Shown here: positions 1-54,972 of the stretch, piece after piece
Numbering within the stretch: the first letter of the stretch is position 1
Layout: each line of letters starts with the position of its first letter
Origin: Patescibacteria group bacterium
Lineage (GTDB): Bacteria; Patescibacteriota; Minisyncoccia; Phycocordibacterales; JBHPGB01
Length of the DNA stretch: 54,972 nt
Direction of reading: 5' to 3'
Assembly (NCBI GenBank): GCA_042571085.1
Contig: JBHPGB010000004.1
Location: 1-54,972 of the forward strand
Notes under the pieces: generated by a model
Seen by the model: only the letters and a program-made list of their open reading frames with translations
What the model was told of the DNA's origin: nothing
Databases searched by the model: none
Made by a program: the position numbers and the translations under genes

Positions 1-205
1 TTTATTCCTTTTGTAACGATAGGAAGAACGTCGTCATACATATTTAAATTAACAACATCTGCCAATTTAAACCATTGAGCATCATCAAGACCACCATTAT
101 CTTCTTCAAGTTTTAATGGTACAAATTCTGCTTGCGCCAAAAAGTAAGAAACCTGACGACGTTCTTCCTATCGTTACAAAAGGAATAAATTTATTAAAAA
201 AATAA
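1..205. other. Fold-back at the window start, containing the C-terminal fragment of a probable NUDIX-type gene
   Basis: 1-36 is the exact reverse complement of 154-189. Reversing 37-153 and joining it to 154-205 gives one frame, VSYFLAQAEFVPLKLEEDNGGLDDAQWFKLADVVNLNMYDDVLPIVTKGINLLKK*, with the stop at 203-205. The NUDIX call is tentative because only a fragment is present. Confidence 0.6.
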
Positions 206-283
206 TTATCAGACCATTAGATCGCTTTGTTACTAGATCAGATTCTAGAAGTAAAACGATCTAACTGTCTAGATGTCTAGAAT

Positions 284-976
284 ATGAAAAAATTTGAAGA
301 GTTTGCCGATAAGATCGGCGTGAAGTTTAATAATATAGATTTTCTACAACAGGCGTTTACTCACCGCTCATATATAAATGAAAATCCTGGAGTAAAAACA
401 GGTCACAACGAGCGTTTGGAATTTCTGGGGGATGCTGTGCTTGAGCTTGTGGTTACAGATTTTCTTTATGAAAAGTATCCTGATAAACCAGAAGGTGAGC
501 TTACTGCTTATCGTGCGGCGCTCGTGAATACAATAAGTATTTCTAGAGCAGCCACAGAGCTCGGCGCAAACGAATACCTACTTCTTTCAAAAGGAGAGGC
601 GAAGGATACAGGGAAAGCACGACAATATATTTTGGCGAATACATTTGAAGCAATCATTGGTGCTGTATATGTTGACCAAGGATATGATGCAGCACAGAAA
701 TTTATTGAAAATAGTCTTTTCCACTATATTGATGAGGTGATTGAGAATCGTTTGTGGCAGGATGCAAAAAGCTATTTCCAAGAGCAGGCGCAGGAACACG
801 TAAGTATCACACCAGCATACCAAGTGCTTGAAGAAGTTGGACCAGATCATGATAAACAATTCACAGTTGGCATATTTCTAAAAGATGAGCAGATAGCGAA
901 AGGGCAAGGTAGAAGCAAACAAGACGCAGAGCAAGCGGCAGCAAAGGCAGGGCTTGAGGCAAAGGGCTGGGAGTAG
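284..976 (+). CDS. rnc: Ribonuclease III
   Basis: RNase III signature HNERLEFLGDAVLEL, ANTFEAIIGAVYVD, and C-terminal dsRBD (GQGRSKQDAEQAAA). Confidence 0.97.
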   Translation: MKKFEEFADKIGVKFNNIDFLQQAFTHRSYINENPGVKTGHNERLEFLGDAVLELVVTDFLYEKYPDKPEGELTAYRAALVNTISISRAATELGANEYLLLSKGEAKDTGKARQYILANTFEAIIGAVYVDQGYDAAQKFIENSLFHYIDEVIENRLWQDAKSYFQEQAQEHVSITPAYQVLEEVGPDHDKQFTVGIFLKDEQIAKGQGRSKQDAEQAAAKAGLEAKGWE

Positions 977-981
977 AGATT

Positions 982-1014
982 GAAAAAACAGGAGCTTCCA
1001 GCTCCTGTTTTTTC
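982..1014 (+). terminator. Intrinsic terminator after rnc (probably bidirectional)
   Basis: gaaaaaacaggagct-tcc-agctcctgttttttc, 15-bp arms with T/A tracts. Confidence 0.8.
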
Positions 1015-1031
1015 TTTACTTTTTTGCATGA

Positions 1032-1244
1032 TTAATATATTCTTATTATTGGAATTCTGTATATTAGTGTCGAGGAGTAATTATGATGAAGCAAACAATT
1101 CCTGCAGATTTGTGTACTAAAGATTCGCTGGATAATGTAAAGCAAATCATGCATGCATTTTATACAATAATTATACTCGCAGCCTTTTTGGGCTTTTGGG
1201 AGCTTGTTGCACTTGTTGTGCCGCATGGATAGCACTTTATCCAC
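1032..1244 (-). CDS. Small Cys-rich hypothetical protein
   Basis: 70-aa ORF with CxxC motifs (CIKC, CRNC) filling the rnc-smc gap. No family recognised. Confidence 0.35.
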   Translation of the reverse strand: MDKVLSMRHNKCNKLPKAQKGCEYNYCIKCMHDLLYIIQRIFSTQICRNCLLHHNYSSTLIYRIPIIRIY

Positions 1245-1321
1245 AATATCTAAATAAACCCGCCTTTGGGCGGGTTTTTACTTTATACTACATATAAAAT
1301 ACGGTATAATACACATCAATC

Positions 1322-1447
1322 ATGTATCCCGTTAGAGATCCAACCTGTCTTTTGTGGCAATACGGGGGTTTGGTAAAATATTTAGACATAACAAGTTAAT
1401 CATTAACTAGGTACGGAAATTTTATTTCCTATCTCTAACGGGATGTA
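1322..1447 (+). mobile_element. Start-codon-associated ~120-bp inverted-repeat element, copy 1 (at smc)
   Basis: TIRs atcccgttagagat (1326-1339) and atctctaacgggat (1431-1444). ATGTA direct repeat at 1322-1326 and 1443-1447. Homologous to 11055-11179. Confidence 0.75.
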
Positions 1448-3695
1448 TCTCAAACGACTAGAAATTACAGGTTTTAAATCATTCGCAAAAAAGGGTGTGC
1501 TCGAATTTAGCGCACCTGTTTCTTCTATTGTAGGACCAAACGGGTCTGGAAAATCAAATGTTACTGAAGCAATGCGTTTTGTGCTCGGAGAGCAATCAAT
1601 GAAAAGTATGCGTGGAAAGCGTGGAGAAGATTTGATTTGGAATGGCTCTGGTAGTACAGGACGAAGCAATCACGCAAGCGTAATAATTACATTTGATAAC
1701 ACAAAGAAGGAATTTGATATTGATTATGATGAGGTTGCGATAAAGCGAGAAGTTTTTCGTGACGGAACCAATCAGTATTTTATAAATAATTCACAGGTGC
1801 GTCTTAAAGATGTTTTAGAGCTTTTGGCAAAAGTTCATATTGGTGCCACCGGACACCACATTATCTCACAAGGTGAAGCTGATAGGATTTTGAATGCAAA
1901 TATAAAAGAACGACGAACGATGATTGAAGAAGCATTGGGGCTTAAAGTGTACCAATGGAAAATTACTGAAAGTGATAAAAAACTGAATAAGACACAAGAA
2001 AATATAAAACAAGTGGAATCGTTGCGAAGAGAGATTGCGCCACATATTAAATTCTTAAGGAGACAGGTTGATAAGATTGAAAAGGCTAAAGAAATGCGTG
2101 ACGAACTGAAAGATTTATATGCCGAATATTTAAAAAGGGAAGAAGAGTATATTAAGGAAAGTAAGAATGCAATATCTGAAAAGAAAAGAGGGCCTGAGAG
2201 TGAGCTTAAGCGTATTGAGTCTGAGCTTGATAAGGCACGCAGCACACTTTCACAGTCCGACGATCATGATCCGCAGAAAGATGAATTAATGACACTAGAG
2301 AAGCAGATAAGTGACACACGCAACGAGAAAGATGAGCTTTCTCGCGAACTCGGTCGCATAGAAGGAATGATCGAATTTGAAGCACGTCGCATAGAAAAAG
2401 AGAAGGAAAAGAAAGCTATTGTTGAGCATGTTGACTACAATGAAGTGAAAGAGTTTTCTGAGACATTAGAAGATAAAATTAATACAGCTGAAAGGAGTCA
2501 AACAATTGAAGAAATGAAAGAAGCTTTTGTTTCATTGCGCAGTATGTTGCGTAGCTTCATTGATGGTATACAGGGAAAAGATTCAGGATCTAGCACTGAT
2601 GAGACGGAGCTGCTAAATCTGCAAAACAAAAAGAAAGATATCGCTGCGCAAATGAATAATGTTGAAGTGGGTGCACAAGAGTTTGAAGAGAAATACAACA
2701 TTCTTAAAAGAGAAATTGAAAAACAAAAAGATTCTTCTCGTGATCTTGAGCGAGCCGTGTTTGAGATGATGGCACAAAAAAGTGAACTTTCTGCACAGGT
2801 AAATATGTTGAGGAATGATGAGGATAATCTCAGTCGTCTTGAACACAGACTGAAAGAAGAGGTGCGCGAAGGGGTAGTGCTTGTGGGGCAAGACATTACC
2901 ATGTACGAAAATTTTGTTGTGTCACGCGAGGATGTGATGAGCGAAAACCGTGAAGTACAAGAAGAGCGTAGGAAAAAAATTGAAAAAATTAAAATAAAAC
3001 TTGAAGACGTCGGTGCTGGTGGAGGCGAGGATGTGATGAAAGAGTATGATGATATTGTACAGCGCGATGAGTTTTTGATGCGTGAAATTGAGGATTTGAA
3101 TGAGACAGAAGTGTCTTTGCGCGAATTGATAAATGATTTGAACGAAAAGCTTAATAATGAGTTTAAAGAAGGAATACAAAAAATAAATAAACAATTCCAA
3201 GAATTTTTTGCACTCATGTTTGGTGGTGGTTCTGCTTCTCTTAATGTTGTTGCACAGAAGAAGCGCCAAAGAAAAGATACTGAGATGCTACTTGATGATG
3301 CTGCAGCTATCGCTGCAATGGAAGAAGAAGCGGAAGAAGAAGAGGGAATTGAGATACAGGTTTCTTTGCCACGCAAAAAGATTAAAGGTTTGCAGATGCT
3401 TTCTGGTGGCGAGCGCGCACTTACTTCTATCGCACTTATTTTCGCTGTATCACAGGTGAATCCACCGCCATTCTTAGTGCTTGATGAAACAGATGCTGCG
3501 CTTGATGAGGCAAACTCACGCAAATATGGCGACATGCTTGAAAATCTTTCAAAGCACTCTCAGCTTATCGTTGTGACACACAACCGAGAAACAATGAGCC
3601 GCGCAGGTGTGCTTTATGGAGTAACAATGAACACAGATGCGGCTTCACAGCTACTTTCAGTGAAGTTTGATGAGGCAACATCGTACGCTAAATAA
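1443..3695 (+). CDS. smc: SMC-family chromosome segregation ATPase, short form (750 aa)
   Basis: N-terminal MYLKRLEITGFKSF, Walker A GPNGSGKS, signature LSGGE, Walker B/D-loop FLVLDETDAALD, long coiled coils. Confidence 0.9.
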   Translation: MYLKRLEITGFKSFAKKGVLEFSAPVSSIVGPNGSGKSNVTEAMRFVLGEQSMKSMRGKRGEDLIWNGSGSTGRSNHASVIITFDNTKKEFDIDYDEVAIKREVFRDGTNQYFINNSQVRLKDVLELLAKVHIGATGHHIISQGEADRILNANIKERRTMIEEALGLKVYQWKITESDKKLNKTQENIKQVESLRREIAPHIKFLRRQVDKIEKAKEMRDELKDLYAEYLKREEEYIKESKNAISEKKRGPESELKRIESELDKARSTLSQSDDHDPQKDELMTLEKQISDTRNEKDELSRELGRIEGMIEFEARRIEKEKEKKAIVEHVDYNEVKEFSETLEDKINTAERSQTIEEMKEAFVSLRSMLRSFIDGIQGKDSGSSTDETELLNLQNKKKDIAAQMNNVEVGAQEFEEKYNILKREIEKQKDSSRDLERAVFEMMAQKSELSAQVNMLRNDEDNLSRLEHRLKEEVREGVVLVGQDITMYENFVVSREDVMSENREVQEERRKKIEKIKIKLEDVGAGGGEDVMKEYDDIVQRDEFLMREIEDLNETEVSLRELINDLNEKLNNEFKEGIQKINKQFQEFFALMFGGGSASLNVVAQKKRQRKDTEMLLDDAAAIAAMEEEAEEEEGIEIQVSLPRKKIKGLQMLSGGERALTSIALIFAVSQVNPPPFLVLDETDAALDEANSRKYGDMLENLSKHSQLIVVTHNRETMSRAGVLYGVTMNTDAASQLLSVKFDEATSYAK

Positions 3696-3781
3696 TCAAT
3701 ATAATTTACAAATAATTTATATCGTGTTATTCTACATATGGATTTAAACTTTTTTCAACGACTGATAAATGGGAGAATGAG

Positions 3782-3964
3782 GTGAGTAAAAAATTTTGTA
3801 CTGAGTGCAATGGTAGGACTGAACATCGTCATGTCAGCACGATTAAATCGCCCGGGATGACAGATTCTCAGCAAGGATACAGATGCCAAAAATGCGGACA
3901 TCTGAAAAAGACTCAATGTGATGTGGGTTCGACAGGAGTTACTGAGCAGGCTGCAGCCGCATAA
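3782..3964 (+). CDS. Small zinc-ribbon-like protein
   Basis: CTEC...CQKC pairs. GTG start with GGGAG ribosome-binding site at 3771. Hairpin terminator at ~3985-4020. Confidence 0.55.
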   Translation: MSKKFCTECNGRTEHRHVSTIKSPGMTDSQQGYRCQKCGHLKKTQCDVGSTGVTEQAAAA

Positions 3965-4022
3965 GCAAATATTCAACAGAAACAAAAAACGACCGGGATT
4001 CATTCCGGTCGTTCGTTTTTTA

Positions 4023-5015
4023 TTATCGTAGCTGCTTTGCTTTGTAATCGTCTGGTGCTTTTGTGAAATGATCTTCAAGTTGTTCACGCGTTAGCAGGCC
4101 TTCTTGTGCACCGATGTGTTGCACGACAGACATTGAATTAATTGGCGCCCACTCAAGTGCTTCTGGAATAGTTTTGCCGATTGCTAATGCTGCTGTAAAT
4201 GTGCTTGAGAATGAATCACCCGCACCAGTGCGGTCTACTGGTGGTGCTGGGTCTGGGTAAATTGGCATGTGCCACATTTCTTTTCCATCGTATGTGTATG
4301 CACCATCTGGACCATCTGTAATTACAACAATGTTTGGCCCCAAGTCGCGCATGTTTTCAAGCAGAACTTCAATATTATCCTCGTTTGTTTTTAATATTCT
4401 GTTTGCCTCTTGTTTGTTGCAGAAGAAAAGTTCTGACAATTTATAAATATCAGTAAGGTTTTCATAACCAAGCTTCATTTGAAATGTCCCTGGCTGGAAT
4501 GCGAGTTTTACCTCTGGATGTTCGGTGAGGTATTTTGCAATCTCTCCATGAAAAGCTAGGGAATTTTCTCCAAGAGAGCTAAGATACAGCCACTTTGGTG
4601 AGCCAATGTCTGGCATTTCGTATGGGTATTCTTGGTGTTTGATTAGTATAGTACGCTCACTTCCAAATCTAAGCACATAATGATAATTACTTTTCATGCC
4701 CTCGTGTACTTTTACAAATGAAGTATCAATCTTATTTTTTTCAAGCGCTTCCAAATCTTCTTTGCCGAATTTATCGTCACCAAGATTTGTAATTAGTGCA
4801 GATTTGAGTCCGAGTCTAGCAGCTGCAACCGAAGCATTGGGGCTATTACCAACAGCGGGCACAACCACTACATCTTCATAAGGAATTTTATCACCAAAAC
4901 TAATGCAAAGTTTTTCTTTGCCTGTTTTAGGATCTTCTTCTACTTCAGCATTTTTTAATTCTATAAACGCATCTGTTACAATGTCGCCCATAGCAACGAA
5001 ATCTAAGTCATTCAT
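4023..5015 (-). CDS. PfkB/ribokinase-family carbohydrate kinase
   Basis: VGNSPNASVAAARLG and C-terminal DRTGAGDSF PfkB motifs. Confidence 0.92.
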   Translation of the reverse strand: MNDLDFVAMGDIVTDAFIELKNAEVEEDPKTGKEKLCISFGDKIPYEDVVVVPAVGNSPNASVAAARLGLKSALITNLGDDKFGKEDLEALEKNKIDTSFVKVHEGMKSNYHYVLRFGSERTILIKHQEYPYEMPDIGSPKWLYLSSLGENSLAFHGEIAKYLTEHPEVKLAFQPGTFQMKLGYENLTDIYKLSELFFCNKQEANRILKTNEDNIEVLLENMRDLGPNIVVITDGPDGAYTYDGKEMWHMPIYPDPAPPVDRTGAGDSFSSTFTAALAIGKTIPEALEWAPINSMSVVQHIGAQEGLLTREQLEDHFTKAPDDYKAKQLR

Positions 5016-5130
5016 ATGATTTTTTTAACATGTGTATAATTCCTCTTATTTTACCACAATAGTGATGATACAATAAGACTATTAAAGGTCCATGTATTAT
5101 TAGTTTAATAAATTGCGCAATTTATTTATT

Positions 5131-5382
5131 ATGACAAAAAATAAAACAGTAGGTTATATTGGCTACTGGCTCGTGGTTATCGGTGCGGTAAACTGGGGTC
5201 TTGTTGGAATTGGTCATTTTGTTGGCGGCAATTGGAATGTTGTGAATCTGCTTCTTGGCTCATGGCCAGCAGTGGAGGCAATCGTATACATTCTTGTTGG
5301 TCTTTCAGCAGCATTGATGGTTTTTGGATGCCGATGCGGACGACACACATGTAAAACGTCAGAAGCAGGAGAGCAGATGTAA
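5131..5382 (+). CDS. DUF378-family small membrane protein
   Basis: LVVIGAVNWGLVG...VYILVGLSA motif typical of DUF378. ATG at 5131 preferred over TTG at 5113. Confidence 0.85.
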   Translation: MTKNKTVGYIGYWLVVIGAVNWGLVGIGHFVGGNWNVVNLLLGSWPAVEAIVYILVGLSAALMVFGCRCGRHTCKTSEAGEQM

Positions 5383-5490
5383 TACATCACGTACTCACAA
5401 AAAGAAAACGCTTGTAACAAGCGTTTTCTTTTTGTGTAAATTAAAAAAACAGCCCCTTTCGGGGCTGGTAAACTTATATCGAATTAGTTT

Positions 5491-5829
5491 CTATTGAGGA
5501 ACCAATGCTTCATTTAAAAGCCTCTGGCATTTTTGGACTATGGGATCAGTATGGTTTTGTTTTCTGTGCTGAGACAAAGATAGCTCCCTTGTACGAAGAC
5601 ATTGGATTACCAATTTTCTTCCATCATGATGTGTTCCTATGTGTACATCCGGATTTTTACTACGCCATTCCAGCAGGTCATCAAATGCATTATCTGCAAG
5701 CGAATATACAAACATATTCATTCGGCTGTGTTCTTGTATTTTTTGATTTTTTATATACAAAGCCACTAACAAAAATACAGGGATTAAGAAAAGTAAACCA
5801 CACCAAAGAGTTAGTTGTAAAATATCCAT
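5491..5829 (-). CDS. Hypothetical protein with N-terminal TM helix
   Basis: 112-aa ORF with hydrophobic N-terminus and GAGGT SD upstream of the ATG. Confidence 0.55.
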   Translation of the reverse strand: MDILQLTLWCGLLFLIPVFLLVALYIKNQKIQEHSRMNMFVYSLADNAFDDLLEWRSKNPDVHIGTHHDGRKLVIQCLRTRELSLSQHRKQNHTDPIVQKCQRLLNEALVPQ

Positions 5830-5930
5830 AACATAAACCTCACAGTATTTATTGGGTTGTCATCCGATGCCATTATTATGCATTTGGGCTGTTAATGCAA
5901 TACCTGTGTTTATGGTACAATTTAATCAAT

Positions 5931-6791
5931 ATGAAAACACTAAAACAAGTAATAAAAGAAGCAAAGGAAAATAAAACAGCAGTTGGGCATTTTAATATCT
6001 CAAATATTGAAGGGCTTTGGGCGATTTTTCGTGCTGCGCAGAGCGTTGATGCGCCAGTGATAATTGGCTTATCAGAAGGGGAGCGTGAGCATGTTGGCAC
6101 TAGGCAAGCTGCTGCGCTTGTGAAAAGTCTCCGCGCTCAATACGATTACCCAATTTTTATTAATGCAGATCACTGCCATTCATTTGAGTCTGTAAAAGAA
6201 GCTGTAGATGCAGGGTTTGATGCTGTGATATTTGACGGCGCGACTTTGCCGATTGAAGAAAATATAGAAATAACAAAAAAATGCGTGGAATATGCACGTA
6301 GTGTTAATCCAGAAATTATTGTGGAAGGTGAGCTTGGTTATATCGGCGGATCAAGTAAAATGCTTGATGAGATTCCAGAAGGAGTTTCATTGGATAATCT
6401 TACTACAGCAGAAGACGCAAAAAGATTTGTAGACGAAACGGGCGTAGATTTATTTTCTCCATCAATTGGAAATATTCATGGCATGCTCAAGAGTTCTGCG
6501 AACCCTGAATTAAATATTGAAAGAATTAAAGAAATTAGTGATGCTGTGGACGCAGAATTGGTATTACACGGTGGCTCAGGAATTTCAGATGAAAATTTCA
6601 AATCTGCTATTGAAGCAGGAATTTCAACTGTTCACATAAATACAGAAATTCGCCGCGCTTACCGCGAAGCGCTTGAAGAAGCTCTTAAAAATGATCCAGA
6701 ACAAATCGCACCATATAAATTTGCAAAACCAGCAATGGAGGCAATGCAAGAAGTAGTAGAGAAGAGAATAAGATTATTTAGTGGAAAATAG
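5931..6791 (+). CDS. fba: Class II fructose-bisphosphate aldolase
   Basis: AVGHFNISN, INADH, VEGELGYIGG, GNIHG, LVLHGGSG and INTE motifs. Confidence 0.93.
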   Translation: MKTLKQVIKEAKENKTAVGHFNISNIEGLWAIFRAAQSVDAPVIIGLSEGEREHVGTRQAAALVKSLRAQYDYPIFINADHCHSFESVKEAVDAGFDAVIFDGATLPIEENIEITKKCVEYARSVNPEIIVEGELGYIGGSSKMLDEIPEGVSLDNLTTAEDAKRFVDETGVDLFSPSIGNIHGMLKSSANPELNIERIKEISDAVDAELVLHGGSGISDENFKSAIEAGISTVHINTEIRRAYREALEEALKNDPEQIAPYKFAKPAMEAMQEVVEKRIRLFSGK

Positions 6792-6801
6792 GTAAATCCG
6801 G

Positions 6802-6856
6802 CAACGCAAAATTCGTGTCAAAAAGTTTTTCGCGATAAAATTATGAAAAATTTTTT
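6802..6856 (+). repeat. 55-bp hairpin repeat, copy 1 (homologue at 41515-41569, opposite strand)
   Basis: 45/55 identity by manual alignment. All differences are transitions. Confidence 0.7.
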
Positions 6857-6910
6857 ATTAAACAAAAAAAGCACAGTATGCCGCGCTTTTTTAAATTTCC
6901 TAATCGATTA

Positions 6911-7225
6911 TTAAGACTCAAAATTAAATTGATCGAGCACTCTTTTTATAGTGTAACCTTTTTGAAAATCAAACGGGTGTTTCTTTAGTAAAACTTGGGG
7001 TTGGGTTTGTATCCACAGCGTGAATTCACTAATCACCAAGTCAATTATTATTTGGTCAGTATTTTGATTATAAGAAAAACCCTCTAAAGATAAATCTTCT
7101 GTTACTTGGATTATATTTTCTCCATCGAATCGTATGTTGATCCAGTAATCAAAAATTGCCAGTGCTTTTACTCTTGTTTTCACAATAACTCCATATAAAA
7201 ATAAATGGTTATGTTTTCCAATCAA
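6911..7225 (-). CDS. Hypothetical protein
   Basis: 104-aa ORF in the fba-pcm gap. TTG start uncertain. Confidence 0.4.
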   Translation of the reverse strand: MIGKHNHLFLYGVIVKTRVKALAIFDYWINIRFDGENIIQVTEDLSLEGFSYNQNTDQIIIDLVISEFTLWIQTQPQVLLKKHPFDFQKGYTIKRVLDQFNFES

Positions 7226-7307
7226 AATTTATCACAGAAGTATAGCAGTGTCAATTGTTTGTTATTCTACCTATTAGACTATTAGATTTGAAATTGCTTT
7301 TTTTAAA

Positions 7308-7931
7308 TTAATCCTCAGGAATAAACGGCACAAAGGCAAATCCTGGATATTCTGTTTCTTTGAATTCATTTTCGCCAGTTTTTTCTACAAGTAAAATTGA
7401 TTCTTTCACAGGCATTACTATCCTGCCTCCAACCTTAAGTTGATTTTTCCATTCTTGAGGTACAAAGTTTGCTGATGCTGCGGAAATTATTTTGTCAAAA
7501 GGCGCTTCTTCTTGCATACCTGTTTCCGCATTAAGTGATAGTGATTCTACTCTTCCATCTTCTATAAAACCATATTTTGAAATATTTTGACTTCCAAATA
7601 GCTTAAGCTCAGGAACAATTTCTATAGAAAATATTTTACCTGTTTTGCCGACTATTTGTGCAAGAAGTGCGCTTTGCCACCCAGATCCAGCGCCAACGTC
7701 CATTATTTTTTCTCCTTTCTTTGGCTGTAACAGCTCGAGCATTAAAGCAACTGTTTCTGGCTGAGAGATTGTTTGTCCAAAACCAATAGGAAGAGGTACA
7801 TTTCTATACGCCTCTTCTTTTTTATCTTCTGGCACAAAATTTATACGATCAATAGCACGAAATGCCTCAATGATTTCTGATGTTTTAAGTGTGCCAGATT
7901 CTATTAGTTGTTGTACGAGAGTTTCTTGCAT
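7308..7931 (-). CDS. pcm: Protein-L-isoaspartate O-methyltransferase
   Basis: PLPIGFGQTISQP, MDVGAGSGW, APFDKII, LKVGGRIVMPV, FAFVP. Confidence 0.93.
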   Translation of the reverse strand: MQETLVQQLIESGTLKTSEIIEAFRAIDRINFVPEDKKEEAYRNVPLPIGFGQTISQPETVALMLELLQPKKGEKIMDVGAGSGWQSALLAQIVGKTGKIFSIEIVPELKLFGSQNISKYGFIEDGRVESLSLNAETGMQEEAPFDKIISAASANFVPQEWKNQLKVGGRIVMPVKESILLVEKTGENEFKETEYPGFAFVPFIPED

Positions 7932-7932
7932 A

Positions 7933-8385
7933 TTATCCTAAAAGTTCCTCCACTACTTTTTTAACATCGCCACCGTCAGCTTTTCCTTTGAGTTCTTTCA
8001 TAACCGCCCCCATGAGCTGTCCAGCTTTGGATTTATCATCAATCCCCATTTCAGTTTTTTTCGCTTCGGCAATGGGTCGAATTTCATCCACACTCATCAT
8101 TTGGGGTAGATAAGCCTGGATAATTTCAAGCTCTGCTTTTTCTGATTCAGCTAGCTCTGGCCGACCGCCTTTTTCAAATTGCTCAATAGCATCTTTGCGC
8201 TGTTTTGCTGCGCGATTTATTATCATAAGAACACTCTCATCATCAAGAGATTCCGATGGCTTTTTCTTTTGAGTCACAAGCTCGTTTGTAAATGCTGAAA
8301 GTAGCCCGCGAAGCGTCATGAGCTTAAGCTCCTCTTTAGCACGCATAGCATCCTTCATATCTTCTTTTATTTGTGTATGTAACAT
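7933..8385 (-). CDS. yqeY: GatB/YqeY domain protein
   Basis: DMKDAMRAK...KQRKDAIEQFEKGGRPELAESEKAELEII...YLP...GQLMGAVMKELKGKADG. Confidence 0.92.
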   Translation of the reverse strand: MLHTQIKEDMKDAMRAKEELKLMTLRGLLSAFTNELVTQKKKPSESLDDESVLMIINRAAKQRKDAIEQFEKGGRPELAESEKAELEIIQAYLPQMMSVDEIRPIAEAKKTEMGIDDKSKAGQLMGAVMKELKGKADGGDVKKVVEELLG

Positions 8386-8426
8386 GGTTGAAGTATATAA
8401 TATTTCGTATTTAGTATCCAGTATTC

Positions 8427-8449
8427 ACTTGGCGCTCGGAGCGCCAAGT
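8427..8449. repeat. REP-like palindrome 1 (inverted relative to copies 2-4)
   Basis: acttggcgct-cgg-agcgccaagt, perfect 10-bp stem. Confidence 0.85.
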
Positions 8450-8463
8450 TGTATAATATTTAC

Positions 8464-9090
8464 ATGCCCAAACGCAAAATAGAATTTTATACAGGAGGAA
8501 CATATCACATATATAATAGAGGTGTAGATAAGCGTGATATTGTGACTGATCAATACGATCAGCTTCGTTTTTTACGTACTTTAAACATATTTAACACAAC
8601 AGAACATGTTGGAAGTGTGTACGAGTACGATGTGTGCACAAAGAAGAGAAAACTTGGCGCTCCGAGCACCAAGTTGGTAGAAATTATTGCGTTTAATTTG
8701 TTGGATAACCACTACCATTTGATTTTGAGGCAGTTGGTGGATGGTGGTATTAGTAAGTTCATGCAAAGTTTTTCCGCAGGGTATGTTATGTATTTTAATA
8801 ATAAACATGAAAGATCAGGACCATTATTCCAAGGAGCTTTCAAAGCATCACCTGTTGGAGAAAGAAAGGAAGAGATTATTGCTTATGTAAATTTAAATCA
8901 TGTGATTCATGGACTTGGCGCTCCGAGCGCCAAGTGGGGGATACGCAGTAGTTGGAGGGAGTATGGCGATAAAATGGCAGGTATTGTAGAGATTAAAAAA
9001 TGGAAAGATTTCAATAAAAAAAGATCAATAGAAATTGCGCGAAAAGTAAAGCAAGAGCGAGATGAGGTGAAAAAGAATGAGTTTGAATAA
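8464..9090 (+). CDS. REP-associated tyrosine transposase (RAYT/TnpA-REP, Y1 HUH family)
   Basis: YHIYNRG motif, HUH motif DNHYHL, SGPLFQG, and catalytic-type AYV-LN helix. ATG at 8464 follows TATAAT at 8452. Confidence 0.85.
   Translation: MPKRKIEFYTGGTYHIYNRGVDKRDIVTDQYDQLRFLRTLNIFNTTEHVGSVYEYDVCTKKRKLGAPSTKLVEIIAFNLLDNHYHLILRQLVDGGISKFMQSFSAGYVMYFNNKHERSGPLFQGAFKASPVGERKEEIIAYVNLNHVIHGLGAPSAKWGIRSSWREYGDKMAGIVEIKKWKDFNKKRSIEIARKVKQERDEVKKNEFE
8651..8675. repeat. REP-like palindrome 2, inside the RAYT ORF
   Basis: aacttggcgct-ccg-agcaccaagtt, translated as KLGAPSTKL. Confidence 0.85.
8913..8935. repeat. REP-like palindrome 3, inside the RAYT ORF
   Basis: acttggcgct-ccg-agcgccaagt, translated as LGAPSAK. 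Confidence 0.85.
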
Positions 9091-9114
9091 ACTTGGCGCT
9101 CCGAGCGCCAAGTT
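9090..9114. repeat. REP-like palindrome 4, directly after the RAYT stop
   Basis: aacttggcgct-ccg-agcgccaagtt. Confidence 0.85.
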
Positions 9115-9162
9115 GGTGCTTATTGTATACAAATTCTTATTTTTCCATATAATAGAGCTATT

Positions 9163-10929
9163 ATGCAATCACAAGAAATCAGACAGAAATTTTTAGACTT
9201 TTTTGAAAAGCGTGGACACGCAATATTACCAAGCGCTTCACTTGTGCCGGAGAATGATCCTTCGGTGCTTTTTACTACCGCTGGTATGCAGCCACTAGTG
9301 CCATATTTGCTTGGAGAAGCACATCCTAAAGGTGAAATGCTTGCGAGTGTGCAGAAGTGTGTGCGTACTCAAGACATTGATGAAATTGGCGACAACACTC
9401 ACGATACTTTTTTTGAAATGCTTGGTAATTGGTCACTTGGATCATATTTTAAAAAAGAGGCTATTACTTGGAGTTATGAGTTTTTAACCAGTAAAGATGA
9501 GGGATTAAGACTCGATCCATCTAAGCTATACGTGACGGTGTTTGAAGGTAATGAAGATGCGCCACGAGACGAAGAGTCGTTTGAAATATGGAAGTCGCTC
9601 GGCGTGCCAGAGCACCGTATCTATTTCATGGATGCGAAATCAAATTGGTGGAGTCCGGGTGAAGACGGGCCATGCGGGCCAGATTCAGAAATGTTTTACG
9701 ATGTGACTGATAAAGGTTTGGGCGACATGACGAAAGAAGAGTTTATCGCAGCAGATGATAGACAAGACGTGGTGGAGATTTGGAATGATGTGTTTATGGA
9801 ATATGAAAAGAAAGAAGGAAAGGTAGTCGGCAAACTCGCGAAGCAGAATGTTGACACAGGTGCCGGGCTTGAGCGTCTTGTGATGGTAATGCAAGGGAAA
9901 AATAATATTTTTGACACTGATTTGTTTGAGGATTTAATTACACATATTCGCGAGCACGCATCAAATGAAAACATACGCGCAGAGAGAATTTTTGCGGATC
10001 ATATTCGCACAGCAACATTCATGATCGCTGATGGTGTGACTCCTTCAAACACAGATAGTGGATACATCCTACGTCGTCTTTTGCGCCGTGCTGTGCGATA
10101 TGGTGATGTACTCGGTATTTCAAAAGGAATACTTTTTGAGTTTGCAGGAATTGTGATTAAAAAATATGAGGCTGTTTATCCAAATCTTGGCAAGCAATCA
10201 TCTGTGATAGAAGAAGAGATAAGAAAAGAAGAAGTTAAATTTAGGGAAACGCTTGAGAAGGGAATGAAAGAGTTCGAAAAAATTTCACACGCAAATATTT
10301 CCGGCCGAGATGCTTTTGTACTCTTTAGTACGTACGGCTTTCCGTTTGAAATGACAGAAGAGCTTGCGGAAGAGCACGGCATATCTGTGAACGAAGATGA
10401 ATATAAAGCAGAAATGGAAAAACACCAAGAGCTTTCCCGCACAGCTTCAGCAGGTAAATTTAAAGGTGGAGTAGGAGGAGATTCTCCGGAGCAAAGAAAA
10501 TATCACACAGCTACACACTTATTACAGCAAGCGCTTCGCGATGTGCTTGGTAATCATGTGACTCAGAAGGGAAGTAATATAACAGACGAGCGGTTACGCT
10601 TTGATTTTACACATGGAGAAAAAATGAGTGCAGAAGAAAAAGTGCGTGTGGAAGATATTGTAAATGAAAAAATTAACGACGCCCTACCAATTTCATTTGA
10701 AGAAATGAGTGTTGATGAGGCGCGTGAGCTTGGTGCACTTGGTATATTTGATGATAAGTATGGTGACAAGGTAAAAGTGTATACAGTGGGCGAGAAAGAC
10801 GATGTGTATAGTAGGGAAATATGTGGCGGTCCGCACGTGGAAAATACAAGCGAGCTCGGTAAATTCAGAATTAAGAAAGAAGAAGCTAGTTCGGCGGGAG
10901 TTAGGCGAATAAAAGCAGTGCTTGAATAA
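9163..10929 (+). CDS. alaS: Alanine--tRNA ligase, short form (588 aa)
   Basis: LFTTAGMQP, HDTFFEMLGNWS, VDTGAGLERL; editing domain HTATH and CGGPH; ends SAGVRRIKAV. Confidence 0.96.
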   Translation: MQSQEIRQKFLDFFEKRGHAILPSASLVPENDPSVLFTTAGMQPLVPYLLGEAHPKGEMLASVQKCVRTQDIDEIGDNTHDTFFEMLGNWSLGSYFKKEAITWSYEFLTSKDEGLRLDPSKLYVTVFEGNEDAPRDEESFEIWKSLGVPEHRIYFMDAKSNWWSPGEDGPCGPDSEMFYDVTDKGLGDMTKEEFIAADDRQDVVEIWNDVFMEYEKKEGKVVGKLAKQNVDTGAGLERLVMVMQGKNNIFDTDLFEDLITHIREHASNENIRAERIFADHIRTATFMIADGVTPSNTDSGYILRRLLRRAVRYGDVLGISKGILFEFAGIVIKKYEAVYPNLGKQSSVIEEEIRKEEVKFRETLEKGMKEFEKISHANISGRDAFVLFSTYGFPFEMTEELAEEHGISVNEDEYKAEMEKHQELSRTASAGKFKGGVGGDSPEQRKYHTATHLLQQALRDVLGNHVTQKGSNITDERLRFDFTHGEKMSAEEKVRVEDIVNEKINDALPISFEEMSVDEARELGALGIFDDKYGDKVKVYTVGEKDDVYSREICGGPHVENTSELGKFRIKKEEASSAGVRRIKAVLE

Positions 10930-10931
10930 AA

Positions 10932-10998
10932 CAATAAAAAAAGGCTCGCGCTTCGCGCGAGCCTTTTTTATTGCGCGGAAAAGCAAAGCTTTTCCGCG
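10932..10998 (+). terminator. Tandem GC-rich hairpins after alaS (terminator plus second palindrome)
   Basis: aggctcgcgc-ttc-gcgcgagcct + T tract, followed by gcgcggaaaagc-aaa-gcttttccgcgc. Confidence 0.7.
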
Positions 10999-11054
10999 CC
11001 TTATTCCACATCCAACACTCTACATAAGACACACCATTTGCTATAATATATCTA

Positions 11055-11179
11055 ATGAATCCCGTTAGAGATCCAAACTGTTTTTTATGGCAATATGGAA
11101 TATAACGAGATTCTGATCGATGTTTTAACAAGATATAATCAGATACGGAAGATTTTCTTCCTATCTCTAACGGGATGAA
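11055..11179 (+). mobile_element. Start-codon-associated ~120-bp inverted-repeat element, copy 2
   Basis: TIRs atcccgttagagat (11059-11072) and atctctaacgggat (11163-11176). ATGAA direct repeat at 11055-11059 and 11175-11179. Confidence 0.75.
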
Positions 11180-12386
11180 GTTTTCGTTATTTTCACGTAA
11201 TAAAAAAGGTGAAGTCGTTATTGTGTATGATATTGGGTCCGCAAGTGTTGGTGCGGCCTTAGTTTTGCTTGGGAAAGATGAAAAACCAAAAATACTATAC
11301 TCAGTACGTAAAAATATGACCTTTCAAGAAAGATTGGATTTTACACGCTTTACAAAATCAATGACAGAAACAGTAAAACAAGTATCCTCTGATTTGCAAA
11401 AAAATGGTTTATCTCATTTAAAATTTACAAAATTTGGCACTATTTCTCCTGAAAAAATATATTGCACACTCGCGTCTCCTTGGTATGCTTCACAAACAAG
11501 AATTGTCCGAGTGAAAGAAGAGAAACCTTTCTTGATTACAAAAGAAAAAATAAAATCACTTGTAGAAAAAGAAGTAAAAGATTTCATAGATGTTGCAAAA
11601 AATGATAAGCGCATAGGTGGTGGACAAACAAAAATTATTGAACAGCGTGTCATGCAGACAAAGCTAAACGGATATGATACATCTGAGCCGTTTGATAAAA
11701 GAGCTAAAGCACTTGAGTTGTCTGCTATCATAAGTGTTGCACAAAGAGATATTTTAAATGATATAACAGACGCGATACATTCTGTATTTCTGACACCACG
11801 TATAGAATTCAATTCTTTTTCATACGTAGCCTTTGATTCTATTCGTGACATAAAACCAAATGCAAATAAATTCCTATTTTTAGATATAAGTGGAGAGCTT
11901 ACAGACGTGTCTTTGGTTAGGGATGGTGTAATCTTAGAAACAGGCTCTTTTCCGATGGGTAAGAATAGCATATTACGTGATGTCAAAATGGATATTAGTT
12001 CTAGTGAAGGAGAGGCTCTGTCTTTGATACAGATGTATCACAAAAACACATTGGAGAAAGTCCAGAGAGAAAAAATGAAAAAAGTTTTTCTGCAGATAGA
12101 GAAAAAATGGATTTCATTATTCAGAGATTCGCTATTGAAATTATCCGATACTCTTTCTATACCTAGTACAGTATTCTTTACATCAGACGAAAATATGGAA
12201 GATGTGTTTTCTGATCTGATACGAAAGGAAGAGTTTGGACAATTTACAATGACCGACGATGTTTTTTCTGTTGGTTCTGTAAATACCGCTTTTTTGACTA
12301 ACTTTGTTAAGTTTTCAAAAAATGCAGAAAGAGATCCATTTTTAACACTTGGCGCGCTATTTGCGGATAAGGTCCATAATGGATAG
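11175..12386 (+). CDS. Actin-fold (FtsA/PilM-like) protein of unknown function
   Basis: Two ASKHA-like motifs, YDIGSASVG and FLDISGELTDVSLVRDG...SFPMG. Confidence 0.6.
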   Translation: MKFSLFSRNKKGEVVIVYDIGSASVGAALVLLGKDEKPKILYSVRKNMTFQERLDFTRFTKSMTETVKQVSSDLQKNGLSHLKFTKFGTISPEKIYCTLASPWYASQTRIVRVKEEKPFLITKEKIKSLVEKEVKDFIDVAKNDKRIGGGQTKIIEQRVMQTKLNGYDTSEPFDKRAKALELSAIISVAQRDILNDITDAIHSVFLTPRIEFNSFSYVAFDSIRDIKPNANKFLFLDISGELTDVSLVRDGVILETGSFPMGKNSILRDVKMDISSSEGEALSLIQMYHKNTLEKVQREKMKKVFLQIEKKWISLFRDSLLKLSDTLSIPSTVFFTSDENMEDVFSDLIRKEEFGQFTMTDDVFSVGSVNTAFLTNFVKFSKNAERDPFLTLGALFADKVHNG

Positions 12387-12424
12387 AATATAAGAACAAT
12401 AATTTAGAATTTATTAATATACAT

Positions 12425-13789
12425 ATGGCAAAATATTCATTTCAAGATATACGTACACCACGTCGTCGTGCAGCAGCTGCAGCGAAAAAGTCGGCTGAGA
12501 AAGAAAAAATAGAAAAAGTTGTTCCACAAAAAGTTGAAGGTCTTTCAAAAAGAGAAACTAAAGAAAAGCATGACGAGCAACCGCGACAAAACATATCTGC
12601 AATAACACCTCCACCAACTTCGCGTACTAGGGAGGTGTATCAAGATACCGACTACTCACGTTTTGGTGTGTGGTTTGTTGCTGTTGTTGCTGTGATTATT
12701 TTGATTGTTTCTTTTGGTGGATTGTTTGCCGGCGCTACTGTAACAATCACACCTAAGCAGGAAACTAGTGTAATAAATGGAACATTCTCCACATCACAAG
12801 ATGCTGGTGAGGCAGATGTGTCGCACGAGGTAATGATTTTGTCGGACGAAGAGTCTATGGAAGTTCCAGCAACAGAAGAAAAAGAGGTTAGTAGACGAGC
12901 TTCAGGAACTATCGTTGTATACAACAAACACAGCTCTTCAAGCCAGAAGCTTGTGACAAGAACGCGCTTTGAAACACCAGATGGAAAAATATACAGAATA
13001 AAAGGTTCAATTATTGTTCCCGGTACAAAAGTTGAGAATGGTGAAATAATTCCAGGATCTATTGAAGTAAAAGTATATGCAGATGATCCAGGAGAAGAAT
13101 ACAACATAGGCCTTACCGACTTCACAATCCCTGGATTTGAAGGCGACCCTCGCTTTAAAACATTCTATGCACGAAGTAAGACGGAGATGACAGGAGGATT
13201 TTTGGGAACATTAAGATATCCATCAGACGAAGAAATGGAACGCGCTGTAAAAGAATTGAAAAATATTTTGAGTGAGCGTTTTGGCGTAGAAGCTAAAGCA
13301 CAAAAACCAGATAATTTTGTACTATATGATGATGCTCTATTTGTTGAGTTTGATGATATTGGTGAAGATTTTGAAAGTAAGGGTGATACTGTCACAATTA
13401 CACAACGCGCCGTACTGCATGCTATTATTTTCAAAACAGATGATTTTGCTAAATTTATTGCAAGTCAATCATTGGCATCTTTTGATGGAAGTGGTGTGAG
13501 CATACTTGGAATTGAAGAATTAGAATTTAGTATTGAAGACAAGGATTATACATCAGCACTTGATGATGAAATAACGATCAATATTTCTGGTAATGTACAC
13601 ATATTGTGGGATATTGATCACGAAGCATTAAAACAAAGGCTTATAGGGGTATCAAAAAAGAAATTCAAATTTATACTTTCTGAATTCCCAGATATAAAAA
13701 ATGCGAAAGCGTCTATTAGGCCATTCTGGAAGCGGGCATTCCCTGATAAGAGTAAGGATATAAGGATAGAGGAGACCATAGAAGGGTAG
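12425..13789 (+). CDS. Single-pass membrane protein with large C-terminal extracytoplasmic domain (baseplate-J-like, tentative)
   Basis: Charged N-terminus, one TM (FGVWFVAVVAVIILIVSFGGLFAG), then ASGTIVVYN...PGSIEVKVYADDPGEEYNIG, resembling CPR baseplate-J-like proteins from recall. Confidence 0.55.
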   Translation: MAKYSFQDIRTPRRRAAAAAKKSAEKEKIEKVVPQKVEGLSKRETKEKHDEQPRQNISAITPPPTSRTREVYQDTDYSRFGVWFVAVVAVIILIVSFGGLFAGATVTITPKQETSVINGTFSTSQDAGEADVSHEVMILSDEESMEVPATEEKEVSRRASGTIVVYNKHSSSSQKLVTRTRFETPDGKIYRIKGSIIVPGTKVENGEIIPGSIEVKVYADDPGEEYNIGLTDFTIPGFEGDPRFKTFYARSKTEMTGGFLGTLRYPSDEEMERAVKELKNILSERFGVEAKAQKPDNFVLYDDALFVEFDDIGEDFESKGDTVTITQRAVLHAIIFKTDDFAKFIASQSLASFDGSGVSILGIEELEFSIEDKDYTSALDDEITINISGNVHILWDIDHEALKQRLIGVSKKKFKFILSEFPDIKNAKASIRPFWKRAFPDKSKDIRIEETIEG

Positions 13790-13844
13790 ATTGCTTTAAA
13801 CGTTTGTTTATGGTAAATTATGAGGGTTAATTTAAGTAAAAATC

Positions 13845-14003
13845 ATGTCACAAGATAAACTAATAAAACTCCAATGTGGTGAGTGTAAGCGCATCAATTA
13901 CTGGAGCAGAAAAAACAAAAAACTAGTTACACGAAAAATTGAACTCAAAAAATGGTGTAAATGGTGTAAATCAAACAAGCCTCACAAGGAGTCTAAGAAA
14001 TAA
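13845..14003 (+). CDS. rpmG: 50S ribosomal protein L33 (below the ORF-track length cutoff)
   Basis: MSQDKLIKLQCGECKRINYWSRKNKKLVTRKIELKKWCKWCKSNKPHKESKK*, with CxxC...CxxC. Confidence 0.93.
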   Translation: MSQDKLIKLQCGECKRINYWSRKNKKLVTRKIELKKWCKWCKSNKPHKESKK

Positions 14004-14079
14004 CACCAAAAGTTTGAATTTTTACGTATTTCGTATAAACTAAGAGGGAAGTTTAATAGACTTCTTTTTTAGTTTAAAT

Positions 14080-14155
14080 AGGGGTGTGGCGCAATTGGTA
14101 GCGCACCGGTTTCCAAAACCGTAGGTTGCAAGTTCAAGTCTTGTCACCCCTGCCA
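14080..14155 (+). tRNA. trnW: tRNA-Trp (CCA)
   Basis: Acceptor AGGGGTG/CACCCCT, D arm gcgc-aattggta-gcgc, anticodon loop TTCCAAA, T loop TTCAAGT, encoded 3' CCA. C27-U43 mismatch. Confidence 0.93.
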
Positions 14156-14250
14156 CGTCGCTCGAGAGCGACGTGGCCTGCCACTCTGTTTTCAGACTTT
14201 AGTCTGAAAACAGCACCGCAGCCAAAGGCTGCGACTAAGTAGGCCACGTC
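14152..14250 (+). repeat. Multi-hairpin cassette between tRNA-Trp and the GIY-YIG gene
   Basis: Hairpins at 14152-14177, 14186-14213 and 14217-14233. Alternative 10-bp pairing 14170-14179 with 14241-14250. Confidence 0.75.
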
Positions 14251-14275
14251 ACCCGAGCATAAACCACTCTTCACC

Positions 14276-14536
14276 ATGCACTACGTCTACATCCTAAAAT
14301 CTCAAAAAACCGAAAACTGGTTTTACAAAGGATCAGCTGGAGATTTGAAAAGGCGAGTAGCACAACACAGCTCTGGAGAAGTTGATGCGACCAGACCGCA
14401 TTTGCCAGTAGAATTAGTTTATTACGAAGCATATGTATCTGAGAAAGCTGCTCGGGATAGGGAACAGAGCATCAAAAAAAGCGGTTCTGTATGGAAACCG
14501 CTAATGGACAGAATTAAATCAAGTTTGGATGAGTAA
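14276..14536 (+). CDS. Small GIY-YIG nuclease (UPF0213/SLX1-like)
   Basis: HYVYILKS...FYKGSAGDLKRRVAQH...LVYYEAY...ARDREQSIK. Confidence 0.88.
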   Translation: MHYVYILKSQKTENWFYKGSAGDLKRRVAQHSSGEVDATRPHLPVELVYYEAYVSEKAARDREQSIKKSGSVWKPLMDRIKSSLDE

Positions 14537-14548
14537 TATATTAATAAT

Positions 14549-14968
14549 ATGCAAATAAGATCAGCAACAAAATCTGACATGAAAGATGTCGAAAAAATTT
14601 TTAAATTACCAGAGCTTTCAACAGCGACTGGAGAGTATCTTTCCGCGGAAACATTATCTAAATATATGGATGAAAAGTATTTTTTAGTTGCTGAGGATGA
14701 AGGTAATATAATTGGTGCAATGTTTGGAGAGCGGTTAAAAAATGATGGTGCTATGCTTTGGGAGTTTGCTGTTGAAGAAAGTGCCAGAGGGAAAGGTATT
14801 GGCTCAGCGCTACTGGATGTTTTTGAAAAAAATATGATTTCAGAAAGTAGAAGATGGGTAATTTTATATGCACCAGTTAAAAACCCTAAAACAATTAACT
14901 TTTATGAAAAACATAAATACAGCAAAGGAAAGTTACATGTTGAATTCCTAAAATACTTAAATAAATAA
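14549..14968 (+). CDS. GNAT-family N-acetyltransferase
   Basis: FAVEESARGKGIGSALL acetyl-CoA motif and AxxFYEK-like TINFYEKH. Confidence 0.88.
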   Translation: MQIRSATKSDMKDVEKIFKLPELSTATGEYLSAETLSKYMDEKYFLVAEDEGNIIGAMFGERLKNDGAMLWEFAVEESARGKGIGSALLDVFEKNMISESRRWVILYAPVKNPKTINFYEKHKYSKGKLHVEFLKYLNK

Positions 14969-14973
14969 ACACC

Positions 14974-15042
14974 AAAAAACGAACACCTCAACCCGTTGAG
15001 GTGTTCGTTTTTTACGTTTGATTTCAGCCTTATTTTGTGGGA
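14974..15042 (+). repeat. Hairpin plus conserved 27-nt tail, copy 1
   Basis: 18-bp-arm hairpin around ctcaacccgttgag, then gtttgatttcagccttattttgtggga. Confidence 0.7.
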
Positions 15043-15059
15043 TGATTGGAGATAATAAT

Positions 15060-15728
15060 ATGCTAAACAAAATGATAGAAAATACTAAAAACATAGAATA
15101 TTGGAAAGAGGTATTACAAGCGCCAACCCCTGCGTATCAGGAACTTTTTGATTCTGAGCATAAATACTTACTGGAAAATATCACCACAAACTCAATAGTT
15201 TTAGATGTGGGCTGCGGTGAAGGAAGAAACATAAAAAGTATCTTAGAAACAAGCACTTTTGTTTATGGTGTGGATAATGATGCAGATGCAGTTAAAGACG
15301 CAAAAGAAAATTTTAAAGATTTGGATAGCGTTCAAATAATGCAAGGAGCTGCTGCAAACTTACCATTTGAAGATAAAATGTTTGATATTGTAACTTTTCT
15401 TATGATCTTGCCAAACTTAGATAAAGATAAAGAAAAATCTATGCAAGAAATATCGAGAGTTTTAAAAGATGATGGATTTGTTATCCTAAGCACTTTTGCC
15501 GACACTGCATTTGAAGACAGGATGGAAATGTATAAACTGGTCAATGCTCCAATCAAAAAAATAGAGAAAACGAAAGTCATTTTTGATGAAAGTTTCGGAG
15601 CAAATGTCTCTGAACAATTTTCATTACAAGAAATAGAAAAACTTGCAAAATCAGCAGGACTGGTAGTTTCTGACTGTAAAAAAGTTGGTCTGATTGCTCA
15701 TATCTGCAAACTTAAAAAACATCCTTAA
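15060..15728 (+). CDS. Class I SAM-dependent methyltransferase
   Basis: VLDVGCGEG, LPFEDKMFDIV, RVLKDDG. ATG at 15060 with GGAG upstream. Confidence 0.88.
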   Translation: MLNKMIENTKNIEYWKEVLQAPTPAYQELFDSEHKYLLENITTNSIVLDVGCGEGRNIKSILETSTFVYGVDNDADAVKDAKENFKDLDSVQIMQGAAANLPFEDKMFDIVTFLMILPNLDKDKEKSMQEISRVLKDDGFVILSTFADTAFEDRMEMYKLVNAPIKKIEKTKVIFDESFGANVSEQFSLQEIEKLAKSAGLVVSDCKKVGLIAHICKLKKHP

Positions 15729-15788
15729 AAATACGGCTCAACCCAGTTGAGCCGTATTTTTGTTTGATTTCAGTCTTATTTTATGGGA
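15727..15788 (+). repeat. Hairpin plus conserved 27-nt tail, copy 2
   Basis: aaaaatacggctcaa-cccag-ttgagccgtattttt, then gtttgatttcagtcttattttatggga (25/27 identical to copy 1). Confidence 0.7.
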
Positions 15789-15820
15789 CTATGAATATGA
15801 ATTAAATTGATAAAAATTTT

Positions 15821-16264
15821 ATGAAAATTACAATTTGTGGAAGTATTGCGTTTTATGATGAGATGCTGGATATTAAGAATAAACTTGAGATTCTTGGGCA
15901 TGAGGTAAAATTACCTCCGCATGAAGTTAAAGATGACAATGGAATAATGATGCCAGTAAAAGAATATTATGCTCAAAGAAAAGCAACAAGCACTGATGAT
16001 AGTTGGATTTGGGACAGAAAGGAGGAGGCAATGATTGATCATTTTAATAAGGTGTCTTGGTCAGATGTAATACTTGTAACTAATTATGATAAAAATGATA
16101 TTGTTGGTTATGTTGGTGGAAATACTTTGATGGAAATGGGGGTTGCTTTTTTCTTGAAGAAACCAATCTATTTACTTGAGCAGCTTCCAGAAATATCATA
16201 TAAAGAAGAAATACTCGGAATGAAGCCGGCTGTTATAAATAATGATTTAGAAAAAATATTATGA
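15821..16264 (+). CDS. Nucleoside 2-deoxyribosyltransferase-like hypothetical protein
   Basis: ITICGS...SDVILVTN...GGNTLMEMGVAFFLKKPIYLL pattern of the NDT-like fold. Confidence 0.6.
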   Translation: MKITICGSIAFYDEMLDIKNKLEILGHEVKLPPHEVKDDNGIMMPVKEYYAQRKATSTDDSWIWDRKEEAMIDHFNKVSWSDVILVTNYDKNDIVGYVGGNTLMEMGVAFFLKKPIYLLEQLPEISYKEEILGMKPAVINNDLEKIL

Positions 16265-16551
16265 AAGAAGTAGAAATAAAGGTAAAAGTTGAAAATATTG
16301 AAGATCTTAAACTTAAGCTAGAAAAGCTCGGGTTTGTTTTTTCTGATTCTGTTATACAAAATGATACAGTTTTTACTGATAAGCAAACGGCTAAACAATA
16401 TGATACTTTTGTATCAGATGTAAACTTTTTGAGAATTAGAGAGCAAGGAGATAAAATATTGTTTACACTGAAAAGACCGCAAACCGGAGAGCTGGATTGT
16501 ATTGAACGAGAAATAGAATTTAAAGATGTTGATAAGCTTACAAAATTATAA
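16261..16551 (+). pseudogene. Truncated CYTH/class IV adenylate cyclase-like protein
   Basis: EVEIKVKV (ExExK), Q-D-F, LRIR, LTLK-like FTLK and EREIE motifs are present, but the ORF stops at 96 aa, about half a CYTH domain. Confidence 0.65.
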
Positions 16552-16563
16552 ATAAAAATTAAA

Positions 16564-17367
16564 ATGATAAATAAAACTACTTCATGGGAGTATAAAGAAA
16601 GTCCAAATAAAAGAATCGGTAGAAAAAAACCATGCACCGTTTTAGTTATGCATTACACAGCCGGAGGAAACACAAATCAAATTATTAAATATTTCCAGCA
16701 ACCTGACGGAGTGTCGGCTCATTTTGTCGTTGGAAGAGATGGAAGAGTTGTACAAATGGTTAAGCTTGAAGACGTAGCATGGCACGCTGGTAACTCTGTT
16801 TGGAAGGGAGAAAAATGGGTTAATTATTTTTCAGTTGGTATTGAAATTAGCAACTGGGGGCCTTTAAAGAAGAAGGGGGAAACTTACTATTGTTGGCCCA
16901 ACAATTACAACACAATACTTAATAAAGAAGTTTTTGAAGATGATTCGGGTAATTTTTGGGAAGCTTACCCCTCTAAACAAATTAATGCTGTTATTGAGCT
17001 CTGTAAATCTATACTAGAGATCATACCAGAAATAACCTTGGAAAATGTAGTTGGCCATGAACACATTTCTCCTGGCAGAAAAACAGACCCTGGTCCCGCT
17101 TTTCCATGGGATAAAGTAAAAAAAGGATTAACAAAAGAGGTTCAAAAGGAAGAATTTGTCACAAAACCACAAACTTCGCCCCACGAAAGTTTAGAAAAAG
17201 ACAATGTTGTAACAGAGAATGTTATTGAGGAAAAAGATTTAAGTGATAAAGATTTTACTGAGCAGGTAAAAGCAAGATCTGGTAACAGAAAAGGCGGAGG
17301 GGTTTTCTTAGAACTAATAAGTCGGATTGTTCAAATTATAAGCAAGGGATTGAATAAACAAAAATAA
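16564..17367 (+). CDS. N-acetylmuramoyl-L-alanine amidase (AmpD/Amidase_2 family)
   Basis: VMHYTAG, VSAHFVVGRDG, AWHAG, SVGIEISN, VGHEHISPGRKTDPGPAFPW. Confidence 0.92.
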   Translation: MINKTTSWEYKESPNKRIGRKKPCTVLVMHYTAGGNTNQIIKYFQQPDGVSAHFVVGRDGRVVQMVKLEDVAWHAGNSVWKGEKWVNYFSVGIEISNWGPLKKKGETYYCWPNNYNTILNKEVFEDDSGNFWEAYPSKQINAVIELCKSILEIIPEITLENVVGHEHISPGRKTDPGPAFPWDKVKKGLTKEVQKEEFVTKPQTSPHESLEKDNVVTENVIEEKDLSDKDFTEQVKARSGNRKGGGVFLELISRIVQIISKGLNKQK

Positions 17368-18242
17368 TGAAAACTAAAGTTTGTAAAAAAAGAACATTTA
17401 AAAAACCAGATTATTATTTATACATAGACGATTCTGGTAGTAGGCATCCTGATAAACAAAACCTTACTGATCGTGATGACGGAATGGATAATTTTGCTTT
17501 AGGTGGTGTTTTGGTTGCCCAAAAGGATAAAAAAAATATCAAACAAAAATATGAGGCTTTCTGTGATAAATGGAACATAGATTATCCTCTACATTCATCG
17601 GAAATCCGTGGCATGAGAAATAATTTTTCTTGGTTAGAAGAGGGGGTGAAGAGGCGGGAAAATTTTTTAGAAGAGCTCGAAGAATTTTTGATATCTTTGC
17701 CTGTTGTTGGTTTTGCTAGTGTAATTTACAGACCTGGTTATAATGAGCGATACGAAAAAAAGTATGGTGATAACCGTTGGATGATGTGCAAAACAGCTTA
17801 TACTATTTTGATTGAGAGAGTTGCTAAACAATTAAAAAAAACAAATAGTACCATGCTTGTTCGTTTTGAAGAAGTTGGCAGAAGAGAAGATCGAGCAATA
17901 AGTGAATATGCTAAAGATATGAAAAATATTGGGCACCCTTTTGATGCAAATGCTTCTGCCAAATATAATGCCATTACACAAAATGAGTATAAGAAAATTC
18001 TTTTGGGTGCTCCAAAAAGAAAGAAAAAATGGAATTTGTTTATTCAGATTGCAGATTTATATTTATACCCTATGGTAAAAAGAAGATATGATCAAGAGTA
18101 CAGGCCGTGGAAAATGTTTTATAAACACGGTAAGGTTATTGATGCATATTTACCAGATGGGTGTTTAGAGGTTGAGGGTATTAAATATAGTTGTTTTGAG
18201 AATTTTAATATACCAGATAGTAAAAAACCTAAGCAAGCTTAG
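17367..18242 (+). CDS. DUF3800-family protein (RNase H-like acidic motifs)
   Basis: LYIDDSG, FALGGV, LHSSEI and IQIADL match the DUF3800 pattern (IDESG...QxAD). Confidence 0.8.
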   Translation: MKTKVCKKRTFKKPDYYLYIDDSGSRHPDKQNLTDRDDGMDNFALGGVLVAQKDKKNIKQKYEAFCDKWNIDYPLHSSEIRGMRNNFSWLEEGVKRRENFLEELEEFLISLPVVGFASVIYRPGYNERYEKKYGDNRWMMCKTAYTILIERVAKQLKKTNSTMLVRFEEVGRREDRAISEYAKDMKNIGHPFDANASAKYNAITQNEYKKILLGAPKRKKKWNLFIQIADLYLYPMVKRRYDQEYRPWKMFYKHGKVIDAYLPDGCLEVEGIKYSCFENFNIPDSKKPKQA

Positions 18243-18287
18243 GTTTTTTACCGGCTCGCAACGCGAACCCCGGGGCTTATGCCCAAT
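18222..18287 (-). ncRNA. Predicted ~66-nt structured sRNA convergent with the DUF3800 gene
   Basis: Minus-strand promoter TTGCAC (18322-18317)-17 nt-TATATT (18299-18294), two small hairpins, then terminator cctaagc-tt-gcttagg-U6 overlapping the DUF3800 stop. Confidence 0.5.
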
Positions 18288-18336
18288 ATCTATAATATAC
18301 ACAAAGTGTTGATTGAGTGCAAGTAGATTGTGGAAA

Positions 18337-18406
18337 ACTTTTTTTTGTAAAGGGGTAAAATTAATTTTAATATTAAAATTAATTTTACCCCTTTACAAAA
18401 AAAAGT
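18337..18406. repeat. Perfect 70-bp palindrome with no loop
   Basis: acttttttttgtaaaggggtaaaattaattttaat followed by its exact reverse complement. Confidence 0.85.
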
Positions 18407-18523
18407 CAATTTTTGCCGCTTGGTATAATATCAAGTTTCAGTGCCTTGTTGTGGGGTGCTCTGTAAAATAATTTAGCTTACCAAAAAATCGCCCAAAGGG
18501 CGATTTTTTGGTAAAATCTGGAT

Positions 18524-19273
18524 ATGACAAAAATAATTATCAATGCTGATGATTTTGGATATAGCAGAAGTATAAATGAGGGAATTCTGGAGGCTATTAA
18601 AAACGGGGTAGTGAGCAGTACGTCAATTATGGTTTATGGAAAAGCTGCAAGCGAAGCTGTTAAACTTAAAAATATTGATAATATTTCAGTCGGACTTCAT
18701 TTGCATATGGAAGATGTGGTATTAAGTCTCCAAGAGGAATTTGATAAACAAGTAAAGATGTTTATCAAATTGTTTGGTAGGGCTCCTGATCATGTTGATG
18801 TTCACAAGCCCCGATCATCAAATATGGAACAAATTAGCCCGCTTCTTGAAAGATATTCAGAAGAACACCAGATTCCATCTAGAGAACTAAATCATGCAAA
18901 ATCAATCAAGGGTTTTTTTGGTATTAATGTAAACGGTGGTCAAGATGTGGATTCTGAAAGAGTCAGTGTTGAGAACCTTCTGCATATTCTAGAAAATTTG
19001 GATGAAGGCGTTAGTGAGATTATGACTCATGTTGGTTATTCAGACGATGAGCTTCGGAGCATGAGTTCGTATAATGATACAAGAGAACTAGAGCTTAAGA
19101 CACTAACGGATGAGAAGGTTATCAAATATTTTAATAAAACAGACAACTTAAAATTAGTGAATTGGAAAACAGCATTCCCACATGGTGTGAGTTCGGAGCT
19201 CGGTGTTTGTGGTGATAATGATTTGAGTGCGGAACAATCAAAGAAAAAAGTGAAGAATTTGGAAAATGACTAA
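18524..19273 (+). CDS. ChbG/YdjC-family carbohydrate deacetylase
   Basis: IINADDFG, STSIMV, VGLHLH, PDHVDVH, EIMTHVG, RELEL..L. Confidence 0.88.
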   Translation: MTKIIINADDFGYSRSINEGILEAIKNGVVSSTSIMVYGKAASEAVKLKNIDNISVGLHLHMEDVVLSLQEEFDKQVKMFIKLFGRAPDHVDVHKPRSSNMEQISPLLERYSEEHQIPSRELNHAKSIKGFFGINVNGGQDVDSERVSVENLLHILENLDEGVSEIMTHVGYSDDELRSMSSYNDTRELELKTLTDEKVIKYFNKTDNLKLVNWKTAFPHGVSSELGVCGDNDLSAEQSKKKVKNLEND

Positions 19274-19808
19274 CGAAAAAATTAATTATTCTGTAAAGAA
19301 AAGTAAACGGGCGAAGCGGATGCGGTTGGCGGTGCATTGTGACGGGAGGGTGATTGTAACAGTGCCAACGGGAATGGGGGATTCACTTGTGCAGAAATTC
19401 ATAAATGAAAAGATGGGTTGGATTTCAAAAAAGATTAAGTTTTTTGAACAATATGATTTGCGTTTGGTGAGACCATATTCAAAAACTGATTATTTAAAAC
19501 ATAAAGACGTCGCAAAGACTTTGGTTGAAAAAAGAATAGAGTATTTTAATAAGAATTGTGAGTTTTCTTTTAATAGAATTTCTGTAAAAAATCAAAAAAC
19601 AAGATGGGGGAGTTGTTCAGGAAAAAAGAATTTAAATTTCAATTATAAAATAGTTTTTTTGTCACAAAAATTGCAGGATTACATTATCGTGCATGAATTA
19701 TGTCATTTGAAGGAAATGAATCATTCACGCAAATTTTGGATACAAGTAGAGAGTATCCTTCCAGATTATAAGGCAATGCGAAAAGATTTAAAAAACCACG
19801 GACTATAG
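19266..19808 (+). CDS. M48/SprT-like (YgjP/DUF45) metal-dependent hydrolase
   Basis: KTRWGSCS, LNFN, YIIVHELCHLKEMNHSRKFW. Confidence 0.9.
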   Translation: MTNEKINYSVKKSKRAKRMRLAVHCDGRVIVTVPTGMGDSLVQKFINEKMGWISKKIKFFEQYDLRLVRPYSKTDYLKHKDVAKTLVEKRIEYFNKNCEFSFNRISVKNQKTRWGSCSGKKNLNFNYKIVFLSQKLQDYIIVHELCHLKEMNHSRKFWIQVESILPDYKAMRKDLKNHGL

Positions 19809-19878
19809 GTGCACTTTTTAAATCCCGTGATATACTGATTTACATAGGGAATATAAAGCCAACAGGAGGTCAAGAGCC

Positions 19879-20070
19879 ATGTTAATTTCAAAATATGAAG
19901 ATGGGCTCGGGCAATCAGAACTTGAACCCGACACTGGTTTACAAGAAGTTCCTGTTGAACAAAAAGAGAAGAGGGACACTTCTAAAGGAGAAGTGACAAA
20001 CATCTCAAATGTAGATGAGTTTTTAGACAAACAAGAAGAAAAGGATTGTGATAGAGATGGGATTGATTAG
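19879..20070 (+). CDS. Small acidic hypothetical protein
   Basis: AGGAGG SD at 19864-19869, 9 nt before the ATG. Confidence 0.55.
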   Translation: MLISKYEDGLGQSELEPDTGLQEVPVEQKEKRDTSKGEVTNISNVDEFLDKQEEKDCDRDGID

Positions 20071-20275
20071 TACCTACACATTCATGTGACCACAAAAAGG
20101 TCATGGAAAAATCCACCGCATTAGGGCTCCAAGCCTTAGTGCGGTTTTTTACTACAATATTCCACAGATGGATTATAAAAACCTCTGCACAATCGGCTCC
20201 ACGCTATTAAAAACAAAAAATCCCATTCCTCAGCTGAGGAATGGGGGGGTGGTTTAGTTAGGGACTTTTTTTAAC

Positions 20276-20692
20276 TTAAGCTTCAAGCAGCGGAGGCAGG
20301 TATACTTCTATCAGGGTTAAAAAAGTCGAGAGCCTTTTTTCACACAAATCTTCAGAAAATTCACCCGCGTCGGTGAGTTGAGCCACACATCCTATATGCA
20401 TAGGCGTTTGTGACAAGGCAAAACTCATCCACCTTTTGTCGCCGTCCATCATTAGTGGATCTTCGTTAATATTTTTCAGTATGTTTGTAATACGTTCTTC
20501 TTTTTTCTCATCTCCAAAGATAACAAGCCAAAATCCAGTTGATGCGGATCCGTCCAATACATAAGCCTCTCCTTTAAAGACGTGTCCTGAAACAGTGTGT
20601 ATAAACCCGATGCTACCATGAGGACAAATATCTGAATTTATGTCGTGTTTACGCAGTATATTTGCCAATGTTTTAAGGTCACTCATGCCCAT
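20276..20692 (-). CDS. Hypothetical protein
   Basis: 138-aa ORF with GGGAG SD. Hairpin cccattcctcag/ctgaggaatggg (20222-20245) lies downstream. Confidence 0.6.
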   Translation of the reverse strand: MGMSDLKTLANILRKHDINSDICPHGSIGFIHTVSGHVFKGEAYVLDGSASTGFWLVIFGDEKKEERITNILKNINEDPLMMDGDKRWMSFALSQTPMHIGCVAQLTDAGEFSEDLCEKRLSTFLTLIEVYLPPLLEA

Positions 20693-20837
20693 TGTTTGCT
20701 CCCGTTATGTGATTCGTGGTAACTTCTCTGGCTCATTTATATCACCTTAAGATTTTTTGTAAAGGAATTTATTTACAATACTTTCCACCACTTTTTTTAT
20801 CTTTCTGCCCAAACCATTTTGTTGGCGTACTTGAGAA

Positions 20838-20980
20838 TACCCCGTCTGCTTGCAGCGGGGATTACAAGTGCAATAAACTGATATGCCCGGAGGGCACACT
20901 TTACCAAAAATTACCCCCGGTTCGCAGCAGGCTTCAATCGAGAATATATCATAGTTTGCTGCGAGGTAATTTATATTTTC
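20838..20980 (+). mobile_element. ~140-bp palindrome-rich element (IS200/IS605/REP-like non-autonomous), copy A
   Basis: ccccgtctgcttgcagcgggg, tgcccggagggca and aaattacccccgg...gctgcgaggtaattt. Homologous to 27764-27900 in the opposite orientation. Confidence 0.7.
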
Positions 20981-21134
20981 TTTATCTTTTATTTATCAGG
21001 ACTTCATCATTCATTTGCTATATTTACTCACAGGACAGTTACAGCCAAAAGGATTTGGCAACGGCAAAATGCCTGTGTAATCTACACGGCATTTTTTAGT
21101 TCTTTTTAATTAACAACAACACGGGAGTAATCCA

Positions 21135-21704
21135 ATGAGAAAAACAATTTCGTTTTTAGTCGTACTGGTGAGTCTGTCTGTCTCAACTAGTGCATTTGCA
21201 TTTCAGTATGCATATGCATTTCATGATCCGTTGATGCCGTCGTCGGCTTATCGTATCGATCAAGACCACAAGGAGTACAATTCAGCCTATGGTAAATACC
21301 ACATAGGTGAAGACAGGAACAGAATCAACGTACAAGAGTGTGGTGACGATGCTGGTGATGCTGTTTACTCTATAGCAAACGGACGGGTAATGTATGCGCA
21401 AAATGCTGGTCCGAGCTGGGGGAACGTTATTATCGTCCGTCATATACTACATGACATGACACGTGTTCACTCGATGTATGCGCATCTTCAGGATTCGTAT
21501 GCGTCTGTTGGGCAAGAGGTTTCCGTTGGACAGCAGATTGGTTCTATTGGTGATGCAGGGGGATATTATCCGTGTGCCCATCTGCATTTCGAGTTACGGA
21601 CTGATAGAACCCTTGAGAAAATCCCTGGTTCTGGGTATGCATATTGGGGTGATCCAATATGGAATAGCCACACAGATCCATCAGACTTCATCTCAAGTCA
21701 CTAA
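21135..21704 (+). CDS. Secreted M23-family peptidase
   Basis: Signal peptide, H-G-D (HIGED), YAHL, IGSIG, HLHFELR. GGGAG SD. Confidence 0.88.
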   Translation: MRKTISFLVVLVSLSVSTSAFAFQYAYAFHDPLMPSSAYRIDQDHKEYNSAYGKYHIGEDRNRINVQECGDDAGDAVYSIANGRVMYAQNAGPSWGNVIIVRHILHDMTRVHSMYAHLQDSYASVGQEVSVGQQIGSIGDAGGYYPCAHLHFELRTDRTLEKIPGSGYAYWGDPIWNSHTDPSDFISSH

Positions 21705-21812
21705 GGTAGTGTTGTAGGTTGTGCTTACTCCATCTCTTGCTAAAAGAGGTGGAGTTTTTATATAAACATTAACTCATTTATCAAAATAAATAAAAATGAT
21801 ACACTTCTTCAT

Positions 21813-22472
21813 ATGAATACACAAAATAAAAAAATAATTACAATATTTAAAATTGTACTGGTGATTTCTATATTGTTTCTTGTATACATCACAGCTTCTT
21901 TATATCTAATCTCAAATGAAGAACAAATACCTGATATTAAAAAACAAACAATTGAAACCGAGACAGTTGTTGAGCGGCACCCGTTAGATATAAAAAGAGA
22001 TAAAGAAATTATTTATGATGGCGACCTTTCCAAGATTGAGTGGGTTACATACGTGGACGACATGAATGGCATAAGTTTTTCACATCCATCAGATTTTACG
22101 ATTGCAATAGATGAAATAAAGCATGAATATGAAAATGGAAAAAAATGGCACTATACTTTTTTTGATAGTGATGTGCGTAAACAAAGAACAAGATTTAGTA
22201 TAAATATTAATCCTGATGGTATTGGCCCATTTTTTATAGACAAACGATACTTTATAGAAAAGAAAAATGATGGAAAAATTGCAATCTCATCAGTGATTGA
22301 TGCGACAGACCAACAGATACTAAATGACGAAATTATTTGGTCATATGCAAAATTAGATGATGATGAAAATAAATTAGATTTTCATTTTATATATGAAATA
22401 AATGGAGAGTTAGACAATGTTGATTATGATGCGATGTTTACTGAGATATTAGAATCTATTGAGATTAAATAA
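21813..22472 (+). CDS. Membrane-anchored PsbP-like surface protein
   Basis: N-terminal TM, then WVTYVDDMNGISFSHP motif. Confidence 0.65.
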   Translation: MNTQNKKIITIFKIVLVISILFLVYITASLYLISNEEQIPDIKKQTIETETVVERHPLDIKRDKEIIYDGDLSKIEWVTYVDDMNGISFSHPSDFTIAIDEIKHEYENGKKWHYTFFDSDVRKQRTRFSININPDGIGPFFIDKRYFIEKKNDGKIAISSVIDATDQQILNDEIIWSYAKLDDDENKLDFHFIYEINGELDNVDYDAMFTEILESIEIK

Positions 22473-22480
22473 TTTTAGTC

Positions 22481-22532
22481 AAAAAACTGCCAATCTAGGC
22501 AGTTTTTTGTTATTATTTATGGATTATGAAAA
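22481..22532 (+). repeat. 52-bp terminator-plus-start module, copy 1
   Basis: aaaaaactgccaatctaggcagttttttgttattatttatggattATGAAAA, 49/52 identical to 24013-24064. Confidence 0.8.
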
Positions 22533-23437
22533 CAAATAAATTATTTAACCTTAATGCAATGGCACGTGCTTTGTGTGAGAAAAAGGTTACGAAAATAGAA
22601 TTTAGAGTGTATGCAGTAGTATTTATACTTTTTTTGGTAAGTTCCTTTTTTACCAGTCCAGATGATTACGCGTCACCTTTTGTTTTTTATGCATATATTG
22701 TGTCCATGATTATATTTACATTAGCATTACTGAGTATTGCATATGTGGTAAATAAAAAAGGAGATAATAAAGATTTTTGGTATAGATTTATTAGTTTAGA
22801 TATGACAATAACTATAATTTTCATTGCTGCGATCTTTGGTATTGCATTGTTTGCCCCGATTTTTATAGACCCAGCGCAACCAATTGTGTTTGGGTGGACA
22901 TTCCTTATTTTTACAAACTCATTTAGTATTGTTTATTTGTACCTCATGTATAAATATATGCGCTGTGTATCCAGTGGGTGTAAAAATTGTGCCGAAGAAA
23001 AAATTAGCACAAAAAGAAAGTTCAAAATTTCTGACAAACTGGACTTATCTAAAGTTAGGAGATTTGCGAAGCTTTATGCTGTTGTCTATGCACTTTTTGT
23101 ATTATTGCCAACCCTTGTTTCTCTTGTAATTTCATCAGAGAATATAGTACAAGCCATTTTGCTTAATCTGATTCCGCTGAGCATTGCTTTTATCGGCCTC
23201 GCTGCTTTTGGTTGGCAAAAGAAGATCTTTGGAAGACTATTTTGGAAACTGTTTTTTATTTATTTCTTTGTAATGAACGTGTTATTTGCAATACCGGCTC
23301 AAATATTTGTACAGGATACTCATCTGATAGAAATTGTACTGATATTTGTTCTTATATTAGCTCCGGTATCACTCATACTTTATTTATACGCCTTTGAAGA
23401 TGTGCCCACTAAAAATATAATAGAAGATGAAAAATAA
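22526..23437 (+). CDS. Multi-pass membrane protein
   Basis: About 8 hydrophobic segments in two blocks separated by a Cys/Lys-rich linker. Confidence 0.7.
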   Translation: MKTNKLFNLNAMARALCEKKVTKIEFRVYAVVFILFLVSSFFTSPDDYASPFVFYAYIVSMIIFTLALLSIAYVVNKKGDNKDFWYRFISLDMTITIIFIAAIFGIALFAPIFIDPAQPIVFGWTFLIFTNSFSIVYLYLMYKYMRCVSSGCKNCAEEKISTKRKFKISDKLDLSKVRRFAKLYAVVYALFVLLPTLVSLVISSENIVQAILLNLIPLSIAFIGLAAFGWQKKIFGRLFWKLFFIYFFVMNVLFAIPAQIFVQDTHLIEIVLIFVLILAPVSLILYLYAFEDVPTKNIIEDEK

Positions 23438-23457
23438 ATACATGAACTTCATATCAC

Positions 23458-23718
23458 ATGGATGTAAAAAACAAATCACAAAAGAAAAAAAGTAATACGA
23501 GCGGATGGGATATGGATGTGATTGCCAGTATGCATATCCTTGAAATTACTTTAATTATAGTGTCTGTTCTCGTCGCCTTGGTTTCAGGTCACTATAAATA
23601 TGCCTTTTTTGGGTTGGTTTTGGTGTTAATCTTTTTGGCTCCCACTATTTTGTATTATATAGCAATGAAAACATATCCATCTGTGAAAAGATACTTCAAA
23701 AAAGTAACAAAGAAATAA
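23458..23718 (+). CDS. Small membrane protein
   Basis: Two hydrophobic segments, in operon-like arrangement. Confidence 0.6.
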   Translation: MDVKNKSQKKKSNTSGWDMDVIASMHILEITLIIVSVLVALVSGHYKYAFFGLVLVLIFLAPTILYYIAMKTYPSVKRYFKKVTKK

Positions 23719-23724
23719 AAAATT

Positions 23725-23976
23725 ATGGAAGATTTTATAATTTACATATTTTTATTTATAATTATTTCCGTTGTCATTTTGATTGAGTTTGGGCCTGGTT
23801 TTTTACCAGTTCCAACAAATGAAATGCAAAAGAAAAGCCCAATATTTTTTTGGTTTATTATTATTGTTGGTACGCTTTCTTTTCTTGTGTTTTTGATAAG
23901 TATTTTTGTGGATGTCGGTGGTTTTATAAAAATGATAGATACATTTATAAAAGAAAGCTGCTTTATATGTGATTAA
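23725..23976 (+). CDS. Small membrane protein
   Basis: Two hydrophobic segments. Confidence 0.55.
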   Translation: MEDFIIYIFLFIIISVVILIEFGPGFLPVPTNEMQKKSPIFFWFIIIVGTLSFLVFLISIFVDVGGFIKMIDTFIKESCFICD

Positions 23977-24012
23977 GTAATATGATAATTACACCACTTT
24001 AATTGCGATAAC

Positions 24013-24064
24013 AAAAAACTGCCAATTCAGGCGGTTTTTTGTTATTATTTATGGATTATGAAAA
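24013..24064 (+). repeat. 52-bp terminator-plus-start module, copy 2
   Basis: Near-identical to 22481-22532. Confidence 0.8.
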
Positions 24065-26013
24065 ATATTTCAAATAAATTAATTATAGGAATTTGCGTAG
24101 TTGTTTTAATAAGTATTGGACTTTTGGCAATGGTTTATGGGCAAACAAAAGATCAGCAAAATGATGAAGTTGTTGAGGGTGTGAGTGTTGCTGAAATACA
24201 GTATGTAAAATTAAAAGACTGCCCAGAAAAAACATATGAAGATGATTCTCTGGCATACTCAAACCCGAATTATTTTATGTGTAAGAGCTATTTAACAGAT
24301 GGTGAGTATGTATACTACCATGGTATACGGGCTGTTGCTGCGCCAGATCAGCCTCTGGCACCTAGTTTTATAGCCACATCATCTCCCAACATCCAAGACC
24401 CTAAATTGATGGGAGCGACAATTGTTGAAGGTGTGGATCTTGAAACATTTGAAATCATTTATTTTGACGAATCTTTACCAACAGCACAGCAAAATAATAT
24501 GTATTCTTATGCAAGAGACAAAGATTTTTTATACTGGGAAGGGAAGAGATTTGACGGGGTTGATCCGAATACGTTTTCCATTCTTGGTAGAGGGTTTATA
24601 AAAGACAAGGACTCTGTGTATTATTGGTGGAAAAAACTTGAAGGGTCAGATCCTGAAACTTTTGAATTTTTGTGGAGCGGTTTTGCGCGAGATAAAAATT
24701 TTGTGTATAGAAATAATCCAGAGCCAGAAATATTTGATGGAATTGATCCTGCAACTTTTGAAAAGATTGATGATGCATATTTTAAAGACAAGGACGCTAT
24801 CTATTATCGACAAAAGAAGATTGAAGGTTCTGATCCGGCAACGTTTGAATTCTTGTATGGTTATACAGGAAAAGATTCAGGTAATGCGTATGCTAAGGAT
24901 AAAAATGCAGTATATTATCTCGGAAAAAGGCTTGAGGGGGTTGATTCAGAAACTTTTGAGTTTCTGCCCAATACTTGGAGTAAAGACAAAAACTTTGTAT
25001 ATAGGTATGACGGTGAGCGAGTTGAAGGAATTGACCCGGCAACGTTTGAATTTGTCGATAAAAGTACGCAATACATAAAGGATAAAAACGGCGTTTATTA
25101 TGCTTATGGAGATAATAAAAAAATTGATGATATGGACTCGAGCACATTTAAAGTGTTAAGCGGCGGGTATGTGAAAGATAAAAATTTTGTATGGATTGCC
25201 GTTAGCGGTCGTGACCACGGCATATATTCTCATAAAAAAATAGATGGTGCTGACGCTAATAGTTTTGAAGTGATTGAGCGACAATATGCGCGAGATGCCA
25301 CGACTGTTTATTGTTCTGGTAATGTTATGGATGGGTTTGATTGGGGTAGTGTTGTAATGCTTCAGGATAATTATATTCGCGATAAGAATTTTGTTTTTCA
25401 GGGATGTAATAAGATTGAGGGGGCTGACGCAAAGTCTTTCGAAGTATTGAGTTACAAATACTCAAAGGATGATAACTCAGTGTATTACATGGGGAGTAAA
25501 ATTAATGATGCAGATGCTGGTAGTTTTGAAAAACTTACTTGTAGTTGCTCAAAAGATAAAAATAATATTTACAAAGCTGTTCAGCAAGAATCTGGATCAG
25601 TTATTTTAAAATTCGGCAATTTTGATGTTCCCACATTTCGTATCATAGGTAATTGTAATTTTGCAGATAAAAATGGTGTATATATAACAGAAGGACGTAA
25701 GATTGTTGGTGCTGATCCAAATACTTTTGAATTTCTGGGTGGAAATTATAGTAAAGATGCCTATCGTGCTTATTGGGATTATGAATCAATTGACGGAGTC
25801 GATATTGGAACATTCAGATTTAATGGTGGAAAGTTTGCTAAAGATAAAAATACTGTGTATTACGAAGGAAAAGTATATGATGATGATTTGAGGGCAAGTT
25901 TAGGACAAGTGGAAATATTAGAGGGGATACGATATCCAATAAGTGACACTCTGCCAGGACCGGTTCTTCTTGAGGAAGTTGAAATACAAGAGGTGTATCC
26001 AATCGGGCTTTAA
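24058..26013 (+). CDS. DKNYY-family repeat surface protein
   Basis: N-terminal anchor and many D(P/S)xTFE...Y(A/S)(R/K)DK(N/D)xVY repeats. Confidence 0.9.
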   Translation: MKNISNKLIIGICVVVLISIGLLAMVYGQTKDQQNDEVVEGVSVAEIQYVKLKDCPEKTYEDDSLAYSNPNYFMCKSYLTDGEYVYYHGIRAVAAPDQPLAPSFIATSSPNIQDPKLMGATIVEGVDLETFEIIYFDESLPTAQQNNMYSYARDKDFLYWEGKRFDGVDPNTFSILGRGFIKDKDSVYYWWKKLEGSDPETFEFLWSGFARDKNFVYRNNPEPEIFDGIDPATFEKIDDAYFKDKDAIYYRQKKIEGSDPATFEFLYGYTGKDSGNAYAKDKNAVYYLGKRLEGVDSETFEFLPNTWSKDKNFVYRYDGERVEGIDPATFEFVDKSTQYIKDKNGVYYAYGDNKKIDDMDSSTFKVLSGGYVKDKNFVWIAVSGRDHGIYSHKKIDGADANSFEVIERQYARDATTVYCSGNVMDGFDWGSVVMLQDNYIRDKNFVFQGCNKIEGADAKSFEVLSYKYSKDDNSVYYMGSKINDADAGSFEKLTCSCSKDKNNIYKAVQQESGSVILKFGNFDVPTFRIIGNCNFADKNGVYITEGRKIVGADPNTFEFLGGNYSKDAYRAYWDYESIDGVDIGTFRFNGGKFAKDKNTVYYEGKVYDDDLRASLGQVEILEGIRYPISDTLPGPVLLEEVEIQEVYPIGL

Positions 26014-26019
26014 ATGTGT

Positions 26020-27567
26020 ATGAAAAAAATCTCAAATAAATTAATTTTAGGAATTTTTGTAATCGTTTTAATTCTCGGTGTATTTCCATATGATACCGAT
26101 GAGTCTTATCAGGCCGTGATGGAAAAATATGGCTATGATATTGGCGAACGTACACGTACCGCTGATTGTGAAACTGATGGCGTGAGTGTGGAGCGTGTTC
26201 CATTTGGCACAAGATCAATCCATTGTGATACATCTTGGTTTGTATTATTTAACATATTTCCATTTCAGGGGAAAGGAGATCTAGATGTTGATGAGCCTGT
26301 AAAAGAATTTTGGGAGCAAGATCTTAAGGAAATTATTAAGTTTGACGAGGTAGATTCAAGGGTTGTCAGTGCACCAATCCCCAAAGGTTGGTTTATGCAT
26401 CGTGCGAGTAATCAACATATTATGCTTACACGGTCTAAGGAGTTGTTAGACATTGAAGCAACAGAAGGATATGCCTATGGTGAGCAGATTAATATTGATT
26501 TAATAAAAATCGATATGTCTCCAGAAGAAGGGGTTGCACAAAAAACATATATTGATTTGGATGATGTGCTTGTATTGTCAAAAGAGTGGACTATTTCTTA
26601 CGAGCAAAAGATTCTTAGTGTTGAAAGTGAAGCAGCTGGATTTTCAGGTAAACAATATACAAGGTATCTTTTTGTTGATGATTTTGTATATATTGTTTCG
26701 CTTTATCCACTTGAAACATATGATACTGAGAGCGGTATTTATGTGCGTAATCATGCAGGACTTGATGCGCTTTATAAAGTATCAGATAATTTACTTTTGT
26801 TATACAGTATTCAAAAAAATCCAATGAAATCTTTTAAAGAATTGCGCAATCTCACTCCGGTTAATGAGCTTTTAATGCGCTTTAGTCAGATGGATCTTTT
26901 TTTGAATACACAATTAAGGAATGGGGATATACGCTGGATCAATGAAGATGGTTATAGCATTCTTGTTCCTGGAACTGAATATTTCTTGGCCGTTAATGAA
27001 AAAATAGGTTGTCCAAGATCTGAAGAGTCTGCCACACATATATATGAAAAAGAATTATCTGTTGCTGAAAAAATGTTTCTAGAAAGAGGTTATGTTTTAG
27101 ATAAAAATAATTCATCTTTTGATGAATCTGATGAACGATTATATGATTATGTGCAAACTTATGTAAAAGGAGATGAGCTGTGTGCAGTGATAGTAAATGC
27201 AGAATGCAGTTCGTATGTTGCTGGAATGGATATGGCACATGATTTACGTGTGTCGTGTGGGAACACATTGAAAGAGGCGAGTGATGAACAATTACCTTTT
27301 CTCGAGGCACTTGAGTTTAAAGATACAAATACTGTTGTACGAGTGAGAAAACAAAGCGGTGATTTTTTCCAGCTTGGAGTAAGGGGATTTCGTGGAGGAC
27401 AAACTGCGATTGTAAAAAAAGAAGGTGAGACATATCGCTTGCTACTTATGACACAAGAAGCACCTTACTGCAATTTGATAGAGGAAGAGCAAATTCCTCG
27501 TGAGGTTTTAAGTTCAATCGGAGGAGGGGATTGCTGGACTGATGAGGAATATATAAGAGTTGAATAA
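26020..27567 (+). CDS. Membrane-anchored hypothetical protein
   Basis: N-terminus MKKISNKLILGI is nearly identical to that of the DKNYY protein. ATG at 26020 preferred. Confidence 0.75.
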   Translation: MKKISNKLILGIFVIVLILGVFPYDTDESYQAVMEKYGYDIGERTRTADCETDGVSVERVPFGTRSIHCDTSWFVLFNIFPFQGKGDLDVDEPVKEFWEQDLKEIIKFDEVDSRVVSAPIPKGWFMHRASNQHIMLTRSKELLDIEATEGYAYGEQINIDLIKIDMSPEEGVAQKTYIDLDDVLVLSKEWTISYEQKILSVESEAAGFSGKQYTRYLFVDDFVYIVSLYPLETYDTESGIYVRNHAGLDALYKVSDNLLLLYSIQKNPMKSFKELRNLTPVNELLMRFSQMDLFLNTQLRNGDIRWINEDGYSILVPGTEYFLAVNEKIGCPRSEESATHIYEKELSVAEKMFLERGYVLDKNNSSFDESDERLYDYVQTYVKGDELCAVIVNAECSSYVAGMDMAHDLRVSCGNTLKEASDEQLPFLEALEFKDTNTVVRVRKQSGDFFQLGVRGFRGGQTAIVKKEGETYRLLLMTQEAPYCNLIEEEQIPREVLSSIGGGDCWTDEEYIRVE

Positions 27568-27588
27568 TTTTTTCTTAAAATATATTAA

Positions 27589-28209
27589 TTACTTTGTTCG
27601 TGCGACGTAAGTATTTAGCAGTTGTGTGATTATTGTTGTGATAAAAAGCAGAATAAAAATCTCAAATGGGAATTTAAAGAATGCGATTATAGAAAATAAA
27701 AATAAAAATCCTGTTAAAAATATTTCAAAAGTACGGTAATATTTTTTTAGAAAAATATAAAATAAATTACCCCGCAGCAAGCTACGCGGTATTTCCAATG
27801 AAACTTGCTGCGGACCGGGGGTAATTTTTGCTAAGGAGTGCCCCTCCGGGCACACTCGTTTATTGAGCTTGTTCATCCCCGCTGCAAGCAGACGGGGAGT
27901 GGTCCCCAAGCACGACAATAAAATAAATAAAAAATTAGCAAAAATAAACCATGGTATAAAAGATCCCCAGAAGCCTTTCCATATTACATGCATGGAATGT
28001 TGTCGCGGATTTGTAAGACTGTATTCAAAAGCTCCATTTCTTTCAACCATGTCATAACTCGAATTCATAGATACGAATTCTACAGGAAATCCAAATTGAA
28101 TATCCCTTTCTTGCTCCACAGTGTGCACCATTGTGGGGGCAAATAATGTGCATACCATCGCTATCAATGTAAGTGCGAGTATGTGAAAAGATTGTTTTAT
28201 TGATTTCAT
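27589..28209 (-). CDS. Membrane protein carrying an in-frame palindromic element
   Basis: TM-FGFP-TM N-terminal half. About 45 codons read through element copy B, followed by a further hydrophobic tail. Confidence 0.55.
   Translation of the reverse strand: MKSIKQSFHILALTLIAMVCTLFAPTMVHTVEQERDIQFGFPVEFVSMNSSYDMVERNGAFEYSLTNPRQHSMHVIWKGFWGSFIPWFIFANFLFILLSCLGTTPRLLAAGMNKLNKRVCPEGHSLAKITPGPQQVSLEIPRSLLRGNLFYIFLKKYYRTFEIFLTGFLFLFSIIAFFKFPFEIFILLFITTIITQLLNTYVARTK
27764..27900 (-). mobile_element. ~140-bp palindrome-rich element, copy B
   Basis: Reverse complement aligns with 20838-20980. Includes taccccgcagcaagctacgcggtat. Confidence 0.7.
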
Positions 28210-28215
28210 AAATGT

Positions 28216-28449
28216 TTATTTTTCTAAAGTTTTAAGTAAGTCTAAAGCTTTTTCTTTGTCTTCTATATTAATCAAAAGTCCAACACCACCAGTGGCTGAT
28301 GCTATCCAAGGATACATACCACCAGCGTCGTCCGCAGTGATGAGGCTTGGTATGTCATGTGCTCTTAATAAGCTTTTGCCGGCCTCGGCATCGATTCTAT
28401 TATTATAACTCTGTATTTTTATGTTTTGTTTCATATTAAAATAACACAA
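28216..28449 (-). CDS. DUF2007-like putative signal-transducing small protein
   Basis: YNNRIDAEAGKSLLRAHDIPSLITADDAGG...LLINIEDKEKALDLL. Confidence 0.75.
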   Translation of the reverse strand: MCYFNMKQNIKIQSYNNRIDAEAGKSLLRAHDIPSLITADDAGGMYPWIASATGGVGLLINIEDKEKALDLLKTLEK

Positions 28450-29020
28450 TGCTATTTAGAATATCATCAAATATATTTTGGAAACCCTCAGTGTAGTGGA
28501 TTTTCAGGATAACTTGTGGGTCAAGGGTTTCAATCAAAGTAACAAAATTCATTTCTCCGCCATAGCCACCTCTATATGATATTTGTGCAGCAGGCCTATT
28601 GTCGATATTAATATTTTCAATTTTAGTTTGTGCAAAATCATCTAAATACTGATCTTTTTTATATTGTTCAGTGATTTTATCTATACTTACATCATCTTTG
28701 GGCTGTATAGTCATGCTACTCATTATGCCTATTGAAGACGCCCTTTTCGGATTATTTATGGATAGTGTACTTATTGATATATATTGAGGAGATTCTTCTA
28801 AATACATATTTGATGGATATTTAAACCGATATCCGTATTCTTTATTTTCGTAAGTAAGCCAATTTGAAGTATCTATTTCAGATATGGTATTTTGCTTTAT
28901 TTCTGTATTTTCCGTTCGAACCCCAGTATTGTTGTATAAATAAAAACCAGCGAAAATTATTGCGATTAGAATTACAATTAAAAATAGTTTGAAAAATTTT
29001 GAATTTTTTAGTTTATTCAT
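28436..29020 (-). CDS. Membrane-anchored PsbP-like surface protein
   Basis: N-terminal TM, then NWLTYENKEYGYRFKYP. Confidence 0.7.
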   Translation of the reverse strand: MNKLKNSKFFKLFLIVILIAIIFAGFYLYNNTGVRTENTEIKQNTISEIDTSNWLTYENKEYGYRFKYPSNMYLEESPQYISISTLSINNPKRASSIGIMSSMTIQPKDDVSIDKITEQYKKDQYLDDFAQTKIENINIDNRPAAQISYRGGYGGEMNFVTLIETLDPQVILKIHYTEGFQNIFDDILNSIVLF

Positions 29021-29034
29021 GATCAGAATTAGTT

Positions 29035-29745
29035 TTATTTTTTTTGTATTTGTAGGAAAAGAGAAATTCCAGCAATAAATGCTAGGCTCGCGCGGGCCAA
29101 TAGAAATAAACCAGGGTCGTACATAATACCCATATCCTTATTAGGGTTTACGAACATCCATATAAATATTTCTAGAAAACTTACAAATATAAGAAAACTT
29201 ACAATAAATTTATTTTTTCTATAAACGGTCAATGCAAGGATTGTTATTATGGGTGATAGTGTGAATAAAAATAAATATGGTGTGGCAAATTCAGTAGCAA
29301 ACGGCTGGGCTATTGGAAAATATAAAACTGTTGCAGCAAATGCTATTAGTGAGGCAAAAAAGGCAAAATTTTTAATTTCAATTTTTTCTTCAATACTATT
29401 TTTGGGTGCTCTGTTGATTCTTTGCAATAAATAACTTGAATATAGAAAGCAGGTATATGAAATTATTAATAGTGAAATAAGAAAAGATGCTTGACCTATA
29501 TAGTCAGGTTTTATAATTGCATACAATGCAATTACCAGAGCATGTCCGATTGGTGCAATTAAAAAAAGTTTTGCTGCAATATCTGGACGTTTTTGTACAA
29601 AAAGAATACCAGCAACACACATAAGCCAAAATAGCATTAGCATACTAGAATCTATTTGGCTGATGTACCAAGGATATGAAAGAGCTGTTGAAAAAAGCAT
29701 TAGAATAGCTCCAAACACAGTAAATAAGTAAGTAAATATTTTCAT
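29035..29745 (-). CDS. Multi-pass membrane protein
   Basis: About 8 hydrophobic segments, with an apparent internal duplication of two 4-TM halves. Confidence 0.7.
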   Translation of the reverse strand: MKIFTYLFTVFGAILMLFSTALSYPWYISQIDSSMLMLFWLMCVAGILFVQKRPDIAAKLFLIAPIGHALVIALYAIIKPDYIGQASFLISLLIISYTCFLYSSYLLQRINRAPKNSIEEKIEIKNFAFFASLIAFAATVLYFPIAQPFATEFATPYLFLFTLSPIITILALTVYRKNKFIVSFLIFVSFLEIFIWMFVNPNKDMGIMYDPGLFLLARASLAFIAGISLFLQIQKK

Positions 29746-29778
29746 GGTGCTATTATAACAATTTTTTGTTGAATAGTT

Positions 29779-30765
29779 TTACTTTTTGTTTACAAATCCA
29801 CCAACTAATTTTTCTATTTTCTTCACATCTTCCGACCCAAACCATTTTATTTTTTCATTTCGTTTGAACCAGTTTTTTTGCCGCTTGGCGTAGTGCCAGG
29901 TTTCGGTGTTCATTTTTTGCAGAGCTTCCTCTTTGGGGATTTCTCCTTTGATTACTTGAACAATGAATTTGTATTCAAAGCCGAGCTCGTTTATTCTTTT
30001 CCACGAAATGTTTTGCTCACGGAGCTTTTTAACTTCTGCTACAAGACCTTTTTTCACGACTCGGCTTTGCTTCCCTGCATTGCGATTTACAACCAATCGC
30101 TTCGCTCTTGGGTAAATCGGGAACATCATTTGCTCATTTCTGCGCGCGATTTTTTCTATAAGAGTTTCCTTATCTAATTCCAGCCCAATCCACAACACGT
30201 CGTATTTACCTGAGTCTCCGGCACTCAAATTAGGAACAGCGCCGAGCGCGCTGGCAATTTCTATTGCGCGGATGAGTCGGCGAGGATTATGTGGATCAAT
30301 ATCTTCTGCGCGGCGCGGGTCGAGCGTTTTGAGCTCGGCAAAAAGCTCGGGCGCCGACTTTTTCTCAAGCCGAGTGCGCAATTTTGGATTTGGTGGTACT
30401 TCAGGTAAATCGCTACTGCCAAGGAGTGCGTCAATATAAAAACCAGTGCCACCTGCGATGATTGGCAATTTTCCACGCTTTATAATATCTCTCAATGCTT
30501 TTTCTCCTTTCTTTTTAAATTGCGCGGCGGTGAATGGTCGACGTGGGCTAGCGACATCAAGCAGGTGATGGGGAACTCCTTTCATTTCTTGTTTGGTTAT
30601 TTTTCCAGTTCCAATATCAAGATCGCGGTACACTTGTCGTGAATCGGCCGAGATTACCTCACCATCAAATTTCTTGGCAATTTCCACTGCCAAATCACTT
30701 TTGCCAGAGGATGTAGTGCCGACAATAACTATGATTTTATGTTTTTGTTTTTCCATTTTGGACAT
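29779..30765 (-). CDS. miaA: tRNA dimethylallyltransferase, with a ~23-aa insertion
   Basis: GTTSSGKS, ISADSRQVY, IGTGK, PHHLLD, GGTGFY, RRLIRAIE, YAKRQKNWF. Confidence 0.95.
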   Translation of the reverse strand: MSKMEKQKHKIIVIVGTTSSGKSDLAVEIAKKFDGEVISADSRQVYRDLDIGTGKITKQEMKGVPHHLLDVASPRRPFTAAQFKKKGEKALRDIIKRGKLPIIAGGTGFYIDALLGSSDLPEVPPNPKLRTRLEKKSAPELFAELKTLDPRRAEDIDPHNPRRLIRAIEIASALGAVPNLSAGDSGKYDVLWIGLELDKETLIEKIARRNEQMMFPIYPRAKRLVVNRNAGKQSRVVKKGLVAEVKKLREQNISWKRINELGFEYKFIVQVIKGEIPKEEALQKMNTETWHYAKRQKNWFKRNEKIKWFGSEDVKKIEKLVGGFVNKK

Positions 30766-30806
30766 GGTATTATTGATACTACATTAAAAACTAACCAATT
30801 AAAACT

Positions 30807-31421
30807 ATGTGTGAATGTAATAATAATTGTGGCGACTTCATATTTAATGATATTCGTACTCCAATTGTAGGTACTAAAGTACCAGATATGGAACTCGAAG
30901 CTTTTCAAGATGAAGACGTTAAAAAAATAAAACTATCAGATTATAAAGGAAAGTGGGCAATTCTTTTCTTTTATCCAGCAGACTTTACTTTTATTTGTCC
31001 TACAGAGCTTGGGGAAATGGCAGATATGTATGACGAGTTTAAGAAGGAAGATACGGAGGTGCTTTCAGTAAGTACAGATACGGTATTTGTACACAAGGCA
31101 TGGCATGATGAATCTGAAACTATAAAGAAGATTAAATTCCCAATGGTAGCAGATCCAACAGGAAATCTTTCTCGCGCAATGGGTGTGTATTTGGAAGATG
31201 AAGGAGTGGCACTTCGCGGAACATTTGTAATCAACCCAGAAGGGGAGATAGTGCTTGCAGAAGTGAACGATAATAGTATTGGAAGAAGCGCAAAAGAACT
31301 TATGCGAAAATTGAGAGCAGCGAAGTTTGTTAATGAGCACTCAGGTATGGTTTGCCCAGCGAGCTGGGAGGAAGGCGATGATACTTTGGAGCCAGGTCTC
31401 GATCTAGTAGGAAAAATCTAA
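30807..31421 (+). CDS. ahpC: 2-Cys peroxiredoxin (AhpC)
   Basis: FYPADFTFICPTE, LRGTFVINPEG, VCPASW. Confidence 0.93.
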   Translation: MCECNNNCGDFIFNDIRTPIVGTKVPDMELEAFQDEDVKKIKLSDYKGKWAILFFYPADFTFICPTELGEMADMYDEFKKEDTEVLSVSTDTVFVHKAWHDESETIKKIKFPMVADPTGNLSRAMGVYLEDEGVALRGTFVINPEGEIVLAEVNDNSIGRSAKELMRKLRAAKFVNEHSGMVCPASWEEGDDTLEPGLDLVGKI

Positions 31422-31475
31422 AAACAGAAATTAAAGAAACCGGCGTCTCACGACGCCGGTTTTTTGGTGAAAAAC

Positions 31476-31793
31476 TCACCAAAGACAATATTTCCTTTTC
31501 TCTAATTTTTCACCACGTTTGCGATGCCTTGGTATCACAAAAATTGTTACAGAGCGGTCCAGTTGTTTCAGGTCTGTGACTTGCTCCGTAGATAACATCT
31601 TAGAATTCAATCTTTCCATCTCACGTTTTTCCCATTCAAGACACCTGGTAAAAAGTTCGGAAGGGGAACCGTGAAGATTAGCTCTGCAATCACGTGTGTC
31701 TATACCAGTGTCCCAGTTTTCAGGTGGTGGATCTGTTAGATCCAAAGGGTTTTCAGGGTCTATCTTTCTATTAAATGGAAATCCGAGGCTCAT
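31476..31793 (-). CDS. Hypothetical protein
   Basis: 105-aa ORF with AAGGAG SD. Confidence 0.55.
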   Translation of the reverse strand: MSLGFPFNRKIDPENPLDLTDPPPENWDTGIDTRDCRANLHGSPSELFTRCLEWEKREMERLNSKMLSTEQVTDLKQLDRSVTIFVIPRHRKRGEKLEKRKYCLW

Positions 31794-31934
31794 GTCTTTT
31801 CTCCTTTATGAGCAATAAATTAGAATACATCTAATTTCAAAGTAACATTTTGTAAAAATATTGCAATTAGTTTTTTGACCTGATTATTTTTTTGTGTAAT
31901 ATGAAGCGCAGGGACTCAAAAAAGGACATATGAA

Positions 31935-32165
31935 ATGAAATACTATGTGCTGCAATTATTCATTGGTGGTGGGATACTATACTATGTTGGTCATAAAGAT
32001 AGTGAAGTTTTTACATCACCTCAACCCACAACAGGCAAAACTTCAGATGGGTTTTTTACAACAAGACACGCTGCCGATGATGTAAAAAAAATTCTAGACA
32101 GACTCATAAATGAGGAGGCTGTAAAAAGCCTTTCTGAAGCAAATGTGATTATGTGCCACTTGTAA
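31935..32165 (+). CDS. Hypothetical protein
   Basis: 76-aa ORF with AGGA SD and a downstream hairpin at ~32185-32215. Confidence 0.5.
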   Translation: MKYYVLQLFIGGGILYYVGHKDSEVFTSPQPTTGKTSDGFFTTRHAADDVKKILDRLINEEAVKSLSEANVIMCHL

Positions 32166-32266
32166 TTCAATAGGTCATATTATAGGCGGGGAAATATAAA
32201 AATATCCCCGCTTTTTTCTTTGACAAAAAGTATATAGAGTGATAATGTGTCTATCGGAAGTTTTCA

Positions 32267-32938
32267 TTGAAAGTAAGTTTTTTTGATATGGAGAGAGCTA
32301 TGTTATTGGACGAGAAATACAAGGAATTGGTGAAATTGATCGGCACAAATTGGCGAGATTTTCTTAGGTTCACAGAGTGTGTGCCTTTAGAAAAACTTGA
32401 TTCCAAAATACTCCTAGAAATTTTGAAAAATATACAATCGAATACTTTTTCAAACACTCCTATAAATACTTTTATCGGCATTTCTATACTTCTTTGTAAG
32501 ATGCCAAGAAAGAGTTTTGACAAGGAGGTTTTGCTAGGTTTTTTCAGTGAGTCAAGTATGCGCAAGGTTGTTTCTGCGTTGCTTTTCAGACACTTTTCGG
32601 AAGAGCTCGATTTCAAACTTTTGTGTACTTTAATAACATTTTCTGATTATTTGTTTTACGTTGAGACTTGTGATCTTTTGTATAAAAAACCAGCCACTTT
32701 TTTTGAGTATGAGGAATTGATTGAATTTTGGCTATGTGATAATCCAAAAATTAAACATATTTCTGAAGTATTGATAAAAAAACATTTTAATAAGCGATTT
32801 CAAAAGGAGGCACCTTCTGAAGAGACGCAGTGTCAAGCTATAAGAAAAAGGAAACACCAGAAGGTAATGAGTGATGAAGTCTTCACTCCAAAAGAAAGTG
32901 TTGATTTAGGTGTATTGTTAAAAAAGTTTGCGGGTTGA
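32267..32938 (+). CDS. Hypothetical helical protein
   Basis: 223-aa ORF with TTGACA-16-GATAAT promoter at 32219-32246. Start uncertain. Confidence 0.55.
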   Translation: MKVSFFDMERAMLLDEKYKELVKLIGTNWRDFLRFTECVPLEKLDSKILLEILKNIQSNTFSNTPINTFIGISILLCKMPRKSFDKEVLLGFFSESSMRKVVSALLFRHFSEELDFKLLCTLITFSDYLFYVETCDLLYKKPATFFEYEELIEFWLCDNPKIKHISEVLIKKHFNKRFQKEAPSEETQCQAIRKRKHQKVMSDEVFTPKESVDLGVLLKKFAG

Positions 32939-32979
32939 CGTAGATGTCTGAAACAGGGGGAATTATCCTCCTGTTTTCT

Positions 32980-33007
32980 TTGACAAAATAGCCCTTTTTT
33001 GTATAAT
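32980..33007 (+). promoter_or_regulatory. Sigma70-type promoter of khpA-trmD
   Basis: TTGACA-16 nt-TATAAT. Confidence 0.7.
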
Positions 33008-33069
33008 AAAAAGCATAAAGACGGTCGAATGAATTTAATATTAGAGATTAAGGAAAGATAGAAAACGAT

Positions 33070-33408
33070 ATGCAAGAACAAGATCAAGTATTTCTTGAGT
33101 ATGTTGTGAAAGCATTGGTTGATAATCCTGACGCTGTAAAAGTTGACCGAAAGGTTGATGAGATGGGTGTTCTTTTGACACTAGACATCGACGCAGCAGA
33201 CATGGGTAAAATTATTGGCCGAAGTGGAAACACAGCAAAGGCTCTTAGAACTCTTCTTCGTGTAGTTGGAATGAAAAACAACTCACGTGTAAACCTTAAG
33301 ATCAACGAACCAGAAGGCGGTCAGCGTTACGAAGCTGGAGCATCTGACGAAGCTAGCTCAACTACAGCAGCTGATGTTGATGAGGCAATAGAAGAACTTA
33401 AAGCGTAA
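33070..33408 (+). CDS. khpA: KH-domain RNA-binding protein
   Basis: LEYVVKALVDNPDAV...DMGKIIGRSGNTAKALRTLL. Confidence 0.92.
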   Translation: MQEQDQVFLEYVVKALVDNPDAVKVDRKVDEMGVLLTLDIDAADMGKIIGRSGNTAKALRTLLRVVGMKNNSRVNLKINEPEGGQRYEAGASDEASSTTAADVDEAIEELKA

Positions 33409-33469
33409 ATTTTAAAGAAAAAACCGTGCTATACTTATAGCACGGTTTTTTCTTTAAAATTTACGCTTT
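33400..33469. repeat. 70-bp palindrome (34-bp arms, 2-nt loop) overlapping the khpA stop
   Basis: aaagcgtaaattttaaagaaaaaaccgtgctata-ct-exact reverse complement. Confidence 0.85.
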
Positions 33470-33559
33470 GTCACTAATCCTTAATCATTTATCGTTGACG
33501 TATAAATTTGCAAAGCAAATTTATATTATTGTAGATGAGTGATTAATGATTAAAGATCA

Positions 33560-34201
33560 ATGATTAATTTTCACATAATTACAATTTTTCCAGACATGTT
33601 TTCCTCGTATGTAAACGAGTCTATTTTGGCGCGGGCGCAAAAAGATAAGAAAATAAAAATTAAATTTTATGATCCACGCGATTTTACAAAAGATAAACAC
33701 AAGAGGGTAGACGATAAACCATACGGCGGTGGGCCAGGGATGGTGATGGCTGTTGACCCAATAGTACGAGCTGCGCAAAAGGCAATCGGGCAAAAAAAGG
33801 GTGTGAAAGTATTCATCACATCACCGGCTGGCAAACAATTCACAAACGTTATAGCGAAAAATATTTCAAAAAAAAATAAAGACGTTGTAATTATTTGTGG
33901 CAGGTATGAAGGAATTGATGCACGAGTGAAAAAGATTTTGCGCGCGGAAGAAATTTCAATCGGCCCATTTGTGGTGACTGGTGGGGAAGTGCCAGCTATG
34001 GTTATGATAGATGCAATCTCTCGACAAATTCCTGGTGTGCTAGGTAGCGCAGAGTCTATAGAAGAAAGCCGTATCGCAAGCTCAGAAACATATACCCGTC
34101 CAGAAATTTTCAAACATAAAGGCAAAAATTACAAAGTGCCAAAAGTCCTCCTTTCTGGTGATCATAAAAAGATAGAGGAGTGGAGGAAGAATAAAGGGTA
34201 A
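33560..34201 (+). CDS. trmD: tRNA (guanine-N1)-methyltransferase
   Basis: VDDKPYGGGPGMVM, ICGRYEGIDARV, ISIGPFVVTGGE, YTRP, VPKVLLSGDH. Confidence 0.96.
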   Translation: MINFHIITIFPDMFSSYVNESILARAQKDKKIKIKFYDPRDFTKDKHKRVDDKPYGGGPGMVMAVDPIVRAAQKAIGQKKGVKVFITSPAGKQFTNVIAKNISKKNKDVVIICGRYEGIDARVKKILRAEEISIGPFVVTGGEVPAMVMIDAISRQIPGVLGSAESIEESRIASSETYTRPEIFKHKGKNYKVPKVLLSGDHKKIEEWRKNKG

Positions 34202-34279
34202 AATTAATTGGCTCAATCCCATTGAGCCAATTAACAGGTTCAAGAATAAGGGTTGTCCACAGCATCAAATGGGGGATAT

Positions 34280-34307
34280 TTGACAAATATTTTAATACGA
34301 GTATACT
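34280..34307 (+). promoter_or_regulatory. Likely rpoBC promoter with a ~340-nt leader
   Basis: TTGACA-16 nt-TATACT. Confidence 0.6.
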
Positions 34308-34655
34308 AATCACCAATATACCGTTTGCTTGTGTTACGGAAAAAACTCTTGATTACAAACAAGAAGCTTAGTGTTCTTATGCTTCAAAACAACAACTCTT
34401 AATACAAACCTAAAACATAATAAAGGTAGGCTTTTCCTGCTTGTGTTTTTATTTGTTGTTGTCTTTTAATAATATTAGCCACCAAAAATAAAATTTTTAT
34501 TTTTTTAGCAGCAGATCTTCGCTTAGATTGCATTTATGATAAACGAGATATAGCAGTAGCTACATTGAGTTTTGAATGAATGTAAGGTAAGTGAAAATAT
34601 GCAATAAAAAGATTGAAATTTTATTTGAGGGGGCTATAGTCAATAAATACGCAGT

Positions 34656-37600
34656 ATGCATAGAGAAAAAAAGTATTTTTCCCGATACAAGGAATCTTTG
34701 ATAGAAGTTCCCAATCTCGTGGAAAATCAAGTGGAGTCGTTTAGATTGCTTATAGACAAGGGTATACAAGAAGTGTTTGATGAATTCTCTCCAATATCAG
34801 ACTACTCAGGAAAAAAGTTTGATTTGGAATTTGTTAAGTTTGAAATTTCAGAACCGAAATTTGATGAACACTTTGCAAAAGAAAGAGAAACAACATACGA
34901 AGCGCCGTTTAGAGTTACAGTAAAACTCAAAAACAAAACGCTTGGTACAGAAAAAGAACAAGAACTTTTCATGGCGGATTTCCCGCTAATGACCGATCAC
35001 GGAACATTTATTATTAACGGAGTTGAGCGTGTAGTCGTGCCACAATTGGCGCGTAGCTTTGGTGTGCTTTTCACAGCTCAAGAATCTCGCGGTAAAAGAT
35101 ATTTTGGTGCGAAGATTATACCTGCACGAGGTGCATGGGCTGAAATAGAGTCGGATTCAGATGGCCTTATATATGCTCGTATTGATAAGAAAAGAAAGTT
35201 CCATGTGAGCTCACTTTTGCGTGCATTTTTCAACAATATATCTGATGAAGAAATAATAAAGAAATTCAGCAAAAACAAAGAAGCACAGGAAATCATGAAA
35301 AATGTTTTTGAAAAAGACCCCGCAGAAAATGCGTCAGAATCATATATGGAGATACACAAACGTCTCCGCGATGGAGAATTGGTATCACCTGAAAACGCAA
35401 AAGGATTTATTGAATCAATTTTCAGCAAGGAGAAATATGACCTGCATGCTGTTGGGCGTTTTCGATTCAACAAGCGCTTTGGCAAAGATACAGACAAAAA
35501 AGCGTTGAATGAAAGAGTTCTATCTGGAGATGATGTGGTAGCTATCATAAGCCACATTGTTGAGCTCAATGCTGACCCAAATGCTGTAGAGGATAACATA
35601 GACCATCTTGGAAGCCGTCGTGTGCGATATTTTGGTGAAATGATTCAGCAAAAAGTGCGTGTTGGTATGGCGCAAATGAAAAGAAACATTCAGGATAGAA
35701 TGTCTACTGTTGATTCAGATACAACACTTCCTGTAAACCTAATCAGCCCAAGACCTTTGCAGGCACGTATTAAAGAATTCTTTACTACAAACCCGCTTTC
35801 ACAATTTATGAACCAAGAAAACATTCTTGGTGAGATCGAGCAACTAAGAACACTTTCAGCGCTCGGCCCTGGAGGACTTACACGTGAGCGTGCAGGTCTT
35901 GATGTTCGTGACGTACACCCTTCACACTACGGACGTGTATGTCCTATCCACACACCAGAAGGTCCAAACATTGGTTTGATTTTGCACCTTTCTGTATTTG
36001 CACGCATAAATGAATTCGGAATGATTGAAACCCCATACGCGAAAGTTAAGAATGGAAAAATTACAAAAGAGATTGCATACATGAATGCGTTTGAAGAAGA
36101 GAAATATAAAATTGCGCATGGTGCTACTCCATATGATAAAAATGGAAATATAATTGATTCAGAAGCTGAGGTGAGAATTAATGGACGCCCAGTGAGAATT
36201 GATACTAAAGATGTTGATCTAATTGATATTGCGCCAAACCAGGCCTTTTCAATTGCAACAAGCATGATTCCTTTCTTGGAGCACAATGATGCCAACCGAG
36301 CACTCATGGGTTCTAACATGCAGAAGCAGTCTGTTCCTTGTATTATTCCTGACGCACCTTTGGTAGCAACAGGAATGGAAGAAACAGCAGCTAGGGATAC
36401 TGGACGATTGGTAATGGCTACAGAAGACGGTACTGTTACAGCTCTTGATGCGCGACACATTATTGTAAAAGGAAAGAAAGGCGAGAAGACATACAAGCTT
36501 GTTAACTTCTCACGAACAAATGGATTTACTATATTCCACCAACGTCCTACCGTTGAGCTTGGTCAGAAAGTAAAACGTGGTGATGTTCTTGCGAACACCT
36601 CATCATCTGATGCCGGTCAAATGGCACTAGGACAAAACGCACTTATTGCTTTCATGTCATGGGATGGTGCCAACTACGAGGATGCCATCATTATTTCAGA
36701 GCGCTTGGTAAAACAAAGCAAATTCTCAAGTATTAAAGTTGATGAGTTTGTTGCAAGTGTGCGTGATACAAAATTAGGCCCTGAAGTAACAACACACGAC
36801 ATTCCAAATGTCGGTGAAGCAAAATTGAAGGACCTTGATGAAGAAGGTATTGTGCGAATTGGTGCTGAAGTTGGACCAAACGATATCTTGGTTGGAAAGA
36901 TTACACCTAAGGGAGAAACAGAACTTACACCAGAAGAGCGATTACTCCGATCTATTTTTGGTGAGAAAGCACGTGATGTAAAAGATACATCTTTGAGAAT
37001 GGAACACGGAAAACGTGGTCGTGTTGTTGGTGTGAAAATTTTCTCACGAGAAAAAGGCGACAACATGGAATCTGGAATTATAAAACGTATTCATGTTGAA
37101 GTTGCTTCACTACGAAACATTTCAGTTGGAGATAAGCTTGCAGGACGACACGGAAACAAAGGAGTTATTTCACGAATTTTGCCGGAAGAGGAAATGCCAT
37201 ACATGGCTGACGGTACACCGGTGGATGTTATTTTGACACCGCTTGGAGTTCCATCACGTATGAACCTCGGGCAGATTCTTGAATTGCACTTAGGGCTTGC
37301 CGCAAATGAGCTTAATTATCAGGCTATCACTCCTGCGTTCTTCTCAGCTACTGAAGAAGAGATTAAGGAAGAGCTTAAAGAAGCAGGCTTTAATGAAGAC
37401 GGTAAAATGAAACTCTTTGATGGACGTACTGGAGAAGCGTTTGAGCAGAATATTTCAGTTGGATACATGTATATGCTTAAGCTTAACCACATGGTGCGAG
37501 ACAAGATTCACATGCGTTCAATTGGCCCATACTCACTTATTACACAGCAGCCACTCGGAGGAAAGGCACAAGGAGGAGGGCAGCGATTTGGAGAGATGGA

Positions 37601-37814
37601 AGTTTGGGCACTTGAAGGTTATGGAGCTGCCCACACATTACGCGAAATACTTACAGTTAAATCAGATGATATTTTGGGACGAACCGCAGCGTTTGACTCA
37701 ATCGTAAAAGGACAAAAGGTCGTACAACCAAATATACCAGCATCATTTAATGTTCTTCTCAACAACCTGCGTGGACTCGCACTAAATGTAGAGATGAAGA
37801 AGAATGATAAATAA
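34656..37814 (+). CDS. rpoB: RNA polymerase beta subunit
   Basis: FIINGVERVVV, GRVCPIHTPEGPNIG, RALMGSNMQKQ, GDKLAGRHGNKGV, GGQRFGEMEVWALE. Confidence 0.99.
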   Translation: MHREKKYFSRYKESLIEVPNLVENQVESFRLLIDKGIQEVFDEFSPISDYSGKKFDLEFVKFEISEPKFDEHFAKERETTYEAPFRVTVKLKNKTLGTEKEQELFMADFPLMTDHGTFIINGVERVVVPQLARSFGVLFTAQESRGKRYFGAKIIPARGAWAEIESDSDGLIYARIDKKRKFHVSSLLRAFFNNISDEEIIKKFSKNKEAQEIMKNVFEKDPAENASESYMEIHKRLRDGELVSPENAKGFIESIFSKEKYDLHAVGRFRFNKRFGKDTDKKALNERVLSGDDVVAIISHIVELNADPNAVEDNIDHLGSRRVRYFGEMIQQKVRVGMAQMKRNIQDRMSTVDSDTTLPVNLISPRPLQARIKEFFTTNPLSQFMNQENILGEIEQLRTLSALGPGGLTRERAGLDVRDVHPSHYGRVCPIHTPEGPNIGLILHLSVFARINEFGMIETPYAKVKNGKITKEIAYMNAFEEEKYKIAHGATPYDKNGNIIDSEAEVRINGRPVRIDTKDVDLIDIAPNQAFSIATSMIPFLEHNDANRALMGSNMQKQSVPCIIPDAPLVATGMEETAARDTGRLVMATEDGTVTALDARHIIVKGKKGEKTYKLVNFSRTNGFTIFHQRPTVELGQKVKRGDVLANTSSSDAGQMALGQNALIAFMSWDGANYEDAIIISERLVKQSKFSSIKVDEFVASVRDTKLGPEVTTHDIPNVGEAKLKDLDEEGIVRIGAEVGPNDILVGKITPKGETELTPEERLLRSIFGEKARDVKDTSLRMEHGKRGRVVGVKIFSREKGDNMESGIIKRIHVEVASLRNISVGDKLAGRHGNKGVISRILPEEEMPYMADGTPVDVILTPLGVPSRMNLGQILELHLGLAANELNYQAITPAFFSATEEEIKEELKEAGFNEDGKMKLFDGRTGEAFEQNISVGYMYMLKLNHMVRDKIHMRSIGPYSLITQQPLGGKAQGGGQRFGEMEVWALEGYGAAHTLREILTVKSDDILGRTAAFDSIVKGQKVVQPNIPASFNVLLNNLRGLALNVEMKKNDK

Positions 37815-37839
37815 TAATCATTGATTACCTAAAAAAATT

Positions 37840-40800
37840 ATGGAAAAAGAACAAATAACAATGGGACCACAAGACTTTGATTCAATCGGTATTAGTGTTG
37901 CATCACCTGAAATTATTAAAGAATGGTCACACGGAGAAGTTACTAAACCAGAAACGATCAACTATCGCTCAGGTCGCAGTGAACGCGGTGGGCTCTTCGA
38001 CGAGAGAATTTTTGGACCAGAAAAAGATTACGAATGTTACTGTGGTAAATATAAGAGAATTCGTTACAAAGGCATCATATGTGAAAAATGTGGTGTTGAG
38101 GTTACAAAATCAATCGTACGTCGTGAAAGAATGGGACACATCGAGCTTTCCAGCCCGGTTGCGCACATTTGGTTTTTGCGAGGCATTCCTTCTCGTTTAG
38201 CACTATTCCTAAGTGTGTCAGCGGCTGAACTAGAAAAGGTAATTTACTTCGCTGGATATATCGTTACATCTGTGAACGAAGCAGAGAAAGCAAAGCTAAT
38301 GCAGAGTGCAGACAATGAATATAAAATAAAAGTTAAGCAACTTAAAGATGATAAGGCACGCGATGCACTAAAAGAGTTGCTACAAGATACAAAGAAAGAA
38401 ATTCAAAGTATTGCTGAGGGCGTTGTGCTTGATGAAACACAATATCACAGGTTTTCAATTAAGTATGGAACAATATTTGAAGCTGGTATCGGTGCTGAAG
38501 CAATTTATGATATTTGCGCAGCTGTTGATCTTGAAAAACTTGTTAAGAAATTAGAAGAAGATCTTGGTAAAAAGGGGGCAGACAAAACAAAACTGCAAAA
38601 GCGTTTGGGTCTTGTTCGTTCTCTAATAAAATCAAATACTCGTCCAGAGTGGATGTTCCTAACTTCAATTCCAGTTACTCCACCGGGGATTCGTCCGATG
38701 GTTGCGCTTGAAGGAGGACGACACGCGACTAGTGATGTAAACGATTTGTACCGACGTGTAATCAATAGAAATAATCGTTTGAAGAAGCTTCAGGCTATAC
38801 AAGCACCAGATGTTATCTTGCGTAACGAAAAAAGAATTTTGCAAGAAGCTGTTGATGCTCTTATTGATAATTCAATGAGGCACAAAGCCGGTATGCCACT
38901 TTCACAAGCTGGCCGACGTCAGTTGAAATCTTTGGCAGATGGTTTGAAGGGAAAACAAGGATACTTTAGGCAAAACTTGCTTGGTAAGCGTGTTGACTAC
39001 TCAGGACGATCTGTGATTGTTGTTGGTTCAAGCCTTAAATTGAGCCAGTGTGGTTTGCCAAAACACATGGCACTTGAACTATTCCGCCCATTCATTATTT
39101 CACAACTTATAGATCAAGAACTCGCATACAATATTCGTGGTGCAAACAGACTAATCGATGACGGTATTGCTGAAGTATGGGCTATTTTGGAAGATGTAAT
39201 TAAAGATAAATACGTACTTTTGAACCGTGCACCAACTCTTCACAGAATGGGTATTCAAGCTTTCCAACCAGTATTGATTGAGGGTAATGCTATTCAGGTG
39301 CACCCACTCGTATGTAGCGCATTTAACGCCGACTTCGATGGTGATCAGATGGCTGTTCACGTACCACTTTCAGATAAAGCACAAGAAGAAGCTCGTGAAC
39401 TCATGGCTTCTAATAAAAACCTTCTAGGACCTGGTTCTGGTGATCCTATTGTAAGTATGAGCCTTGATATTGCACTTGGTTGTTTCTGGATGACAAAATT
39501 AGTTGATGGTAAAAAAGGAGAAGGTAAGATTTTCCCAACGCCAAACTCTGCTATTACTGCATACGACTTTGGAGAAGTTGACTTCCGAGCAAAGATAAAA
39601 GTGATGGGAACAGAGCGTGAAAAATACGCACAGTTTGAAGAAAAACCTTTTGAAACTTCAGTAGGGCGTCTTTTGTTTAACTCAGTTTTGCCAGCAGACT
39701 TCCCGTACTTGAATAAAGCAGTTGGTAAAAAAGATTTATCTGCACTTGTGGATGACTTGATCAACACATACGGAATAAATAATGTTTCTGATACTTTGGA
39801 TAAAATTAAAACTTTTGGATTTAAATATGTTACAAATTCAGGAATCACATGGGGAATGACAGATGTTAAAGTTCCTGAACAAAAAGAGCAGATTGTTACA
39901 GAAGCACGAAACGAGGTTAAGACAATTACAGACCAGTATAATGGAGGACTTCTTTCAGAGACTGAGAGATATAGAAAGGTGATTGAAATATGGCAGGGAG
40001 TACGTGGACAAATTGAAAAATTAATTCCAGAAACGTTGCCTGAAAATGGTTCTGCCAGCGACATGATTCAGTCTGGTGCACGAGGAAACATTTCTCAGAT
40101 TACACAAATGGCTGGAATGAAAGGTCTTATTGTGAACACACAAGGAGAAACATTTGATTTCCCTATTGTTCCATCAAACAAAGAAGGACTTTCACCACTT
40201 GAATATTTCGTGACTACTCACGGTTCTCGAAAAGGTCTTGCCGATACGGCTCTTAATACCGCGCGTGCTGGATATCTAACACGTCGTCTTGTATATGTTG
40301 CCGACAACGCAATAATTACTCAAGAAGATTGTGGTACTAAAGAAGGAAGGCTTATAAAAAGAAAAAATGTTTTCGGTTTTGACTTGTCACTTGCAAAAAA
40401 CATTCGCGGAAGAATATTGGCGCAAAGTGTGGAAGATGAAAAAGGAAACACAATGTATAAAAAAGGATCATTACTCACAAAGAGTGATGCACAAAAAATA
40501 GAAGACGCTGGTGTTGAAGAGGTTGTGGTACGTTCACCACTTTCATGTAAATCAAACATCGGTTTGTGTCAGAGCTGTTATGGATCAGACCTTGGTCGCA
40601 ACGAATTAGTGAAGATGGGTGAGCCTGTTGGTATTGTTGCAGCGCAAGCGATTGGAGAGCCTGGTACACAGCTTACTATGCGTACGTTCCATGCCGGAGG
40701 TATTGCTTCAGCTGGTGGAGACATCACAACTGGTCTGCCTCGTGTGGAAGAAGTGTTTGAACGACGCGCACCGAAATCAAAGGCTGTAATCAGTGTTGAT

Positions 40801-41493
40801 GATGGTAAGGTTATGGAAATAAAACAAGAAGGTAAAGAAAAGATAATCGTTGTACTAGGAGAGGAGACAGCAAAGAAATCAAAGACCAAGAGTGCAGAAG
40901 TTGAATACACAGTAGCGTTCAACAGAACCACACTTGTGAAAGTGGGTGACTCTATACAAAAGGGAGATTTGCTAACAGACGGTTCAGCAGATATTTCAGA
41001 ACTTTTCAAATACGCAGGAGTTGAAAAGACAGAAGAGTACATCATCAACGAAATAAGTAAAATTTACGAATTGCAGGGAGCAACAATCTCACGTAAGCAT
41101 ATTGAAATTGTTATACGTCAGATGTTTTCTCGTAGCAAAATTAAAGAGTCAGGGGACACACAATTCTCAGTTGGCGAAATTGTTGAAAGAAGTGAATTGT
41201 TTGAAGCAAATGAAAAAGCAAAGGCTGAAGGTGGAGAAGAAGCAAAAGCAGACTCTCTGGTTCTCGGTATTACTGAAGCATCTCTTACAACAAGAAGTTT
41301 CTTGTCTGCTGCTTCATTCCAACACACATCACGTATTCTCATCAACTCAGCAATCAAGGGAAGTGTAGACCCGCTAGTTGGTATTAAGGAGAATGTTATC
41401 ATTGGACGCCTTATTCCAGCTGGAACAGGGTTTGGAAAGGATACGAAGGGAGGAGATGATGATGACGATGAGGTAGAAGAAGCTGAAGAATAA
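37840..41493 (+). CDS. rpoC: RNA polymerase beta' subunit
   Basis: ECYCGKYK Zn site, LLGKRVDYSGRSVI, catalytic FNADFDGDQMAVH, IGEPGTQLTMRTFH. Confidence 0.99.
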   Translation: MEKEQITMGPQDFDSIGISVASPEIIKEWSHGEVTKPETINYRSGRSERGGLFDERIFGPEKDYECYCGKYKRIRYKGIICEKCGVEVTKSIVRRERMGHIELSSPVAHIWFLRGIPSRLALFLSVSAAELEKVIYFAGYIVTSVNEAEKAKLMQSADNEYKIKVKQLKDDKARDALKELLQDTKKEIQSIAEGVVLDETQYHRFSIKYGTIFEAGIGAEAIYDICAAVDLEKLVKKLEEDLGKKGADKTKLQKRLGLVRSLIKSNTRPEWMFLTSIPVTPPGIRPMVALEGGRHATSDVNDLYRRVINRNNRLKKLQAIQAPDVILRNEKRILQEAVDALIDNSMRHKAGMPLSQAGRRQLKSLADGLKGKQGYFRQNLLGKRVDYSGRSVIVVGSSLKLSQCGLPKHMALELFRPFIISQLIDQELAYNIRGANRLIDDGIAEVWAILEDVIKDKYVLLNRAPTLHRMGIQAFQPVLIEGNAIQVHPLVCSAFNADFDGDQMAVHVPLSDKAQEEARELMASNKNLLGPGSGDPIVSMSLDIALGCFWMTKLVDGKKGEGKIFPTPNSAITAYDFGEVDFRAKIKVMGTEREKYAQFEEKPFETSVGRLLFNSVLPADFPYLNKAVGKKDLSALVDDLINTYGINNVSDTLDKIKTFGFKYVTNSGITWGMTDVKVPEQKEQIVTEARNEVKTITDQYNGGLLSETERYRKVIEIWQGVRGQIEKLIPETLPENGSASDMIQSGARGNISQITQMAGMKGLIVNTQGETFDFPIVPSNKEGLSPLEYFVTTHGSRKGLADTALNTARAGYLTRRLVYVADNAIITQEDCGTKEGRLIKRKNVFGFDLSLAKNIRGRILAQSVEDEKGNTMYKKGSLLTKSDAQKIEDAGVEEVVVRSPLSCKSNIGLCQSCYGSDLGRNELVKMGEPVGIVAAQAIGEPGTQLTMRTFHAGGIASAGGDITTGLPRVEEVFERRAPKSKAVISVDDGKVMEIKQEGKEKIIVVLGEETAKKSKTKSAEVEYTVAFNRTTLVKVGDSIQKGDLLTDGSADISELFKYAGVEKTEEYIINEISKIYELQGATISRKHIEIVIRQMFSRSKIKESGDTQFSVGEIVERSELFEANEKAKAEGGEEAKADSLVLGITEASLTTRSFLSAASFQHTSRILINSAIKGSVDPLVGIKENVIIGRLIPAGTGFGKDTKGGDDDDDEVEEAEE

Positions 41494-41514
41494 TTTAATT
41501 AACCGCCAGAGGTC

Positions 41515-41569
41515 GAAAAGTTTTTTACAATTTTATTGTAAAAAACTTTTCGACACGAATTTTATGTTG
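41515..41569 (-). repeat. 55-bp hairpin repeat, copy 2 (perfect 20-bp arms at 41512-41554)
   Basis: gtcgaaaagttttttacaat-ttt-attgtaaaaaacttttcgac, homologous to 6802-6856. Confidence 0.75.
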
Positions 41570-41594
41570 TAAAATTCGCCTAACAATCTAAAAT

Positions 41595-43322
41595 ATGCAA
41601 AACAACGTCGAACAAATCAAAGAAAGATTAGACATTGTAGATGTTGTTGGTGCGTACTTAAAATTGGAAAAGGCGGGAGTAAATTTTAAGACATGTTGTC
41701 CTTTTCACAATGAAAAAACACCAAGCTTTCTTGTGTCGCCAGTACGTGGTACATACCACTGTTTTGGTTGCAATAAAGGTGGAGATATATTTTCTTTTGT
41801 AGAAGAGATGGAAGGAATTGATTTCAAGGGCGCACTAAAGATCCTCGCGGATCGTGCTGGTGTGCAGCTAGAGTATCAAAATCCTGAGAAACAAAAAGAA
41901 TCAGATAGATTATATTCTGTCTTGGAAACCGTAACACATTTTTATCAAGTGAATCTCACGAAAAATAAAGATGCACTTGCGTATCTTTACGGGAGGGGTC
42001 TGAATGCAGAAACATTGAAAGCTTTTCGTGTAGGTTTCGCAAAAGATAGTTGGGAAGATTGTTATGAATCTCTGAAGAGTAAAGGATATTCCGATAAGGA
42101 AATAGGAGATGTCGGGATGTCTGTTAAAAAGCAGGATGGAAATGCTGCTGGTAGAAACTACTACGATAGATTTAGAAGCAGGATAATGTTTCCAATCTCA
42201 GACAGCGCTGGAAGGGTAGTTGCTTTTTCTGGAAGAATTTTTGGGAAAGAGGATGACAAGATGGGTAAGTATGTGAACAGCCCTGAAACGTCGCTATTTC
42301 ACAAATCAAATATACTTTTTGGATATGACAAAGCAAAAGCTCATATGAGAAAGGAGAACACTTGCGTGCTTGTGGAAGGACAGATGGACACGATAATGGC
42401 ACATCAGGCCGGTACAGAGAATGCTGTTGCCGTATCTGGTACCGCATTCACGGAAGCTCATGCTCGCATGATAAATCGTATAGTAGATACACTCATACTC
42501 GCACTTGACGCCGATCCTGCAGGACTTGCAGCAACACAGAAATCAGCACTCGTGGCTTTGAGAGAAGGTCTTGATGTGAGAGTGGCTGTATTGCCAGAAG
42601 GAAAGGATCCAGCTGATCTTATTTTAGAAAATCCTGAAGCATGGAACGACTCACTAGTATCAGCACAACATGTCATTAATTTTTATCTGAGTATTCTTGA
42701 AAAGCAATTTCCAGATGCGCGAACATTCAAACTTGAAGCAGCAAAACAGGTATTACCACTCGTTAAGCAGATAAATAACAAAATAGATCAATCCCATTTT
42801 ATATCAGAGGTTTCAAGGAAGCTCGCGATGTCGGAAGATGTGATAAAAGATGAGTTACAGAAAATTCAACAACAAGACAGTAGTGCACAAGCAGTAGCAC
42901 CAATCGGAAACAATACTGGTGATATAAATACAAAAAATAGAAAAGAAATAATACAGAAAAATATATTCGGAATACTTTTATGGCAAGAGTCCGACAAAGA
43001 TACAGACATACATATTGACGAGCTCAAGAAACGACTTAGAGAAATAATCGGAGACGGTGTGTATGGTGCATTAGAACAAATTTCAGATAAGGATAAGCAA
43101 AAGCTTAGTTTTGAGGCAGAAAGACACGTTGGTACAGGAAACATTACATCAGAAATTGACGAATTGTTTGCGAATTTGTCATTAGAAATTTTACAAGATA
43201 AACGCAAAGCTCTCTCCTTAGAACTGCAGGAAGCAGAACTCGCAGGAGATAGCGATAAGTCAAAAGAGCTTCTAAAAGAGCTTCAAAAGATATCAGAAGA
43301 AATATCAAATATAAAGGGTTAG
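41595..43322 (+). CDS. dnaG: DNA primase
   Basis: CHC2 zinc finger CPFHNEKTPSF...HCFGC, KYVNSPET, TOPRIM VEGQMD and ALDADPAG. Confidence 0.98.
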   Translation: MQNNVEQIKERLDIVDVVGAYLKLEKAGVNFKTCCPFHNEKTPSFLVSPVRGTYHCFGCNKGGDIFSFVEEMEGIDFKGALKILADRAGVQLEYQNPEKQKESDRLYSVLETVTHFYQVNLTKNKDALAYLYGRGLNAETLKAFRVGFAKDSWEDCYESLKSKGYSDKEIGDVGMSVKKQDGNAAGRNYYDRFRSRIMFPISDSAGRVVAFSGRIFGKEDDKMGKYVNSPETSLFHKSNILFGYDKAKAHMRKENTCVLVEGQMDTIMAHQAGTENAVAVSGTAFTEAHARMINRIVDTLILALDADPAGLAATQKSALVALREGLDVRVAVLPEGKDPADLILENPEAWNDSLVSAQHVINFYLSILEKQFPDARTFKLEAAKQVLPLVKQINNKIDQSHFISEVSRKLAMSEDVIKDELQKIQQQDSSAQAVAPIGNNTGDINTKNRKEIIQKNIFGILLWQESDKDTDIHIDELKKRLREIIGDGVYGALEQISDKDKQKLSFEAERHVGTGNITSEIDELFANLSLEILQDKRKALSLELQEAELAGDSDKSKELLKELQKISEEISNIKG

Positions 43323-43473
43323 AGTCAGAAATTCCAAATAACAAATCCAAAATCCAAAACAAACTAGAATTTTTAGAAATTCAAATATTTAAAATTTTTT
43401 GTGATTTTGATCTTTTATTTTAGAATTTGTTTCGAATTTCGAATTTCGATATTCGTATTTAATATTATTATTT

Positions 43474-44826
43474 ATGCCTAAAAAAACATCAGCAAAAAAG
43501 ACTGTAAAAAAACGAGCAGTAAAAAAGGTGGTCAAGAAGGTAAAGAAAACAACAAAGAAGGTCGCTAAAAAAACAGTAGCTAAAAAGACTGTTAAAAAGA
43601 AAGCCGTGAAAAAGGTTGTTAAGAAAACAAAGAAGACAACTAAGAAGGTGGCAAAAAAGACTGCCAAAAAAGCGGTAAAAGCTCGCGCAAAGAAGCCAGT
43701 AAAGAAAGCGGTAAAGAAGCCTGTGAAAAAGGCGGCTGCTCCGCGTGTGAAGCTTGGTAAAAAGGGTGCTGAATTACAAGAGAAAGCAGATGAGATGATT
43801 GAAAAAGGGAAGGAGCGTGGATTTATCACACATGACGATATTTTAAAAATCTTTCCTCATGTAGAAGAAGACGTTGTTTTTCTTGATGCGCTGTATGATA
43901 AATTGAGCGTAGCCGGCGTTAATGTTGTTGAAGGTGGTAATCTACTAATAAGTGACGAGGAGTTGCTAGGAGAGGTTAAAAGACGTGTAGGAAGGAGATC
44001 TGGGCACGACTCGGTGCAGATGTATCTAAAGGAAATAGGGCAATATCCACTTATTAATGCCAGCAAGGAGCGTGATCTTGCAAGGCGTATTGAAGCAGGT
44101 GATGAGGAAGCAAAAAATCTATTGGCACGTGCGAACCTGCGTTTGGTTGTTTCTATTGCAAAAAAGTATGTTGGACGAAGTCCTGACCTAACACTTCTTG
44201 ATCTAATCCAAGAAGGGAATCTAGGACTATTCCGAGCGGTGGATAAATTTGATTGGACAAAAGGATTTAAGTTTTCTACGTATGCAACATGGTGGATTCG
44301 ACAGGCTATTACACGTGCTCTTGCTGATCAATCACGAACTATTCGTATTCCAGTACACATGGTTGAAACAATCGCAAAATATAAGCAGGTTGTAAAACGA
44401 CTTTCGCAAGATTTAGGTAGAGATCCACTTCCAGAAGAAATTTCTGTTGAGATGGATTTGGATATTGAAAAAGTGCATCAAATAAAAAATATTAATCAAG
44501 AAACAGTTTCACTTGAAAAACCAATTGGAGATGAAGAGGATTCTGTGCTCGGAGATTTTATTCCAGATGATAAAATTCTTTCCCCTGATCAAGAATCAGC
44601 ACGCCGTATTTTACGCGATCAGGTGGTTGAAATATTAGACGACCTTTCACCGAAAGAGCGAAAAATTTTGGAAATGCGACACGGTTTGCACGATGGTATC
44701 ATGCATACTCTTGAAGAGGTTGGATCTGAGTTTGGTGTGACACGTGAACGTATTCGACAGATTGAAGCAAAAGCACATGAGAAGATAAGACAGCATGAGA
44801 AATCTGGACGCTTGAGGAATTATTAA
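43474..44826 (+). CDS. rpoD: Primary sigma factor with a Lys-rich N-terminal extension
   Basis: [68 protein letters not shown]. Confidence 0.97.
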
Positions 44827-44851
44827 GAATCAAGACTCAAAAACTAATGAA

Positions 44852-44886
44852 TAAAATACGGCTCATCCGAGATGAGCCGTATTTTA
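44852..44886 (+). terminator. Terminator after rpoD, same stem family as 15727
   Basis: taaaatacggctcatc-cga-gatgagccgtatttta. Confidence 0.75.
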
Positions 44887-44986
44887 CGTTGAAAACAAAG
44901 GGTTTCCCAAGACGGTCTTGGGATTGGGGATAACTTATATGCATAAGAAATCCCCGCCGGTTTATTGGCGGGGTTGAGGAGGTTTT

Positions 44987-45340
44987 TCAAAAGAGTTTCT
45001 GTCTCACTTTTGAAAATCCAAAGGCTAAGGTGCTGAAAGACAGTAGTCCAAATAAGGTCATTATTGTTGCTATGATACTCATGCTTATTGGAGCGATAAG
45101 ATATAACAGAGTATGCAACAATACCAAAGGTATTAGAAAAACTGGGTTGAAAAATGTTATGAGTAGGGTGAATCCACCACACATCATTATCCACTTTGGA
45201 ACAGCTAAACGATTTCTCATCATATCCATTGAAAGTCCAGTGATGGATAATGATACTGACCAAAGAATCAAGACTAGATATAATAGATCATGAGCTCGAA
45301 ACTCTGGTTGAACATTTGTGAATATGTATGAAAGTTCCAC
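44987..45340 (-). CDS. Small membrane protein
   Basis: 117-aa ORF with three hydrophobic segments. Confidence 0.5.
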   Translation of the reverse strand: MELSYIFTNVQPEFRAHDLLYLVLILWSVSLSITGLSMDMMRNRLAVPKWIMMCGGFTLLITFFNPVFLIPLVLLHTLLYLIAPISMSIIATIMTLFGLLSFSTLAFGFSKVRQKLF

Positions 45341-45463
45341 AGTAAACTCCTTGCTGACTGTTGATTAATGAGTGTTCACTTACCCTTAAATACAAACGGT
45401 ATATAATATTGTTTGTATGAAAAATAAAACTGCTACTTGCGAGATTACCACTTTACGTGTATT

Positions 45464-46804
45464 ATGTCAAACATGACTAAAGAGAAAAAAGTACCTAAAA
45501 AGCTGTCTGAAAAGCTTGTGCGGTATATTTCAGAATCAAAAAATGAGCCTGAGTGGATGTTAAAATTAAGACTTGATGCACTAGCTCTATATGAAAAAGC
45601 TCCCATGCCAACATGGGGGCCTGACTTGTCTGCACTTGATTTGGAAGACATTACTTATTATTCAGATTCTGAAACTGATGAGAAAAAAGCTTGGGAGGAT
45701 GTGCCGGAGGAAATTTCTGAAACATTTGATAAGCTCGGTATTCCAGAAGCAGAGAGAAAGCATTTGGGTGGGCTTGGTGCGCAGTATGATTCAAACGTTG
45801 TATATCACAGAATAAAAGAGTCACTAGAGAAGCAAGGAGTGATTTTTGAAAATATGGACACGGCGGTAGAGAAGTATCCAAAGCTCGTGAAAGAATATTT
45901 TATGACTAAGTGTGTAAAGCCAGATGATCATAAGTTTGCAATGTTGCACGCGGCTGTATGGAGTGGAGGTACATTTATTTATATTCCCAAAGGTGCGCGC
46001 GTTTCCATGCCGCTACAAGCATTCTTCTGGATGAATAAAAAAGCGTCTGCGCAGATGGAACATACTCTTATTATTGCTGACGAAGATTCATACGTAGAAT
46101 ATATTGAAGGATGTTCCGCGCCACAATACAATGAAAGCTCACTGCATGTTGGTTGTGTTGAGGTCTTTGTAAAGAAAAATGCTGAGGTGAAATATATCAG
46201 TATAGAAAACTGGTCTAAGAATACATACAATTTAAATACAAAGCGCGCGCTTGTTGAAGAAGGTGGTCAAGTGAATTGGATTGGAGGAAATATGGGGGCT
46301 GGAACAACAATGCTATATCCATCATCTGTGCTTATTGGCGATGGTGCAAAATCTGAATATATGGGAATTGCAATGGCAAGTGACGGGCAAGTGCAGGATA
46401 CTGGAGCAAAAGCGATTCACTTGGCACCAAATACTTCATCAGTTATTAAATCAAGATCTATTTCAAAGAATGGCGGAGTTGCGAATTTCCGAGGTTTGAT
46501 TAAGGTTTCGCCAAAGGCAAAAGGAACTGTTTCATCTATGGTATGTGATTCACTTATTCTAGATGATGAGTCTGTTTCAAATAGCTATCCTTCAATTGAA
46601 AACAAGCAAGACGATGTGCAAATTTCCCATGAAGCACGTATTGGAAAAATAGGGGAGCAGGAGATTTTCTATCTACAAAGTCGCGGACTTTCGGAGCATG
46701 ATGCTGTGCGACTTATTGTGGGTGGTTTTGCTGGTCCGATTATCAAAGCACTTCCGTTTGAATATGCTGTGGAATTAAACAAACTTTTGGATCTGGAAAT
46801 ATAA
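45464..46804 (+). CDS. sufB: Fe-S cluster assembly protein SufB
   Basis: GAQYDS, AVWSGGTFIYIP, EHTLII, YIEGCSAP, QDTGAK, SHEARIGKI. Confidence 0.95.
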   Translation: MSNMTKEKKVPKKLSEKLVRYISESKNEPEWMLKLRLDALALYEKAPMPTWGPDLSALDLEDITYYSDSETDEKKAWEDVPEEISETFDKLGIPEAERKHLGGLGAQYDSNVVYHRIKESLEKQGVIFENMDTAVEKYPKLVKEYFMTKCVKPDDHKFAMLHAAVWSGGTFIYIPKGARVSMPLQAFFWMNKKASAQMEHTLIIADEDSYVEYIEGCSAPQYNESSLHVGCVEVFVKKNAEVKYISIENWSKNTYNLNTKRALVEEGGQVNWIGGNMGAGTTMLYPSSVLIGDGAKSEYMGIAMASDGQVQDTGAKAIHLAPNTSSVIKSRSISKNGGVANFRGLIKVSPKAKGTVSSMVCDSLILDDESVSNSYPSIENKQDDVQISHEARIGKIGEQEIFYLQSRGLSEHDAVRLIVGGFAGPIIKALPFEYAVELNKLLDLEI

Positions 46805-46840
46805 TTTTCACGTCTTTGGTGGTAAAATACTATACATTAT

Positions 46841-48052
46841 ATGTTAGACGCAAAAACAATTAAAAAAGATTTCCCGCTATTTGATAATGATGGCATTTTT
46901 TATTTGGATAATGCTGCTTCTTCACAGACTCCGCAAGTGGTGCTCGACGCGGTACTCGGATACTACACAGGATACAAAGCAAATATTCATAGAGGATTAT
47001 ATTCTTTGAGCATGGAAGCAACTAATAAGTATGAAGGTGCACGCAAGACCATTGCAGATTTTGTTGGTGCAGATACAAATGAAATCATATTCACGGGTGG
47101 ATCAACAGCGTCTATGAATATGCTTATGCATGCTCTTGAGCAAACATTGGATCTGAAAGAGGGAGATGAGATTCTCACTACTGTTACCGAGCATCACTCA
47201 AGCCTTATCCCGCTACAAGAGCTCGCAAAACGTAACAAGTTGGTTTTGAAACACATTCCAATTACAGAAAATTTTGAATTGGATTATGATAAAGCACGTG
47301 AACTTATTGGACCAAAAACAAAGATAGTTTCTTTGGCTCATGCAGCCAATGTGCTAGGTGGAATAAATGATGTTGCAGCTATCGCTAAGTTTGCCAGTGA
47401 TGCTGGGGCGGTGAGTATAATTGATGCGGCGAAAACGGCTGGACATATTTCTATTGATGTAAAAGAATTGGATTGTGACTTTTTATTTTTTTCAGGCCAC
47501 AAAATGTGCGGTCCGACAGGTATCGGTGTTTTATACGGGAAAAAAGAATGGTTGGATAAATTATATCCGGGCGCATTTGGTGGTGGTACAGTAGAGGATG
47601 TTACATTACTTGATGCAGAATTGGTTGATGCGCCGCACAAGTTTGAACCTGGAACACCAAATATTGCCGGTGCTGTCGGCCTTGCTGAAGCCGTACGATA
47701 TGTTGAAAATATTGGAGTAGATAATATTCATGATCATATCGCTGAGCTTGTTGAATACACGTTTGAGAAACTTGGTGGTATAGAAGGCTTGTCTTTGTAT
47801 TGCCAGAAAGATGCAAATAAGAATGTTGGAGTTGTTTCTTTTGGTATTGAAGGTGTGCATGCGCATGACGTGGCAGAAATACTTTCAAAAAGAGGTATAG
47901 CTATACGAAGCGGGCATCATTGTGCGCAGCCACTTATGAAGGCGCTCGGAGTTGCGAGTACTGCACGAGCAAGTTTCTATTTTTATAATGGACGTGAAGA
48001 TGTGGATGCGTTGGTTGATGGTATACATGAGGTTAAGAATATATTTAAATAA
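46841..48052 (+). CDS. sufS: Cysteine desulfurase
   Basis: YLDNAASSQ, EHHS, FSGHKMCGPTGIG, FEPGTPNI, RSGHHCAQP. Confidence 0.95.
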   Translation: MLDAKTIKKDFPLFDNDGIFYLDNAASSQTPQVVLDAVLGYYTGYKANIHRGLYSLSMEATNKYEGARKTIADFVGADTNEIIFTGGSTASMNMLMHALEQTLDLKEGDEILTTVTEHHSSLIPLQELAKRNKLVLKHIPITENFELDYDKARELIGPKTKIVSLAHAANVLGGINDVAAIAKFASDAGAVSIIDAAKTAGHISIDVKELDCDFLFFSGHKMCGPTGIGVLYGKKEWLDKLYPGAFGGGTVEDVTLLDAELVDAPHKFEPGTPNIAGAVGLAEAVRYVENIGVDNIHDHIAELVEYTFEKLGGIEGLSLYCQKDANKNVGVVSFGIEGVHAHDVAEILSKRGIAIRSGHHCAQPLMKALGVASTARASFYFYNGREDVDALVDGIHEVKNIFK

Positions 48053-48056
48053 AATT

Positions 48057-48464
48057 ATGTCAGATTTATATCAACAACACATTTTAGACCATTATAGAAA
48101 TCCGCGGAATAAGCGGGAGATTTTTGATGCAGATGTGATTGAGCGAGGAAAGAATGCGAGTTGTGGAGATGATCTCACGCTATATTTGAAATTTACCGTT
48201 AGAACTGACGGGTCTATAGACCATACTTCTAACGGCACAGGTGATGGGGAAGTAGTGGAAGATGTGGCTTTTGGTGGAGATGGTTGTGCTATTTCAACTG
48301 CTGCAGCATCACTGCTCACAGAAAAAATAAAAGGAATGAAAAAAGAAGAAATACGATTGCTCACACCCGCTGATATTTATGATATGCTCGGTGTACCGAT
48401 AAGTGCTGGGCGGTCACGTTGCGCATTACTTGCGTACGAAGCGATTGAACGAGGGCTCAAATAA
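48057..48464 (+). CDS. sufU: SufU/IscU-type sulfur-transfer scaffold
   Basis: LYQQHILDHYRNPRN, NASCGD, GCAISTAAAS, RSRCA. ATG at 48057. Confidence 0.9.
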   Translation: MSDLYQQHILDHYRNPRNKREIFDADVIERGKNASCGDDLTLYLKFTVRTDGSIDHTSNGTGDGEVVEDVAFGGDGCAISTAAASLLTEKIKGMKKEEIRLLTPADIYDMLGVPISAGRSRCALLAYEAIERGLK

Positions 48465-48473
48465 ATAATACGT

Positions 48474-49193
48474 ATGAAACTAGAAATAAAAAATTTAATA
48501 GTAGAAACTGATGGTAAGATCGTTGTAAACGATGTTTCTTTTGTTGTGGAAAGTGGTGAGACTCATGTGCTTATGGGGGCGAATGGTTCCGGAAAGACAT
48601 CGCTGGTGAATACTCTTGCAGGGCACCCTAAATACAAAATTACACAAGGAGAAATATTACTTGATGGAAAAGATGTAAGTAAATCTTACGTAGATGAAAG
48701 AGCTAAGCTAGGTATGTTTTTATCCATGCAAATATTACCAGAGATTGAAGGAGTAACACTTGCTAATTTTTTGTATACAGCGTACAAAGGCTTGAAAGGA
48801 GGTGAGATATCTGTTTTAGATTTTTATAAATATTTAGAACAAAAGGCAGATAGTGTAGGTATAAACAAAGAGTTTTTGAAAAGGGAATTGAATGTTGGAT
48901 TTTCTGGTGGAGAGAAAAAGCAATCAGAAATTTTACAACTTTTAGCACTTGAACCAAAATTTGCTTTTTTGGATGAAATTGATTCAGGGGTAGATATAGA
49001 TGCAATTAATAAAGTTTTTGCTGGCATAGAACAATTGAGAAAAAAGGGCGCAGCATTTTTATTAGTGACTCACGATGCAAATATTTTGGACAAGATAACA
49101 CCAGACACAGTGTATGTAATGAAGGATGGAAAAATAATTGAATCTGGTGACAAAAAATTGATAGAAAAGATTAAAAAAGAAGGGTTTAATTAG
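48474..49193 (+). CDS. sufC: Fe-S assembly ABC ATPase
   Basis: GANGSGKT, LNVGFSGGEKK, LDEIDSGVDID. Confidence 0.95.
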   Translation: MKLEIKNLIVETDGKIVVNDVSFVVESGETHVLMGANGSGKTSLVNTLAGHPKYKITQGEILLDGKDVSKSYVDERAKLGMFLSMQILPEIEGVTLANFLYTAYKGLKGGEISVLDFYKYLEQKADSVGINKEFLKRELNVGFSGGEKKQSEILQLLALEPKFAFLDEIDSGVDIDAINKVFAGIEQLRKKGAAFLLVTHDANILDKITPDTVYVMKDGKIIESGDKKLIEKIKKEGFN

Positions 49194-49205
49194 AACTAAA
49201 AATCT

Positions 49206-49832
49206 ATGACTGCGCAATACGAAAAAAGCTTAGGGTTGCATAAAGAATTATTGCAATCAGAATCTATAAAAAAACATTTAGGAGAAATAAAAAATCATCA
49301 CAAAGAATCTTACGAACACTCTGTTAGAGTTGGGCTTTTGTGTATTGATCTAGCATATGAAAACGAGCTCAGTGACGATGAGGTAAGACTAGCTGGAGAA
49401 TCAGGACTTCTTCATGATTTAGGGAAGAGTTCTGTATCAAAGGAGATACTTTCCAAAGACGCTCGTTTAAATGATGAAGAAAGAGAAGAGGTGAATGGAC
49501 ATCCTCGAAACGGTTTTATAAAAATGAACGGTGAAGAATATGATAAGATACGTCGTATATGTATTGCACATCATGAATATAAAAAAGGTAAGTATCCTAG
49601 AAGCGGAAATGATAGAAGGAAAAAAGTACGAGAAGAAAGTGTGGATCGTAGAAATGGTAATAATGGCTTGAGTAAAATTATACAGATTGTTGCTATTGCT
49701 GATATGTTTGATGCACTTACTAGCAGGAGAGCATATAAAAAAGCATTCCCCAAAAGCGAGGTTGAAAAAATTATCCGCGAGCAATTTACTGGTGATGAAA
49801 AATTTATTAAGCAGGTAATGAAAAGGATATAG
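49206..49832 (+). CDS. HD-GYP-like phosphohydrolase
   Basis: HSVRV, LHDLGK, HHE..GKYP, AIADMFDALTSRRAYK. Confidence 0.85.
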   Translation: MTAQYEKSLGLHKELLQSESIKKHLGEIKNHHKESYEHSVRVGLLCIDLAYENELSDDEVRLAGESGLLHDLGKSSVSKEILSKDARLNDEEREEVNGHPRNGFIKMNGEEYDKIRRICIAHHEYKKGKYPRSGNDRRKKVREESVDRRNGNNGLSKIIQIVAIADMFDALTSRRAYKKAFPKSEVEKIIREQFTGDEKFIKQVMKRI

Positions 49833-49872
49833 AGAGAATTTCTAATTTCTAATTCACTTAATTTCTAATGAA

Positions 49873-50418
49873 ATGACTAATTCTAAAAAAACAAATTACG
49901 TATATCATAGAGTTCCTGAAAACATGACAGGAAATATTCTGTATCCATTAAATAATTTTAAACAAAAAAATATAGAAATATATAACAAAGAAGTTGAAAA
50001 ATATTCTGGAAGAGAACGATTATTGAAATTAAAAATTCCAATCCTGGATTGTTTATGGAATGATGTGTTGCATTTGTCACCAGTAGACCCTAGTGAAATA
50101 TGGCATTTTTTTCGTAGTTTAAATTGGGGTAAAAAACAACAGAAATTCTATAAAATCCCGGTTGATTTATTGGATAAAGAAAAAATTGTTATATACTTAT
50201 ACAAGCATAAAGATGGAGAAAAAATGATACAAGATTTTAATTTTGTAAAATTTGATGAAAATATATTAGAAGAAAATTCAAAACTTCCAAACAAAGCAAA
50301 AGAGTATTATAAAAAGTCTATCGCAAATAATGAAAAGTTTTTACTTTTTCATAGAGTACCACACGTTCTTTATAAGGGTGAAATTAATATATCTGATTTA
50401 GAGATAATAGAAGTATGA
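49873..50418 (+). CDS. Hypothetical protein
   Basis: 181-aa ORF (YVYHRVP...LYPLN...WNDVLHLSP), overlapping the next start. Confidence 0.75.
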   Translation: MTNSKKTNYVYHRVPENMTGNILYPLNNFKQKNIEIYNKEVEKYSGRERLLKLKIPILDCLWNDVLHLSPVDPSEIWHFFRSLNWGKKQQKFYKIPVDLLDKEKIVIYLYKHKDGEKMIQDFNFVKFDENILEENSKLPNKAKEYYKKSIANNEKFLLFHRVPHVLYKGEINISDLEIIEV

Positions 50419-50711
50419 TCACAAAAGAGCAAATAAAAGAAAAACTAAAAGAAGTGAAAGATCCTGAGCTTGGGATTGATATTGTTTCACTTGGTTTGAT
50501 TAGGGAAATTAAGGTATCTACGGAAGATGATCTGCTTACGGCGGAGGTTTTAATGACCCTAACAACACCACTTTGTCCGTTTGCAAATGATATTATTTTA
50601 GCCGTGGAAAATAAGCTGGAAGAAATTGGGATTGAAGAACCACGAGTAGAACTCACTTTTGAACCACCATGGCAACCATCTGAAGAATTGCGAGCACAAT
50701 TTGGTATTTAA
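50415..50711 (+). CDS. sufT: SufT/DUF59 metal-sulfur cluster assembly factor
   Basis: LKEVKDPELGIDIVSLGLI, MTLTTPLCP, FEPPW. Confidence 0.88.
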   Translation: MITKEQIKEKLKEVKDPELGIDIVSLGLIREIKVSTEDDLLTAEVLMTLTTPLCPFANDIILAVENKLEEIGIEEPRVELTFEPPWQPSEELRAQFGI

Positions 50712-50750
50712 GAAAAAAGCGCGGGCAAGGCCCGCGCTTTTTTCTTAAAT
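50706..50750. terminator. Bidirectional terminator between convergent genes
   Basis: atttaagaaaaaagcgcgggc-aag-gcccgcgcttttttcttaaat. Confidence 0.8.
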
Positions 50751-50761
50751 TTCATACCACA

Positions 50762-51577
50762 CTATTCAACGACACCTGCAGGATAATTCTCTAGTAGGAA
50801 TTCCTCAATAACTTCAGAAGGTGCTCCTGATTTTACTAATTCAACAAAGCCGTTAATGACCTCCGCTCCTGTGTTGTTTAAAGCCATCCCGATTACAATC
50901 TCCATAAATTCGTATGGTATAGCTCCAGAAAGTGCAACCTTGTCTCCATTATTTAGTACTATTATATTATGTGGTGTACCACGTACTCCTGCTGTTACAC
51001 CATCTTGATATTGTGATTCAACAGTGTACGCGTGTCTTTCGCTTCTTAAACACTCCTCAAATGCTGTACGATCCAATCCTACTTCTTCAGCCAAATCAGG
51101 TAACTTGGTCAAATCAAGCCCGTCGTTTGATGATGTTGTTTCGTATAGCTTGTTTGTGTAATCCCAGAATCCTGTATTTCCGCCAAGCTCTGCTGCACAT
51201 TCTGTGGCCTCTGCTTCTTTACGAGCATTTGAGTGCAATTGATCAAGCGGGAAGTGTCTGTACACCCATGCAACTTTTCCATCTTTACCATACTCTTCTA
51301 TTACTTGGTTCATCGTTGCGTGGAATCGTTTACAGTATGGACATTCGATATCGGAAAATTCAACGATCTTTATCTCCGCTTCAGGGTTACCTAAAATGTG
51401 ATCTTCGCTTGTAATTGGCGCAAGAGAAATTTCTTTTACTTGTTGTTCATTATTTTTCTGACCTGTTGGACCTGAGCTTCCGCCAGATTCTTGGTTTGAA
51501 AAAAATACACCTGCTGCGATAAGAGCTCCAGCGATTATTATCGCAACTGGTATTGTTAAGTTATTTTGTTTATCCAT
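50762..51577 (-). CDS. DsbA/thioredoxin-family oxidoreductase, membrane-anchored
   Basis: DHILGNP, EFSDIECPYCKRFH, YRHFPL, GVRGTP. Confidence 0.92.
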   Translation of the reverse strand: MDKQNNLTIPVAIIIAGALIAAGVFFSNQESGGSSGPTGQKNNEQQVKEISLAPITSEDHILGNPEAEIKIVEFSDIECPYCKRFHATMNQVIEEYGKDGKVAWVYRHFPLDQLHSNARKEAEATECAAELGGNTGFWDYTNKLYETTSSNDGLDLTKLPDLAEEVGLDRTAFEECLRSERHAYTVESQYQDGVTAGVRGTPHNIIVLNNGDKVALSGAIPYEFMEIVIGMALNNTGAEVINGFVELVKSGAPSEVIEEFLLENYPAGVVE

Positions 51578-51650
51578 ATTAATTGTTTAAATAATAATAT
51601 AATTACGTTATAATATACGTAAGAAATAGTATAACAGATTTGATCATATC

Positions 51651-52229
51651 ATGCCTATACATAGAACTGTCCCACGGGAACAAATGAATACAGAAAATGT
51701 ACATGGTCTACACGACCGTATTTGGGGTGATTTCTCACTTTTAAATGGTGATGTTAGTAATATTTACGGTGATGTTAGCTTACATCGTATTTCAGGGCGT
51801 GCGACAAGTATTACGGGAGACATTAGTGGAATAGAAGGCGACGTGACTAATGTTTATGGTGATGTGTCTAATATCGTCGGTGATGTTTCTAATGTAAAAG
51901 GTGATGAATCTGATCTTTCTGGTGATGAGAGTAGTGTTGTTGGTAATGTAAGTAATATTTCTGGAAATGTAAGTAATATCCGAGGAGACGCTAGTCATAT
52001 CAGCGGAGATGTTACAAAATTGATTGGTGATGTGACAAACATTTCAGGAGATACCAGTAATGTTGTCGGTAATGTTTCAGATGTGAGTGGAGATCTGACT
52101 AACCTGAGTGGAAATATCACAAATATTAGCGGAGATGTATCAGGACTTTCTGGCGACATCACTGGCTTTGAAGGGGATGCTACGGGACAAAGTGGAGATG
52201 TGAGCGTACTAAACAATAAGCACAAATAA
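51651..52229 (+). CDS. 7-residue tandem-repeat protein (probable beta-solenoid)
   Basis: 23 repeats of G-[DN]-[VILA]-[ST]-x-[IVL]-x. Confidence 0.8.
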   Translation: MPIHRTVPREQMNTENVHGLHDRIWGDFSLLNGDVSNIYGDVSLHRISGRATSITGDISGIEGDVTNVYGDVSNIVGDVSNVKGDESDLSGDESSVVGNVSNISGNVSNIRGDASHISGDVTKLIGDVTNISGDTSNVVGNVSDVSGDLTNLSGNITNISGDVSGLSGDITGFEGDATGQSGDVSVLNNKHK

Positions 52230-52231
52230 TG

Positions 52232-52298
52232 AGTAGTAAAATATAAATAAAAAGAGCGCGGGCAAAGCCCGCGCTCTTTTTATTTATATTTTACTACT
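52232..52298. repeat. 67-bp palindrome / bidirectional terminator (32-bp arms)
   Basis: agtagtaaaatataaataaaaagagcgcgggc-aaa-exact reverse complement. Overlaps the SIMPL stop. Confidence 0.8.
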
Positions 52299-53067
52299 TT
52301 ATCTCAAATGTAAGAGTGATGTTAATTTTAACATCTTGTGATCCTGGCTCTATCACTGGCGCTTCAATTCCACCACCTATACCAACACTTTCATCCATTG
52401 CCATAAAGCTTCGTGCAAATTGTGGAGTGTACCCACCACCCTCACTTATAGAAATAAGTTTTCCAAGCCTGAATCCTCCAGCTTTTGCCATCTGCTGTGC
52501 TTTTTCTTTTGCTTTTGCTATTGCGACTTCTCTTGCGTCGTTTTGTGCTTGTGTAAGGTCATCTATTGCAAAGTTTGGTCCGTATACATTATTTGCACCA
52601 GACTCAGTAATGTCTGTAAGAAGTGCGCCTATTACCGCAAAATCGCGAACTTTCACTGCAACATTTTGTGTTACTGTGTAGCCAATTATTTCACGCGGAT
52701 CGCATGGTGCAGTGATGCATCTATAATATGCGCTATATCGAGGTGAGACACTATAGTTTGTTGTCTTAATATCCTCAGCATCAATTCCTCGCGCTTTTAC
52801 AGCCTCAATAATTGAGTTCATTTTTTTTGTGTTTTCTTGTTGTAAAGTTTCTACTTCAAGACCACCTTCTGTGATTACAGAAAAAGAAAAGTTTGCTACA
52901 TCTGGTGTAGTTTGTACTTCTCCCTCTGCGTTTACTGAGAAAGTGCGACCTGCAGATGGGTCAACAGATTGATTGATTGCATAAACACCAGCAATGAGGG
53001 TAATGATGACCATTGCAAGTGTTGCGATAATTGATATTCCTAAAGTATTTTTTATTTTTTCATTCAT
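52294..53067 (-). CDS. SIMPL (DUF541) domain protein
   Basis: VNAEGEVQTTPDVA, IKTTNYSVSP, AREVAIAKAKEKAQQMA, IEPGSQDVKINITLTFEI. Confidence 0.9.
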   Translation of the reverse strand: MNEKIKNTLGISIIATLAMVIITLIAGVYAINQSVDPSAGRTFSVNAEGEVQTTPDVANFSFSVITEGGLEVETLQQENTKKMNSIIEAVKARGIDAEDIKTTNYSVSPRYSAYYRCITAPCDPREIIGYTVTQNVAVKVRDFAVIGALLTDITESGANNVYGPNFAIDDLTQAQNDAREVAIAKAKEKAQQMAKAGGFRLGKLISISEGGGYTPQFARSFMAMDESVGIGGGIEAPVIEPGSQDVKINITLTFEIK

Positions 53068-53175
53068 AAAAGATAGAATTGTTGATTACTGATCAACAAT
53101 TAAAGATTAGTGATTAATACCTTAATAATACCTTATATATACATAGATTGTAAAATGAATAAAAACAGCTATAAT

Positions 53176-53337
53176 AGGAGTCTATCCTCAATATTCATTT
53201 CAGCTAAAAATCTTCAAATTTTGGCTGCAACTCGTTGAAAATTTCTCAAAATATCTCGATATTCTTTAAAATTTTCGACTTCGTTTCGCTCAAAATCTGA
53301 AAATTTCGCTTTGAAAGCAATATTGAGAAAAGACTCT
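53176..53337. mobile_element. ~160-bp MITE-like hairpin element in the mreB leader
   Basis: Imperfect TIRs ggagtctatcctcaatatt and aatattgagaaaagactct, plus nested internal inverted repeats. Confidence 0.5.
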
Positions 53338-53345
53338 AATCACTT

Positions 53346-54359
53346 ATGGCATTATTCTCAAAAAAACTAGGCATAGATTTAGGTACAGCTAACACGCTAG
53401 TGTATATTCCTGGTAAGGATATTGTGCTTAACGAGCCGTCTGTGGTGGCTATTTCTGAGCAGGATAATAAGATTTTGGCTGTTGGTATAGACGCTAAAGA
53501 AATGATTGGGCGCACTCCAGATAGCATTATTGCATACCGACCAATGCGTGACGGGGTGATTGCTGATTATCGCGTAACAGAGGCGATGCTTAAATATTAT
53601 ATGAATAAAGCTCTAGGAAAATGGAGCTTACTTAAGCCAGACGTGATGGTTTCTGTGCCGGCCGGAGTTACTTCTACAGAACGCCGTGCAGTTGTTGAAG
53701 CGGCAGTGAAAGCTGGTGCAAAAAATGCTTACGTGGTTAAAGAGCCAATCTTGGCGGCAATTGGTGCTGGCATTCCGATATACGAGGCGCGTGGGAATAT
53801 GGTTATTGATATCGGTGGTGGTACTACAGATGTGGCTGTGATTTCGCTTGGAGGAATCGTTGCTTGTACATCTGTGAAAGTCGCCGGAGATAAAATCGAT
53901 CACGCAATTGCTGATTACATTAAAAAAACATTCAACTTAGCGATAGGGGACAAAATGGCTGAGGACATCAAAATTAAAATTGGCTCAGCTGTGCCTCTGG
54001 AAGAAGAATTAACAATGGCTGTAAAAGGGCGCGACTTCGTGTCAGGTTTGCCGCGCAAGGCAGACATTAGTACAAATGAAATTGTAAAAGCTATTGATAA
54101 AGAATTGAAAGAGATGGTGAAAGCTGTAAAGACTGTCTTGCAAGAAACTCCACCAGAACTTTCATCAGACATTATAGATAAAGGAATTATTATGACTGGC
54201 GGCTCAAGCCAGCTACGTAATCTGCCCGAGCTTATTCATCGCCGAACGGGTGTGAAAGCGGCTCTTGCAAAAGATGCACTCTATTGTGTAGCGAAGGGGA
54301 CAGGGATAGCGCTGGAGCATCTCGATACATACAAAAAATCAATTATTGCGAAGAAATAA
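53346..54359 (+). CDS. mreB: Rod shape-determining actin homologue MreB/Mbl
   Basis: GIDLGTANT, NEPSVVA, RPMRDGVIAD, VPAGVTSTERRAV, DIGGGTT, MTGGSS. Confidence 0.96.
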   Translation: MALFSKKLGIDLGTANTLVYIPGKDIVLNEPSVVAISEQDNKILAVGIDAKEMIGRTPDSIIAYRPMRDGVIADYRVTEAMLKYYMNKALGKWSLLKPDVMVSVPAGVTSTERRAVVEAAVKAGAKNAYVVKEPILAAIGAGIPIYEARGNMVIDIGGGTTDVAVISLGGIVACTSVKVAGDKIDHAIADYIKKTFNLAIGDKMAEDIKIKIGSAVPLEEELTMAVKGRDFVSGLPRKADISTNEIVKAIDKELKEMVKAVKTVLQETPPELSSDIIDKGIIMTGGSSQLRNLPELIHRRTGVKAALAKDALYCVAKGTGIALEHLDTYKKSIIAKK

Positions 54360-54481
54360 AACTCCCAAAATTGGCGAATTTCTTTGTTGGCTACGGCGCT
54401 CACAAGCTCATCGTACTACTCGTACGTCTCACTTGTTCGCGCCTTGCCGCCTCGAAATTCACTCAATTTATGAAAGTTTTA
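54357..54481. mobile_element. ~125-bp MITE-like hairpin element starting at the mreB stop codon
   Basis: Ends TAAAACT and AGTTTTA. Nested pairs gaattt/aaattc, ggc..cggcgc/gcgcc.tgcc and acaag/cttgt. Confidence 0.5.
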
Positions 54482-54972
54482 CATGAGCGGATTTACAGTG
54501 TGGTTTATCTGAAATTTCAAAAAAGAAAACCCCTGCCGAAGCAGGGGGGGGCATATATTTTTGCACGATACATCAGTGTACCTAGGTGTTTATGTACATA
54601 CATTGTTGCTATTGCAGTATCTATTATGATGCAGTAGTTAACAATTGTGATGATGCAATAGATAACAGTGCAAAAAAAACACCGAAACCTAATGTGCTAC
54701 AGTGGGCCAGTGGCGAGTTCATGCATTTCTTTGTGAACAGGATATATGTAAAACCTGCAAAGTTTATCGCTGAGCCTGTTGAAAATAACAACATGAGTAT
54801 CAATGGCATATAAGACATGAGTAAATTCCGTATAGTTGAGTACTTCTGTGAGAGATCTGAACTGCCTATATTAAAGCATATTTGCAGTGAAAAGTCAAGT
54901 TTTGTTCATATTTTTTCAATAGGGTGGTATTATTGAAATAATCAAAATTTTTGTGATGAGTAATCAAGCTTT

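Follow-up and report, generated by a model that had tools for sequence, protein, structure and literature searches.

The smc gene near the beginning of the window (the whole 54,972-nt stretch of DNA analysed here) raises the question of how a core gene comes to carry an insert inside its own start codon, and of what that insert is. The preliminary description of this DNA had reported related inserts of about 120 bp between a TATAAT box and the ATG of two genes, and both were found where it had placed them. The features of the two copies, all on the forward (+) strand, are as follows.

1282-1310, + strand: promoter-like site of copy 1, TTTATA-17-TATAAT (score 10/12), upstream of the first ATG
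1322-1399, + strand: junk ORF of 25 codons opened by the first ATG of copy 1
1323-1326, + strand: left target duplication TGTA of copy 1, forming with A1322 the original ATG (1322-1324)
1327-1443, + strand: copy 1, a probable non-autonomous element of 117 nt in the smc start codon (from the sequence; covariance model 70.2 bits, E = 3e-14)
1327-1339, + strand: left arm of copy 1, TCCCGTTAGAGAT (exact 13 nt), which in full-length copies encodes the PVRD of an N-terminal extension
1415-1429, + strand: hairpin of copy 1, GGAAAT-TTT-ATTTCC, with the conserved AC before it and the spacer T after it
1431-1443, + strand: right arm of copy 1, ATCTCTAACGGGA, whose final A doubles as the first base of the smc ATG; in full-length copies this arm encodes the nuclease C-terminus LSLTG
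1444-1447, + strand: right target duplication TGTA of copy 1, forming with A1443 the working smc start codon (ATG 1443-1445)
1443-3695, + strand: smc ORF, in which the SMC_N match begins at residue 2
11019-11047, + strand: promoter-like site of copy 2, TCTACA-17-TATAAT with TG before the -10 box (score 10/12), 7 nt upstream of the first ATG
11055-11105, + strand: junk ORF of 16 codons opened by the first ATG of copy 2
11056-11059, + strand: left duplication TGAA of copy 2, forming with A11055 the original ATG (11055-11057)
11060-11175, + strand: copy 2, a probable non-autonomous element of 116 nt (covariance model 74.9 bits, E = 3e-15)
11060-11072 and 11163-11175, + strand: arms of copy 2
11147-11161, + strand: hairpin of copy 2, GGAAGA-TTT-TCTTCC, with two compensatory changes relative to copy 1
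11176-11179, + strand: right duplication TGAA of copy 2, forming with A11175 the rebuilt host ATG (11175-11177)
11175-12386, + strand: host ORF of copy 2 (403 aa, no Pfam match), whose start codon carries the insert

The terminal inverted repeat had been given as 14 bp; the inverted arms are indeed exact, but each is 13 nt long and the fourteenth base belongs to the duplication. Likewise, the direct repeat of the gene start that had been read as 5 nt is real but spans 4 bp, with the right-hand A supplied by the element's own end. Pairwise comparison showed that the left 40 nt and the right 35 nt of the two copies are similar, and that their middles are dissimilar. These four arms are the only exact arm matches in the window, a count that was equalled in no shuffle, and the fold z-scores of the two copies are −3.8 and −5.9. 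A covariance model of 106 copies retrieved nothing in the window below E = 0.1 beyond copies 1 and 2, and the comparison of the element with Rfam 15 gave only chance-level matches (E > 0.5) that never reached the gathering score. The genome of the window makes no use of Shine-Dalgarno sequences and contains many genes of the form TATAAT-N6-9-ATG. Since a promoter-like site stands upstream of the first ATG in both copies, the inserts are presumably part of the transcript; the site of copy 1 would begin a transcript at or near the first ATG, and the insert would form its leader.

To place these two copies in a family, both arms were searched for in one genome per species, which returned at least 120 matches, and a second scan of metagenomes, in which only the six terminal nucleotides were fixed (ATGAATCCCGT...ACGGGATGAA), returned at least 121 copies. 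The arm search patterns favour short forms, and the metagenome scan also favours ATGAA sites. The element family is thus very large. The first scan set consisted of 125 copies oriented by their hairpin, 66 of them T-ended. Among the matches listed, the copies of Patescibacteria end in T...A, and C...G-ended copies occur in Omnitrophota, Planctomycetota, Elusimicrobia, Ratteibacteria, Ignavibacteria and one Clostridia bin; this first pair of the arms covaries perfectly among them (UA 59, CG 47). No copy was found in a scan of 2.9 million viral contigs, and carriage by phages was rejected on this ground; copies adjoining tRNA genes were likewise looked for among the loci, and none was found.

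The Patescibacteria copies sit mostly on start codons. Among the matches listed, 57 of the 66 T-ended copies lie exactly on a start codon, against about 10% expected when every ATG outside long ORFs is taken as an equally good and tolerated target (p about 1e-47), which bears out the proposal of a miniature inverted-repeat family that occupies start codons. In the same 66 copies, the junction ATG that opens an ORF of at least 60 aa is found at the hairpin end in 52 and at the other end in 5. The target duplication is identical on both sides in 44 of the 66 listed (TGAA 26, TGGA 5, TGAG 3, TGTA 3) and in 26 of 56 further copies, where its sequences varied, and an A precedes the left duplication in 51 of the 66 listed. 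Tabulating the position and the duplicated bases in related genomes, as had been suggested, therefore revealed a non-random placement with 4-bp duplications. At its fourth position the duplication carries A in 90% of copies, compared with 52% of gene starts, implying that a preference for T-N-N-A exists in addition. In one subgroup of copies, (C/T)TTG is conserved in the left flank.

The hosts are housekeeping genes with no relation to one another; 60 of their proteins contain 101 Pfam families, and among them are SMC (three times), BipA/LepA, PheT, MurA, tRNA synthetases and SecA; BipA carries copies in two genomes, with unrelated interiors and opposite orientations. A regulon or riboswitch was rejected on account of these unrelated hosts and the absent Rfam match, and targeting of the guide-RNA type was rejected because the interiors have no complementarity to the flanks beyond that expected from composition. 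A -10-like box lies 6-8 nt before the first ATG, in a leaderless arrangement, in about 21 of 52 copies, and 18 of the 52 occupy starts inside operons, for example that of rpsH, 4 nt after the rpsN stop codon. Some copies are located at ATGA overlaps, where a duplicated TGAG preserves the stop codon of the upstream gene. The operon-internal copies, including the rpsN-rpsH junction and the ATGA overlaps, rule out targeting of transcription starts and indicate that the target is the start codon itself. A promoter inside the element was rejected as well, as no TAnnnT was found at a fixed distance from the host ATG and the boxes lie 6-8 nt before the first ATG. The C/G-ended copies are also found within about 20 nt of starts, in several registers, and those that sit on start codons rebuild GTG. 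To the left of some of them lies GGAGG, which the helix might bring to the start as a Shine-Dalgarno sequence; at least at locus L086, however, this motif is what remains of the right arm of an adjacent copy.

Among the metagenome matches listed, a perfect stem of at least 13 bp is present in 93 of 121 copies, the arms share a conserved TCCCGTTAGA, and their outer 10 nt are invariant; positions 11-13 vary and covary (position 12: AT 60, GC 42, CG 7, TA 4), and the pairing ends sharply at position 13. Variant arms in the first set are fully compensated in seven of nine cases and lie on start codons as well. Because the freely varying positions still match their partners, the helix itself appears to be under selection, and not just a protein-binding sequence; the counts of G.U versus A.C did not clearly point to a role of the arm helix in RNA as opposed to DNA. 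Folding predicted the arm helix in every one of the 43 leaders (duplex energy about -21 kcal/mol), and in 40-43 of them it pairs the A and U of the host AUG. A hairpin abuts one arm in 88 of 122 copies, compared with 9 of 122 after shuffling, and is formed by 64 different stems, preceded by AC and followed by a single T. The two compensatory changes that had been noticed between the window hairpins recur as a property of the family: all seven hairpin pairs covary, and the observed covariation score was reached by none of 500 shuffles. Between hosts, family members have only the terminal repeat and the duplication in common, and their interiors are unrelated.

The element moves, as is evident from the empty smc site of a related strain together with near-identical copies at two loci. 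In the related strain (run X2), a contig joins position 1308 of the window to position 1473 through 39 nt; the empty site reads TATACT, 7 nt, ATG TAT CTA AAA..., with ATGTA present once and the insert absent, which is the insert-free promoter-ATG arrangement that had been predicted for smc. On one Wolfebacteria contig, two loci 3.4 kb apart carry copies that are identical at 118 of 121 positions. The short forms of 116-120 nt still move. In addition, several start codons hold tandem arrays of two or three different family members with single TGAA repeats between them, and word depth in the source sample, summed over the element, was 100-1000 times that of its flanks.

A parent of these short copies was found among the loci. 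At locus L110, the stretch from arm to arm, about 278-279 bp long, holds an ORF that starts MFYTYILKSEKDGGWYTG..., and an iterated profile search (jackhmmer) over all six-frame ORFs in the loci recovered 14 such ORFs. All five of the ORFs tested matched the Pfam GIY-YIG family (PF01541) with 41.7-61.4 bits, the cut-off being 22.6. GIY-YIG ORFs flanked by arms are present at L110, L001, L005, L195, L019 and L134 (Pfam 57-61 bits), the arms of L195 being of a third type (TCCYGTAGTAGAAwwT). At L241, L244, L245 and L247, full-length elements that bear the arms of the window copies were identified, each exactly 280 bp long; a fifth, L248, has a variant right arm and its length was taken as 280 bp. 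The arms of the parent are inverted repeats of 13 nt, (T/C)CCCGTTAGAnnn, and its target duplication is T-N-N-A, usually TGAA; the duplications of the full-length elements are TGAA, TGAG or TAA. The suggestion to look for long copies and the gene that they enclose was thus answered by 280-bp elements enclosing a GIY-YIG nuclease.

A single nuclease gene of 86 aa occupies almost the whole 280-bp element. Its ORF often continues the reading frame of the captured host ATG (MNPVRD...) and alternatively starts at its own ATG, 9 nt past the arm. At the other end, its C-terminus FL(S/T)LTG (e.g. FLSLTG) is encoded by the right arm, and its stop codon (TGA or TAA) comes from the duplicated target and shares bases with the rebuilt host ATG (ATGA); at L241, L244, L245 and L248, four of the five loci, translation of the host gene would begin 4 nt ahead of the nuclease stop, and at L248 the captured ATG is also overlapped by an upstream gene. 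Close homologues in the protein database form at least 1144 clusters and fall into two length classes, 86 and 95 aa, the latter beginning MxPVR(D/V)xxVM (e.g. MNPVRDYIVM-FYTY...). As read from the sequence, the N-terminus of the 95-aa class is the host ATG, the arm (PVRD), three codons and the nuclease's own Met. Among 120 homologues compared (median identity 72%), FL(S/T)xTG ends 108 and the residues of the catalytic motifs, Y..Y, YTG, R, HN and YYE, are invariant. The nearest solved relatives are UPF0213 BH0048 (PDB 1zg2; E = 1.4e-8) and SLX1 (E = 0.007).

The window itself contains a relative of this nuclease:

14276-14536, + strand: free-standing 86-aa GIY-YIG gene (jackhmmer E = 1.5e-29; Pfam 41.7 bits, cut-off 22.6)

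The gene is armless, lies just 3′ of a tRNA gene (14080-14152) and is 43% identical to the arm-flanked nuclease P0033. It may be the enzyme that acts in trans on the window copies. The earlier statement that no cognate transposase is identifiable in the window accordingly needs qualification, as a related GIY-YIG gene is there, although an armless one. A full-length arm-flanked copy was found neither in the window nor, at 80% identity or more, in the source sample, where only the arm and the hairpin were matched. Within about 1.6 Mb of loci, no other transposase was found between arms: the long arm-to-arm pairs comprised only one GIY-YIG element and mismatched arms, and clustering of all ORFs in the loci for a recurrent transposase returned housekeeping clusters only. 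No DDE, DEDD, HUH, serine or tyrosine transposase is encoded by the element, and the sole arm-flanked ORF is the GIY-YIG one.

Comparison of the long and short forms revealed how the latter arose. In full-length elements, up to 15 nt coding for RKRLKQ (position 93) are exactly complementary to the 15 nt that precede the right arm and code for RLRRFL, so that an internal repeat joins the LRKRLK- and RLRRFL-coding sequences. When the two copies of the window, and further short ones, are aligned with the full element, one gap of about 160 nt results, and since this single gap lies between the repeat halves, the covarying hairpin represents the two halves brought together. Loss of about 160 nt between them yields the form of 116-120 nt. 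Descent from the nuclease element explains this typical length, the conserved AC (from TTA CGG) and the 10-fold enrichment of CGGG in the left interior of short copies (from the Y-T-G codons of the former ORF); some short copies also retain GTTATGT, which once was the start of the nuclease. The hairpin had been taken for a structure under selection; its covariation stands, but it is the remnant of a long-range repeat in the nuclease gene and not a free-standing RNA motif. A conserved leader peptide was also considered and rejected, as the ORF opened by the first ATG consists of MxPVRD and an unconserved tail of 6-42 aa, that is, the wrecked N-terminus of the nuclease.

Based on these results, the inserts in the window are most probably non-autonomous, internally deleted copies of a 280-bp element whose sole gene encodes an 86-aa UPF0213/Slx1-like GIY-YIG nuclease. 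The arrangement of the full-length copies argues well for an element that expresses its nuclease from a promoter and a start codon of the host and then gives the start codon back. In Patescibacteria, insertion takes place directly after the A of the host ATG, so that the host promoter and start codon would drive the nuclease ORF, which reads through the right arm and ends on a TGA or TAA from the duplicated target; the element's last base, A (G in other phyla), rebuilds the host start codon together with the duplicated TG, and the ATGA stop/start overlap would permit translation of the host gene through termination-reinitiation coupling. Such host-dependent expression explains the site, the orientation bias of 52 to 5 and the preference for duplications that contain TGA. 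We infer that the nuclease is the mobilising enzyme, and its substrate is presumably the arm helix in the form of hairpin or cruciform DNA, as in SLX1. The inserts in the window would be transcribed from the promoters of smc and of the neighbouring gene, with the first AUG opening a short junk ORF (1322-1399; 11055-11105) and the arms pairing over the A and U of the real AUG; ribosomes starting at the first AUG would melt this helix and reinitiate, letting the real AUG initiate translation of the host gene.

Some observations count against this model. The C/G-ended copies on start codons mostly have the opposite orientation (10 vs 2), for which the expression argument gives no reason. No DNA-binding module is obvious in an 86-aa GIY-YIG domain. 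The GIY-YIG enzymes known so far produce short 3′ overhangs, of which a 4-bp duplication is not an obvious product. The armless state of the window's own GIY-YIG gene, the failure to find a full-length arm-flanked copy in the window or, at 80% identity or more, in the source sample, and the ambiguous G.U versus A.C counts weigh in the same direction.

Instead of transposing, the element could also spread by a homing-endonuclease route, in which the nuclease cuts at or near sites of the ATGNA type and repair copies an existing element by means of 4-5 nt of flanking microhomology (ATGAA), the apparent target duplication being a leftover of the microhomology-guided repair. We consider this unlikely. 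In its favour, homing endonucleases, whether free-standing or borne by introns, have the fold of the sole protein, short repeats of one kind flank every copy, a single TGAA is shared in tandem arrays, and the orientation is fixed relative to an asymmetric target. However, the arms and their strict complementarity would be without a role in simple break-copy repair, the duplications vary (TGAA, TGGA, TGTA, TGAG, TAAA) and each matches its own target, as in staggered-cut insertion, and the element has an exact length of 280 bp.

Whether the window inserts could instead be cis-regulatory leaders selected by the host, through cleavage by RNase III (gene 284-976) or gating of the AUG in leaderless mRNAs of core genes, was judged from the predicted helix and from the genes that carry it. 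The helix, with the AUG paired in about 40 of 43 leaders at about -21 kcal/mol, its combined length with the hairpin of about 21-22 bp, and the orientation bias of 52 to 5 would suit such a leader, and the Correia elements of Neisseria, which are cut by RNase III, provide a parallel. Against this, the downstream genes have no common function, a close relative has an empty site, descent from the nuclease element accounts for the conserved features, no Rfam match exists, and the adjacency of rnc and smc is a common synteny. RNA processing or gating is not needed to explain the presence of the element, and we regard this explanation as quite improbable. An origin of the short elements as miniature forms of a conventional DDE insertion sequence (e.g. 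IS1380/piggyBac-like) with the GIY-YIG ORF as a passenger is more improbable still, since, for all that the arms start with CCC, the duplication is a 4-bp T-N-N-A, the ends and duplication resemble those of IS1380/piggyBac (CCC... ends, 4-bp T..A / TTAA-like duplication) and the outer 10 nt of the arms are invariant as recognition by a protein would predict, the about 1.6 Mb of loci hold no such DDE transposase between arms nor any other, the GIY-YIG ORF fills the element to the base and has arm-encoded ends, the length of 280 bp is fixed, and removal of one internal segment from the long form gives exactly the short form.

The nuclease-bearing element and its deleted copies share features with several known systems. 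In its way of working, the element is most like the REPIN-RAYT pairs, although it lacks defining features of both these and homing genes. As in REPIN-RAYT, a small single gene lies between short palindromic ends, which also form many hairpin copies without a gene, and conservation extends to the pairing of these ends; a GIY-YIG nuclease takes the place of the HUH/Y1 (IS200-like tyrosine) transposase of REPIN-RAYT, and the present element differs further in its 4-bp duplication, its start-codon sites in place of extragenic ones and a gene that is partly encoded by the end repeat. With the GIY-YIG homing genes (T4 seg; I-TevI in group I introns) it has in common the catalytic fold, a GIY-YIG domain with conserved catalytic residues, and the position of a selfish ORF between co-transcribed host genes. 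Homing endonucleases have one cognate allele, no inverted ends or duplication and a separate DNA-binding domain; in contrast, the element comes with arms and duplications, is found at hundreds of unrelated sites and has a product of just 86 aa, and a single cognate allele free of inverted ends and duplication was not what we found. UPF0213 BH0048 and SLX1 are the closest solved sequences, and SLX1 cuts branched or stem-loop DNA, which would fit the arm helix; these are single-copy cellular proteins without arms, to which the protein of the element is likened by sequence.

The short copies resemble the Correia (nemis), ERIC, RUP and Nezha elements in being about 100-150 nt long and non-autonomous, with inverted ends and a long transcript hairpin, often in 5′ leaders. 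Correia elements have a TA duplication, no known parent and no start-codon precision, whereas here a parent was identified and the start codon is rebuilt; in place of the TA duplication and the 26-bp terminal repeat of Correia/nemis, we found a 4-bp T-N-N-A and 13-nt arms of another sequence. Plant Stowaway and Tourist elements are likewise united only by terminal repeat and duplication, with interiors unrelated between hosts, but they are eukaryotic, are mobilised by DDE enzymes (mariner or PIF) and have an end repeat without a coding role. Inteins, self-splicing introns and the Rickettsia palindromic elements are tolerated in essential genes because the element restores host function, and so would the present one be, except that the restoration occurs at translation initiation (duplicated start codon, ATGA) and not by splicing or in-frame tolerance. 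Integron attC sites were rejected, as GTTAGAG at the 5′ arm and CTCTAAC at the 3′ arm are the reverse of the RYYYAAC...GTTRRRY polarity and the hosts are core genes. The copies do show what marks miniature inverted-repeat elements, namely terminal inverted repeats, target duplications that vary, presence/absence polymorphism, multiple copies (at least 120 and at least 121 listed in the two scans) and derivation from a longer coding element with the same ends. GIY-YIG genes are among those that Patescibacteria exchange, and exchange with Omnitrophota is frequent (PMC12455944).

We found no published description of such an element in open-access full text, although an earlier one may exist. To our knowledge, no insertion-sequence family uses a GIY-YIG enzyme. 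On balance, we lean to the view that the family represents a class of prokaryotic transposable element that has so far gone unrecognised, its 280 bp making it the smallest autonomous element of this sort: a parasite of translation starts with a partly arm-encoded GIY-YIG nuclease, which has left derivatives of 117 nt by the thousand at the start codons of core genes in Patescibacteria, Omnitrophota and other phyla. If the GIY-YIG protein mobilises the element, it would add a new enzyme class to DDE, DEDD, HUH, serine, tyrosine and Cas1, and a new lower size limit would be set for autonomous mobile elements. A very small nuclease with a structured-DNA substrate would also be a possible tool. 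For annotation, gene callers split these loci into an 86- or 95-aa "GIY-YIG nuclease family protein", and the starts of the host genes may be misplaced.

For the biology of the hosts, the element would represent a new strategy of harmlessness, in which a start codon is occupied and then returned, and this would explain the load of mobile elements in ultra-compact genomes with almost no spacer DNA. It also bears on translation in organisms that are leaderless and without Shine-Dalgarno sequences, as core genes such as smc stand behind a helix of about -21 kcal/mol, and, if the model is true, these loci would offer a directly testable system for termination-reinitiation without a Shine-Dalgarno sequence.

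At the gene starts of the window (GC content, 37%), no Shine-Dalgarno motifs were found 5′ of any gene, and TATAAT-like boxes are located 6-9 nt 5′ of the ATG in many genes, as exemplified by alaS (9163). Such short spacing implies, as read from the sequence, that leaderless mRNAs would be widespread among these genes. The window also has a repeated module:

About 22481-22525 and 24013-24057 (window): two nearly identical copies of a 45-nt module.

In each copy, TTATTATTTATGGATT comes after a terminator-like hairpin (AAAAAACTGCC..GGCAGTTTTTT), and each copy precedes a different ATGAAA gene; the module is a repeated intergenic cassette. The RNase III gene (284-976) lies directly 5′ of smc (1443-3695); this order is probably an instance of the rnc-smc synteny, which is common, and not connected with the insert. 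A short palindrome at 48194-48237 scored weakly against the element model on each strand (16 and 14 bits, E = 0.2-0.5) and is probably unrelated.

A GIY-YIG gene devoid of arms was located beside a tRNA gene (14080-14152) in the window:

14276-14536: 86-aa GIY-YIG gene, directly 3′ of the tRNA gene.
About 14152-14232: three GC-rich hairpins between the tRNA gene and the GIY-YIG gene.

The start of the next ORF is 15 nt 3′ of the GIY-YIG stop codon. Armless GIY-YIG genes likewise adjoin tRNA genes at three further loci (L115, L004, and L174), and these genes may represent a second branch, associated with tRNA genes, within the same family of nucleases.

In a subgroup of the C/G-ended copies, at 13 loci (e.g., L025, L051, and L085), the left flank (C/T)TTG is conserved but is not matched by the right flank, TAAA or TGAA. 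Judged by its reading frame, TTG-CCC-CGT-TAG would be a three-codon ORF with the stop codon inside the arm. A GGAGG motif is present further left in some of these loci; at least one, that of L086, is the decayed right arm of an adjoining copy. At L110 (1500-3470) and L069 (a Ratteibacteria MAG), three neighbouring pseudopilin genes carry C/G-ended copies at the prepilin cleavage site, G↓FT, where the left arm together with its flank spells GFTPLEI, in mimicry of the pilin motif. In one case, a full-length element shares a single reading frame with the pilin (nuclease end ...KRFLSLTG, then FTFLEISLV), a fusion that prepilin peptidase could separate. The frame also continues through a short copy, resulting in a leader 43 aa longer.

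A third arm type was also recognized:

L004 6023-6154; L105; L195 2780-3230: members with arms TCCCGTAGTAGAAAAT / ATTTTTCACTACGGGA.

Only the terminal TCCCGT is shared with the arms of the main family. The L195 member is full-length, and its GIY-YIG ORF is broken at about 2950-3060 by two GC-rich palindromes (AACCACGGC...GCCGTGG), which resemble an even smaller palindromic insert lying within the nuclease gene. Furthermore, two or three distinct members of the family, arranged in tandem and separated by one copy of the 4-bp repeat each, occupy one start codon at L004 (5898-6279), L105 (1446-1710), L098 (3369-3617), L134, and L195, which implies that the same start-codon site was struck more than once by members of the family.

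Follow-up and report, generated by a model that had tools for sequence, protein, structure and literature searches.

A probable REP/RAYT-like system in Patescibacteria with presumed recognition hairpins in the reading frame and promoter of the enzyme gene

A stretch of 54,972 bases from an ultra-small Patescibacteria group bacterium (hereafter the window) was found to carry what is probably a REP/RAYT-like system, in which the presumed recognition hairpins lie in the enzyme's own reading frame and promoter. By contrast, the very name of REP elements calls them extragenic, as do all descriptions found in the literature searched. The explanation towards which we lean, and which we hold to be on balance probable, is a REPtron-like unit that keeps its cognate hairpins within the gene and promoter of the enzyme, probably as a means of self-regulation; this function is one that we infer from sequence comparison. 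The gene belongs to a clade of more than 1000 database homologues (the named ones are from Patescibacteria) in which the hairpin is identical at up to four sites and drifts between genomes. The clade offers (i) natural enzyme/hairpin pairs by the dozen, whose compensatory variation can serve to probe recognition rules, (ii) a direct handle on the autoregulation of an HUH nuclease and (iii) a clean example of 23-bp elements that evolve in concert under a double constraint, coding and structural.

Hairpin copies and the enzyme gene in the window

The sequence-only reading had reported four copies of a palindrome, one upstream (inverted), one right after the stop codon and two in frame inside the ORF, read as LGAPSTK and LGAPSAK. 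All of them were recovered. A pattern scan of the window located the 23-nt hairpin ACTTGGCGCT-CSG-AGCGCCAAGT at four starts (Table 1); ACTTGGCGCTNNNAGCGCCAAGT has four matches in the 54,972 bases and none in dinucleotide-preserving shuffles (n = 100), and no fifth copy of it was found in the window with up to three mismatches allowed. U is inverted relative to S1, S2 and D, since its loop reads CGG instead of CCG, and it ends 14 nt before the ATG. The first base of D is the one directly 3' of the TAA stop (9088–9090). S1 is translated as L64-GAPST-K70 and S2, in the same reading frame, as L151-GAPSA-K157. Folding of the copies as single-stranded DNA gave predicted ΔG values of −11.8, −7.5, −11.9 and −13.1 kcal/mol for U, S1, S2 and D, respectively, with z-scores of −3.2 to −6.2. 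The unit from U to D is compact (687 bp, with one enzyme gene inside), the spacings between the four sites being 225, 261 and 178 bp. In three assemblies (that of the window and two others) the same gene is present with its four hairpins and with yqeY and alaS as neighbours on opposite sides.

Table 1. Features of the hairpin-bearing locus (window coordinates)
Feature	Position	Strand	Description
Hairpin U (upstream)	8427..8449	.	ACTTGGCGCT-CGG-AGCGCCAAGT; in promoter spacer
Promoter-like site	8429..8457	+	−35 TTGGCG, 17-nt spacer, −10 TATAAT
RAYT-like Y1 HUH enzyme gene	8464..9090	+	208 aa; Pfam Y1_Tnp, AF2 model, Foldseek
Hairpin S1 (internal)	8652..8674	+	loop CCG; 1 mismatch, G>A at hairpin position 17 (A.C)
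HUH motif H83-Y84-H85	8710..8718	+	invariant in alignment A1; codons checked
Catalytic helix Y141/N145/H149 (Y-x3-N-x3-H)	8884..8910	+	three residues invariant in A1
Hairpin S2 (internal)	8913..8935	+	perfect copy, loop CCG
Hairpin D (downstream)	9091..9113	.	perfect copy, loop CCG

The gene had been taken for a RAYT transposase, an identity that stands in part. Its product matches the profile of the IS200/IS605-type Y1 HUH superfamily (Pfam Y1_Tnp, PF01797; 30 bits against a cut-off of 23, E = 6e-7), and the AF2 model (pLDDT 87.7) has an RRM-like HUH fold. The top Foldseek match of this model is 4ER8, the E. coli RAYT bound to REP (E = 2.6e-6), and the best 23 matches are all Y1 transposases or RAYT (4ER8, 2VJV, 2XM3 and others). 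The invariance of H83, H85 and Y141 was read in an alignment of 40 homologues (A1). The spacing of Y141/N145/H149 equals that of the E. coli TnpAREP active site, Y115/N119/H123 (PMC3479197); the HUH-to-Tyr distance is 58 residues as against 56 in TnpAREP, and a C-terminal extension of ~58 residues follows H149. What does not agree with a RAYT proper is the type of hairpin, the low copy number and the score with the NCBIfam RAYT equivalog model NF047646 (only 20 bits, cut-off 80). As a profile search of PDB sequences returned no match, the relation to RAYT is visible by fold alone, in the predicted structure.

Of all loops in the model, those that hold S1 and S2 have the lowest confidence. The S1 loop lies between helix 52–61 and strand 72–79 (mean pLDDT of 67 for residues 61–70), and the S2 loop has a mean pLDDT of 72 (residues 151–160). 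S2 begins two residues past the metal ligand H149 (Y141, N145, H149, G150, then L151), which agrees with the earlier remark that the second internal copy lies just after the catalytic Tyr helix.

Layout and variation of the hairpins in homologous loci

In 77 homologous loci hairpins occupy four stereotyped places, those of U, S1, S2 and D. When each locus was scored for its own hairpin at the DNA level (up to three mismatches; otherwise absent at background level), occupancy was 62/75 for U, 39/75 for S1, 36/75 for S2 and 56/75 for D. Perfect stems make up 78% of S2, 75% of D, 66% of U and 54% of S1 copies, and few decayed intermediates were seen.

Most of the family has conserved the outer stem, or foot (ACTTGG/CCAAGT). 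The four base pairs nearest the tip and the loop, on the other hand, vary between genomes with full compensation and are identical across sites within a genome, so that the copies evolve in concert. For example, three genomes with proteins 90–95% identical have loops GCC, TCC/GGA and GGC, and in each of the three the loops of U and S2 are the same or inverse. In a set of 115 distinct hairpins the paired cells amount to 96.6%, and each of the inner pairs shows 43–54 double changes, although these pairing statistics are inflated because the hairpins were partly ascertained by complementarity. Copy orientation follows no rule across loci. In distant clades unrelated palindromes still stand at U, S1 and D (e.g. 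CAGATAGGGG-TTGA, AGACAGCGCC-TAA and forms of 35–39 nt).

The translated segments follow the DNA. The ACTTGG-type internal copies are all read in one frame, as L-G-x4-K (57/57; 23 S1 and 34 S2); those in other genes use all three frames. The S1 and S2 peptides match within the protein in 52 of 116 proteins versus 3.4% of cross-protein pairs, and from one homologue to the next they vary, each matching the palindrome of its own genome, which also flanks the gene. It might be argued that L-G-x-P-S-x-K is a functional repeated peptide and its DNA palindromy incidental, since L, G and K recur at both loops in many homologues. This explanation is already contradicted, and we give it next to no credence: the middle four residues are hypervariable between homologues and identical within a protein, synonymous positions included; the same 23-mer also flanks the ORF on either side; at the corresponding place other clades carry palindromes and peptides that are unrelated; and the frequent P/R differences between the two loops equal a flip of the hairpin loop (CCG/CGG). 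The counter-case named by the sequence-only reading, a protein motif in homologues without the palindrome, does not apply either, since the homologous peptides match their own genomes' palindromes; its description of the segments as translated DNA palindromes thus holds. Relatives share the layout, each with its own version of the hairpin, and on these comparisons the hairpins are DNA elements maintained at the DNA level, not a peptide motif.

The internal copies are dispensable, for neither S1 nor S2 is filled in 11 of the 68 loci that have flanking hairpins; the two show no mutual dependence (Fisher P = 0.15). Occupancy of S2 tracks the protein tree (9 parsimony steps versus 25 in permutations), and its sequence tracks U and D even though its occupancy is inherited. 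The position of S1 drifts by 0–12 residues inside its loop, and in distant clades the S1 hairpin is read in another register; this floating would fit repeated insertion as well as ancient maintenance. The loops have nearly equal lengths with and without a hairpin (33 versus 31 and 14 versus 13.5 residues), and simple insertion of eight residues is therefore ruled out. On the question raised earlier, whether the LGAPS segments are insertions in loops, the segments do lie in loops, which are of low confidence, and are not a simple insertion.

Outside the gene the hairpin is scarce. Homologous flanks contain 12 strict copies in 628 kb (0.019 per kb), about half of them inside genes, and the density in the gene unit is 93 times higher. 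The flank density is flat with distance, the adjacent kilobases being no richer than those 9 kb off; local hopping was rejected, as hairpin density shows no gradient with distance from the gene. In related loci hairpins of the family occur in frame in interdomain linkers of DnaG (dnaG) and of an RNase R-type (RNB-family) protein, and also inside Fmt (fmt), ApbE and a PMT_2 glycosyltransferase; one repeat family is thus found in frame in several unrelated genes, as in the RPE type. On this evidence streamlined Patescibacteria genomes tolerate miniature palindromes within essential genes. None was found in other genes of the window. An exact-pattern scan of 185,579 species genomes (a set that does not include the window's own genome) returned one solitary intergenic copy, in a Paceibacterota MAG (L003).

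These observations bear on whether the copies are passive selfish insertions, that is, a tiny mobile 23-nt palindrome, without a role, that would be a small-scale equivalent of the Rickettsia palindromic elements and would survive only where an in-frame insert of eight residues is harmless. The in-frame copies in the DnaG and RNase R-type linkers and those inside Fmt, ApbE and PMT_2 speak for such insertions, as do the placement of S1 and S2 in the least confident loops, the variable occupancy (11/68 loci without both internal copies), the floating position of S1 and the absence of stop codons from the hairpin in every reading frame. However, passive insertion does not readily account for a 93-fold density in the gene unit and a flank without gradient, for S2 copies whose occupancy is inherited while their sequence still matches U and D, for internal stems as intact as the flanking ones with few decayed intermediates, or for a single frame in 57/57 copies and loops of equal length with or without a hairpin. 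We consider it rather unlikely; the comparative data favour maintained sites.

The promoter copy and possible self-limitation

The −35 hexamer TTGGCG of the promoter-like site comes from the 5' arm of hairpin U. The site is a consensus match (10/12), in a group whose promoters are uncharacterised. The ATG follows the −10 box by 6 nt and there is no Shine-Dalgarno sequence, which points to a leaderless mRNA. Family-wide, the geometry hairpin/2 nt/TAnnnT/6 nt/ATG is present in 25 of 48 loci, and a −10 box at this offset accompanies 36/48 U copies versus 0–1 in the other copy classes; as far as sequence can tell, the promoter geometry is conserved at U only. D starts 0–4 nt past the stop codon in 23 of 39 loci, and in the window it is weakly terminator-like, with no T-run.

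Sequence alone cannot separate the three roles that had been proposed for the internal copies (self-targeting, tolerated insertion and a built-in feedback site), but the location of the upstream copy inside the putative promoter supports the last of them. In the REPtron-like unit that we favour, the hairpin would be the cognate single-strand DNA site of the enzyme: its conserved foot and free tip mirror the contacts of TnpAREP, which lie at the bottom of the REP stem, that protein making no contact with the loop or with the 5 bp nearest the tip (structure 4ER8). Repeated copying or conversion among sites would keep the copies alike, either through enzyme-mediated strand transfer or through template switching between the 10-bp arms, and the loop flip would follow too. 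Copy U and the spacer between −35 and −10 of the presumed leaderless promoter overlap, and the protein, if it bound this copy in extruded or transiently single-stranded form, would turn the gene off. The other three copies would be further binding sites inside the transcribed DNA, and these extra sites could impose a tight self-limitation on a nuclease that is potentially genotoxic. As for the translated L-G-x4-K segments, they would be passengers, tolerated by flexible loops.

The position of U would also suit dyads that are bound as duplex DNA by a dimeric protein or another factor, U being the main operator and the other three copies auxiliary ones inside the gene. Such operators would explain the fixed place of U between −35 and −10 in 36/48 loci, the perfect dyad symmetry and the symmetrical co-variation of half-sites, which a dimer would impose as well. 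We nevertheless judge them improbable: no helix-turn-helix or other duplex-binding domain was detected in the profile search, Y1_Tnp being the sole domain; known Y1 HUH enzymes bind single-stranded DNA hairpins, and TnpAREP is a monomer; no helical phasing is evident from the spacings of 225, 261 and 178 bp; and free flipping of the loop is unsuited to a duplex reader of the centre, while neutral if the centre is unread.

It is less probable still that the hairpins inside and 3' of the gene work at the level of the mRNA, whether by pausing of ribosomes, processing by RNase or protection of the 3' end. S1, S2 and D are transcribed, and in most loci D sits against the stop codon; it is also weakly terminator-like. 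However, U, the most conserved copy, lies outside the transcript by the promoter geometry, the mismatches of S1, S2 and D (19 A.C versus 10 G.T) show no G.U-compatible excess on the sense strand, and Rfam has no match.

A bolder proposal, which we put forward tentatively as possible but doubtful, is that the principal DNA substrate of the enzyme is its own gene, the hairpins being obligatory cis sites in a circuit of feedback or self-maintenance. The HUH enzyme would bind or nick the hairpins when the gene becomes single-stranded in transcription or replication, and the circuit would have persisted across much of the Patescibacteria radiation, with the enzyme itself homogenising it. If true, this would be a 'REPtron without REPs', with coding sequence and recognition site made of the same nucleotides.

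Relation to known systems

The closest parallel is the REPtron (RAYT/TnpAREP with REP/BIME; E. coli yafM, Pseudomonas, Stenotrophomonas). Shared features are the HUH motif, the Y-x3-N-x3-H helix and the C-terminal extension; a gene bracketed by short GC-rich hairpins; a hairpin sequence that co-varies with the gene lineage, with palindromy kept by compensatory changes; and a conserved foot and free tip, in agreement with the 4ER8 contacts. Inheritance may likewise be vertical and tied to a single locus, the locus being the same in three assemblies and nine loci sharing synteny. The differences are several. Here the coding sequence itself also holds hairpins, at conserved places, and the promoter incorporates another. 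The hairpins are perfect palindromes of 10 bp that begin with ACTTGG, without a GT(A/G)G head or a bulge or mismatch in the stem, whereas E. coli TnpAREP requires a GT(A/G)G (GTAG) head and an imperfect stem and rejects perfect palindromes; no conserved single-stranded head was seen, the non-coding copies showing just a C...G extension. Copies outside the gene are very scarce (0.019 per kb of homologous flank), in contrast to REPs, which number >100 per genome and are mostly extragenic; according to published descriptions REP/REPIN elements lie almost exclusively outside genes, whereas some of the dispersed copies here are intragenic. Nor are the flanking copies consistently inverted: read from the loop, they have the same orientation in some loci and are inverted in others, as U is versus D in the window. 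Finally, the protein is below the NCBIfam RAYT cut-off and the host belongs to Patescibacteria, while RAYTs have been described mainly in Proteobacteria. A literature search for any RAYT or IS200 described from Patescibacteria/CPR, and for REPs located within a RAYT gene, found none, which is not proof of absence.

Rickettsia palindromic elements (RPEs) and Coxiella MITEs are likewise palindromic repeats translated in frame as extra peptide segments of otherwise normal proteins. RPEs are roughly 100–150 bp long. The element described here is far shorter (23 nt, about eight residues) and differs also in having a plausible cognate enzyme, whose own gene is by far its most frequent and stable host. 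Auxiliary operators inside coding sequences are known from lacO2 in lacZ and galOI in galE, which are duplex sites for helix-turn-helix repressors. The likeness lies in a putative regulatory site that is repeated in the frame of the regulated gene and meets the demands of both protein code and binding site; here, however, the likely ligand is an HUH enzyme that reads hairpins in single-stranded DNA, and the sites show no evident looping or phasing.

The unit also resembles IS200 (IS200/IS605 family), which is ~700 bp long with one Y1 transposase gene between subterminal hairpins. In IS200 expression of this gene is kept low by a hairpin close to its 5' end. An autonomous IS200-like insertion sequence, with U and D as end hairpins and the internal copies as alternative ends, would have the right size (687 bp from hairpin to hairpin) and the gene tightly bracketed. 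We regard it as scarcely tenable, given that the gene is at the same chromosomal position in three assemblies and that synteny is common to nine loci with a protein identity of 51–95%. Several identical copies in different contexts would be expected of an insertion sequence; instead there is one gene copy per locus (up to 20 kb), in a conserved context, and no second copy in the window. Further differences from IS200 are the fixed, syntenic locus with no sign of mobility, the left and right hairpins, which are identical perfect palindromes and not distinct imperfect ends, and the internal copies. The active-site helix is of the RAYT (N/H) type, as opposed to the Q type of IS608. No excision or inversion junctions at the hairpins were seen in contigs assembled from public runs and aligned to the locus. 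The sole 'skip' in those contigs, from 8588 to 8791, belongs to a divergent contig and lies away from the hairpin borders.

The four hairpins of the RAYT-like gene

The reading frame ends at position 9090, and ATG 8464 is preferred as its start because homologues begin with MP(K/R)RK. The protein scores above the threshold of Pfam Y1_Tnp and far below that of the NCBIfam RAYT model (20 bits, cut-off 80). An AlphaFold model built from 40 homologues (pLDDT 87.7) has as its top PDB match 4ER8, the E. coli RAYT (TnpAREP) with a REP hairpin (E = 2.6e-6), followed by the TnpA of IS608 and ISDra2. In the alignment of homologues (A1), H83/H85 (HUH), Y141, N145 and H149 are invariant; the last three repeat the Y-x3-N-x3-H arrangement of Y115, N119 and H123 in TnpAREP (PMC3479197). 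A database search gave 1050 proteins at E <= 0.001, the named ones being from Patescibacteria, Paceibacterota or Parcubacteria. The yqeY-gene-alaS context, with the identical four hairpins, also occurs in one NCBI MAG and one Logan assembly.

The sequence-only reading described four palindrome copies, one straight after the stop and two in frame as LGAPSTK and LGAPSAK, and this proved correct as written by pattern scan and translation; the internal copies share one frame (residues 64-70 and 151-157). It also placed the second internal copy rightly just past the catalytic Tyr helix, since S2 begins two residues beyond H149. No further copy of the 23-mer was found in the 54,972-base window with up to three mismatches, hence none outside the gene, and shuffled sequence gave zero matches. 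Folded as single-stranded DNA, every copy forms a 10-11-bp hairpin (dG -7.5 to -13.1 kcal/mol); the hairpins have 65% G+C versus 37% for the window. In a related sediment-metagenome strain (public sequencing run X2), S2 has synonymous C>T substitutions at 8919 and 8928, which keep LGAPSAK and turn two stem pairs into G.T; this may be an internal copy beginning to decay.

Hairpins and other features, by coordinates (L-handles: fetched loci of other genomes)
Feature	Coordinates	Description	Occupied loci
U hairpin	8427	23-mer ACTTGGCGCT-NNN-AGCGCCAAGT, loop CGG	62/75
S1 hairpin	8652	same 23-mer, loop CCG, one mismatch	39/75
S2 hairpin	8913	same 23-mer, loop CCG, perfect	36/75
D hairpin	9091	same 23-mer, loop CCG, perfect; first base directly after stop	56/75
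alaS beside the unit	9163-10929	588 aa only (tRNA-synt_2c + tRNA_SAD)	
TATAAT box	9148-9153	9 nt before alaS start; leader may be very short or absent	
Dispersed, DnaG	L058:5467-5489	in frame	
Dispersed, RNB-family RNase	L043:1992-2014	in frame	
Dispersed, Fmt	L038:4330-4352	in frame	
Dispersed, PMT_2	L009:13855-13877	in frame	
Dispersed, ApbE	L017:3650-3672	in frame	
Dispersed, solitary	L003:6825-6845	intergenic, near-identical to window's hairpin	
Compound palindromes	L024:12897-12934, L061:658-739, L070:225-285, L077:2674-2709	two family hairpins back to back, or fused into 36-38-nt palindromes; REPIN/BIME-like	
Inverted repeats	20864-20987, 27749-27872	~125 nt, 78-84% complementary, GC-rich cores, e.g. 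CCCCCGGTTCGCAGCAGGC	
Direct copies	1322-1445, 11055-11177	~120 nt, 83-89% identical, 9.7 kb apart	
Perfect palindrome	18337-18406	35-nt arms, no spacer, AT-rich	
Perfect palindrome	33400-33469	34-nt arms, 2-nt spacer, AT-rich	
Perfect palindrome at window edge	1-36 with 154-189	36-nt arms 117 nt apart, AT-rich	
Diverged coding repeats	24419-25862	~87-96 nt, consensus ...GxDxxTFE...KDKNxVYY...	
Paralogous gene starts	24057, 26019	near the coding repeats	
Terminator-plus-start modules	22480, 24012	near-identical	

In the model, S1 falls in the stretch from helix 52-61 to the strand leading to HUH, and S2 at the junction of the catalytic helix and the C-terminal extension. As to whether the LGAPS segments are loop insertions, they do fall in the model's lowest-confidence stretches (block pLDDT 67 for S1 and 72 for S2), but loop length is nearly equal with or without a hairpin. 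Both segments hold fixed places in A1, with their middle four residues hypervariable across the family; the sequence varies between proteins and agrees within one (e.g. KFGTPTSKL/FGTPTSKWG, LGSLTSKL/LGSLTSKWG and LGNPVSKS/LGNPVSKWG). Among proteins drawn from the 120 best in the database, 52 of 116 have a 7-mer common to both loops (at least 6/7 identity), versus 3.4% of cross-protein pairs, and the frequent P/R differences between loops match the loop flip CCG/CGG. A peptide motif conserved in the absence of the palindrome is not what this variation describes: what the homologues show is a DNA element, and the translated peptides look like tolerated passengers.

Architecture, promoter and inheritance across homologous loci

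The DNA of 80 homologous loci, which come from metagenomes and are not phylogenetically independent, was scanned. The family element is ACTTGG-N4-N3-N4'-CCAAGT. Its stem foot is uniform across most genomes; the four inner pairs and the loop change from genome to genome, with full compensation, and agree at all sites of one locus. Over 115 distinct hairpins, partly ascertained by pairing, 96.6% of cells are paired, with 43-54 double changes at each inner pair. Occupancy (see table), scored by matching each stereotyped window to the locus's own hairpin, is bimodal (three mismatches or fewer, or background level). D begins 0-4 nt past the stop in 23/39 loci, and all ACTTGG-type internal copies (23/23 S1, 34/34 S2) read L-G-x1-x2-x3-x4-K, the loop being exactly one codon. 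The architecture outlives the hairpin sequence, since loci without the ACTTGG type have different palindromes in the U, S1 and D positions (e.g. ACTTAG..., AGTAAGGGGT-TGG, AGACAGCGCC-TAA, CAGATAGGGG-TTGA, GCTGAGAAGCC-CGG and 35-39-nt forms). Orientation follows no rule, save that TTA/TAA loops always read TTA inside the ORF. In L056 and L077, compound palindromes fill U, S1 or D positions.

The gap between U and the ATG is exactly 14 nt in 25/48 loci (hairpin, G-N, TAnnAT, 6 nt, ATG), with no Shine-Dalgarno sequence. TTGGnn from U's 5' arm stands 17 nt upstream of the -10, which in many loci is extended by the hairpin's last T and the following G; a promoter scan of the window found TTGGCG-17-TATAAT at 8429-8457 (10/12 matches). 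A -10 box at that offset accompanies 36/48 U copies versus 0/23 S1, 0/34 S2, 1/39 D and 0/22 dispersed copies. These consensus-based calls suggest a leaderless transcript starting at the ATG or nearby and would place U within the promoter spacer, an operator-like position. Because U, by this predicted start, would not be transcribed, a role at the DNA level is argued for, and the stem mismatches of the transcribed copies (A.C 19 versus G.T 10) do not point to selection on RNA pairing. The small residue of probability that the two readings weighed below leave is divided among duplex operators, structures in the mRNA, a motif of the peptide and a mobile IS.

Nine loci have flanking genes in common. 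Three of them (L025, L037 and L046) encode proteins 90-95% identical and have the same stem, with loops GCC, TCC/GGA and GGC; per genome, U and S2 share the loop or its inverse, so the copies evolve in concert. L031 and L047 (65% identical) have one common hairpin, placed at S1 in the former and at S2 in the latter. On a rough neighbour-joining tree, S2 occupancy requires 9 parsimony steps, whereas permutations need 25 (minimum 19), which marks S2 as an old site passed down by inheritance, its sequence having been rewritten repeatedly together with those of U and D. S1 (18 steps on the same tree versus 25.3, minimum 17) shows a faster turnover, and its position in the loop varies by 0-12 residues. 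Stems are perfect in 78% of S2, 75% of D, 66% of U and 54% of S1 copies, the internal ones being as intact as those flanking the gene.

Dispersed copies and the relation to REP/RAYT systems

Strict hairpins number 1.77 per kb in gene units versus 0.019 per kb over 628 kb of flanking DNA (93-fold); their density does not fall off over 0-10 kb from the gene, and shuffled sequence has none. About half of the hairpins found elsewhere are in-frame parts of ordinary genes: Fmt, ApbE, a PMT_2 glycosyltransferase, an RNB-family RNase (at its OB/CSD2 linker) and DnaG (at the linker joining Zn ribbon and core). The remaining ones fall between genes, frequently as C-hairpin-G. The copies in housekeeping genes use all three frames (LGxxxxK, TWxxxxQV, xLAxxPPS), and behind some of them the inner stem is duplicated in part. 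Rickettsia palindromic elements are likewise translated in frame; the present hairpin is a tenth of their size. The count of the 23-mer proposed in the sequence-only reading gave none in the window's genes beyond its own ORF and, among 185,579 species genomes, a single exact match, in another Paceibacterota MAG (L003). This solitary copy follows a ~250-nt non-coding stretch, and a transketolase gene begins ~50 nt further on; the 8 kb covered there contain no RAYT-like gene. Purely passive insertion of the hairpins is, in our judgement, improbable.

We lean modestly towards the hairpins being maintained cis sites. In 4ER8 the protein touches the stem bottom and the 5' head and leaves five tip-proximal pairs and the loop uncontacted; the family's conservation pattern is this contact pattern, so the hairpin may be read as the enzyme's single-strand DNA site. 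Strand transfer or template switching between identical arms could homogenise the copies and likewise flip their loops. Expression would be held down by binding at U, with S1, S2 and D as possible further sites, in keeping with the strong down-regulation reported for TnpAREP (PMC3479197). Two points tell against carrying the E. coli model over unchanged: TnpAREP depends on GTAG and on a mismatch in the stem, perfect palindromes being rejected, and internal copies are absent in 11/68 loci.

By analogy, the system appears to work like a REPtron (a RAYT gene with flanking REPs). The RAYT label is borne out by fold and active-site helix and, in part, by hairpin flanks (in most loci, with no set orientation) and by a locus that is the same in three assemblies, but not by the curated RAYT model, a GTAG head, an imperfect stem or, over the window and the 628 kb of flanks, a high extragenic copy number. 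In the literature consulted, RAYT genes are described as having REPs on their flanks, and nearly all REPINs as lying outside genes. Our search of it turned up neither REPs within the reading frame of a RAYT nor RAYT or IS200 enzymes from Patescibacteria.

Other repeats in the window

The inverted repeats at 20864 and 27749 surround a 6.8-kb segment and could be transposon ends, mark out a segment able to invert, or be RNA genes that were duplicated. The direct copies at 1322 and 11055 each contain an internal inverted repeat (CCCGTTAGAG...CTCTAACGGG); they match nothing in Rfam or among tRNAs, so that the candidates are a small mobile element and an unknown RNA. The three long AT-rich palindromes are unrelated to the ACTTGG hairpin, and the coding repeats at 24419-25862 belong to a repeat-domain protein.

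Follow-up and report, generated by a model that had tools for sequence, protein, structure and literature searches.

A 24-bp palindrome at the CCA end of a patescibacterial tRNA-Trp gene is probably the footprint of a very small mobile element family associated with a GIY-YIG nuclease

Introduction

What is a gene for a small GIY-YIG nuclease doing directly downstream of a tRNA gene, and why is it preceded by a strong hairpin that starts with the CCA end of the tRNA? The question is posed by a tRNA-Trp locus from a Patescibacteria group bacterium (contig JBHPGB010000004.1), in a stretch of 54,972 nucleotides that is referred to here as the window. A preliminary description of the locus proposed a two-state cassette, in which a hairpin captures the tRNA end (state 1) or is replaced by a long-range pairing that frees it (state 2), and suggested either a minimal tRNA-targeting mobile unit made up of a nuclease and hairpins or a link between tRNA maturation and expression of the nuclease. 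The features that it named are all in place, namely the hairpin, the long-range pairing of 14170–14179 with 14241–14250, two smaller hairpins, a repeat of the tRNA end and the GIY-YIG reading frame. We therefore consider here how these features are best explained.

Results

Anatomy of the locus

The features of the locus are listed in Table 1. The hairpin, gccacgtcgctc-ga-gagcgacgtggc, occupies 14152–14177. Its two arms have the 12 complementary bases originally described, but they cannot all pair, because the 2-nt loop bars the innermost pair and leaves about 11 bp usable. The palindrome within it is the canonical sequence CCACGTCGCTCGCGAGCGACGTGG with a single substitution at its centre, C to A at 14165, and is located between G73 and C74 of the tRNA. 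The CCA at 14153–14155 is both the 3′ end of tRNA-Trp and the first three bases of the palindrome. These three bases replace the encoded CCA, and the tRNA-Trp gene therefore remains intact.

Table 1. Features of the tRNA-Trp locus, in coordinates of the window.
Feature	Position	Strand	Basis
tRNA-Trp, anticodon CCA, encoded CCA end	14080–14155	+	ARAGORN; Rfam tRNA, 66.8 bits; sequence
Putative target-site duplication, left copy (cctg)	14149–14152	+	End of acceptor stem plus discriminator G73; sequence
Copy of 24-bp palindromic element, CCACGTCGCTCGAGAGCGACGTGG, MITE-like, ORF-less	14153–14176	n/a	Sequence; copy survey
Putative target-site duplication, right copy (cctg)	14177–14180	+	Sequence; duplication statistics
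Presumed original encoded CCA of the tRNA gene, displaced	14181–14183	+	Insertion anatomy; relatives alike
Two lineage-specific hairpins, no + strand T-run	14186–14213, 14217–14233	+	Sequence; folding
Truncated second palindrome copy, CCACGTCACCCGAGC (14244–14258), preceded by tagg	14240–14258	+	Sequence; folding
GIY-YIG nuclease ORF, 86 aa, single domain	14276–14536	+	Pfam PF01541
GNAT acetyltransferase gene, then terminator (context)	14549–15013	+	Pfam; terminator scan

Beyond the palindrome, the sequence cctgcca (14177–14183) repeats the end of the tRNA. The repeat had been read as a second copy of the tRNA end. The repeat is there, but that reading needs correction: as judged from the sequence, its first four bases, cctg, are a target-site duplication of 4 bp, and the remaining CCA is the original one of the tRNA gene, displaced. 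By the same reasoning the tRNA-Trp hairpin does not capture the CCA of the tRNA, but is an inserted 24-bp palindrome that carries its own CCA. In tRNA genes that lack an encoded CCA (for example at loci L145, L119 and L085), no CCA follows the duplication. The uninterrupted junction expected at the present locus is ...CCCCTG joined straight to CCACTCTG, which would be 28 bp (24 + 4) shorter.

The truncated second copy of the palindrome is found 64 nt further on, and the tagg in front of it is complementary to the duplicated cctg. There are no further copies in the window besides this one. The two hairpins at 14186–14233 are not conserved, and most relatives have a terminator-like hairpin at that position. 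In the window, an intrinsic terminator was considered for these hairpins and rejected, since they have no T-run on the + strand and there is no + strand site before 14974; the sole terminator-like match near them is on the minus strand, at 14235–14215. An Rfam scan of 13500–15200 at a permissive threshold gave the tRNA as the sole match.

The palindrome is widespread and most copies are flanked by direct repeats

The same 24-mer, with two variable positions allowed, is present on at least 120 metagenome contigs, and hence the hairpin is no chance event. An exact direct repeat flanks 78 of the 113 distinct copies (4 nt in 63 of them and 5 nt in 15), compared to 1 in a shifted control, and the sequence of the repeat differs from copy to copy. 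Out of 125 copies of the palindrome, 31 have a CCA that is at the same time the 3′ end of a tRNA, and without exception they are located right after position 73. These copies involve ten tRNA species, including genes that do not encode CCA, where about 0.01 would be expected by chance (85 tRNAs in 788 kb). A GIY-YIG gene is located within 500 nt of 18 of the 31 copies at tRNA ends, but of only 10 of the 94 others; overall, only about 22% of the copies have the gene within this distance. The palindrome is also present far from any tRNA or ORF. In several of the copies classed as non-tRNA the left flank is conserved (...CGAACG.CTTCCACGAGCCCCTG), with no match to an Rfam family. No copies were found among 2.9 million viral contigs.

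A search for empty alleles, as recommended in the preliminary description, found none among the loci compared. The uninterrupted junctions of 100 copies were reconstructed and searched with BLAST, and among 208 loci there was no empty orthologous site, the matches being self matches or tRNA-level matches only. For this reason we infer insertion from the duplications and the copy number, and not from a before-and-after pair. A sister locus (L202), from a distant relative, has rpmG and tRNA-Trp with neither the palindrome nor the nuclease gene. Sister loci were sought via the 454-aa gene upstream: in a relative at 52% identity the trailer of tRNA-Trp is different and the nuclease gene is missing, while in the nearest, at 67% identity, the contig stops before the tRNA. 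An exact-protein look-up of the L33 protein encoded in the window gave no record. Assembled contigs of a related sediment population cover rpmG, the tRNA and the GNAT gene in fragments, and are uninformative about the insert.

Several of the genes downstream have an accessory look (GNAT, methyltransferase, CYTH, amidase and DUF3800), and the locus could on this basis be the attL junction of a genomic island integrated at the tRNA, with an integrase having brought in the accessory genes and cctgcca serving as the att core. The repeat, however, is no more than 22 nt away from the tRNA end, with nothing but the palindrome enclosed by it, and no integrase was found with Pfam among the eight gene products of 13.8–18.2 kb. 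When the tRNA 3′ end was searched for at 9 or more of 11 matches, no additional copy resembled an attR. Given the lack of a convincing attR-type repeat downstream, this explanation was rejected, and we regard it as extremely improbable.

Origin of the long-range pairing

The sequence gacgtggcct (14170–14179) is perfectly complementary to aggccacgtc (14241–14250), and the pairing is extended by gctcg (14160–14164) with cgagc (14254–14258). State 2 is thus formed when the truncated copy at 14240–14258 pairs with 14160–14180. The fold of 14152–14260 has an energy of −61.5 kcal/mol, compared to −29.3 ± 3.4 for shuffled sequences (z = −9.5). In the fold of lowest energy, which corresponds to state 2, the tRNA cloverleaf is intact and GCCACGUC beside it is unpaired.

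A motif equivalent to the downstream partner, YAGGTCACGT, is found in related loci, where its complement is the right arm together with the duplication. It matches at 10 or more of 12 positions in the majority of 35 loci, and at 9 or fewer in about a third. The motif varies with the type of tRNA: it has CAGG or TAGG for Trp, CTGG for Gln, TGGG for Asp and GGGG for Ser. The substitutions covary with the duplicated bases and are mostly G.U-compatible on the + strand.

These observations could indicate a two-state switch in an rpmG–tRNA-Trp–nuclease transcript, in which the CCA hairpin competes with the long-range stem. Such a switch would link 3′ maturation of the tRNA to the way in which the nuclease mRNA is expressed or processed, or may have been favored simply because it leaves the tRNA end accessible once the palindrome has inserted. 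In its favour are the predicted fold, the recurrence of the motif and its shift with the type of tRNA, together with the fact that no promoter-like or + strand terminator-like site separates the tRNA from the ORF in the window. We nevertheless consider it unlikely. The two partners are copies of one DNA palindrome, any two of which are mutually complementary, so that states 1 and 2 both arise from the copies themselves and the complementarity comes free. The wobble pairs, as G.T, would equally fit a hairpin of single-stranded DNA. In many relatives the motif is separated from the ATG by a terminator-like hairpin followed by AT-rich sequence, and the distance from motif to ATG is variable among the loci, from 22 to 245 nt. 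Further points against a switch are the loci with 9 or fewer matching positions, the lack of an Rfam family, and the copies of the palindrome far from tRNAs and ORFs.

It is concluded that state 2 is the pairing of the palindrome with its truncated second copy. The pairing first described is real, is found again in relatives and follows the flank specific to each tRNA, and it is the interpretation that changes. If there is any role at the RNA level, for example in exposing the CCA end to 3′ processing, it would be a secondary one. The covariation with tRNA type and the G.U pairs are not predicted by a purely accidental by-product, and this counts against the explanation in terms of a mobile palindrome that we favor below.

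The nuclease

A Pfam search matches PF01541 to residues 1–69 of the 86-residue protein (E = 1.4e-10) and finds no second domain; NCBIfam gave no match for the nuclease. Homologues are found in CPR bacteria at 52–72% identity. Residues Y5, Y17, G19, R27, H31, E51, R62 and E63 are invariant among them, and the residues of catalytic type are thus conserved. The AlphaFold model has a pLDDT of 95.5 and consists of one compact beta-beta-alpha-beta-alpha-alpha domain. Profile comparison against the PDB gave 1zg2 (E = 9e-10), 1ywl (1e-6) and SLX1 (7e-4), while Foldseek gave 1zg2, SLX1 and At-HIGLE at TM scores of 0.55–0.68, all ranked above UvrC. The nearest solved structures are UPF0213 BH0048, SLX1 and At-HIGLE. 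Both the sequence and the model indicate that the protein is a minimal GIY-YIG nuclease, predicted to be of the SLX1/UPF0213-like type. As many as 17,755 cluster representatives match at E ≤ 1e-3, which makes the family very large. The plasmid and phage collections gave one weak protein match each. A second GIY-YIG-like match in the window, at 53769–53879 on the minus strand, is weak and antisense within mreB, and was discarded as spurious.

Position of the nuclease gene in related genomes

The preliminary description also called for a survey of GIY-YIG genes at tRNA ends and hairpins, and the association turns out to be strong. Of 80 homologue loci, 39 have a tRNA on the same strand beside the gene, where about 2.5 would be expected. 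A tRNA was counted if it was no more than 450 nt upstream or 170 nt downstream, and the background in the same loci is 1 tRNA per 10 kb. Other stable RNA genes are also involved: one copy of the gene is within a 23S rRNA gene, with a long inverted repeat at its bounds (L024), and another adjoins an RNase P RNA gene at its 5′ end (L056). Where ORFs are found inside tRNA genes, duplicated tRNA 5′ halves are present on their flanks.

A total of 34 ORFs lie between perfect inverted repeats that are 11 bp or more in length, forming units of 285–440 bp, and 11 of these 34 have an exact duplication of 4–5 nt at the boundary, compared to 0 in the control. Clear terminal inverted repeats around the gene are seen in other subfamilies, namely those with CCCCCACACC-type ends and L032, in which the ORF is inside the palindrome at a tRNA-Phe end. 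The subfamily of the window has palindrome–ORF–palindrome and palindrome–ORF arrangements, and the gene is not cleanly bounded by halves of the 24-bp palindrome. Tandem arrays of the right arm, together with palindrome–ORF–palindrome arrangements, are found in L010, L014, L027 and L184. A simple inverted-repeat transposon model does not explain these arrangements.

No inverted repeat or palindrome was found after the stop codon of the nuclease in the window, and the gene is thus without a right end. The window copy is probably immobile by itself. The minimal mobile unit originally suggested is broadly still the best reading, but the region 14152–14536 is not a complete element. The GNAT gene starts 12 nt past the nuclease stop codon, and the first intrinsic terminator on the + strand is at 14974–15013, which is the probable end of a transcription unit comprising rpmG, tRNA-Trp, the GIY-YIG gene and the GNAT gene.

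One alternative is a housekeeping repair nuclease of the SLX1/UPF0213 type that merely shares the tRNA-Trp operon, the hairpins being trailer, terminator or processing structures of the tRNA. The closest solved relatives and the great size of the family would suit such a role. We consider it very unlikely, because the hairpins have no + strand T-run, an identical palindrome with target duplications is found at unrelated sites, and the sister locus has no such gene. In addition, several paralogues can surround one tRNA (L008, L012, L021, L029 and L069), and the position of the gene differs among tRNA species and reaches into rRNA genes.

A further possibility is a free-standing homing endonuclease like SegB of phage T4, which would cut tRNA alleles that lack the nuclease and be copied by double-strand-break repair, the hairpins being incidental. 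The genes do adjoin highly conserved targets (tRNA, rRNA and RNase P RNA), there are partial duplications of tRNA halves around several of the ORFs (L029, L031, L045 and L176), and identities of 60–70% over several CPR phyla suggest horizontal spread. On the other hand, the protein, at 86 residues, lacks the DNA-binding domain that the characterized GIY-YIG homing enzymes have (PMC11893778). Homing does not give rise to target-site duplications or terminal inverted repeats, and palindromes with no ORF spread alone. We judge homing to be unlikely, and slightly more so than the RNA switch.

Discussion

The results presented here are in our view probably explained by a family of very small mobile elements that act at the DNA level, found in CPR/Patescibacteria and some other bacteria, of which the tRNA-Trp cassette is a local footprint. 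The element would consist of a short GC-rich palindrome or a pair of terminal inverted repeats, to which autonomous-looking copies add a GIY-YIG gene of approximately 85 codons. By analogy with the Ssn enzymes, which act on single-stranded DNA, the nuclease may recognize its cognate palindrome as a hairpin or cruciform. It would make cuts staggered by 4–5 nt, and would mobilize its own gene and, in trans, palindromes that have no ORF. Stable RNA genes might be struck as a result of real targeting of the junction between stem and single strand at a tRNA 3′ end. A second reason for these sites may be that a hairpin inserted at a stable RNA gene is tolerated and transcribed.

Among known systems, the closest is that of the Ssn nucleases and their hairpin repeats, exemplified by SsnA of Neisseria meningitidis (cd10448). 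These nucleases consist of a single GIY-YIG domain, bind a cognate hairpin repeat in single-stranded DNA and cut nearby (Chenal et al., 2025; PMC11893778). NTS/SRM hairpin repeats lie on the flanks of the Ssn genes, and the repeat–gene–repeat arrangement was called IS-like by the authors (PMC11893778). The likeness is considerable. Ssn family members are single-domain proteins of about 90–150 aa, compared to 86 aa with PF01541 alone here, and the Tyr/Tyr/Glu residues Y6, Y17 and E64 of SsnA correspond to Y5, Y17 and E63. In both systems a cognate hairpin-forming repeat, of 20–50 nt in Ssn, is located beside the gene and is also dispersed, here on the many contigs described above.

There are also clear differences. 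The cognate palindrome is upstream of the gene in the window and its closest relatives, and differs from the Ssn repeat. The SRM pattern HGTCWYN(0-2)YYVSBRHN(0-5)WNVSBRGN(0-2)RNCYNB matched nowhere in the whole window and at none of 90 homologue loci (±500 nt), while the NTS control matched. Ssn hosts are mainly Pseudomonadati, whereas those described here are CPR bacteria. The nearest solved relatives here, SLX1 and UPF0213, form a separate family in PMC11893778, and target-site duplications, tRNA position 73|74, insertion in rRNA or RNase P RNA genes, and the CPR lineage are all absent from the main text of that paper.

In its terminal inverted repeats (TIRs), short target-site duplications (TSDs), many ORF-less copies and ORF-carrying relatives, the family resembles MITEs and small TIR/TSD transposons. 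The ORF-less form, at 24 bp, is however far shorter than known MITEs, and the sole candidate enzyme is an 85-aa GIY-YIG protein and not a transposase of the DDE, HUH or recombinase type. The REP/REPIN–RAYT system (Y1, IS200-like) likewise combines a family of short palindromes with a small nuclease gene flanked by palindromes, but RAYT has the HUH/Y1 fold and not GIY-YIG. The window itself contains a RAYT (Y1_Tnp) gene with its own palindromes, at 8425–9117. The four REP copies in the window have no flanking duplication, in contrast to copies of the GIY-YIG palindrome.

Genes of the T4 SegB type (PMC13096335) resemble the present one in being GIY-YIG genes lodged among tRNA genes and inherited selfishly. 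Seg proteins, however, have a DNA-binding domain and depend on break repair, with no TIRs or TSDs, whereas here there is a bare catalytic domain with both. A survey of insertions in CPR rRNA genes described GIY-YIG ORFs in insertions that are not introns (PMC11270868), and the copy in the 23S gene, with its long inverted repeat, is of this kind. The use of tRNA genes as safe havens in gene-dense genomes is seen also for Dictyostelium TRE and yeast Ty3 (PMC5006619). Those elements are eukaryotic and RNA-mediated and insert near tRNA genes; the element described here is a DNA palindrome placed exactly at 73|74, with the CCA regenerated.

A bolder proposal, which we make tentatively and rate somewhat below an even chance, is that the GIY-YIG protein of about 85 aa is the sole protein of a new prokaryotic class of cut-and-insert element. 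Such a class would comprise TIR units of about 300 bp, with duplications of 4–5 bp and ORF-less derivatives of 24 bp, and would home with single-base precision to tRNA position 73|74, rebuilding the CCA, and to other stable RNA genes. It counts against mobilization by the nuclease in general that we know of no prokaryotic GIY-YIG enzyme that acts as a transposase, and of no ligation or strand-transfer activity that could be cited. No description of bacterial GIY-YIG genes with a TIR/TSD structure, or of palindromes at tRNA 73|74, was found in the literature searched. With a length of 24 bp, or of about 300 bp when the gene is included, the elements would be small enough to have escaped IS and MITE finders.

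If this proposal is correct, these would be the smallest autonomous transposons known, using a new enzymatic route to transposition, and GIY-YIG would join the prokaryotic transposase repertoire as a new candidate fold. If the nuclease does move the palindromes, the observations made on Ssn would acquire a concrete mechanism of mobility, with target duplications as its signature. A bare enzyme of 86 residues whose choice of site is base-precise and programmed by a hairpin would, if so, also be of interest as a tool for single-stranded DNA. For the CPR bacteria, the family would account for the recurrent GIY-YIG genes in rRNA insertions and beside tRNAs. An extra CCA, direct repeats and hairpins at the 3′ ends of CPR tRNA genes should be annotated as insertion scars and not as features of the tRNA. 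That insertion is tolerated at such a site is explicable, in that the element supplies the CCA that it displaces.

Insertion of a palindrome at the tRNA-Trp 3' end

The locus belongs to a low-GC genome (about 37%) of a member of the CPR/Patescibacteria, and the best protein neighbours of the window are from Parcubacteria/Patescibacteria MAGs. All the elements listed in the preliminary description were recovered at the same positions, and the features of the locus are collected in the table. In an Rfam scan of the locus, the tRNA alone was recognised.

Features of the tRNA-Trp locus
Feature	Position	Strand	Remarks
rpmG (L33)	13845-14003	+	
tRNA-Trp(cca)	14080-14155	+	CCA encoded
Left duplication copy	14149-14152	+	cctg
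GC-rich structured stretch	14152-14258	+	
Palindrome	14153-14176		CCACGTCGCTCGAGAGCGACGTGG; canonical except C->A at 14165
Right duplication copy	14177-14180	+	cctg
Original tRNA CCA	14181-14183	+	displaced
Nuclease ORF	14276-14536	+	86 aa; sole Pfam domain GIY-YIG, E=1.4e-10
GNAT gene	starts 12 nt past nuclease ORF	+	
First + strand terminator	14974-15013	+	

Beyond the tRNA end, the closest relatives carry the palindrome, then TGG, then a direct copy of the last bases of the same tRNA, which differs according to the tRNA: CCTGCCA for Trp, CCAGCCA for Gln, CTCCGCCA for Ser and Asp, and CACCGCCA for Ser(cga). A metagenome scan located CCACGTCGNTCGCGANCGACGTGG on at least 120 contigs, and the palindrome was missing from 2.9 million viral contigs. 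In the copies listed, the 24-bp palindrome stands between short direct repeats, whose sequence varies from copy to copy (caag, ttga, ttta, cggg, tgag and others). Exact direct repeats of 4 nt were present at 63, and of 5 nt at 15, of the 113 distinct copies among the matches listed, compared with 1 for the same copies in a control displaced by 4 nt. These flanks indicate that the palindrome inserts with 4-5-bp duplications.

The first CCA is common to the palindrome and a tRNA 3' end in 31 of the 125 copies listed, compared to about 0.01 expected by chance, given 85 tRNAs in 788 kb. The tRNA-end insertions involve ten tRNA species and are without exception exactly 3' of position 73, indicating a base-exact preference for the junction between positions 73 and 74. 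In tRNA genes that lacked an encoded CCA (for example in loci L145, L119 and L085), no CCA follows the duplication, and the element provides the sole encoded CCA. The duplication-flanked anatomy of the other copies fits 14149-14183 of the window, and what had been described as a repeated tRNA end is therefore an insertion scar, consisting of the cctg duplication and the displaced cca, as in relatives. The search for empty alleles that had been proposed, comparing uninterrupted junctions of 100 copies with the fetched loci, found no orthologous empty site.

Several other arrangements were observed. In L117 (1361-1456) the palindrome adjoins a minus-strand tRNA at its 5' end instead of its 3' end, with the duplication cctg/cagg, and a few more copies are in tRNA-cluster spacers (L081). 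Seven loci (L142, L165, L166, L194, L195, L133 and L017) have palindromes without an annotated tRNA and a common left flank, ...CGAACG.CTTCCACGAGCCCCTG, which at its end resembles a tRNA-Trp acceptor, matches no Rfam family, and could be coding sequence or a tRNA remnant. Tandem arrays occur 3' of some tRNA-end palindromes (L014:2889-2990, L027, L184, L016, L129, L002), with 2-4 units of about 29 nt. Each unit combines a variable segment of about 10 nt with the right palindrome half and the duplicated tRNA end, and one left arm would have several right arms as possible partners. L004 and L005 have an inverted tRNA end after a second palindrome. A sister locus (L202:4803-5062) has rpmG and a tRNA-Trp whose CCA is not encoded, but no nuclease gene; here the tRNA is followed by two copies of another hairpin-containing repeat of about 58 nt (gcaaaatcttaacatgaaagcgacagctttcatgtttttgattttgcagggttcac).

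The nuclease and its association with tRNA genes

Homologues of the nuclease, with 52-72% identity, are found in many CPR lineages, and a profile search retrieved 17,755 cluster representatives with E <= 1e-3, of which 2,632 had E <= 1e-10. Of 80 homologue loci from species-representative genomes, with tRNAs predicted by ARAGORN, 39 had the gene near a same-strand tRNA, which lay at most 450 nt upstream or 170 nt downstream. The tRNA density in the outer parts of these loci is 1 per 10 kb, so that about 2.5 would be expected. GIY-YIG homologues are thus tied to tRNA genes, and the outcome named in the preliminary description as refuting it, homologues unconnected with tRNA ends or hairpins, was not observed. 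The genes of the closest relatives are 3' of tRNA-Trp, as in the window; others are 3' of Ser, Asp, Gln, Met, Phe or Leu tRNA, or directly 5' of Trp, Glu, Cys, Gly, Pro, Ala or Ser tRNA, and in L008, L012, L021, L029 and L069 two paralogues surround a single tRNA. The palindrome and the nuclease gene are co-located: among copies listed, the gene is within 500 nt of 18 of the 31 tRNA-end palindromes, against 10 of the 94 other copies.

The invariant residues in the alignment are Y5, Y17, G19, R27, H31, E51, R62 and E63. The AlphaFold model is confident (pLDDT 95.5): apart from one additional C-terminal helix, it consists of the GIY-YIG fold alone, and the protein has no DNA-binding domain. The nearest solved structures are UPF0213 BH0048, SLX1 and At-HIGLE, which all belong to the structure-specific branch and each ranked above UvrC.

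The nuclease gene as probable cargo

Both sides of each homologous ORF were inspected for repeats. In distant subfamilies, terminal inverted repeats enclose the ORF, for example ACCCCCACACCT...AGGTGTGGGGGT. Perfect inverted repeats, 11 bp or longer, surround 34 ORFs, and the resulting units measure 285-440 bp. In 11 of them the boundary is marked by an exact direct repeat of 4-5 nt, compared to 0 in the shifted control. At the tRNA-Phe of L032 the ORF is inside the tRNA-end palindrome and is followed by the duplicated tRNA end. ORFs just 5' of a tRNA have duplicated tRNA 5' halves on their flanks (L029, L031, L045, L176), and in L176 the 24-bp palindrome is in the anticodon loop of the upstream tRNA half, with the duplication TCCA. 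The repeats indicate ORF units bounded by terminal inverted repeats and target-site duplications.

The positions of these units indicate insertion within stable-RNA genes. The 23S rRNA gene of the cultured Methylotuvimicrobium sp. KM1 (NZ_CP173170.1, L024:2318-5719) contains a GIY-YIG ORF between the arms of a 24-bp inverted repeat (GAATTTAGGTGCGGGGCAAGCCCC), laid out like an intervening sequence. The organism is culturable, and this relative is therefore experimentally tractable. Bounded GIY-YIG ORFs are likewise found in 23S rRNA genes of other methanotrophs, cultured and uncultured (L035, L036, L040, L078). In L056 (1005-1632) a GIY-YIG unit with 20-bp terminal inverted repeats ends in the first bases, at the 5' end, of the gene for a bacterial RNase P RNA (181 bits in Rfam). 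A survey of CPR rRNA insertions had previously recorded GIY-YIG ORFs in insertions that are not introns, although without the kind of repeat and duplication anatomy seen here (PMC11270868).

The natural reading of the sequences is a family of tiny elements, of which the 24-bp palindromes would be ORF-less derivatives. The nuclease would recognise the palindrome as a hairpin or cruciform and make staggered cuts, and would act on ORF-less copies in trans. While a tRNA gene is transiently single-stranded, its acceptor-stem/NCCA junction may mimic the foot of the element hairpin (N-CCA-CGTC...GACG-TGG-N'), which would explain the base-exact choice of site. Hairpin insertions in stable-RNA genes would be maintained because RNA processing removes them from the transcript. 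The window copy of the nuclease gene is without a right end and could be immobile. Between its tRNA and ORF there is no promoter-like or terminator-like site, so that expression by read-through from the tRNA transcript is plausible.

The alternative pairing

The fold of 14152-14260 has a predicted energy of -61.5 kcal/mol, compared to -29.3 +/- 3.4 for shuffled sequences (z = -9.5). The minimum-energy structure leaves the tRNA cloverleaf unbroken and is state 2 of the preliminary description, closed by its long-range stem (14170-14179 with 14241-14250), to which gctcg/cgagc pairing (14160-64 with 14254-58) is added. A second palindrome copy, truncated and slightly diverged, is present at 14244-14258 (CCACGTCACCCGAGC), with tagg directly 5'. 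Any two copies of a palindrome must be complementary to each other, which accounts for the stem.

The pairing recurs in relatives. A site complementary to the right arm and the duplicated bases (consensus YAGGTCACGT) matches at 10 or more of 12 positions in the majority of 35 related loci, and its outer four bases track the tRNA-specific duplication (Trp CAGG/TAGG, Gln CTGG, Asp TGGG, Ser GGGG). The differences are mostly G.U/G.T-compatible on the + strand. Each insertion event could make an inverted copy, or the + strand pairing, as RNA or single-stranded DNA, could be under selection. Several observations speak against a dedicated riboswitch-like regulator at this motif: it lies anywhere from 22 to 245 nt from the ATG, the interval holds a terminator-like hairpin and an AT-rich stretch in many relatives, and about one third of the 35 loci match at 9 positions or fewer. 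The original interpretation is supported in part: the idea of a mobile unit holds, while CCA capture and a two-state switch were not demonstrated.

Relationship to known systems

The closest described system is Ssn, a family of GIY-YIG enzymes with a single domain and 94 aa. They recognise their cognate hairpin repeat (NTS/SRM) in single-stranded DNA, bind it, and cleave a few nucleotides upstream of it; the genes lie between their repeats, in an architecture that the authors call 'identical to' an insertion sequence (PMC11893778). In the main text of that paper, a term search did not turn up tRNA, target-site duplication or CPR bacteria. The published SRM pattern gave 0 matches in the window and 90 loci, with the positive control matched; we therefore class the system as one that would work like Ssn and its hairpin repeats, with membership of the family (cd10448) only putative. 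Seg-type homing endonucleases share the tRNA neighbourhood but differ in anatomy.

The accessory stretch 3' of the tRNA also contains a DUF3800 gene (17367-18242), with CYTH, amidase_2, methyltransferase and GNAT genes. Dedicated candidate RNA motifs have been described for DUF3800 genes. Inverted repeats of about 100 nt (20840-20941 and 27794-27897; three adjoining arms, 81-100% complementarity) surround a 6.8-kb segment, possibly a composite element or one that can invert. Long AT-rich palindromes, perfect over arms of 32-37 nt, occur at 18337-18406, 33400-33469 and 52232-52298; the latter two have a GC core between A/T runs and look like bidirectional terminators.

The other close analogue is the REP/RAYT pair, and one of this type is present at 8425-9117. 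It consists of an IS200/RAYT-type Y1 transposase gene (8449-9090; Pfam Y1_Tnp, 6.8e-7) and four copies of its own 23-nt palindrome, ACTTGGCGCTCCGAGCGCCAAGT, distinct from the 24-bp palindrome. Two copies flank the gene; the other two fall within it and are read in frame as LGAPSTK and LGAPSAK. None of the four has a flanking duplication, in contrast to the copies of the GIY-YIG palindrome. The same genome thus has a second palindrome/nuclease pair, in which the presence of palindromes within the transposase frame is unusual.

Follow-up and report, generated by a model that had tools for sequence, protein, structure and literature searches.

Inverted repeats around a surface-protein gene block in a Patescibacteria genome are very probably relics of a gene-less IS200/IS605-type element

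The window analysed here is a stretch of 54,972 nucleotides (contig JBHPGB010000004.1) from a Patescibacteria genome (G000) of 637 kb and 94% completeness. It contains two related repeats, copy A (positions 20823–20974, forward strand, 152 nt) and copy B (27762–27917, reverse strand, 156 nt), on either side of a 6.8-kb block of surface-protein genes. The two repeats are very probably old insertions, independent of one another, of a non-autonomous IS200/IS605-type element of the PATE (palindrome-associated transposable element) class, and not the arms of a switch. An apparent phase-variation switch thereby becomes a set of relics of a gene-less IS200-type transposon family. In the literature searched on the subject, no paper mentions Patescibacteria.

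The inverted pair is located where the original prediction had placed it, and the three hairpins named there are all present in both copies; the extent has to be corrected, the element reaching about 20 nt further outward. Copies A and B are around 82% identical, with indels and a longest perfect stretch of 23 nt. When copy A is used as a BLAST query against its own genome, copy B is returned on the opposite strand (27762–27897, 82% identity, E-value 1.3e-31), together with a third full copy (G000:C1:143-281, 81% identical to copy A) and a 22-nt partial match (C3:50656-50677), located in a 50-nt short, "terminal-only" form (C3:50649-50698). The genome-wide count proposed earlier thus gives three full copies and the short form in 637 kb. 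A MAFFT alignment has a mean column identity of 87% over 181 columns; the copies of this genome have diverged by 13–18%.

The element starts with TGG or TGT, immediately 3' of a TTT(A/G)T pentanucleotide. The pentanucleotide immediately before copy A is TTTGT (20818–20822, forward strand), located at the target or left cleavage-site position in an alignment of 60 family copies, most of which have TTTAT there. Copy A continues on the forward strand with the guide AATA (20836–20839), the left imperfect palindrome CCCCG-T-CTGCTTGCAG-CGGGG (20840–20860), the P3 hairpin (20884–20896) and a 3' hairpin ending in GGTAATTTAT (20907–20972). In copy B, the left palindrome is formed by residues 27877–27897 of the reverse strand, while the right end, on the same strand, reads AAATA-CCGCG-T-AGCTTGCT-GCGGGG-TAATTTAT. 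The left hairpin is clear in the copies of this genome, the right one degenerate, being recognisable in copy B.

A covariance model search detects the 50-nt left module in 45 of 401 genomes of the same order. Single genomes contain up to 14 or more copies, many of which are located at contig ends; in the rest of the phylum the module is rare (6 of 400 other genomes). At least 14 copies each are present in G137 and G162, and seven of equal score (72-bit) in G339. The gene-less family is widespread in, yet patchy across, Patescibacteria. The multi-copy genomes and the empty site of copy B described below are evidence of mobility, while the genome studied here shows old events only. Most copies are intergenic; the settings include coding genes, where the copy is in frame, positions after terminators and divergent promoters. 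At locus L096, head-to-tail copies have a single TTTAT between them. The widely spaced hairpin pairs of G380 are two element copies in direct orientation, with small secreted-protein genes between them.

The element measures 152–156 nt here and 160–200 nt in relatives, which is too short to encode a transposase. Its family consensus has no terminal inverted repeats; instead, two similar hairpins are located near the termini, in direct orientation on the same strand. In the hairpin, 98.2% of the cells are paired and double changes are seen at 8 of 8 pairs, which none of 500 shuffles reaches, while slid controls are 40–64% paired. Covariation is also seen in the closing stem, P2 and P3, with which the copies of this genome agree. 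The strongly conserved three-way-junction 5' domain exceeds the needs of IS608-type ends and may leave room for an additional role at the RNA or DNA level.

Throughout most of the family, both hairpins are preceded by AATA and both element boundaries are TTAT, and the two vary in step: in G380 both ends have TTAC and AATG, and G245 has TTAA with AATT. The rule is broken by L095, L058 and the right end of L041. In IS608, whose hairpins have an extrahelical T, the cleavage sites are read by the four nucleotides 5' of the hairpin foot, the left site CL being 19 nt upstream, outside the IS, and the right site CR within it (PMC3201880). Judged from the sequences, the guide and boundary pattern resembles this cleavage-site logic. 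The left end consists of the imperfect hairpin with a bulged T, the 4-nt putative guide AATA before it and a putative cleavage and target site TTAT 17 nt upstream; the middle is structured, and the right end is formed by the second, similar hairpin followed by TAATTTAT. As in IS608 of Helicobacter pylori (PMC3201880), subterminal imperfect hairpins with an extrahelical T are on one strand, each with a putative 4-nt guide 5' of its foot. The predicted left cleavage site is outside the element at a similar distance (17 nt, compared with 19 nt in IS608), the predicted right one is a few nucleotides past the right hairpin (8 nt in the short type, compared with 10 nt in IS608), and insertion is predicted 3' of a fixed tetranucleotide. 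Unlike IS608, the element contains neither tnpA nor tnpB, its target is TTAT and not TTAC, and its two guides (AATA) and two cleavage sites (TTAT) are predicted to be identical. By analogy with the IS608 paradigm, the Y1 (HUH) TnpA of an IS200 element would act in trans, excising the top strand and pasting it 3' of TTTAT. The element is very probably the remnant of a strand-specific single-stranded-DNA transposon.

The proposed likeness to the subterminal hairpins of HUH (IS200/IS605) elements is borne out by transposase-bearing elements, as IS200 right ends of the same order share the hairpin and a terminal TA(G/A)TTTAT. At their right ends, Y1 tnpA IS200 elements read (A/G)ATA, CCCCG-T-CNGC..GCNG-CGGGG and TAGTT(T/C)AT; both the first hairpin of the copies, with its bulged T and preceding AATA, and their right-terminal CGGGG-TAATTTAT correspond to this. 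Elements with the same hairpin and TA(G)TT(T/C)AT at their right ends are present in G291, G039, G332, G320, G336, G368 and G268; the 19-nt hairpin insert of the gene-less family recurs in those of G291 and G039. The scanned TnpA proteins of G291 and G336 score 100–120 bits to PF01797, and the complete genome G336 contains five near-identical IS200 copies. The left ends of real IS200 copies differ, with TTTA at the guide position and the targets TTAA, TTAG and ATAT in G336. No autonomous element with both the left and the right module of the family was found. The right hairpin with the 19-nt insert was sought by exact pattern in 185,579 species genomes and occurs at 21 loci, only one of which adjoins a tnpA.

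The copies of this genome are most likely immobile relics, because there is no cognate tnpA, the copies have diverged by 13–18% and their right hairpins are degenerate. No cognate IS200-type tnpA was found in the 94%-complete G000, no Y1 gene was detected in several high-copy genomes (G162, G136) and no transposase is located beside the element copies at 8 loci inspected. Multi-copy insertion sequences are often missing from metagenome-assembled genomes.

PATEs are gene-less derivatives of IS200/IS605 elements in Haloquadratum walsbyi, in which repeat-mediated core deletions yield "terminal-only" versions (PMC3119063). [quoted passage not shown] It differs in having a bacterial host and a new sequence family, in its IS200-type partner elements (tnpA only, with no TnpB found in 20 host genomes), in the conserved, covarying three-way-junction 5' domain and in the several copies tolerated in frame inside genes.

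Copy B is one of these. The small membrane-protein gene at 27589–28209 (reverse strand) encodes 206 amino acids and holds copy B as a 52-residue, stop-free insert, while its homologues have 156–157 residues. Comparison with homologous genes, which show the empty site, reveals an exact 156-nt in-frame insertion after TTTAT (27918–27922, reverse strand), a pentanucleotide that is single at the empty site of the homologue: the empty site reads ...ATTTTAT/ATTATATT and the filled site ...ATTTTAT/TGTCG...GGTAATTTAT/TTTATATT. The element itself also ends in TTTAT, so a 5-bp target duplication and an insertion 3' of TTTAT give identical sequences. Copy B, which probably landed in a loop-coding part of the gene, has survived because it is 156 nt long and contains no stop codon. 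A MurC-like gene of G013 carries a second in-frame insert, a 60-nt short form. In-frame MITEs such as the Rickettsia palindromic elements (RPE) are likewise palindromic repeats of 100–150 nt in protein genes, read through as extra residues. Both inserts resemble these, but the sequence family is unrelated, IS200 ancestry is identifiable here and most copies are intergenic. The tiny genomes of Patescibacteria tolerate such elements within coding genes, and annotated "proteins" can therefore contain transposon-derived loops.

The original prediction read the locus as a possible invertible segment. On such a reading the inverted copies would recombine and turn the 6.8-kb block around, swapping promoters or the carboxy-terminus of the 206-residue protein. 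The inverted pair is real and does bracket surface-protein genes of the forward strand between neighbours on the reverse strand, yet this reading is exceedingly improbable. Copy B is a clean insertion: compared with the 157-residue homologue, its two flanks are contiguous parts of one conserved gene, and no inversion breakpoint is located inside. A comparison of synteny in relatives had been proposed; in an element-free relative (GCA_042568055.1, compared over 20 kb), the genes for the 236/206-residue and 83/86/303-residue proteins have the same convergent order and orientation. The block has a GC skew of +0.12 to +0.30, like other forward-strand genes, against about 0.02 for reverse-strand genes, which matches long-resident forward-strand genes. 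A search of reads for both orientations had also been proposed; contigs from the source metagenome cross the two junctions solely in the orientation of the assembly, at a depth of just 2–5x. Arms of just 82% identity, with indels and 23 nt of perfect match at most, also argue against a switch, as does the lack of any recombinase or invertase match among the Pfam-scanned open reading frames of 19266–29745; and inverted copies of a strand-specific single-stranded-DNA transposon could not form a working composite. The only strand-changing joint at an element is seen in X2 and arises from copy C, elsewhere in the genome.

Two further alternatives concern the nature of the element. One is that it is a REP/REPIN-type repeat mobilised by the RAYT-like (TnpA-REP) genes of the genome, of which there are two with a Y1 domain (window 8449–9090 and C8:16197-16478); RAYTs are HUH enzymes akin to IS200 TnpA, the element would share this Y1-related chemistry by analogy, and both are associated with GC-rich hairpins in an AT-rich genome. 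Each RAYT-like gene, however, is flanked by its own, different palindrome, ACTTGGCGCTCSGAGCGCCAAGT at the first and CCCAAGACGGTCTTGGG at the second. The gene at 8449–9090, once a candidate trans-acting enzyme, was rejected as partner on this ground, and its own REP is indeed unlike the element, as had been remarked. The hairpin and terminal sequence of the element fit IS200 right ends and not the RAYT palindromes, and an element of 150–200 nt with two unlike ends is neither a 20–40-nt palindrome nor a REP doublet, which makes mobilisation by a RAYT very unlikely. Even less credit is due to the other, a mobile structured RNA gene (an omega-RNA-like guide scaffold or a regulatory sRNA) in place of a DNA-level transposon end. 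In its favour, covariation extends over the stems of the entire 5' domain, in which G-U pairs are tolerated, and folding is more stable than in shuffled sequences (z of −3.5 to −5.4, on both strands). Against it, both strands fold about equally well, the copies lack a consistent transcriptional context (being in frame, after terminators or in divergent promoters), and neither the copies of this genome nor the canonical copies of relatives match any Rfam family at gathering or permissive thresholds. The TnpB/omega-RNA reading was rejected, as the TnpB-type nuclease domain PF07282 was found in none of the 20 element-bearing genomes scanned, with positive controls.

The gene content of the block agrees in part with what had been predicted. 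The M23 peptidase (21135–21704) and the DKNYY protein (24058–26013) are confirmed by Pfam, while the sole PsbP_2 match is located outside the pair, at 28436–29020; a 219-residue open reading frame inside the block has a weak pairwise resemblance to the PsbP_2 protein. The immediate neighbours are on the reverse strand, as described; further left, 16564–19808 is again on the forward strand. The left neighbour (138 residues, 20276–20692) has no homologue in the protein collection searched.

By coincidence, the idea of a mobilisable segment is partly right, in that a strain-variable segment contains the block; its bounds are not the inverted pair but direct repeats, the right one 1.9 kb past copy B. 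This 9,028-bp segment (20808–29835) comprises copy A, the forward-strand block, copy B in its gene and the genes for the PsbP_2 and 236-residue proteins. A near-identical strain in run X2 lacks it, as seen in a contig at depth 114 that joins 20807 to 29836. The 13-nt direct repeat CCCAAACCATTTT has only two copies in the genome, at 20808–20820 (forward strand), abutting the target pentanucleotide of copy A, and at 29836–29848 (forward strand), in the 3' end of miaA, where it corresponds to the KWFG codons of the reverse strand. The left edge of the segment coincides with the left end of copy A to within 0–2 nt. The miaA gene (IPP transferase, 29779–30765, reverse strand) received its present 3' end, 29779–29835, with the segment. 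A relic of a MiaA carboxy-terminal tail is located at 20747–20807 (reverse strand). The X2 strain has this tail intact and uses it, while here an additional T in the run at 20792–20798 shifts the frame; the tail translates to QKDKKVVESIVNKFLYKKS and a stop, versus SEDVKKIEKLVGGFVNKK and a stop in the window. Outside the 13-nt core, the nucleotide similarity of the relic to the present MiaA tail is not above that of shuffles; the two are considered homologous because of an ungapped 18-residue protein match and the use of the relic as a real tail in X2. Between 29836 and 31465, the X2 strain and the window are only 93% identical. The surface-protein cluster was gained, or retained, in this strain at the 3' end of miaA. 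Of the two strains, one has these 9 kb of surface-protein genes and the other lacks them, and a transposon end is located exactly at the border of the gained DNA; the pair offers a testable lead on the exchange of surface-gene clusters in episymbiotic bacteria with few recombination tools.

As to the origin of this junction, it is doubtful, if conceivable, that the segment is an integrative genomic island that entered site-specifically at the 3' end of miaA, the 13-nt repeats being att sites and the position of copy A unrelated. The repeat flanks exactly the DNA missing from the X2 strain, and a replacement miaA tail is typical of islands at gene 3' ends; on the other hand, there is no integrase or recombinase match among the Pfam-scanned open reading frames of the segment, a distant relative has much of this gene content as syntenic chromosomal DNA, and the 1.6-kb right tract at 93% identity suggests that DNA of a diverged donor was brought in by homologous recombination. 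More speculative still is that the left end of copy A created the junction, by one-ended single-strand capture of neighbouring genes. An IS200-type TnpA would have joined the left end of a right-end-defective element to TTTAT in the recipient miaA tail, the following strand would have brought in surface-protein genes over about 9 kb, as far as the miaA of the donor itself, and homologous recombination in miaA-ahpC would have resolved the product. One-ended movement of gene clusters is known for IS91/ISCR; to our knowledge, it is not known for the IS200/IS605 family. Also against an island whose edge is unrelated to copy A, one of just three full copies in 637 kb is located within 0–2 nt of the junction, for which the estimated chance is about 1e-4.

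The genome to which the window belongs as contig C4 (637 kb in 21 contigs, 38% G+C, estimated to be 94% complete) contains three full copies of the palindromic element and one 50-nt short form. Copy A (20823–20974, + strand) and copy B (27762–27917, − strand) form the inverted pair originally predicted, with 82% identity (BLAST, E 1.3e-31; mean column identity 87% in a MAFFT alignment). All three predicted hairpins are found in them and their position was given correctly, but the element extends about 20 nt further outward than proposed. Both copies are preceded by TTT(A/G)T and end in TTTAT. The third full copy, copy C (C1:143–301, − strand), is located between what we take, by eye, to be the end of a ComEC-like gene and the terminator of a putative ribosomal protein L28 gene. 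The short form (C3:50649–50698, − strand) is made up of the left hairpin fused to the final bases of the right end. The right terminus of these copies, ...GCGGGG-TAATTTAT, is of the short right-end type of IS200 elements. Given their mutual divergence of 13–18% and degenerate right hairpins, they look like immobile relics.

The element has no Rfam family match. Its first hairpin and left flank are present, with compensatory changes, in further families of this order, and a covariance model of the 50-nt left module (R1) has matches in 45 of the 401 genomes examined from the order, and in only 6 of 400 from the rest of the phylum. Copy numbers of 12 to at least 14 are reached in some genomes, and copies are often found where contigs end, as a repeat that interrupts assembly would be. 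Across an alignment of 60 copies, pairing in the hairpin reaches 98.2%, with double changes at 8 of 8 pairs, which none of 500 shuffles matched. Full-length copies in relatives (160–200 nt) have a single common architecture. From the 5′ boundary (TTTAT/TGG...), stem P2 encloses AGAATA and the hairpin CCCCG-T-CNGC-TT-GCNG-CGGGG and is followed by hairpin P3; the 5′ domain is closed by CCAA. Next comes a long 3′ stem bearing TAATA and, once more, the same hairpin, containing either the bulged T or, replacing it, a 19-nt insert, and the element terminates in AAACTTTAT. RNAalifold recovered four paired elements (closing stem, P2, hairpin and P3), each showing compensatory changes, and our copies fit this fold. 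The consensus 3′ domain has three CGAGG motifs, two of them within the 19-nt insert and the third on the 3′ side of the long stem; as each can pair with the single upstream GCCTCG, alternative folds are possible. In some family copies (L019, L011 (G022), L026/L076 (G233)), P3 contains an extra insert of about 60–80 nt (GACCTAAATTTCGTGACTGAAAGGAACTAGAAATTGGAAGT...), suggestive of another small element nested within this one.

The two like, imperfect hairpins are on one strand in direct orientation, with AATA 5′ of each and TTAT at both boundaries. In IS608, the four bases 5′ of a hairpin foot recognise the corresponding cleavage site; the left one is outside the element, 19 nt upstream, and the right one within it, 10 nt past the hairpin, which has an extrahelical T (PMC3201880). 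The direct hairpins of the family, each with its AATA guide, and the TTAT boundaries appear to follow the same logic, with a distance of 17 nt instead of 19 to the left site. Genome G380 has TTAC as boundary and AATG as guide at either end, and in G245 a left boundary TTAA accompanies a guide AATT; the rule is broken in a few copies. Genes for IS200-type TnpA are present in 31 of the 401 genomes of the order, and the two proteins scanned, from G291 and G336, are 151–155 aa long and score 100–120 bits to PF01797. The complete genome G336 contains five near-identical IS200 copies with sharp boundaries. IS200 right ends of this order read (A/G)ATA, CCCCG-T-CNGC..GCNG-CGGGG and TAGTT(T/C)AT; the stem of the one in G320 has letters identical to those of copies A and B, and the 19-nt insert of the gene-less family recurs in those of G291 and G039. 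This match in hairpin, insert and terminus bears out the predicted resemblance to HUH transposon hairpins; the elements are thus very probably gene-less derivatives of IS200-type transposons. Such derivatives are known from Haloquadratum as PATEs (palindrome-associated transposable elements), including "terminal-only" forms of about 52 bp, which result from deletion between two palindromes (PMC3119063). Our short form is of this kind, as is a 60-nt form inserted in frame in a gene of genome G013. No IS200-type tnpA was found in our own genome, and no TnpB domain in 20 host genomes.

The G013 insert (L010:1496–1545; G013:C2:18799–18848) puts 20 extra residues between the ...GSNF and the IAGKGD... 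of what is presumably a MurC-like ligase, identified by eye. Elsewhere, copies are arranged head-to-tail (L096:1100–1260, and L101 downstream of tnpA), with the terminal TTTAT or TTCAT of one serving as the target of the next; among these is a gene-less element located immediately 3′ of a full IS200 in G320. In G380, two direct copies (within L057:1900–3950, contig C2) bracket about 1.6 kb containing three small paralogous secreted-protein genes.

Copy B is located inside a gene. The open reading frame at 27589–28209 (− strand) continues through it without a stop, and two homologues, one of 157 aa (57% identity along the entire query) and one of 156 aa (52%), are missing exactly the element-encoded stretch. 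Where homologue DNA reads ...TTA TTT ATT TTA T/AT TAT ATT TTT CTA, the window reads ...TTA TTT ATT TTA T/TG TCG ... GGT AAT TTA T/TT TAT ATT TTT CTA (slashes mark element boundaries): copy B is a 156-nt (52-codon) insertion immediately 3′ of TTTAT.

The original prediction that the block of + strand surface-protein genes may flip between the inverted copies A and B is not supported. Since both flanks of copy B are parts of a single gene, there is no inversion breakpoint within it. A relative (GCA_042568055.1), in 20 kb of which the R1 model found no element, has a convergent layout identical to that of the window. Successive genes on its contig encode 239 aa (+; identity 80% with window 29745–29038, −), 157 aa (+), 115 aa (+), 83 aa (−; 90% with 23725–23973, +), 86 aa (−; 76% with 23458–23715, +) and 167 aa (−; 50% with 22526–23002, +). 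With +0.12 to +0.30, the GC skew of the block is no different from that of other + strand genes; − strand genes at 28–31 kb have about 0.02. Contigs from a source-like sediment run exactly span 20585–21034 and 27392–27939 in the assembled orientation and, at a depth of only 2–5×, contain no strand-changing joint at the elements. No recombinase match was found among the scanned ORFs of 19266–29745, and two oppositely oriented copies of a strand-specific transposon cannot act as a pair.

Of the mobilisable segment in that prediction only a modified version stands, a strain-variable segment with different boundaries. A tidal-flat metagenome (X2) contains the same species, and one of its contigs (depth 114) joins 20807 straight to 29836, the nine letters between being window 20799–20807 after a T run shorter by one; 9,028 bp (20808–29835) are thus missing. 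This segment encompasses copy A, the block, the gene with copy B inserted, the gene for PsbP_2 and another for a 236-aa protein. Copies of the 13-nt direct repeat CCCAAACCATTTT border it in the window (20808–20820 and 29836–29848); the repeat occurs only twice in the genome and is part of the miaA 3′ end (codons for KWFG). By hand translation, the X2 miaA extends into 20807–20747 and ends in QKDKKVVESIVNKFLYKKS-stop, which aligns without gaps to SEDVKKIEKLVGGFVNKK-stop of the window (7/18 identical); an extra T puts the old tail in the window out of frame. To the left, the two strains are near-identical up to the junction itself, with about 20 differences over 1416–20796 outside one replaced stretch. 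To the right, identity is 93% up to 31465 and complete beyond, with zero differences over 31437–33013. The simplest history is a gain of about 10.6 kb by the lineage of this strain from a diverged donor, joined homologously on the right and abruptly on the left. The replaced stretch, a second strain difference, is at 6770–7308, where 75 other letters stand in X2 for 537 nt.

The left junction is exactly the left boundary of copy A (CCCAAACCATTTTGT/TGGCG), and the empty site in X2, CCCAAACCATTTTAT, is a perfect target for the element; base 20821 is G where the target should have A. Since 637 kb contain only three full copies, we estimate the odds of one lying just a few bases from the junction by chance at about 1e-4. 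This leaves three readings. The element may first have inserted in the miaA tail and then provided portable homology for recombination, in which case the recombining donor would have a like copy at its cluster end. TnpA may instead have made a one-ended joint at the left end, later resolved homologously, which would be the novel case among the three. Or the segment may be an integrase-less island, the att core of which fortuitously holds the element's target.

Within the block, a 53-nt direct repeat (22480–22532 and 24012–24064, 94% identical), consisting of a terminator-like hairpin and a start region, precedes two genes. The DKNYY and 517-aa proteins have near-identical signal-peptide starts (24057–24110 and 26019–26072, 87% over 54 nt), which suggests that the surface-protein genes may undergo cassette-like shuffling.

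The RAYT proposed as trans-acting enzyme is an improbable partner, as its palindromes differ from the element hairpins. Our genome contains two RAYT-like genes, each with its own palindrome. The first (8449–9090) is flanked by the perfect palindrome ACTTGGCGCTCSGAGCGCCAAGT at 8429–8447 and 9093–9111; a further copy at 8915–8933 is in frame within the gene and encodes GLGAPSAKW, and a fourth is located on contig C9 (10572–10590). The second (C8:16197–16478) has three flanking copies of another hairpin module, CCCAAGACGGTCTTGGGACTGTGGATAAC, within C8:15900–16900.
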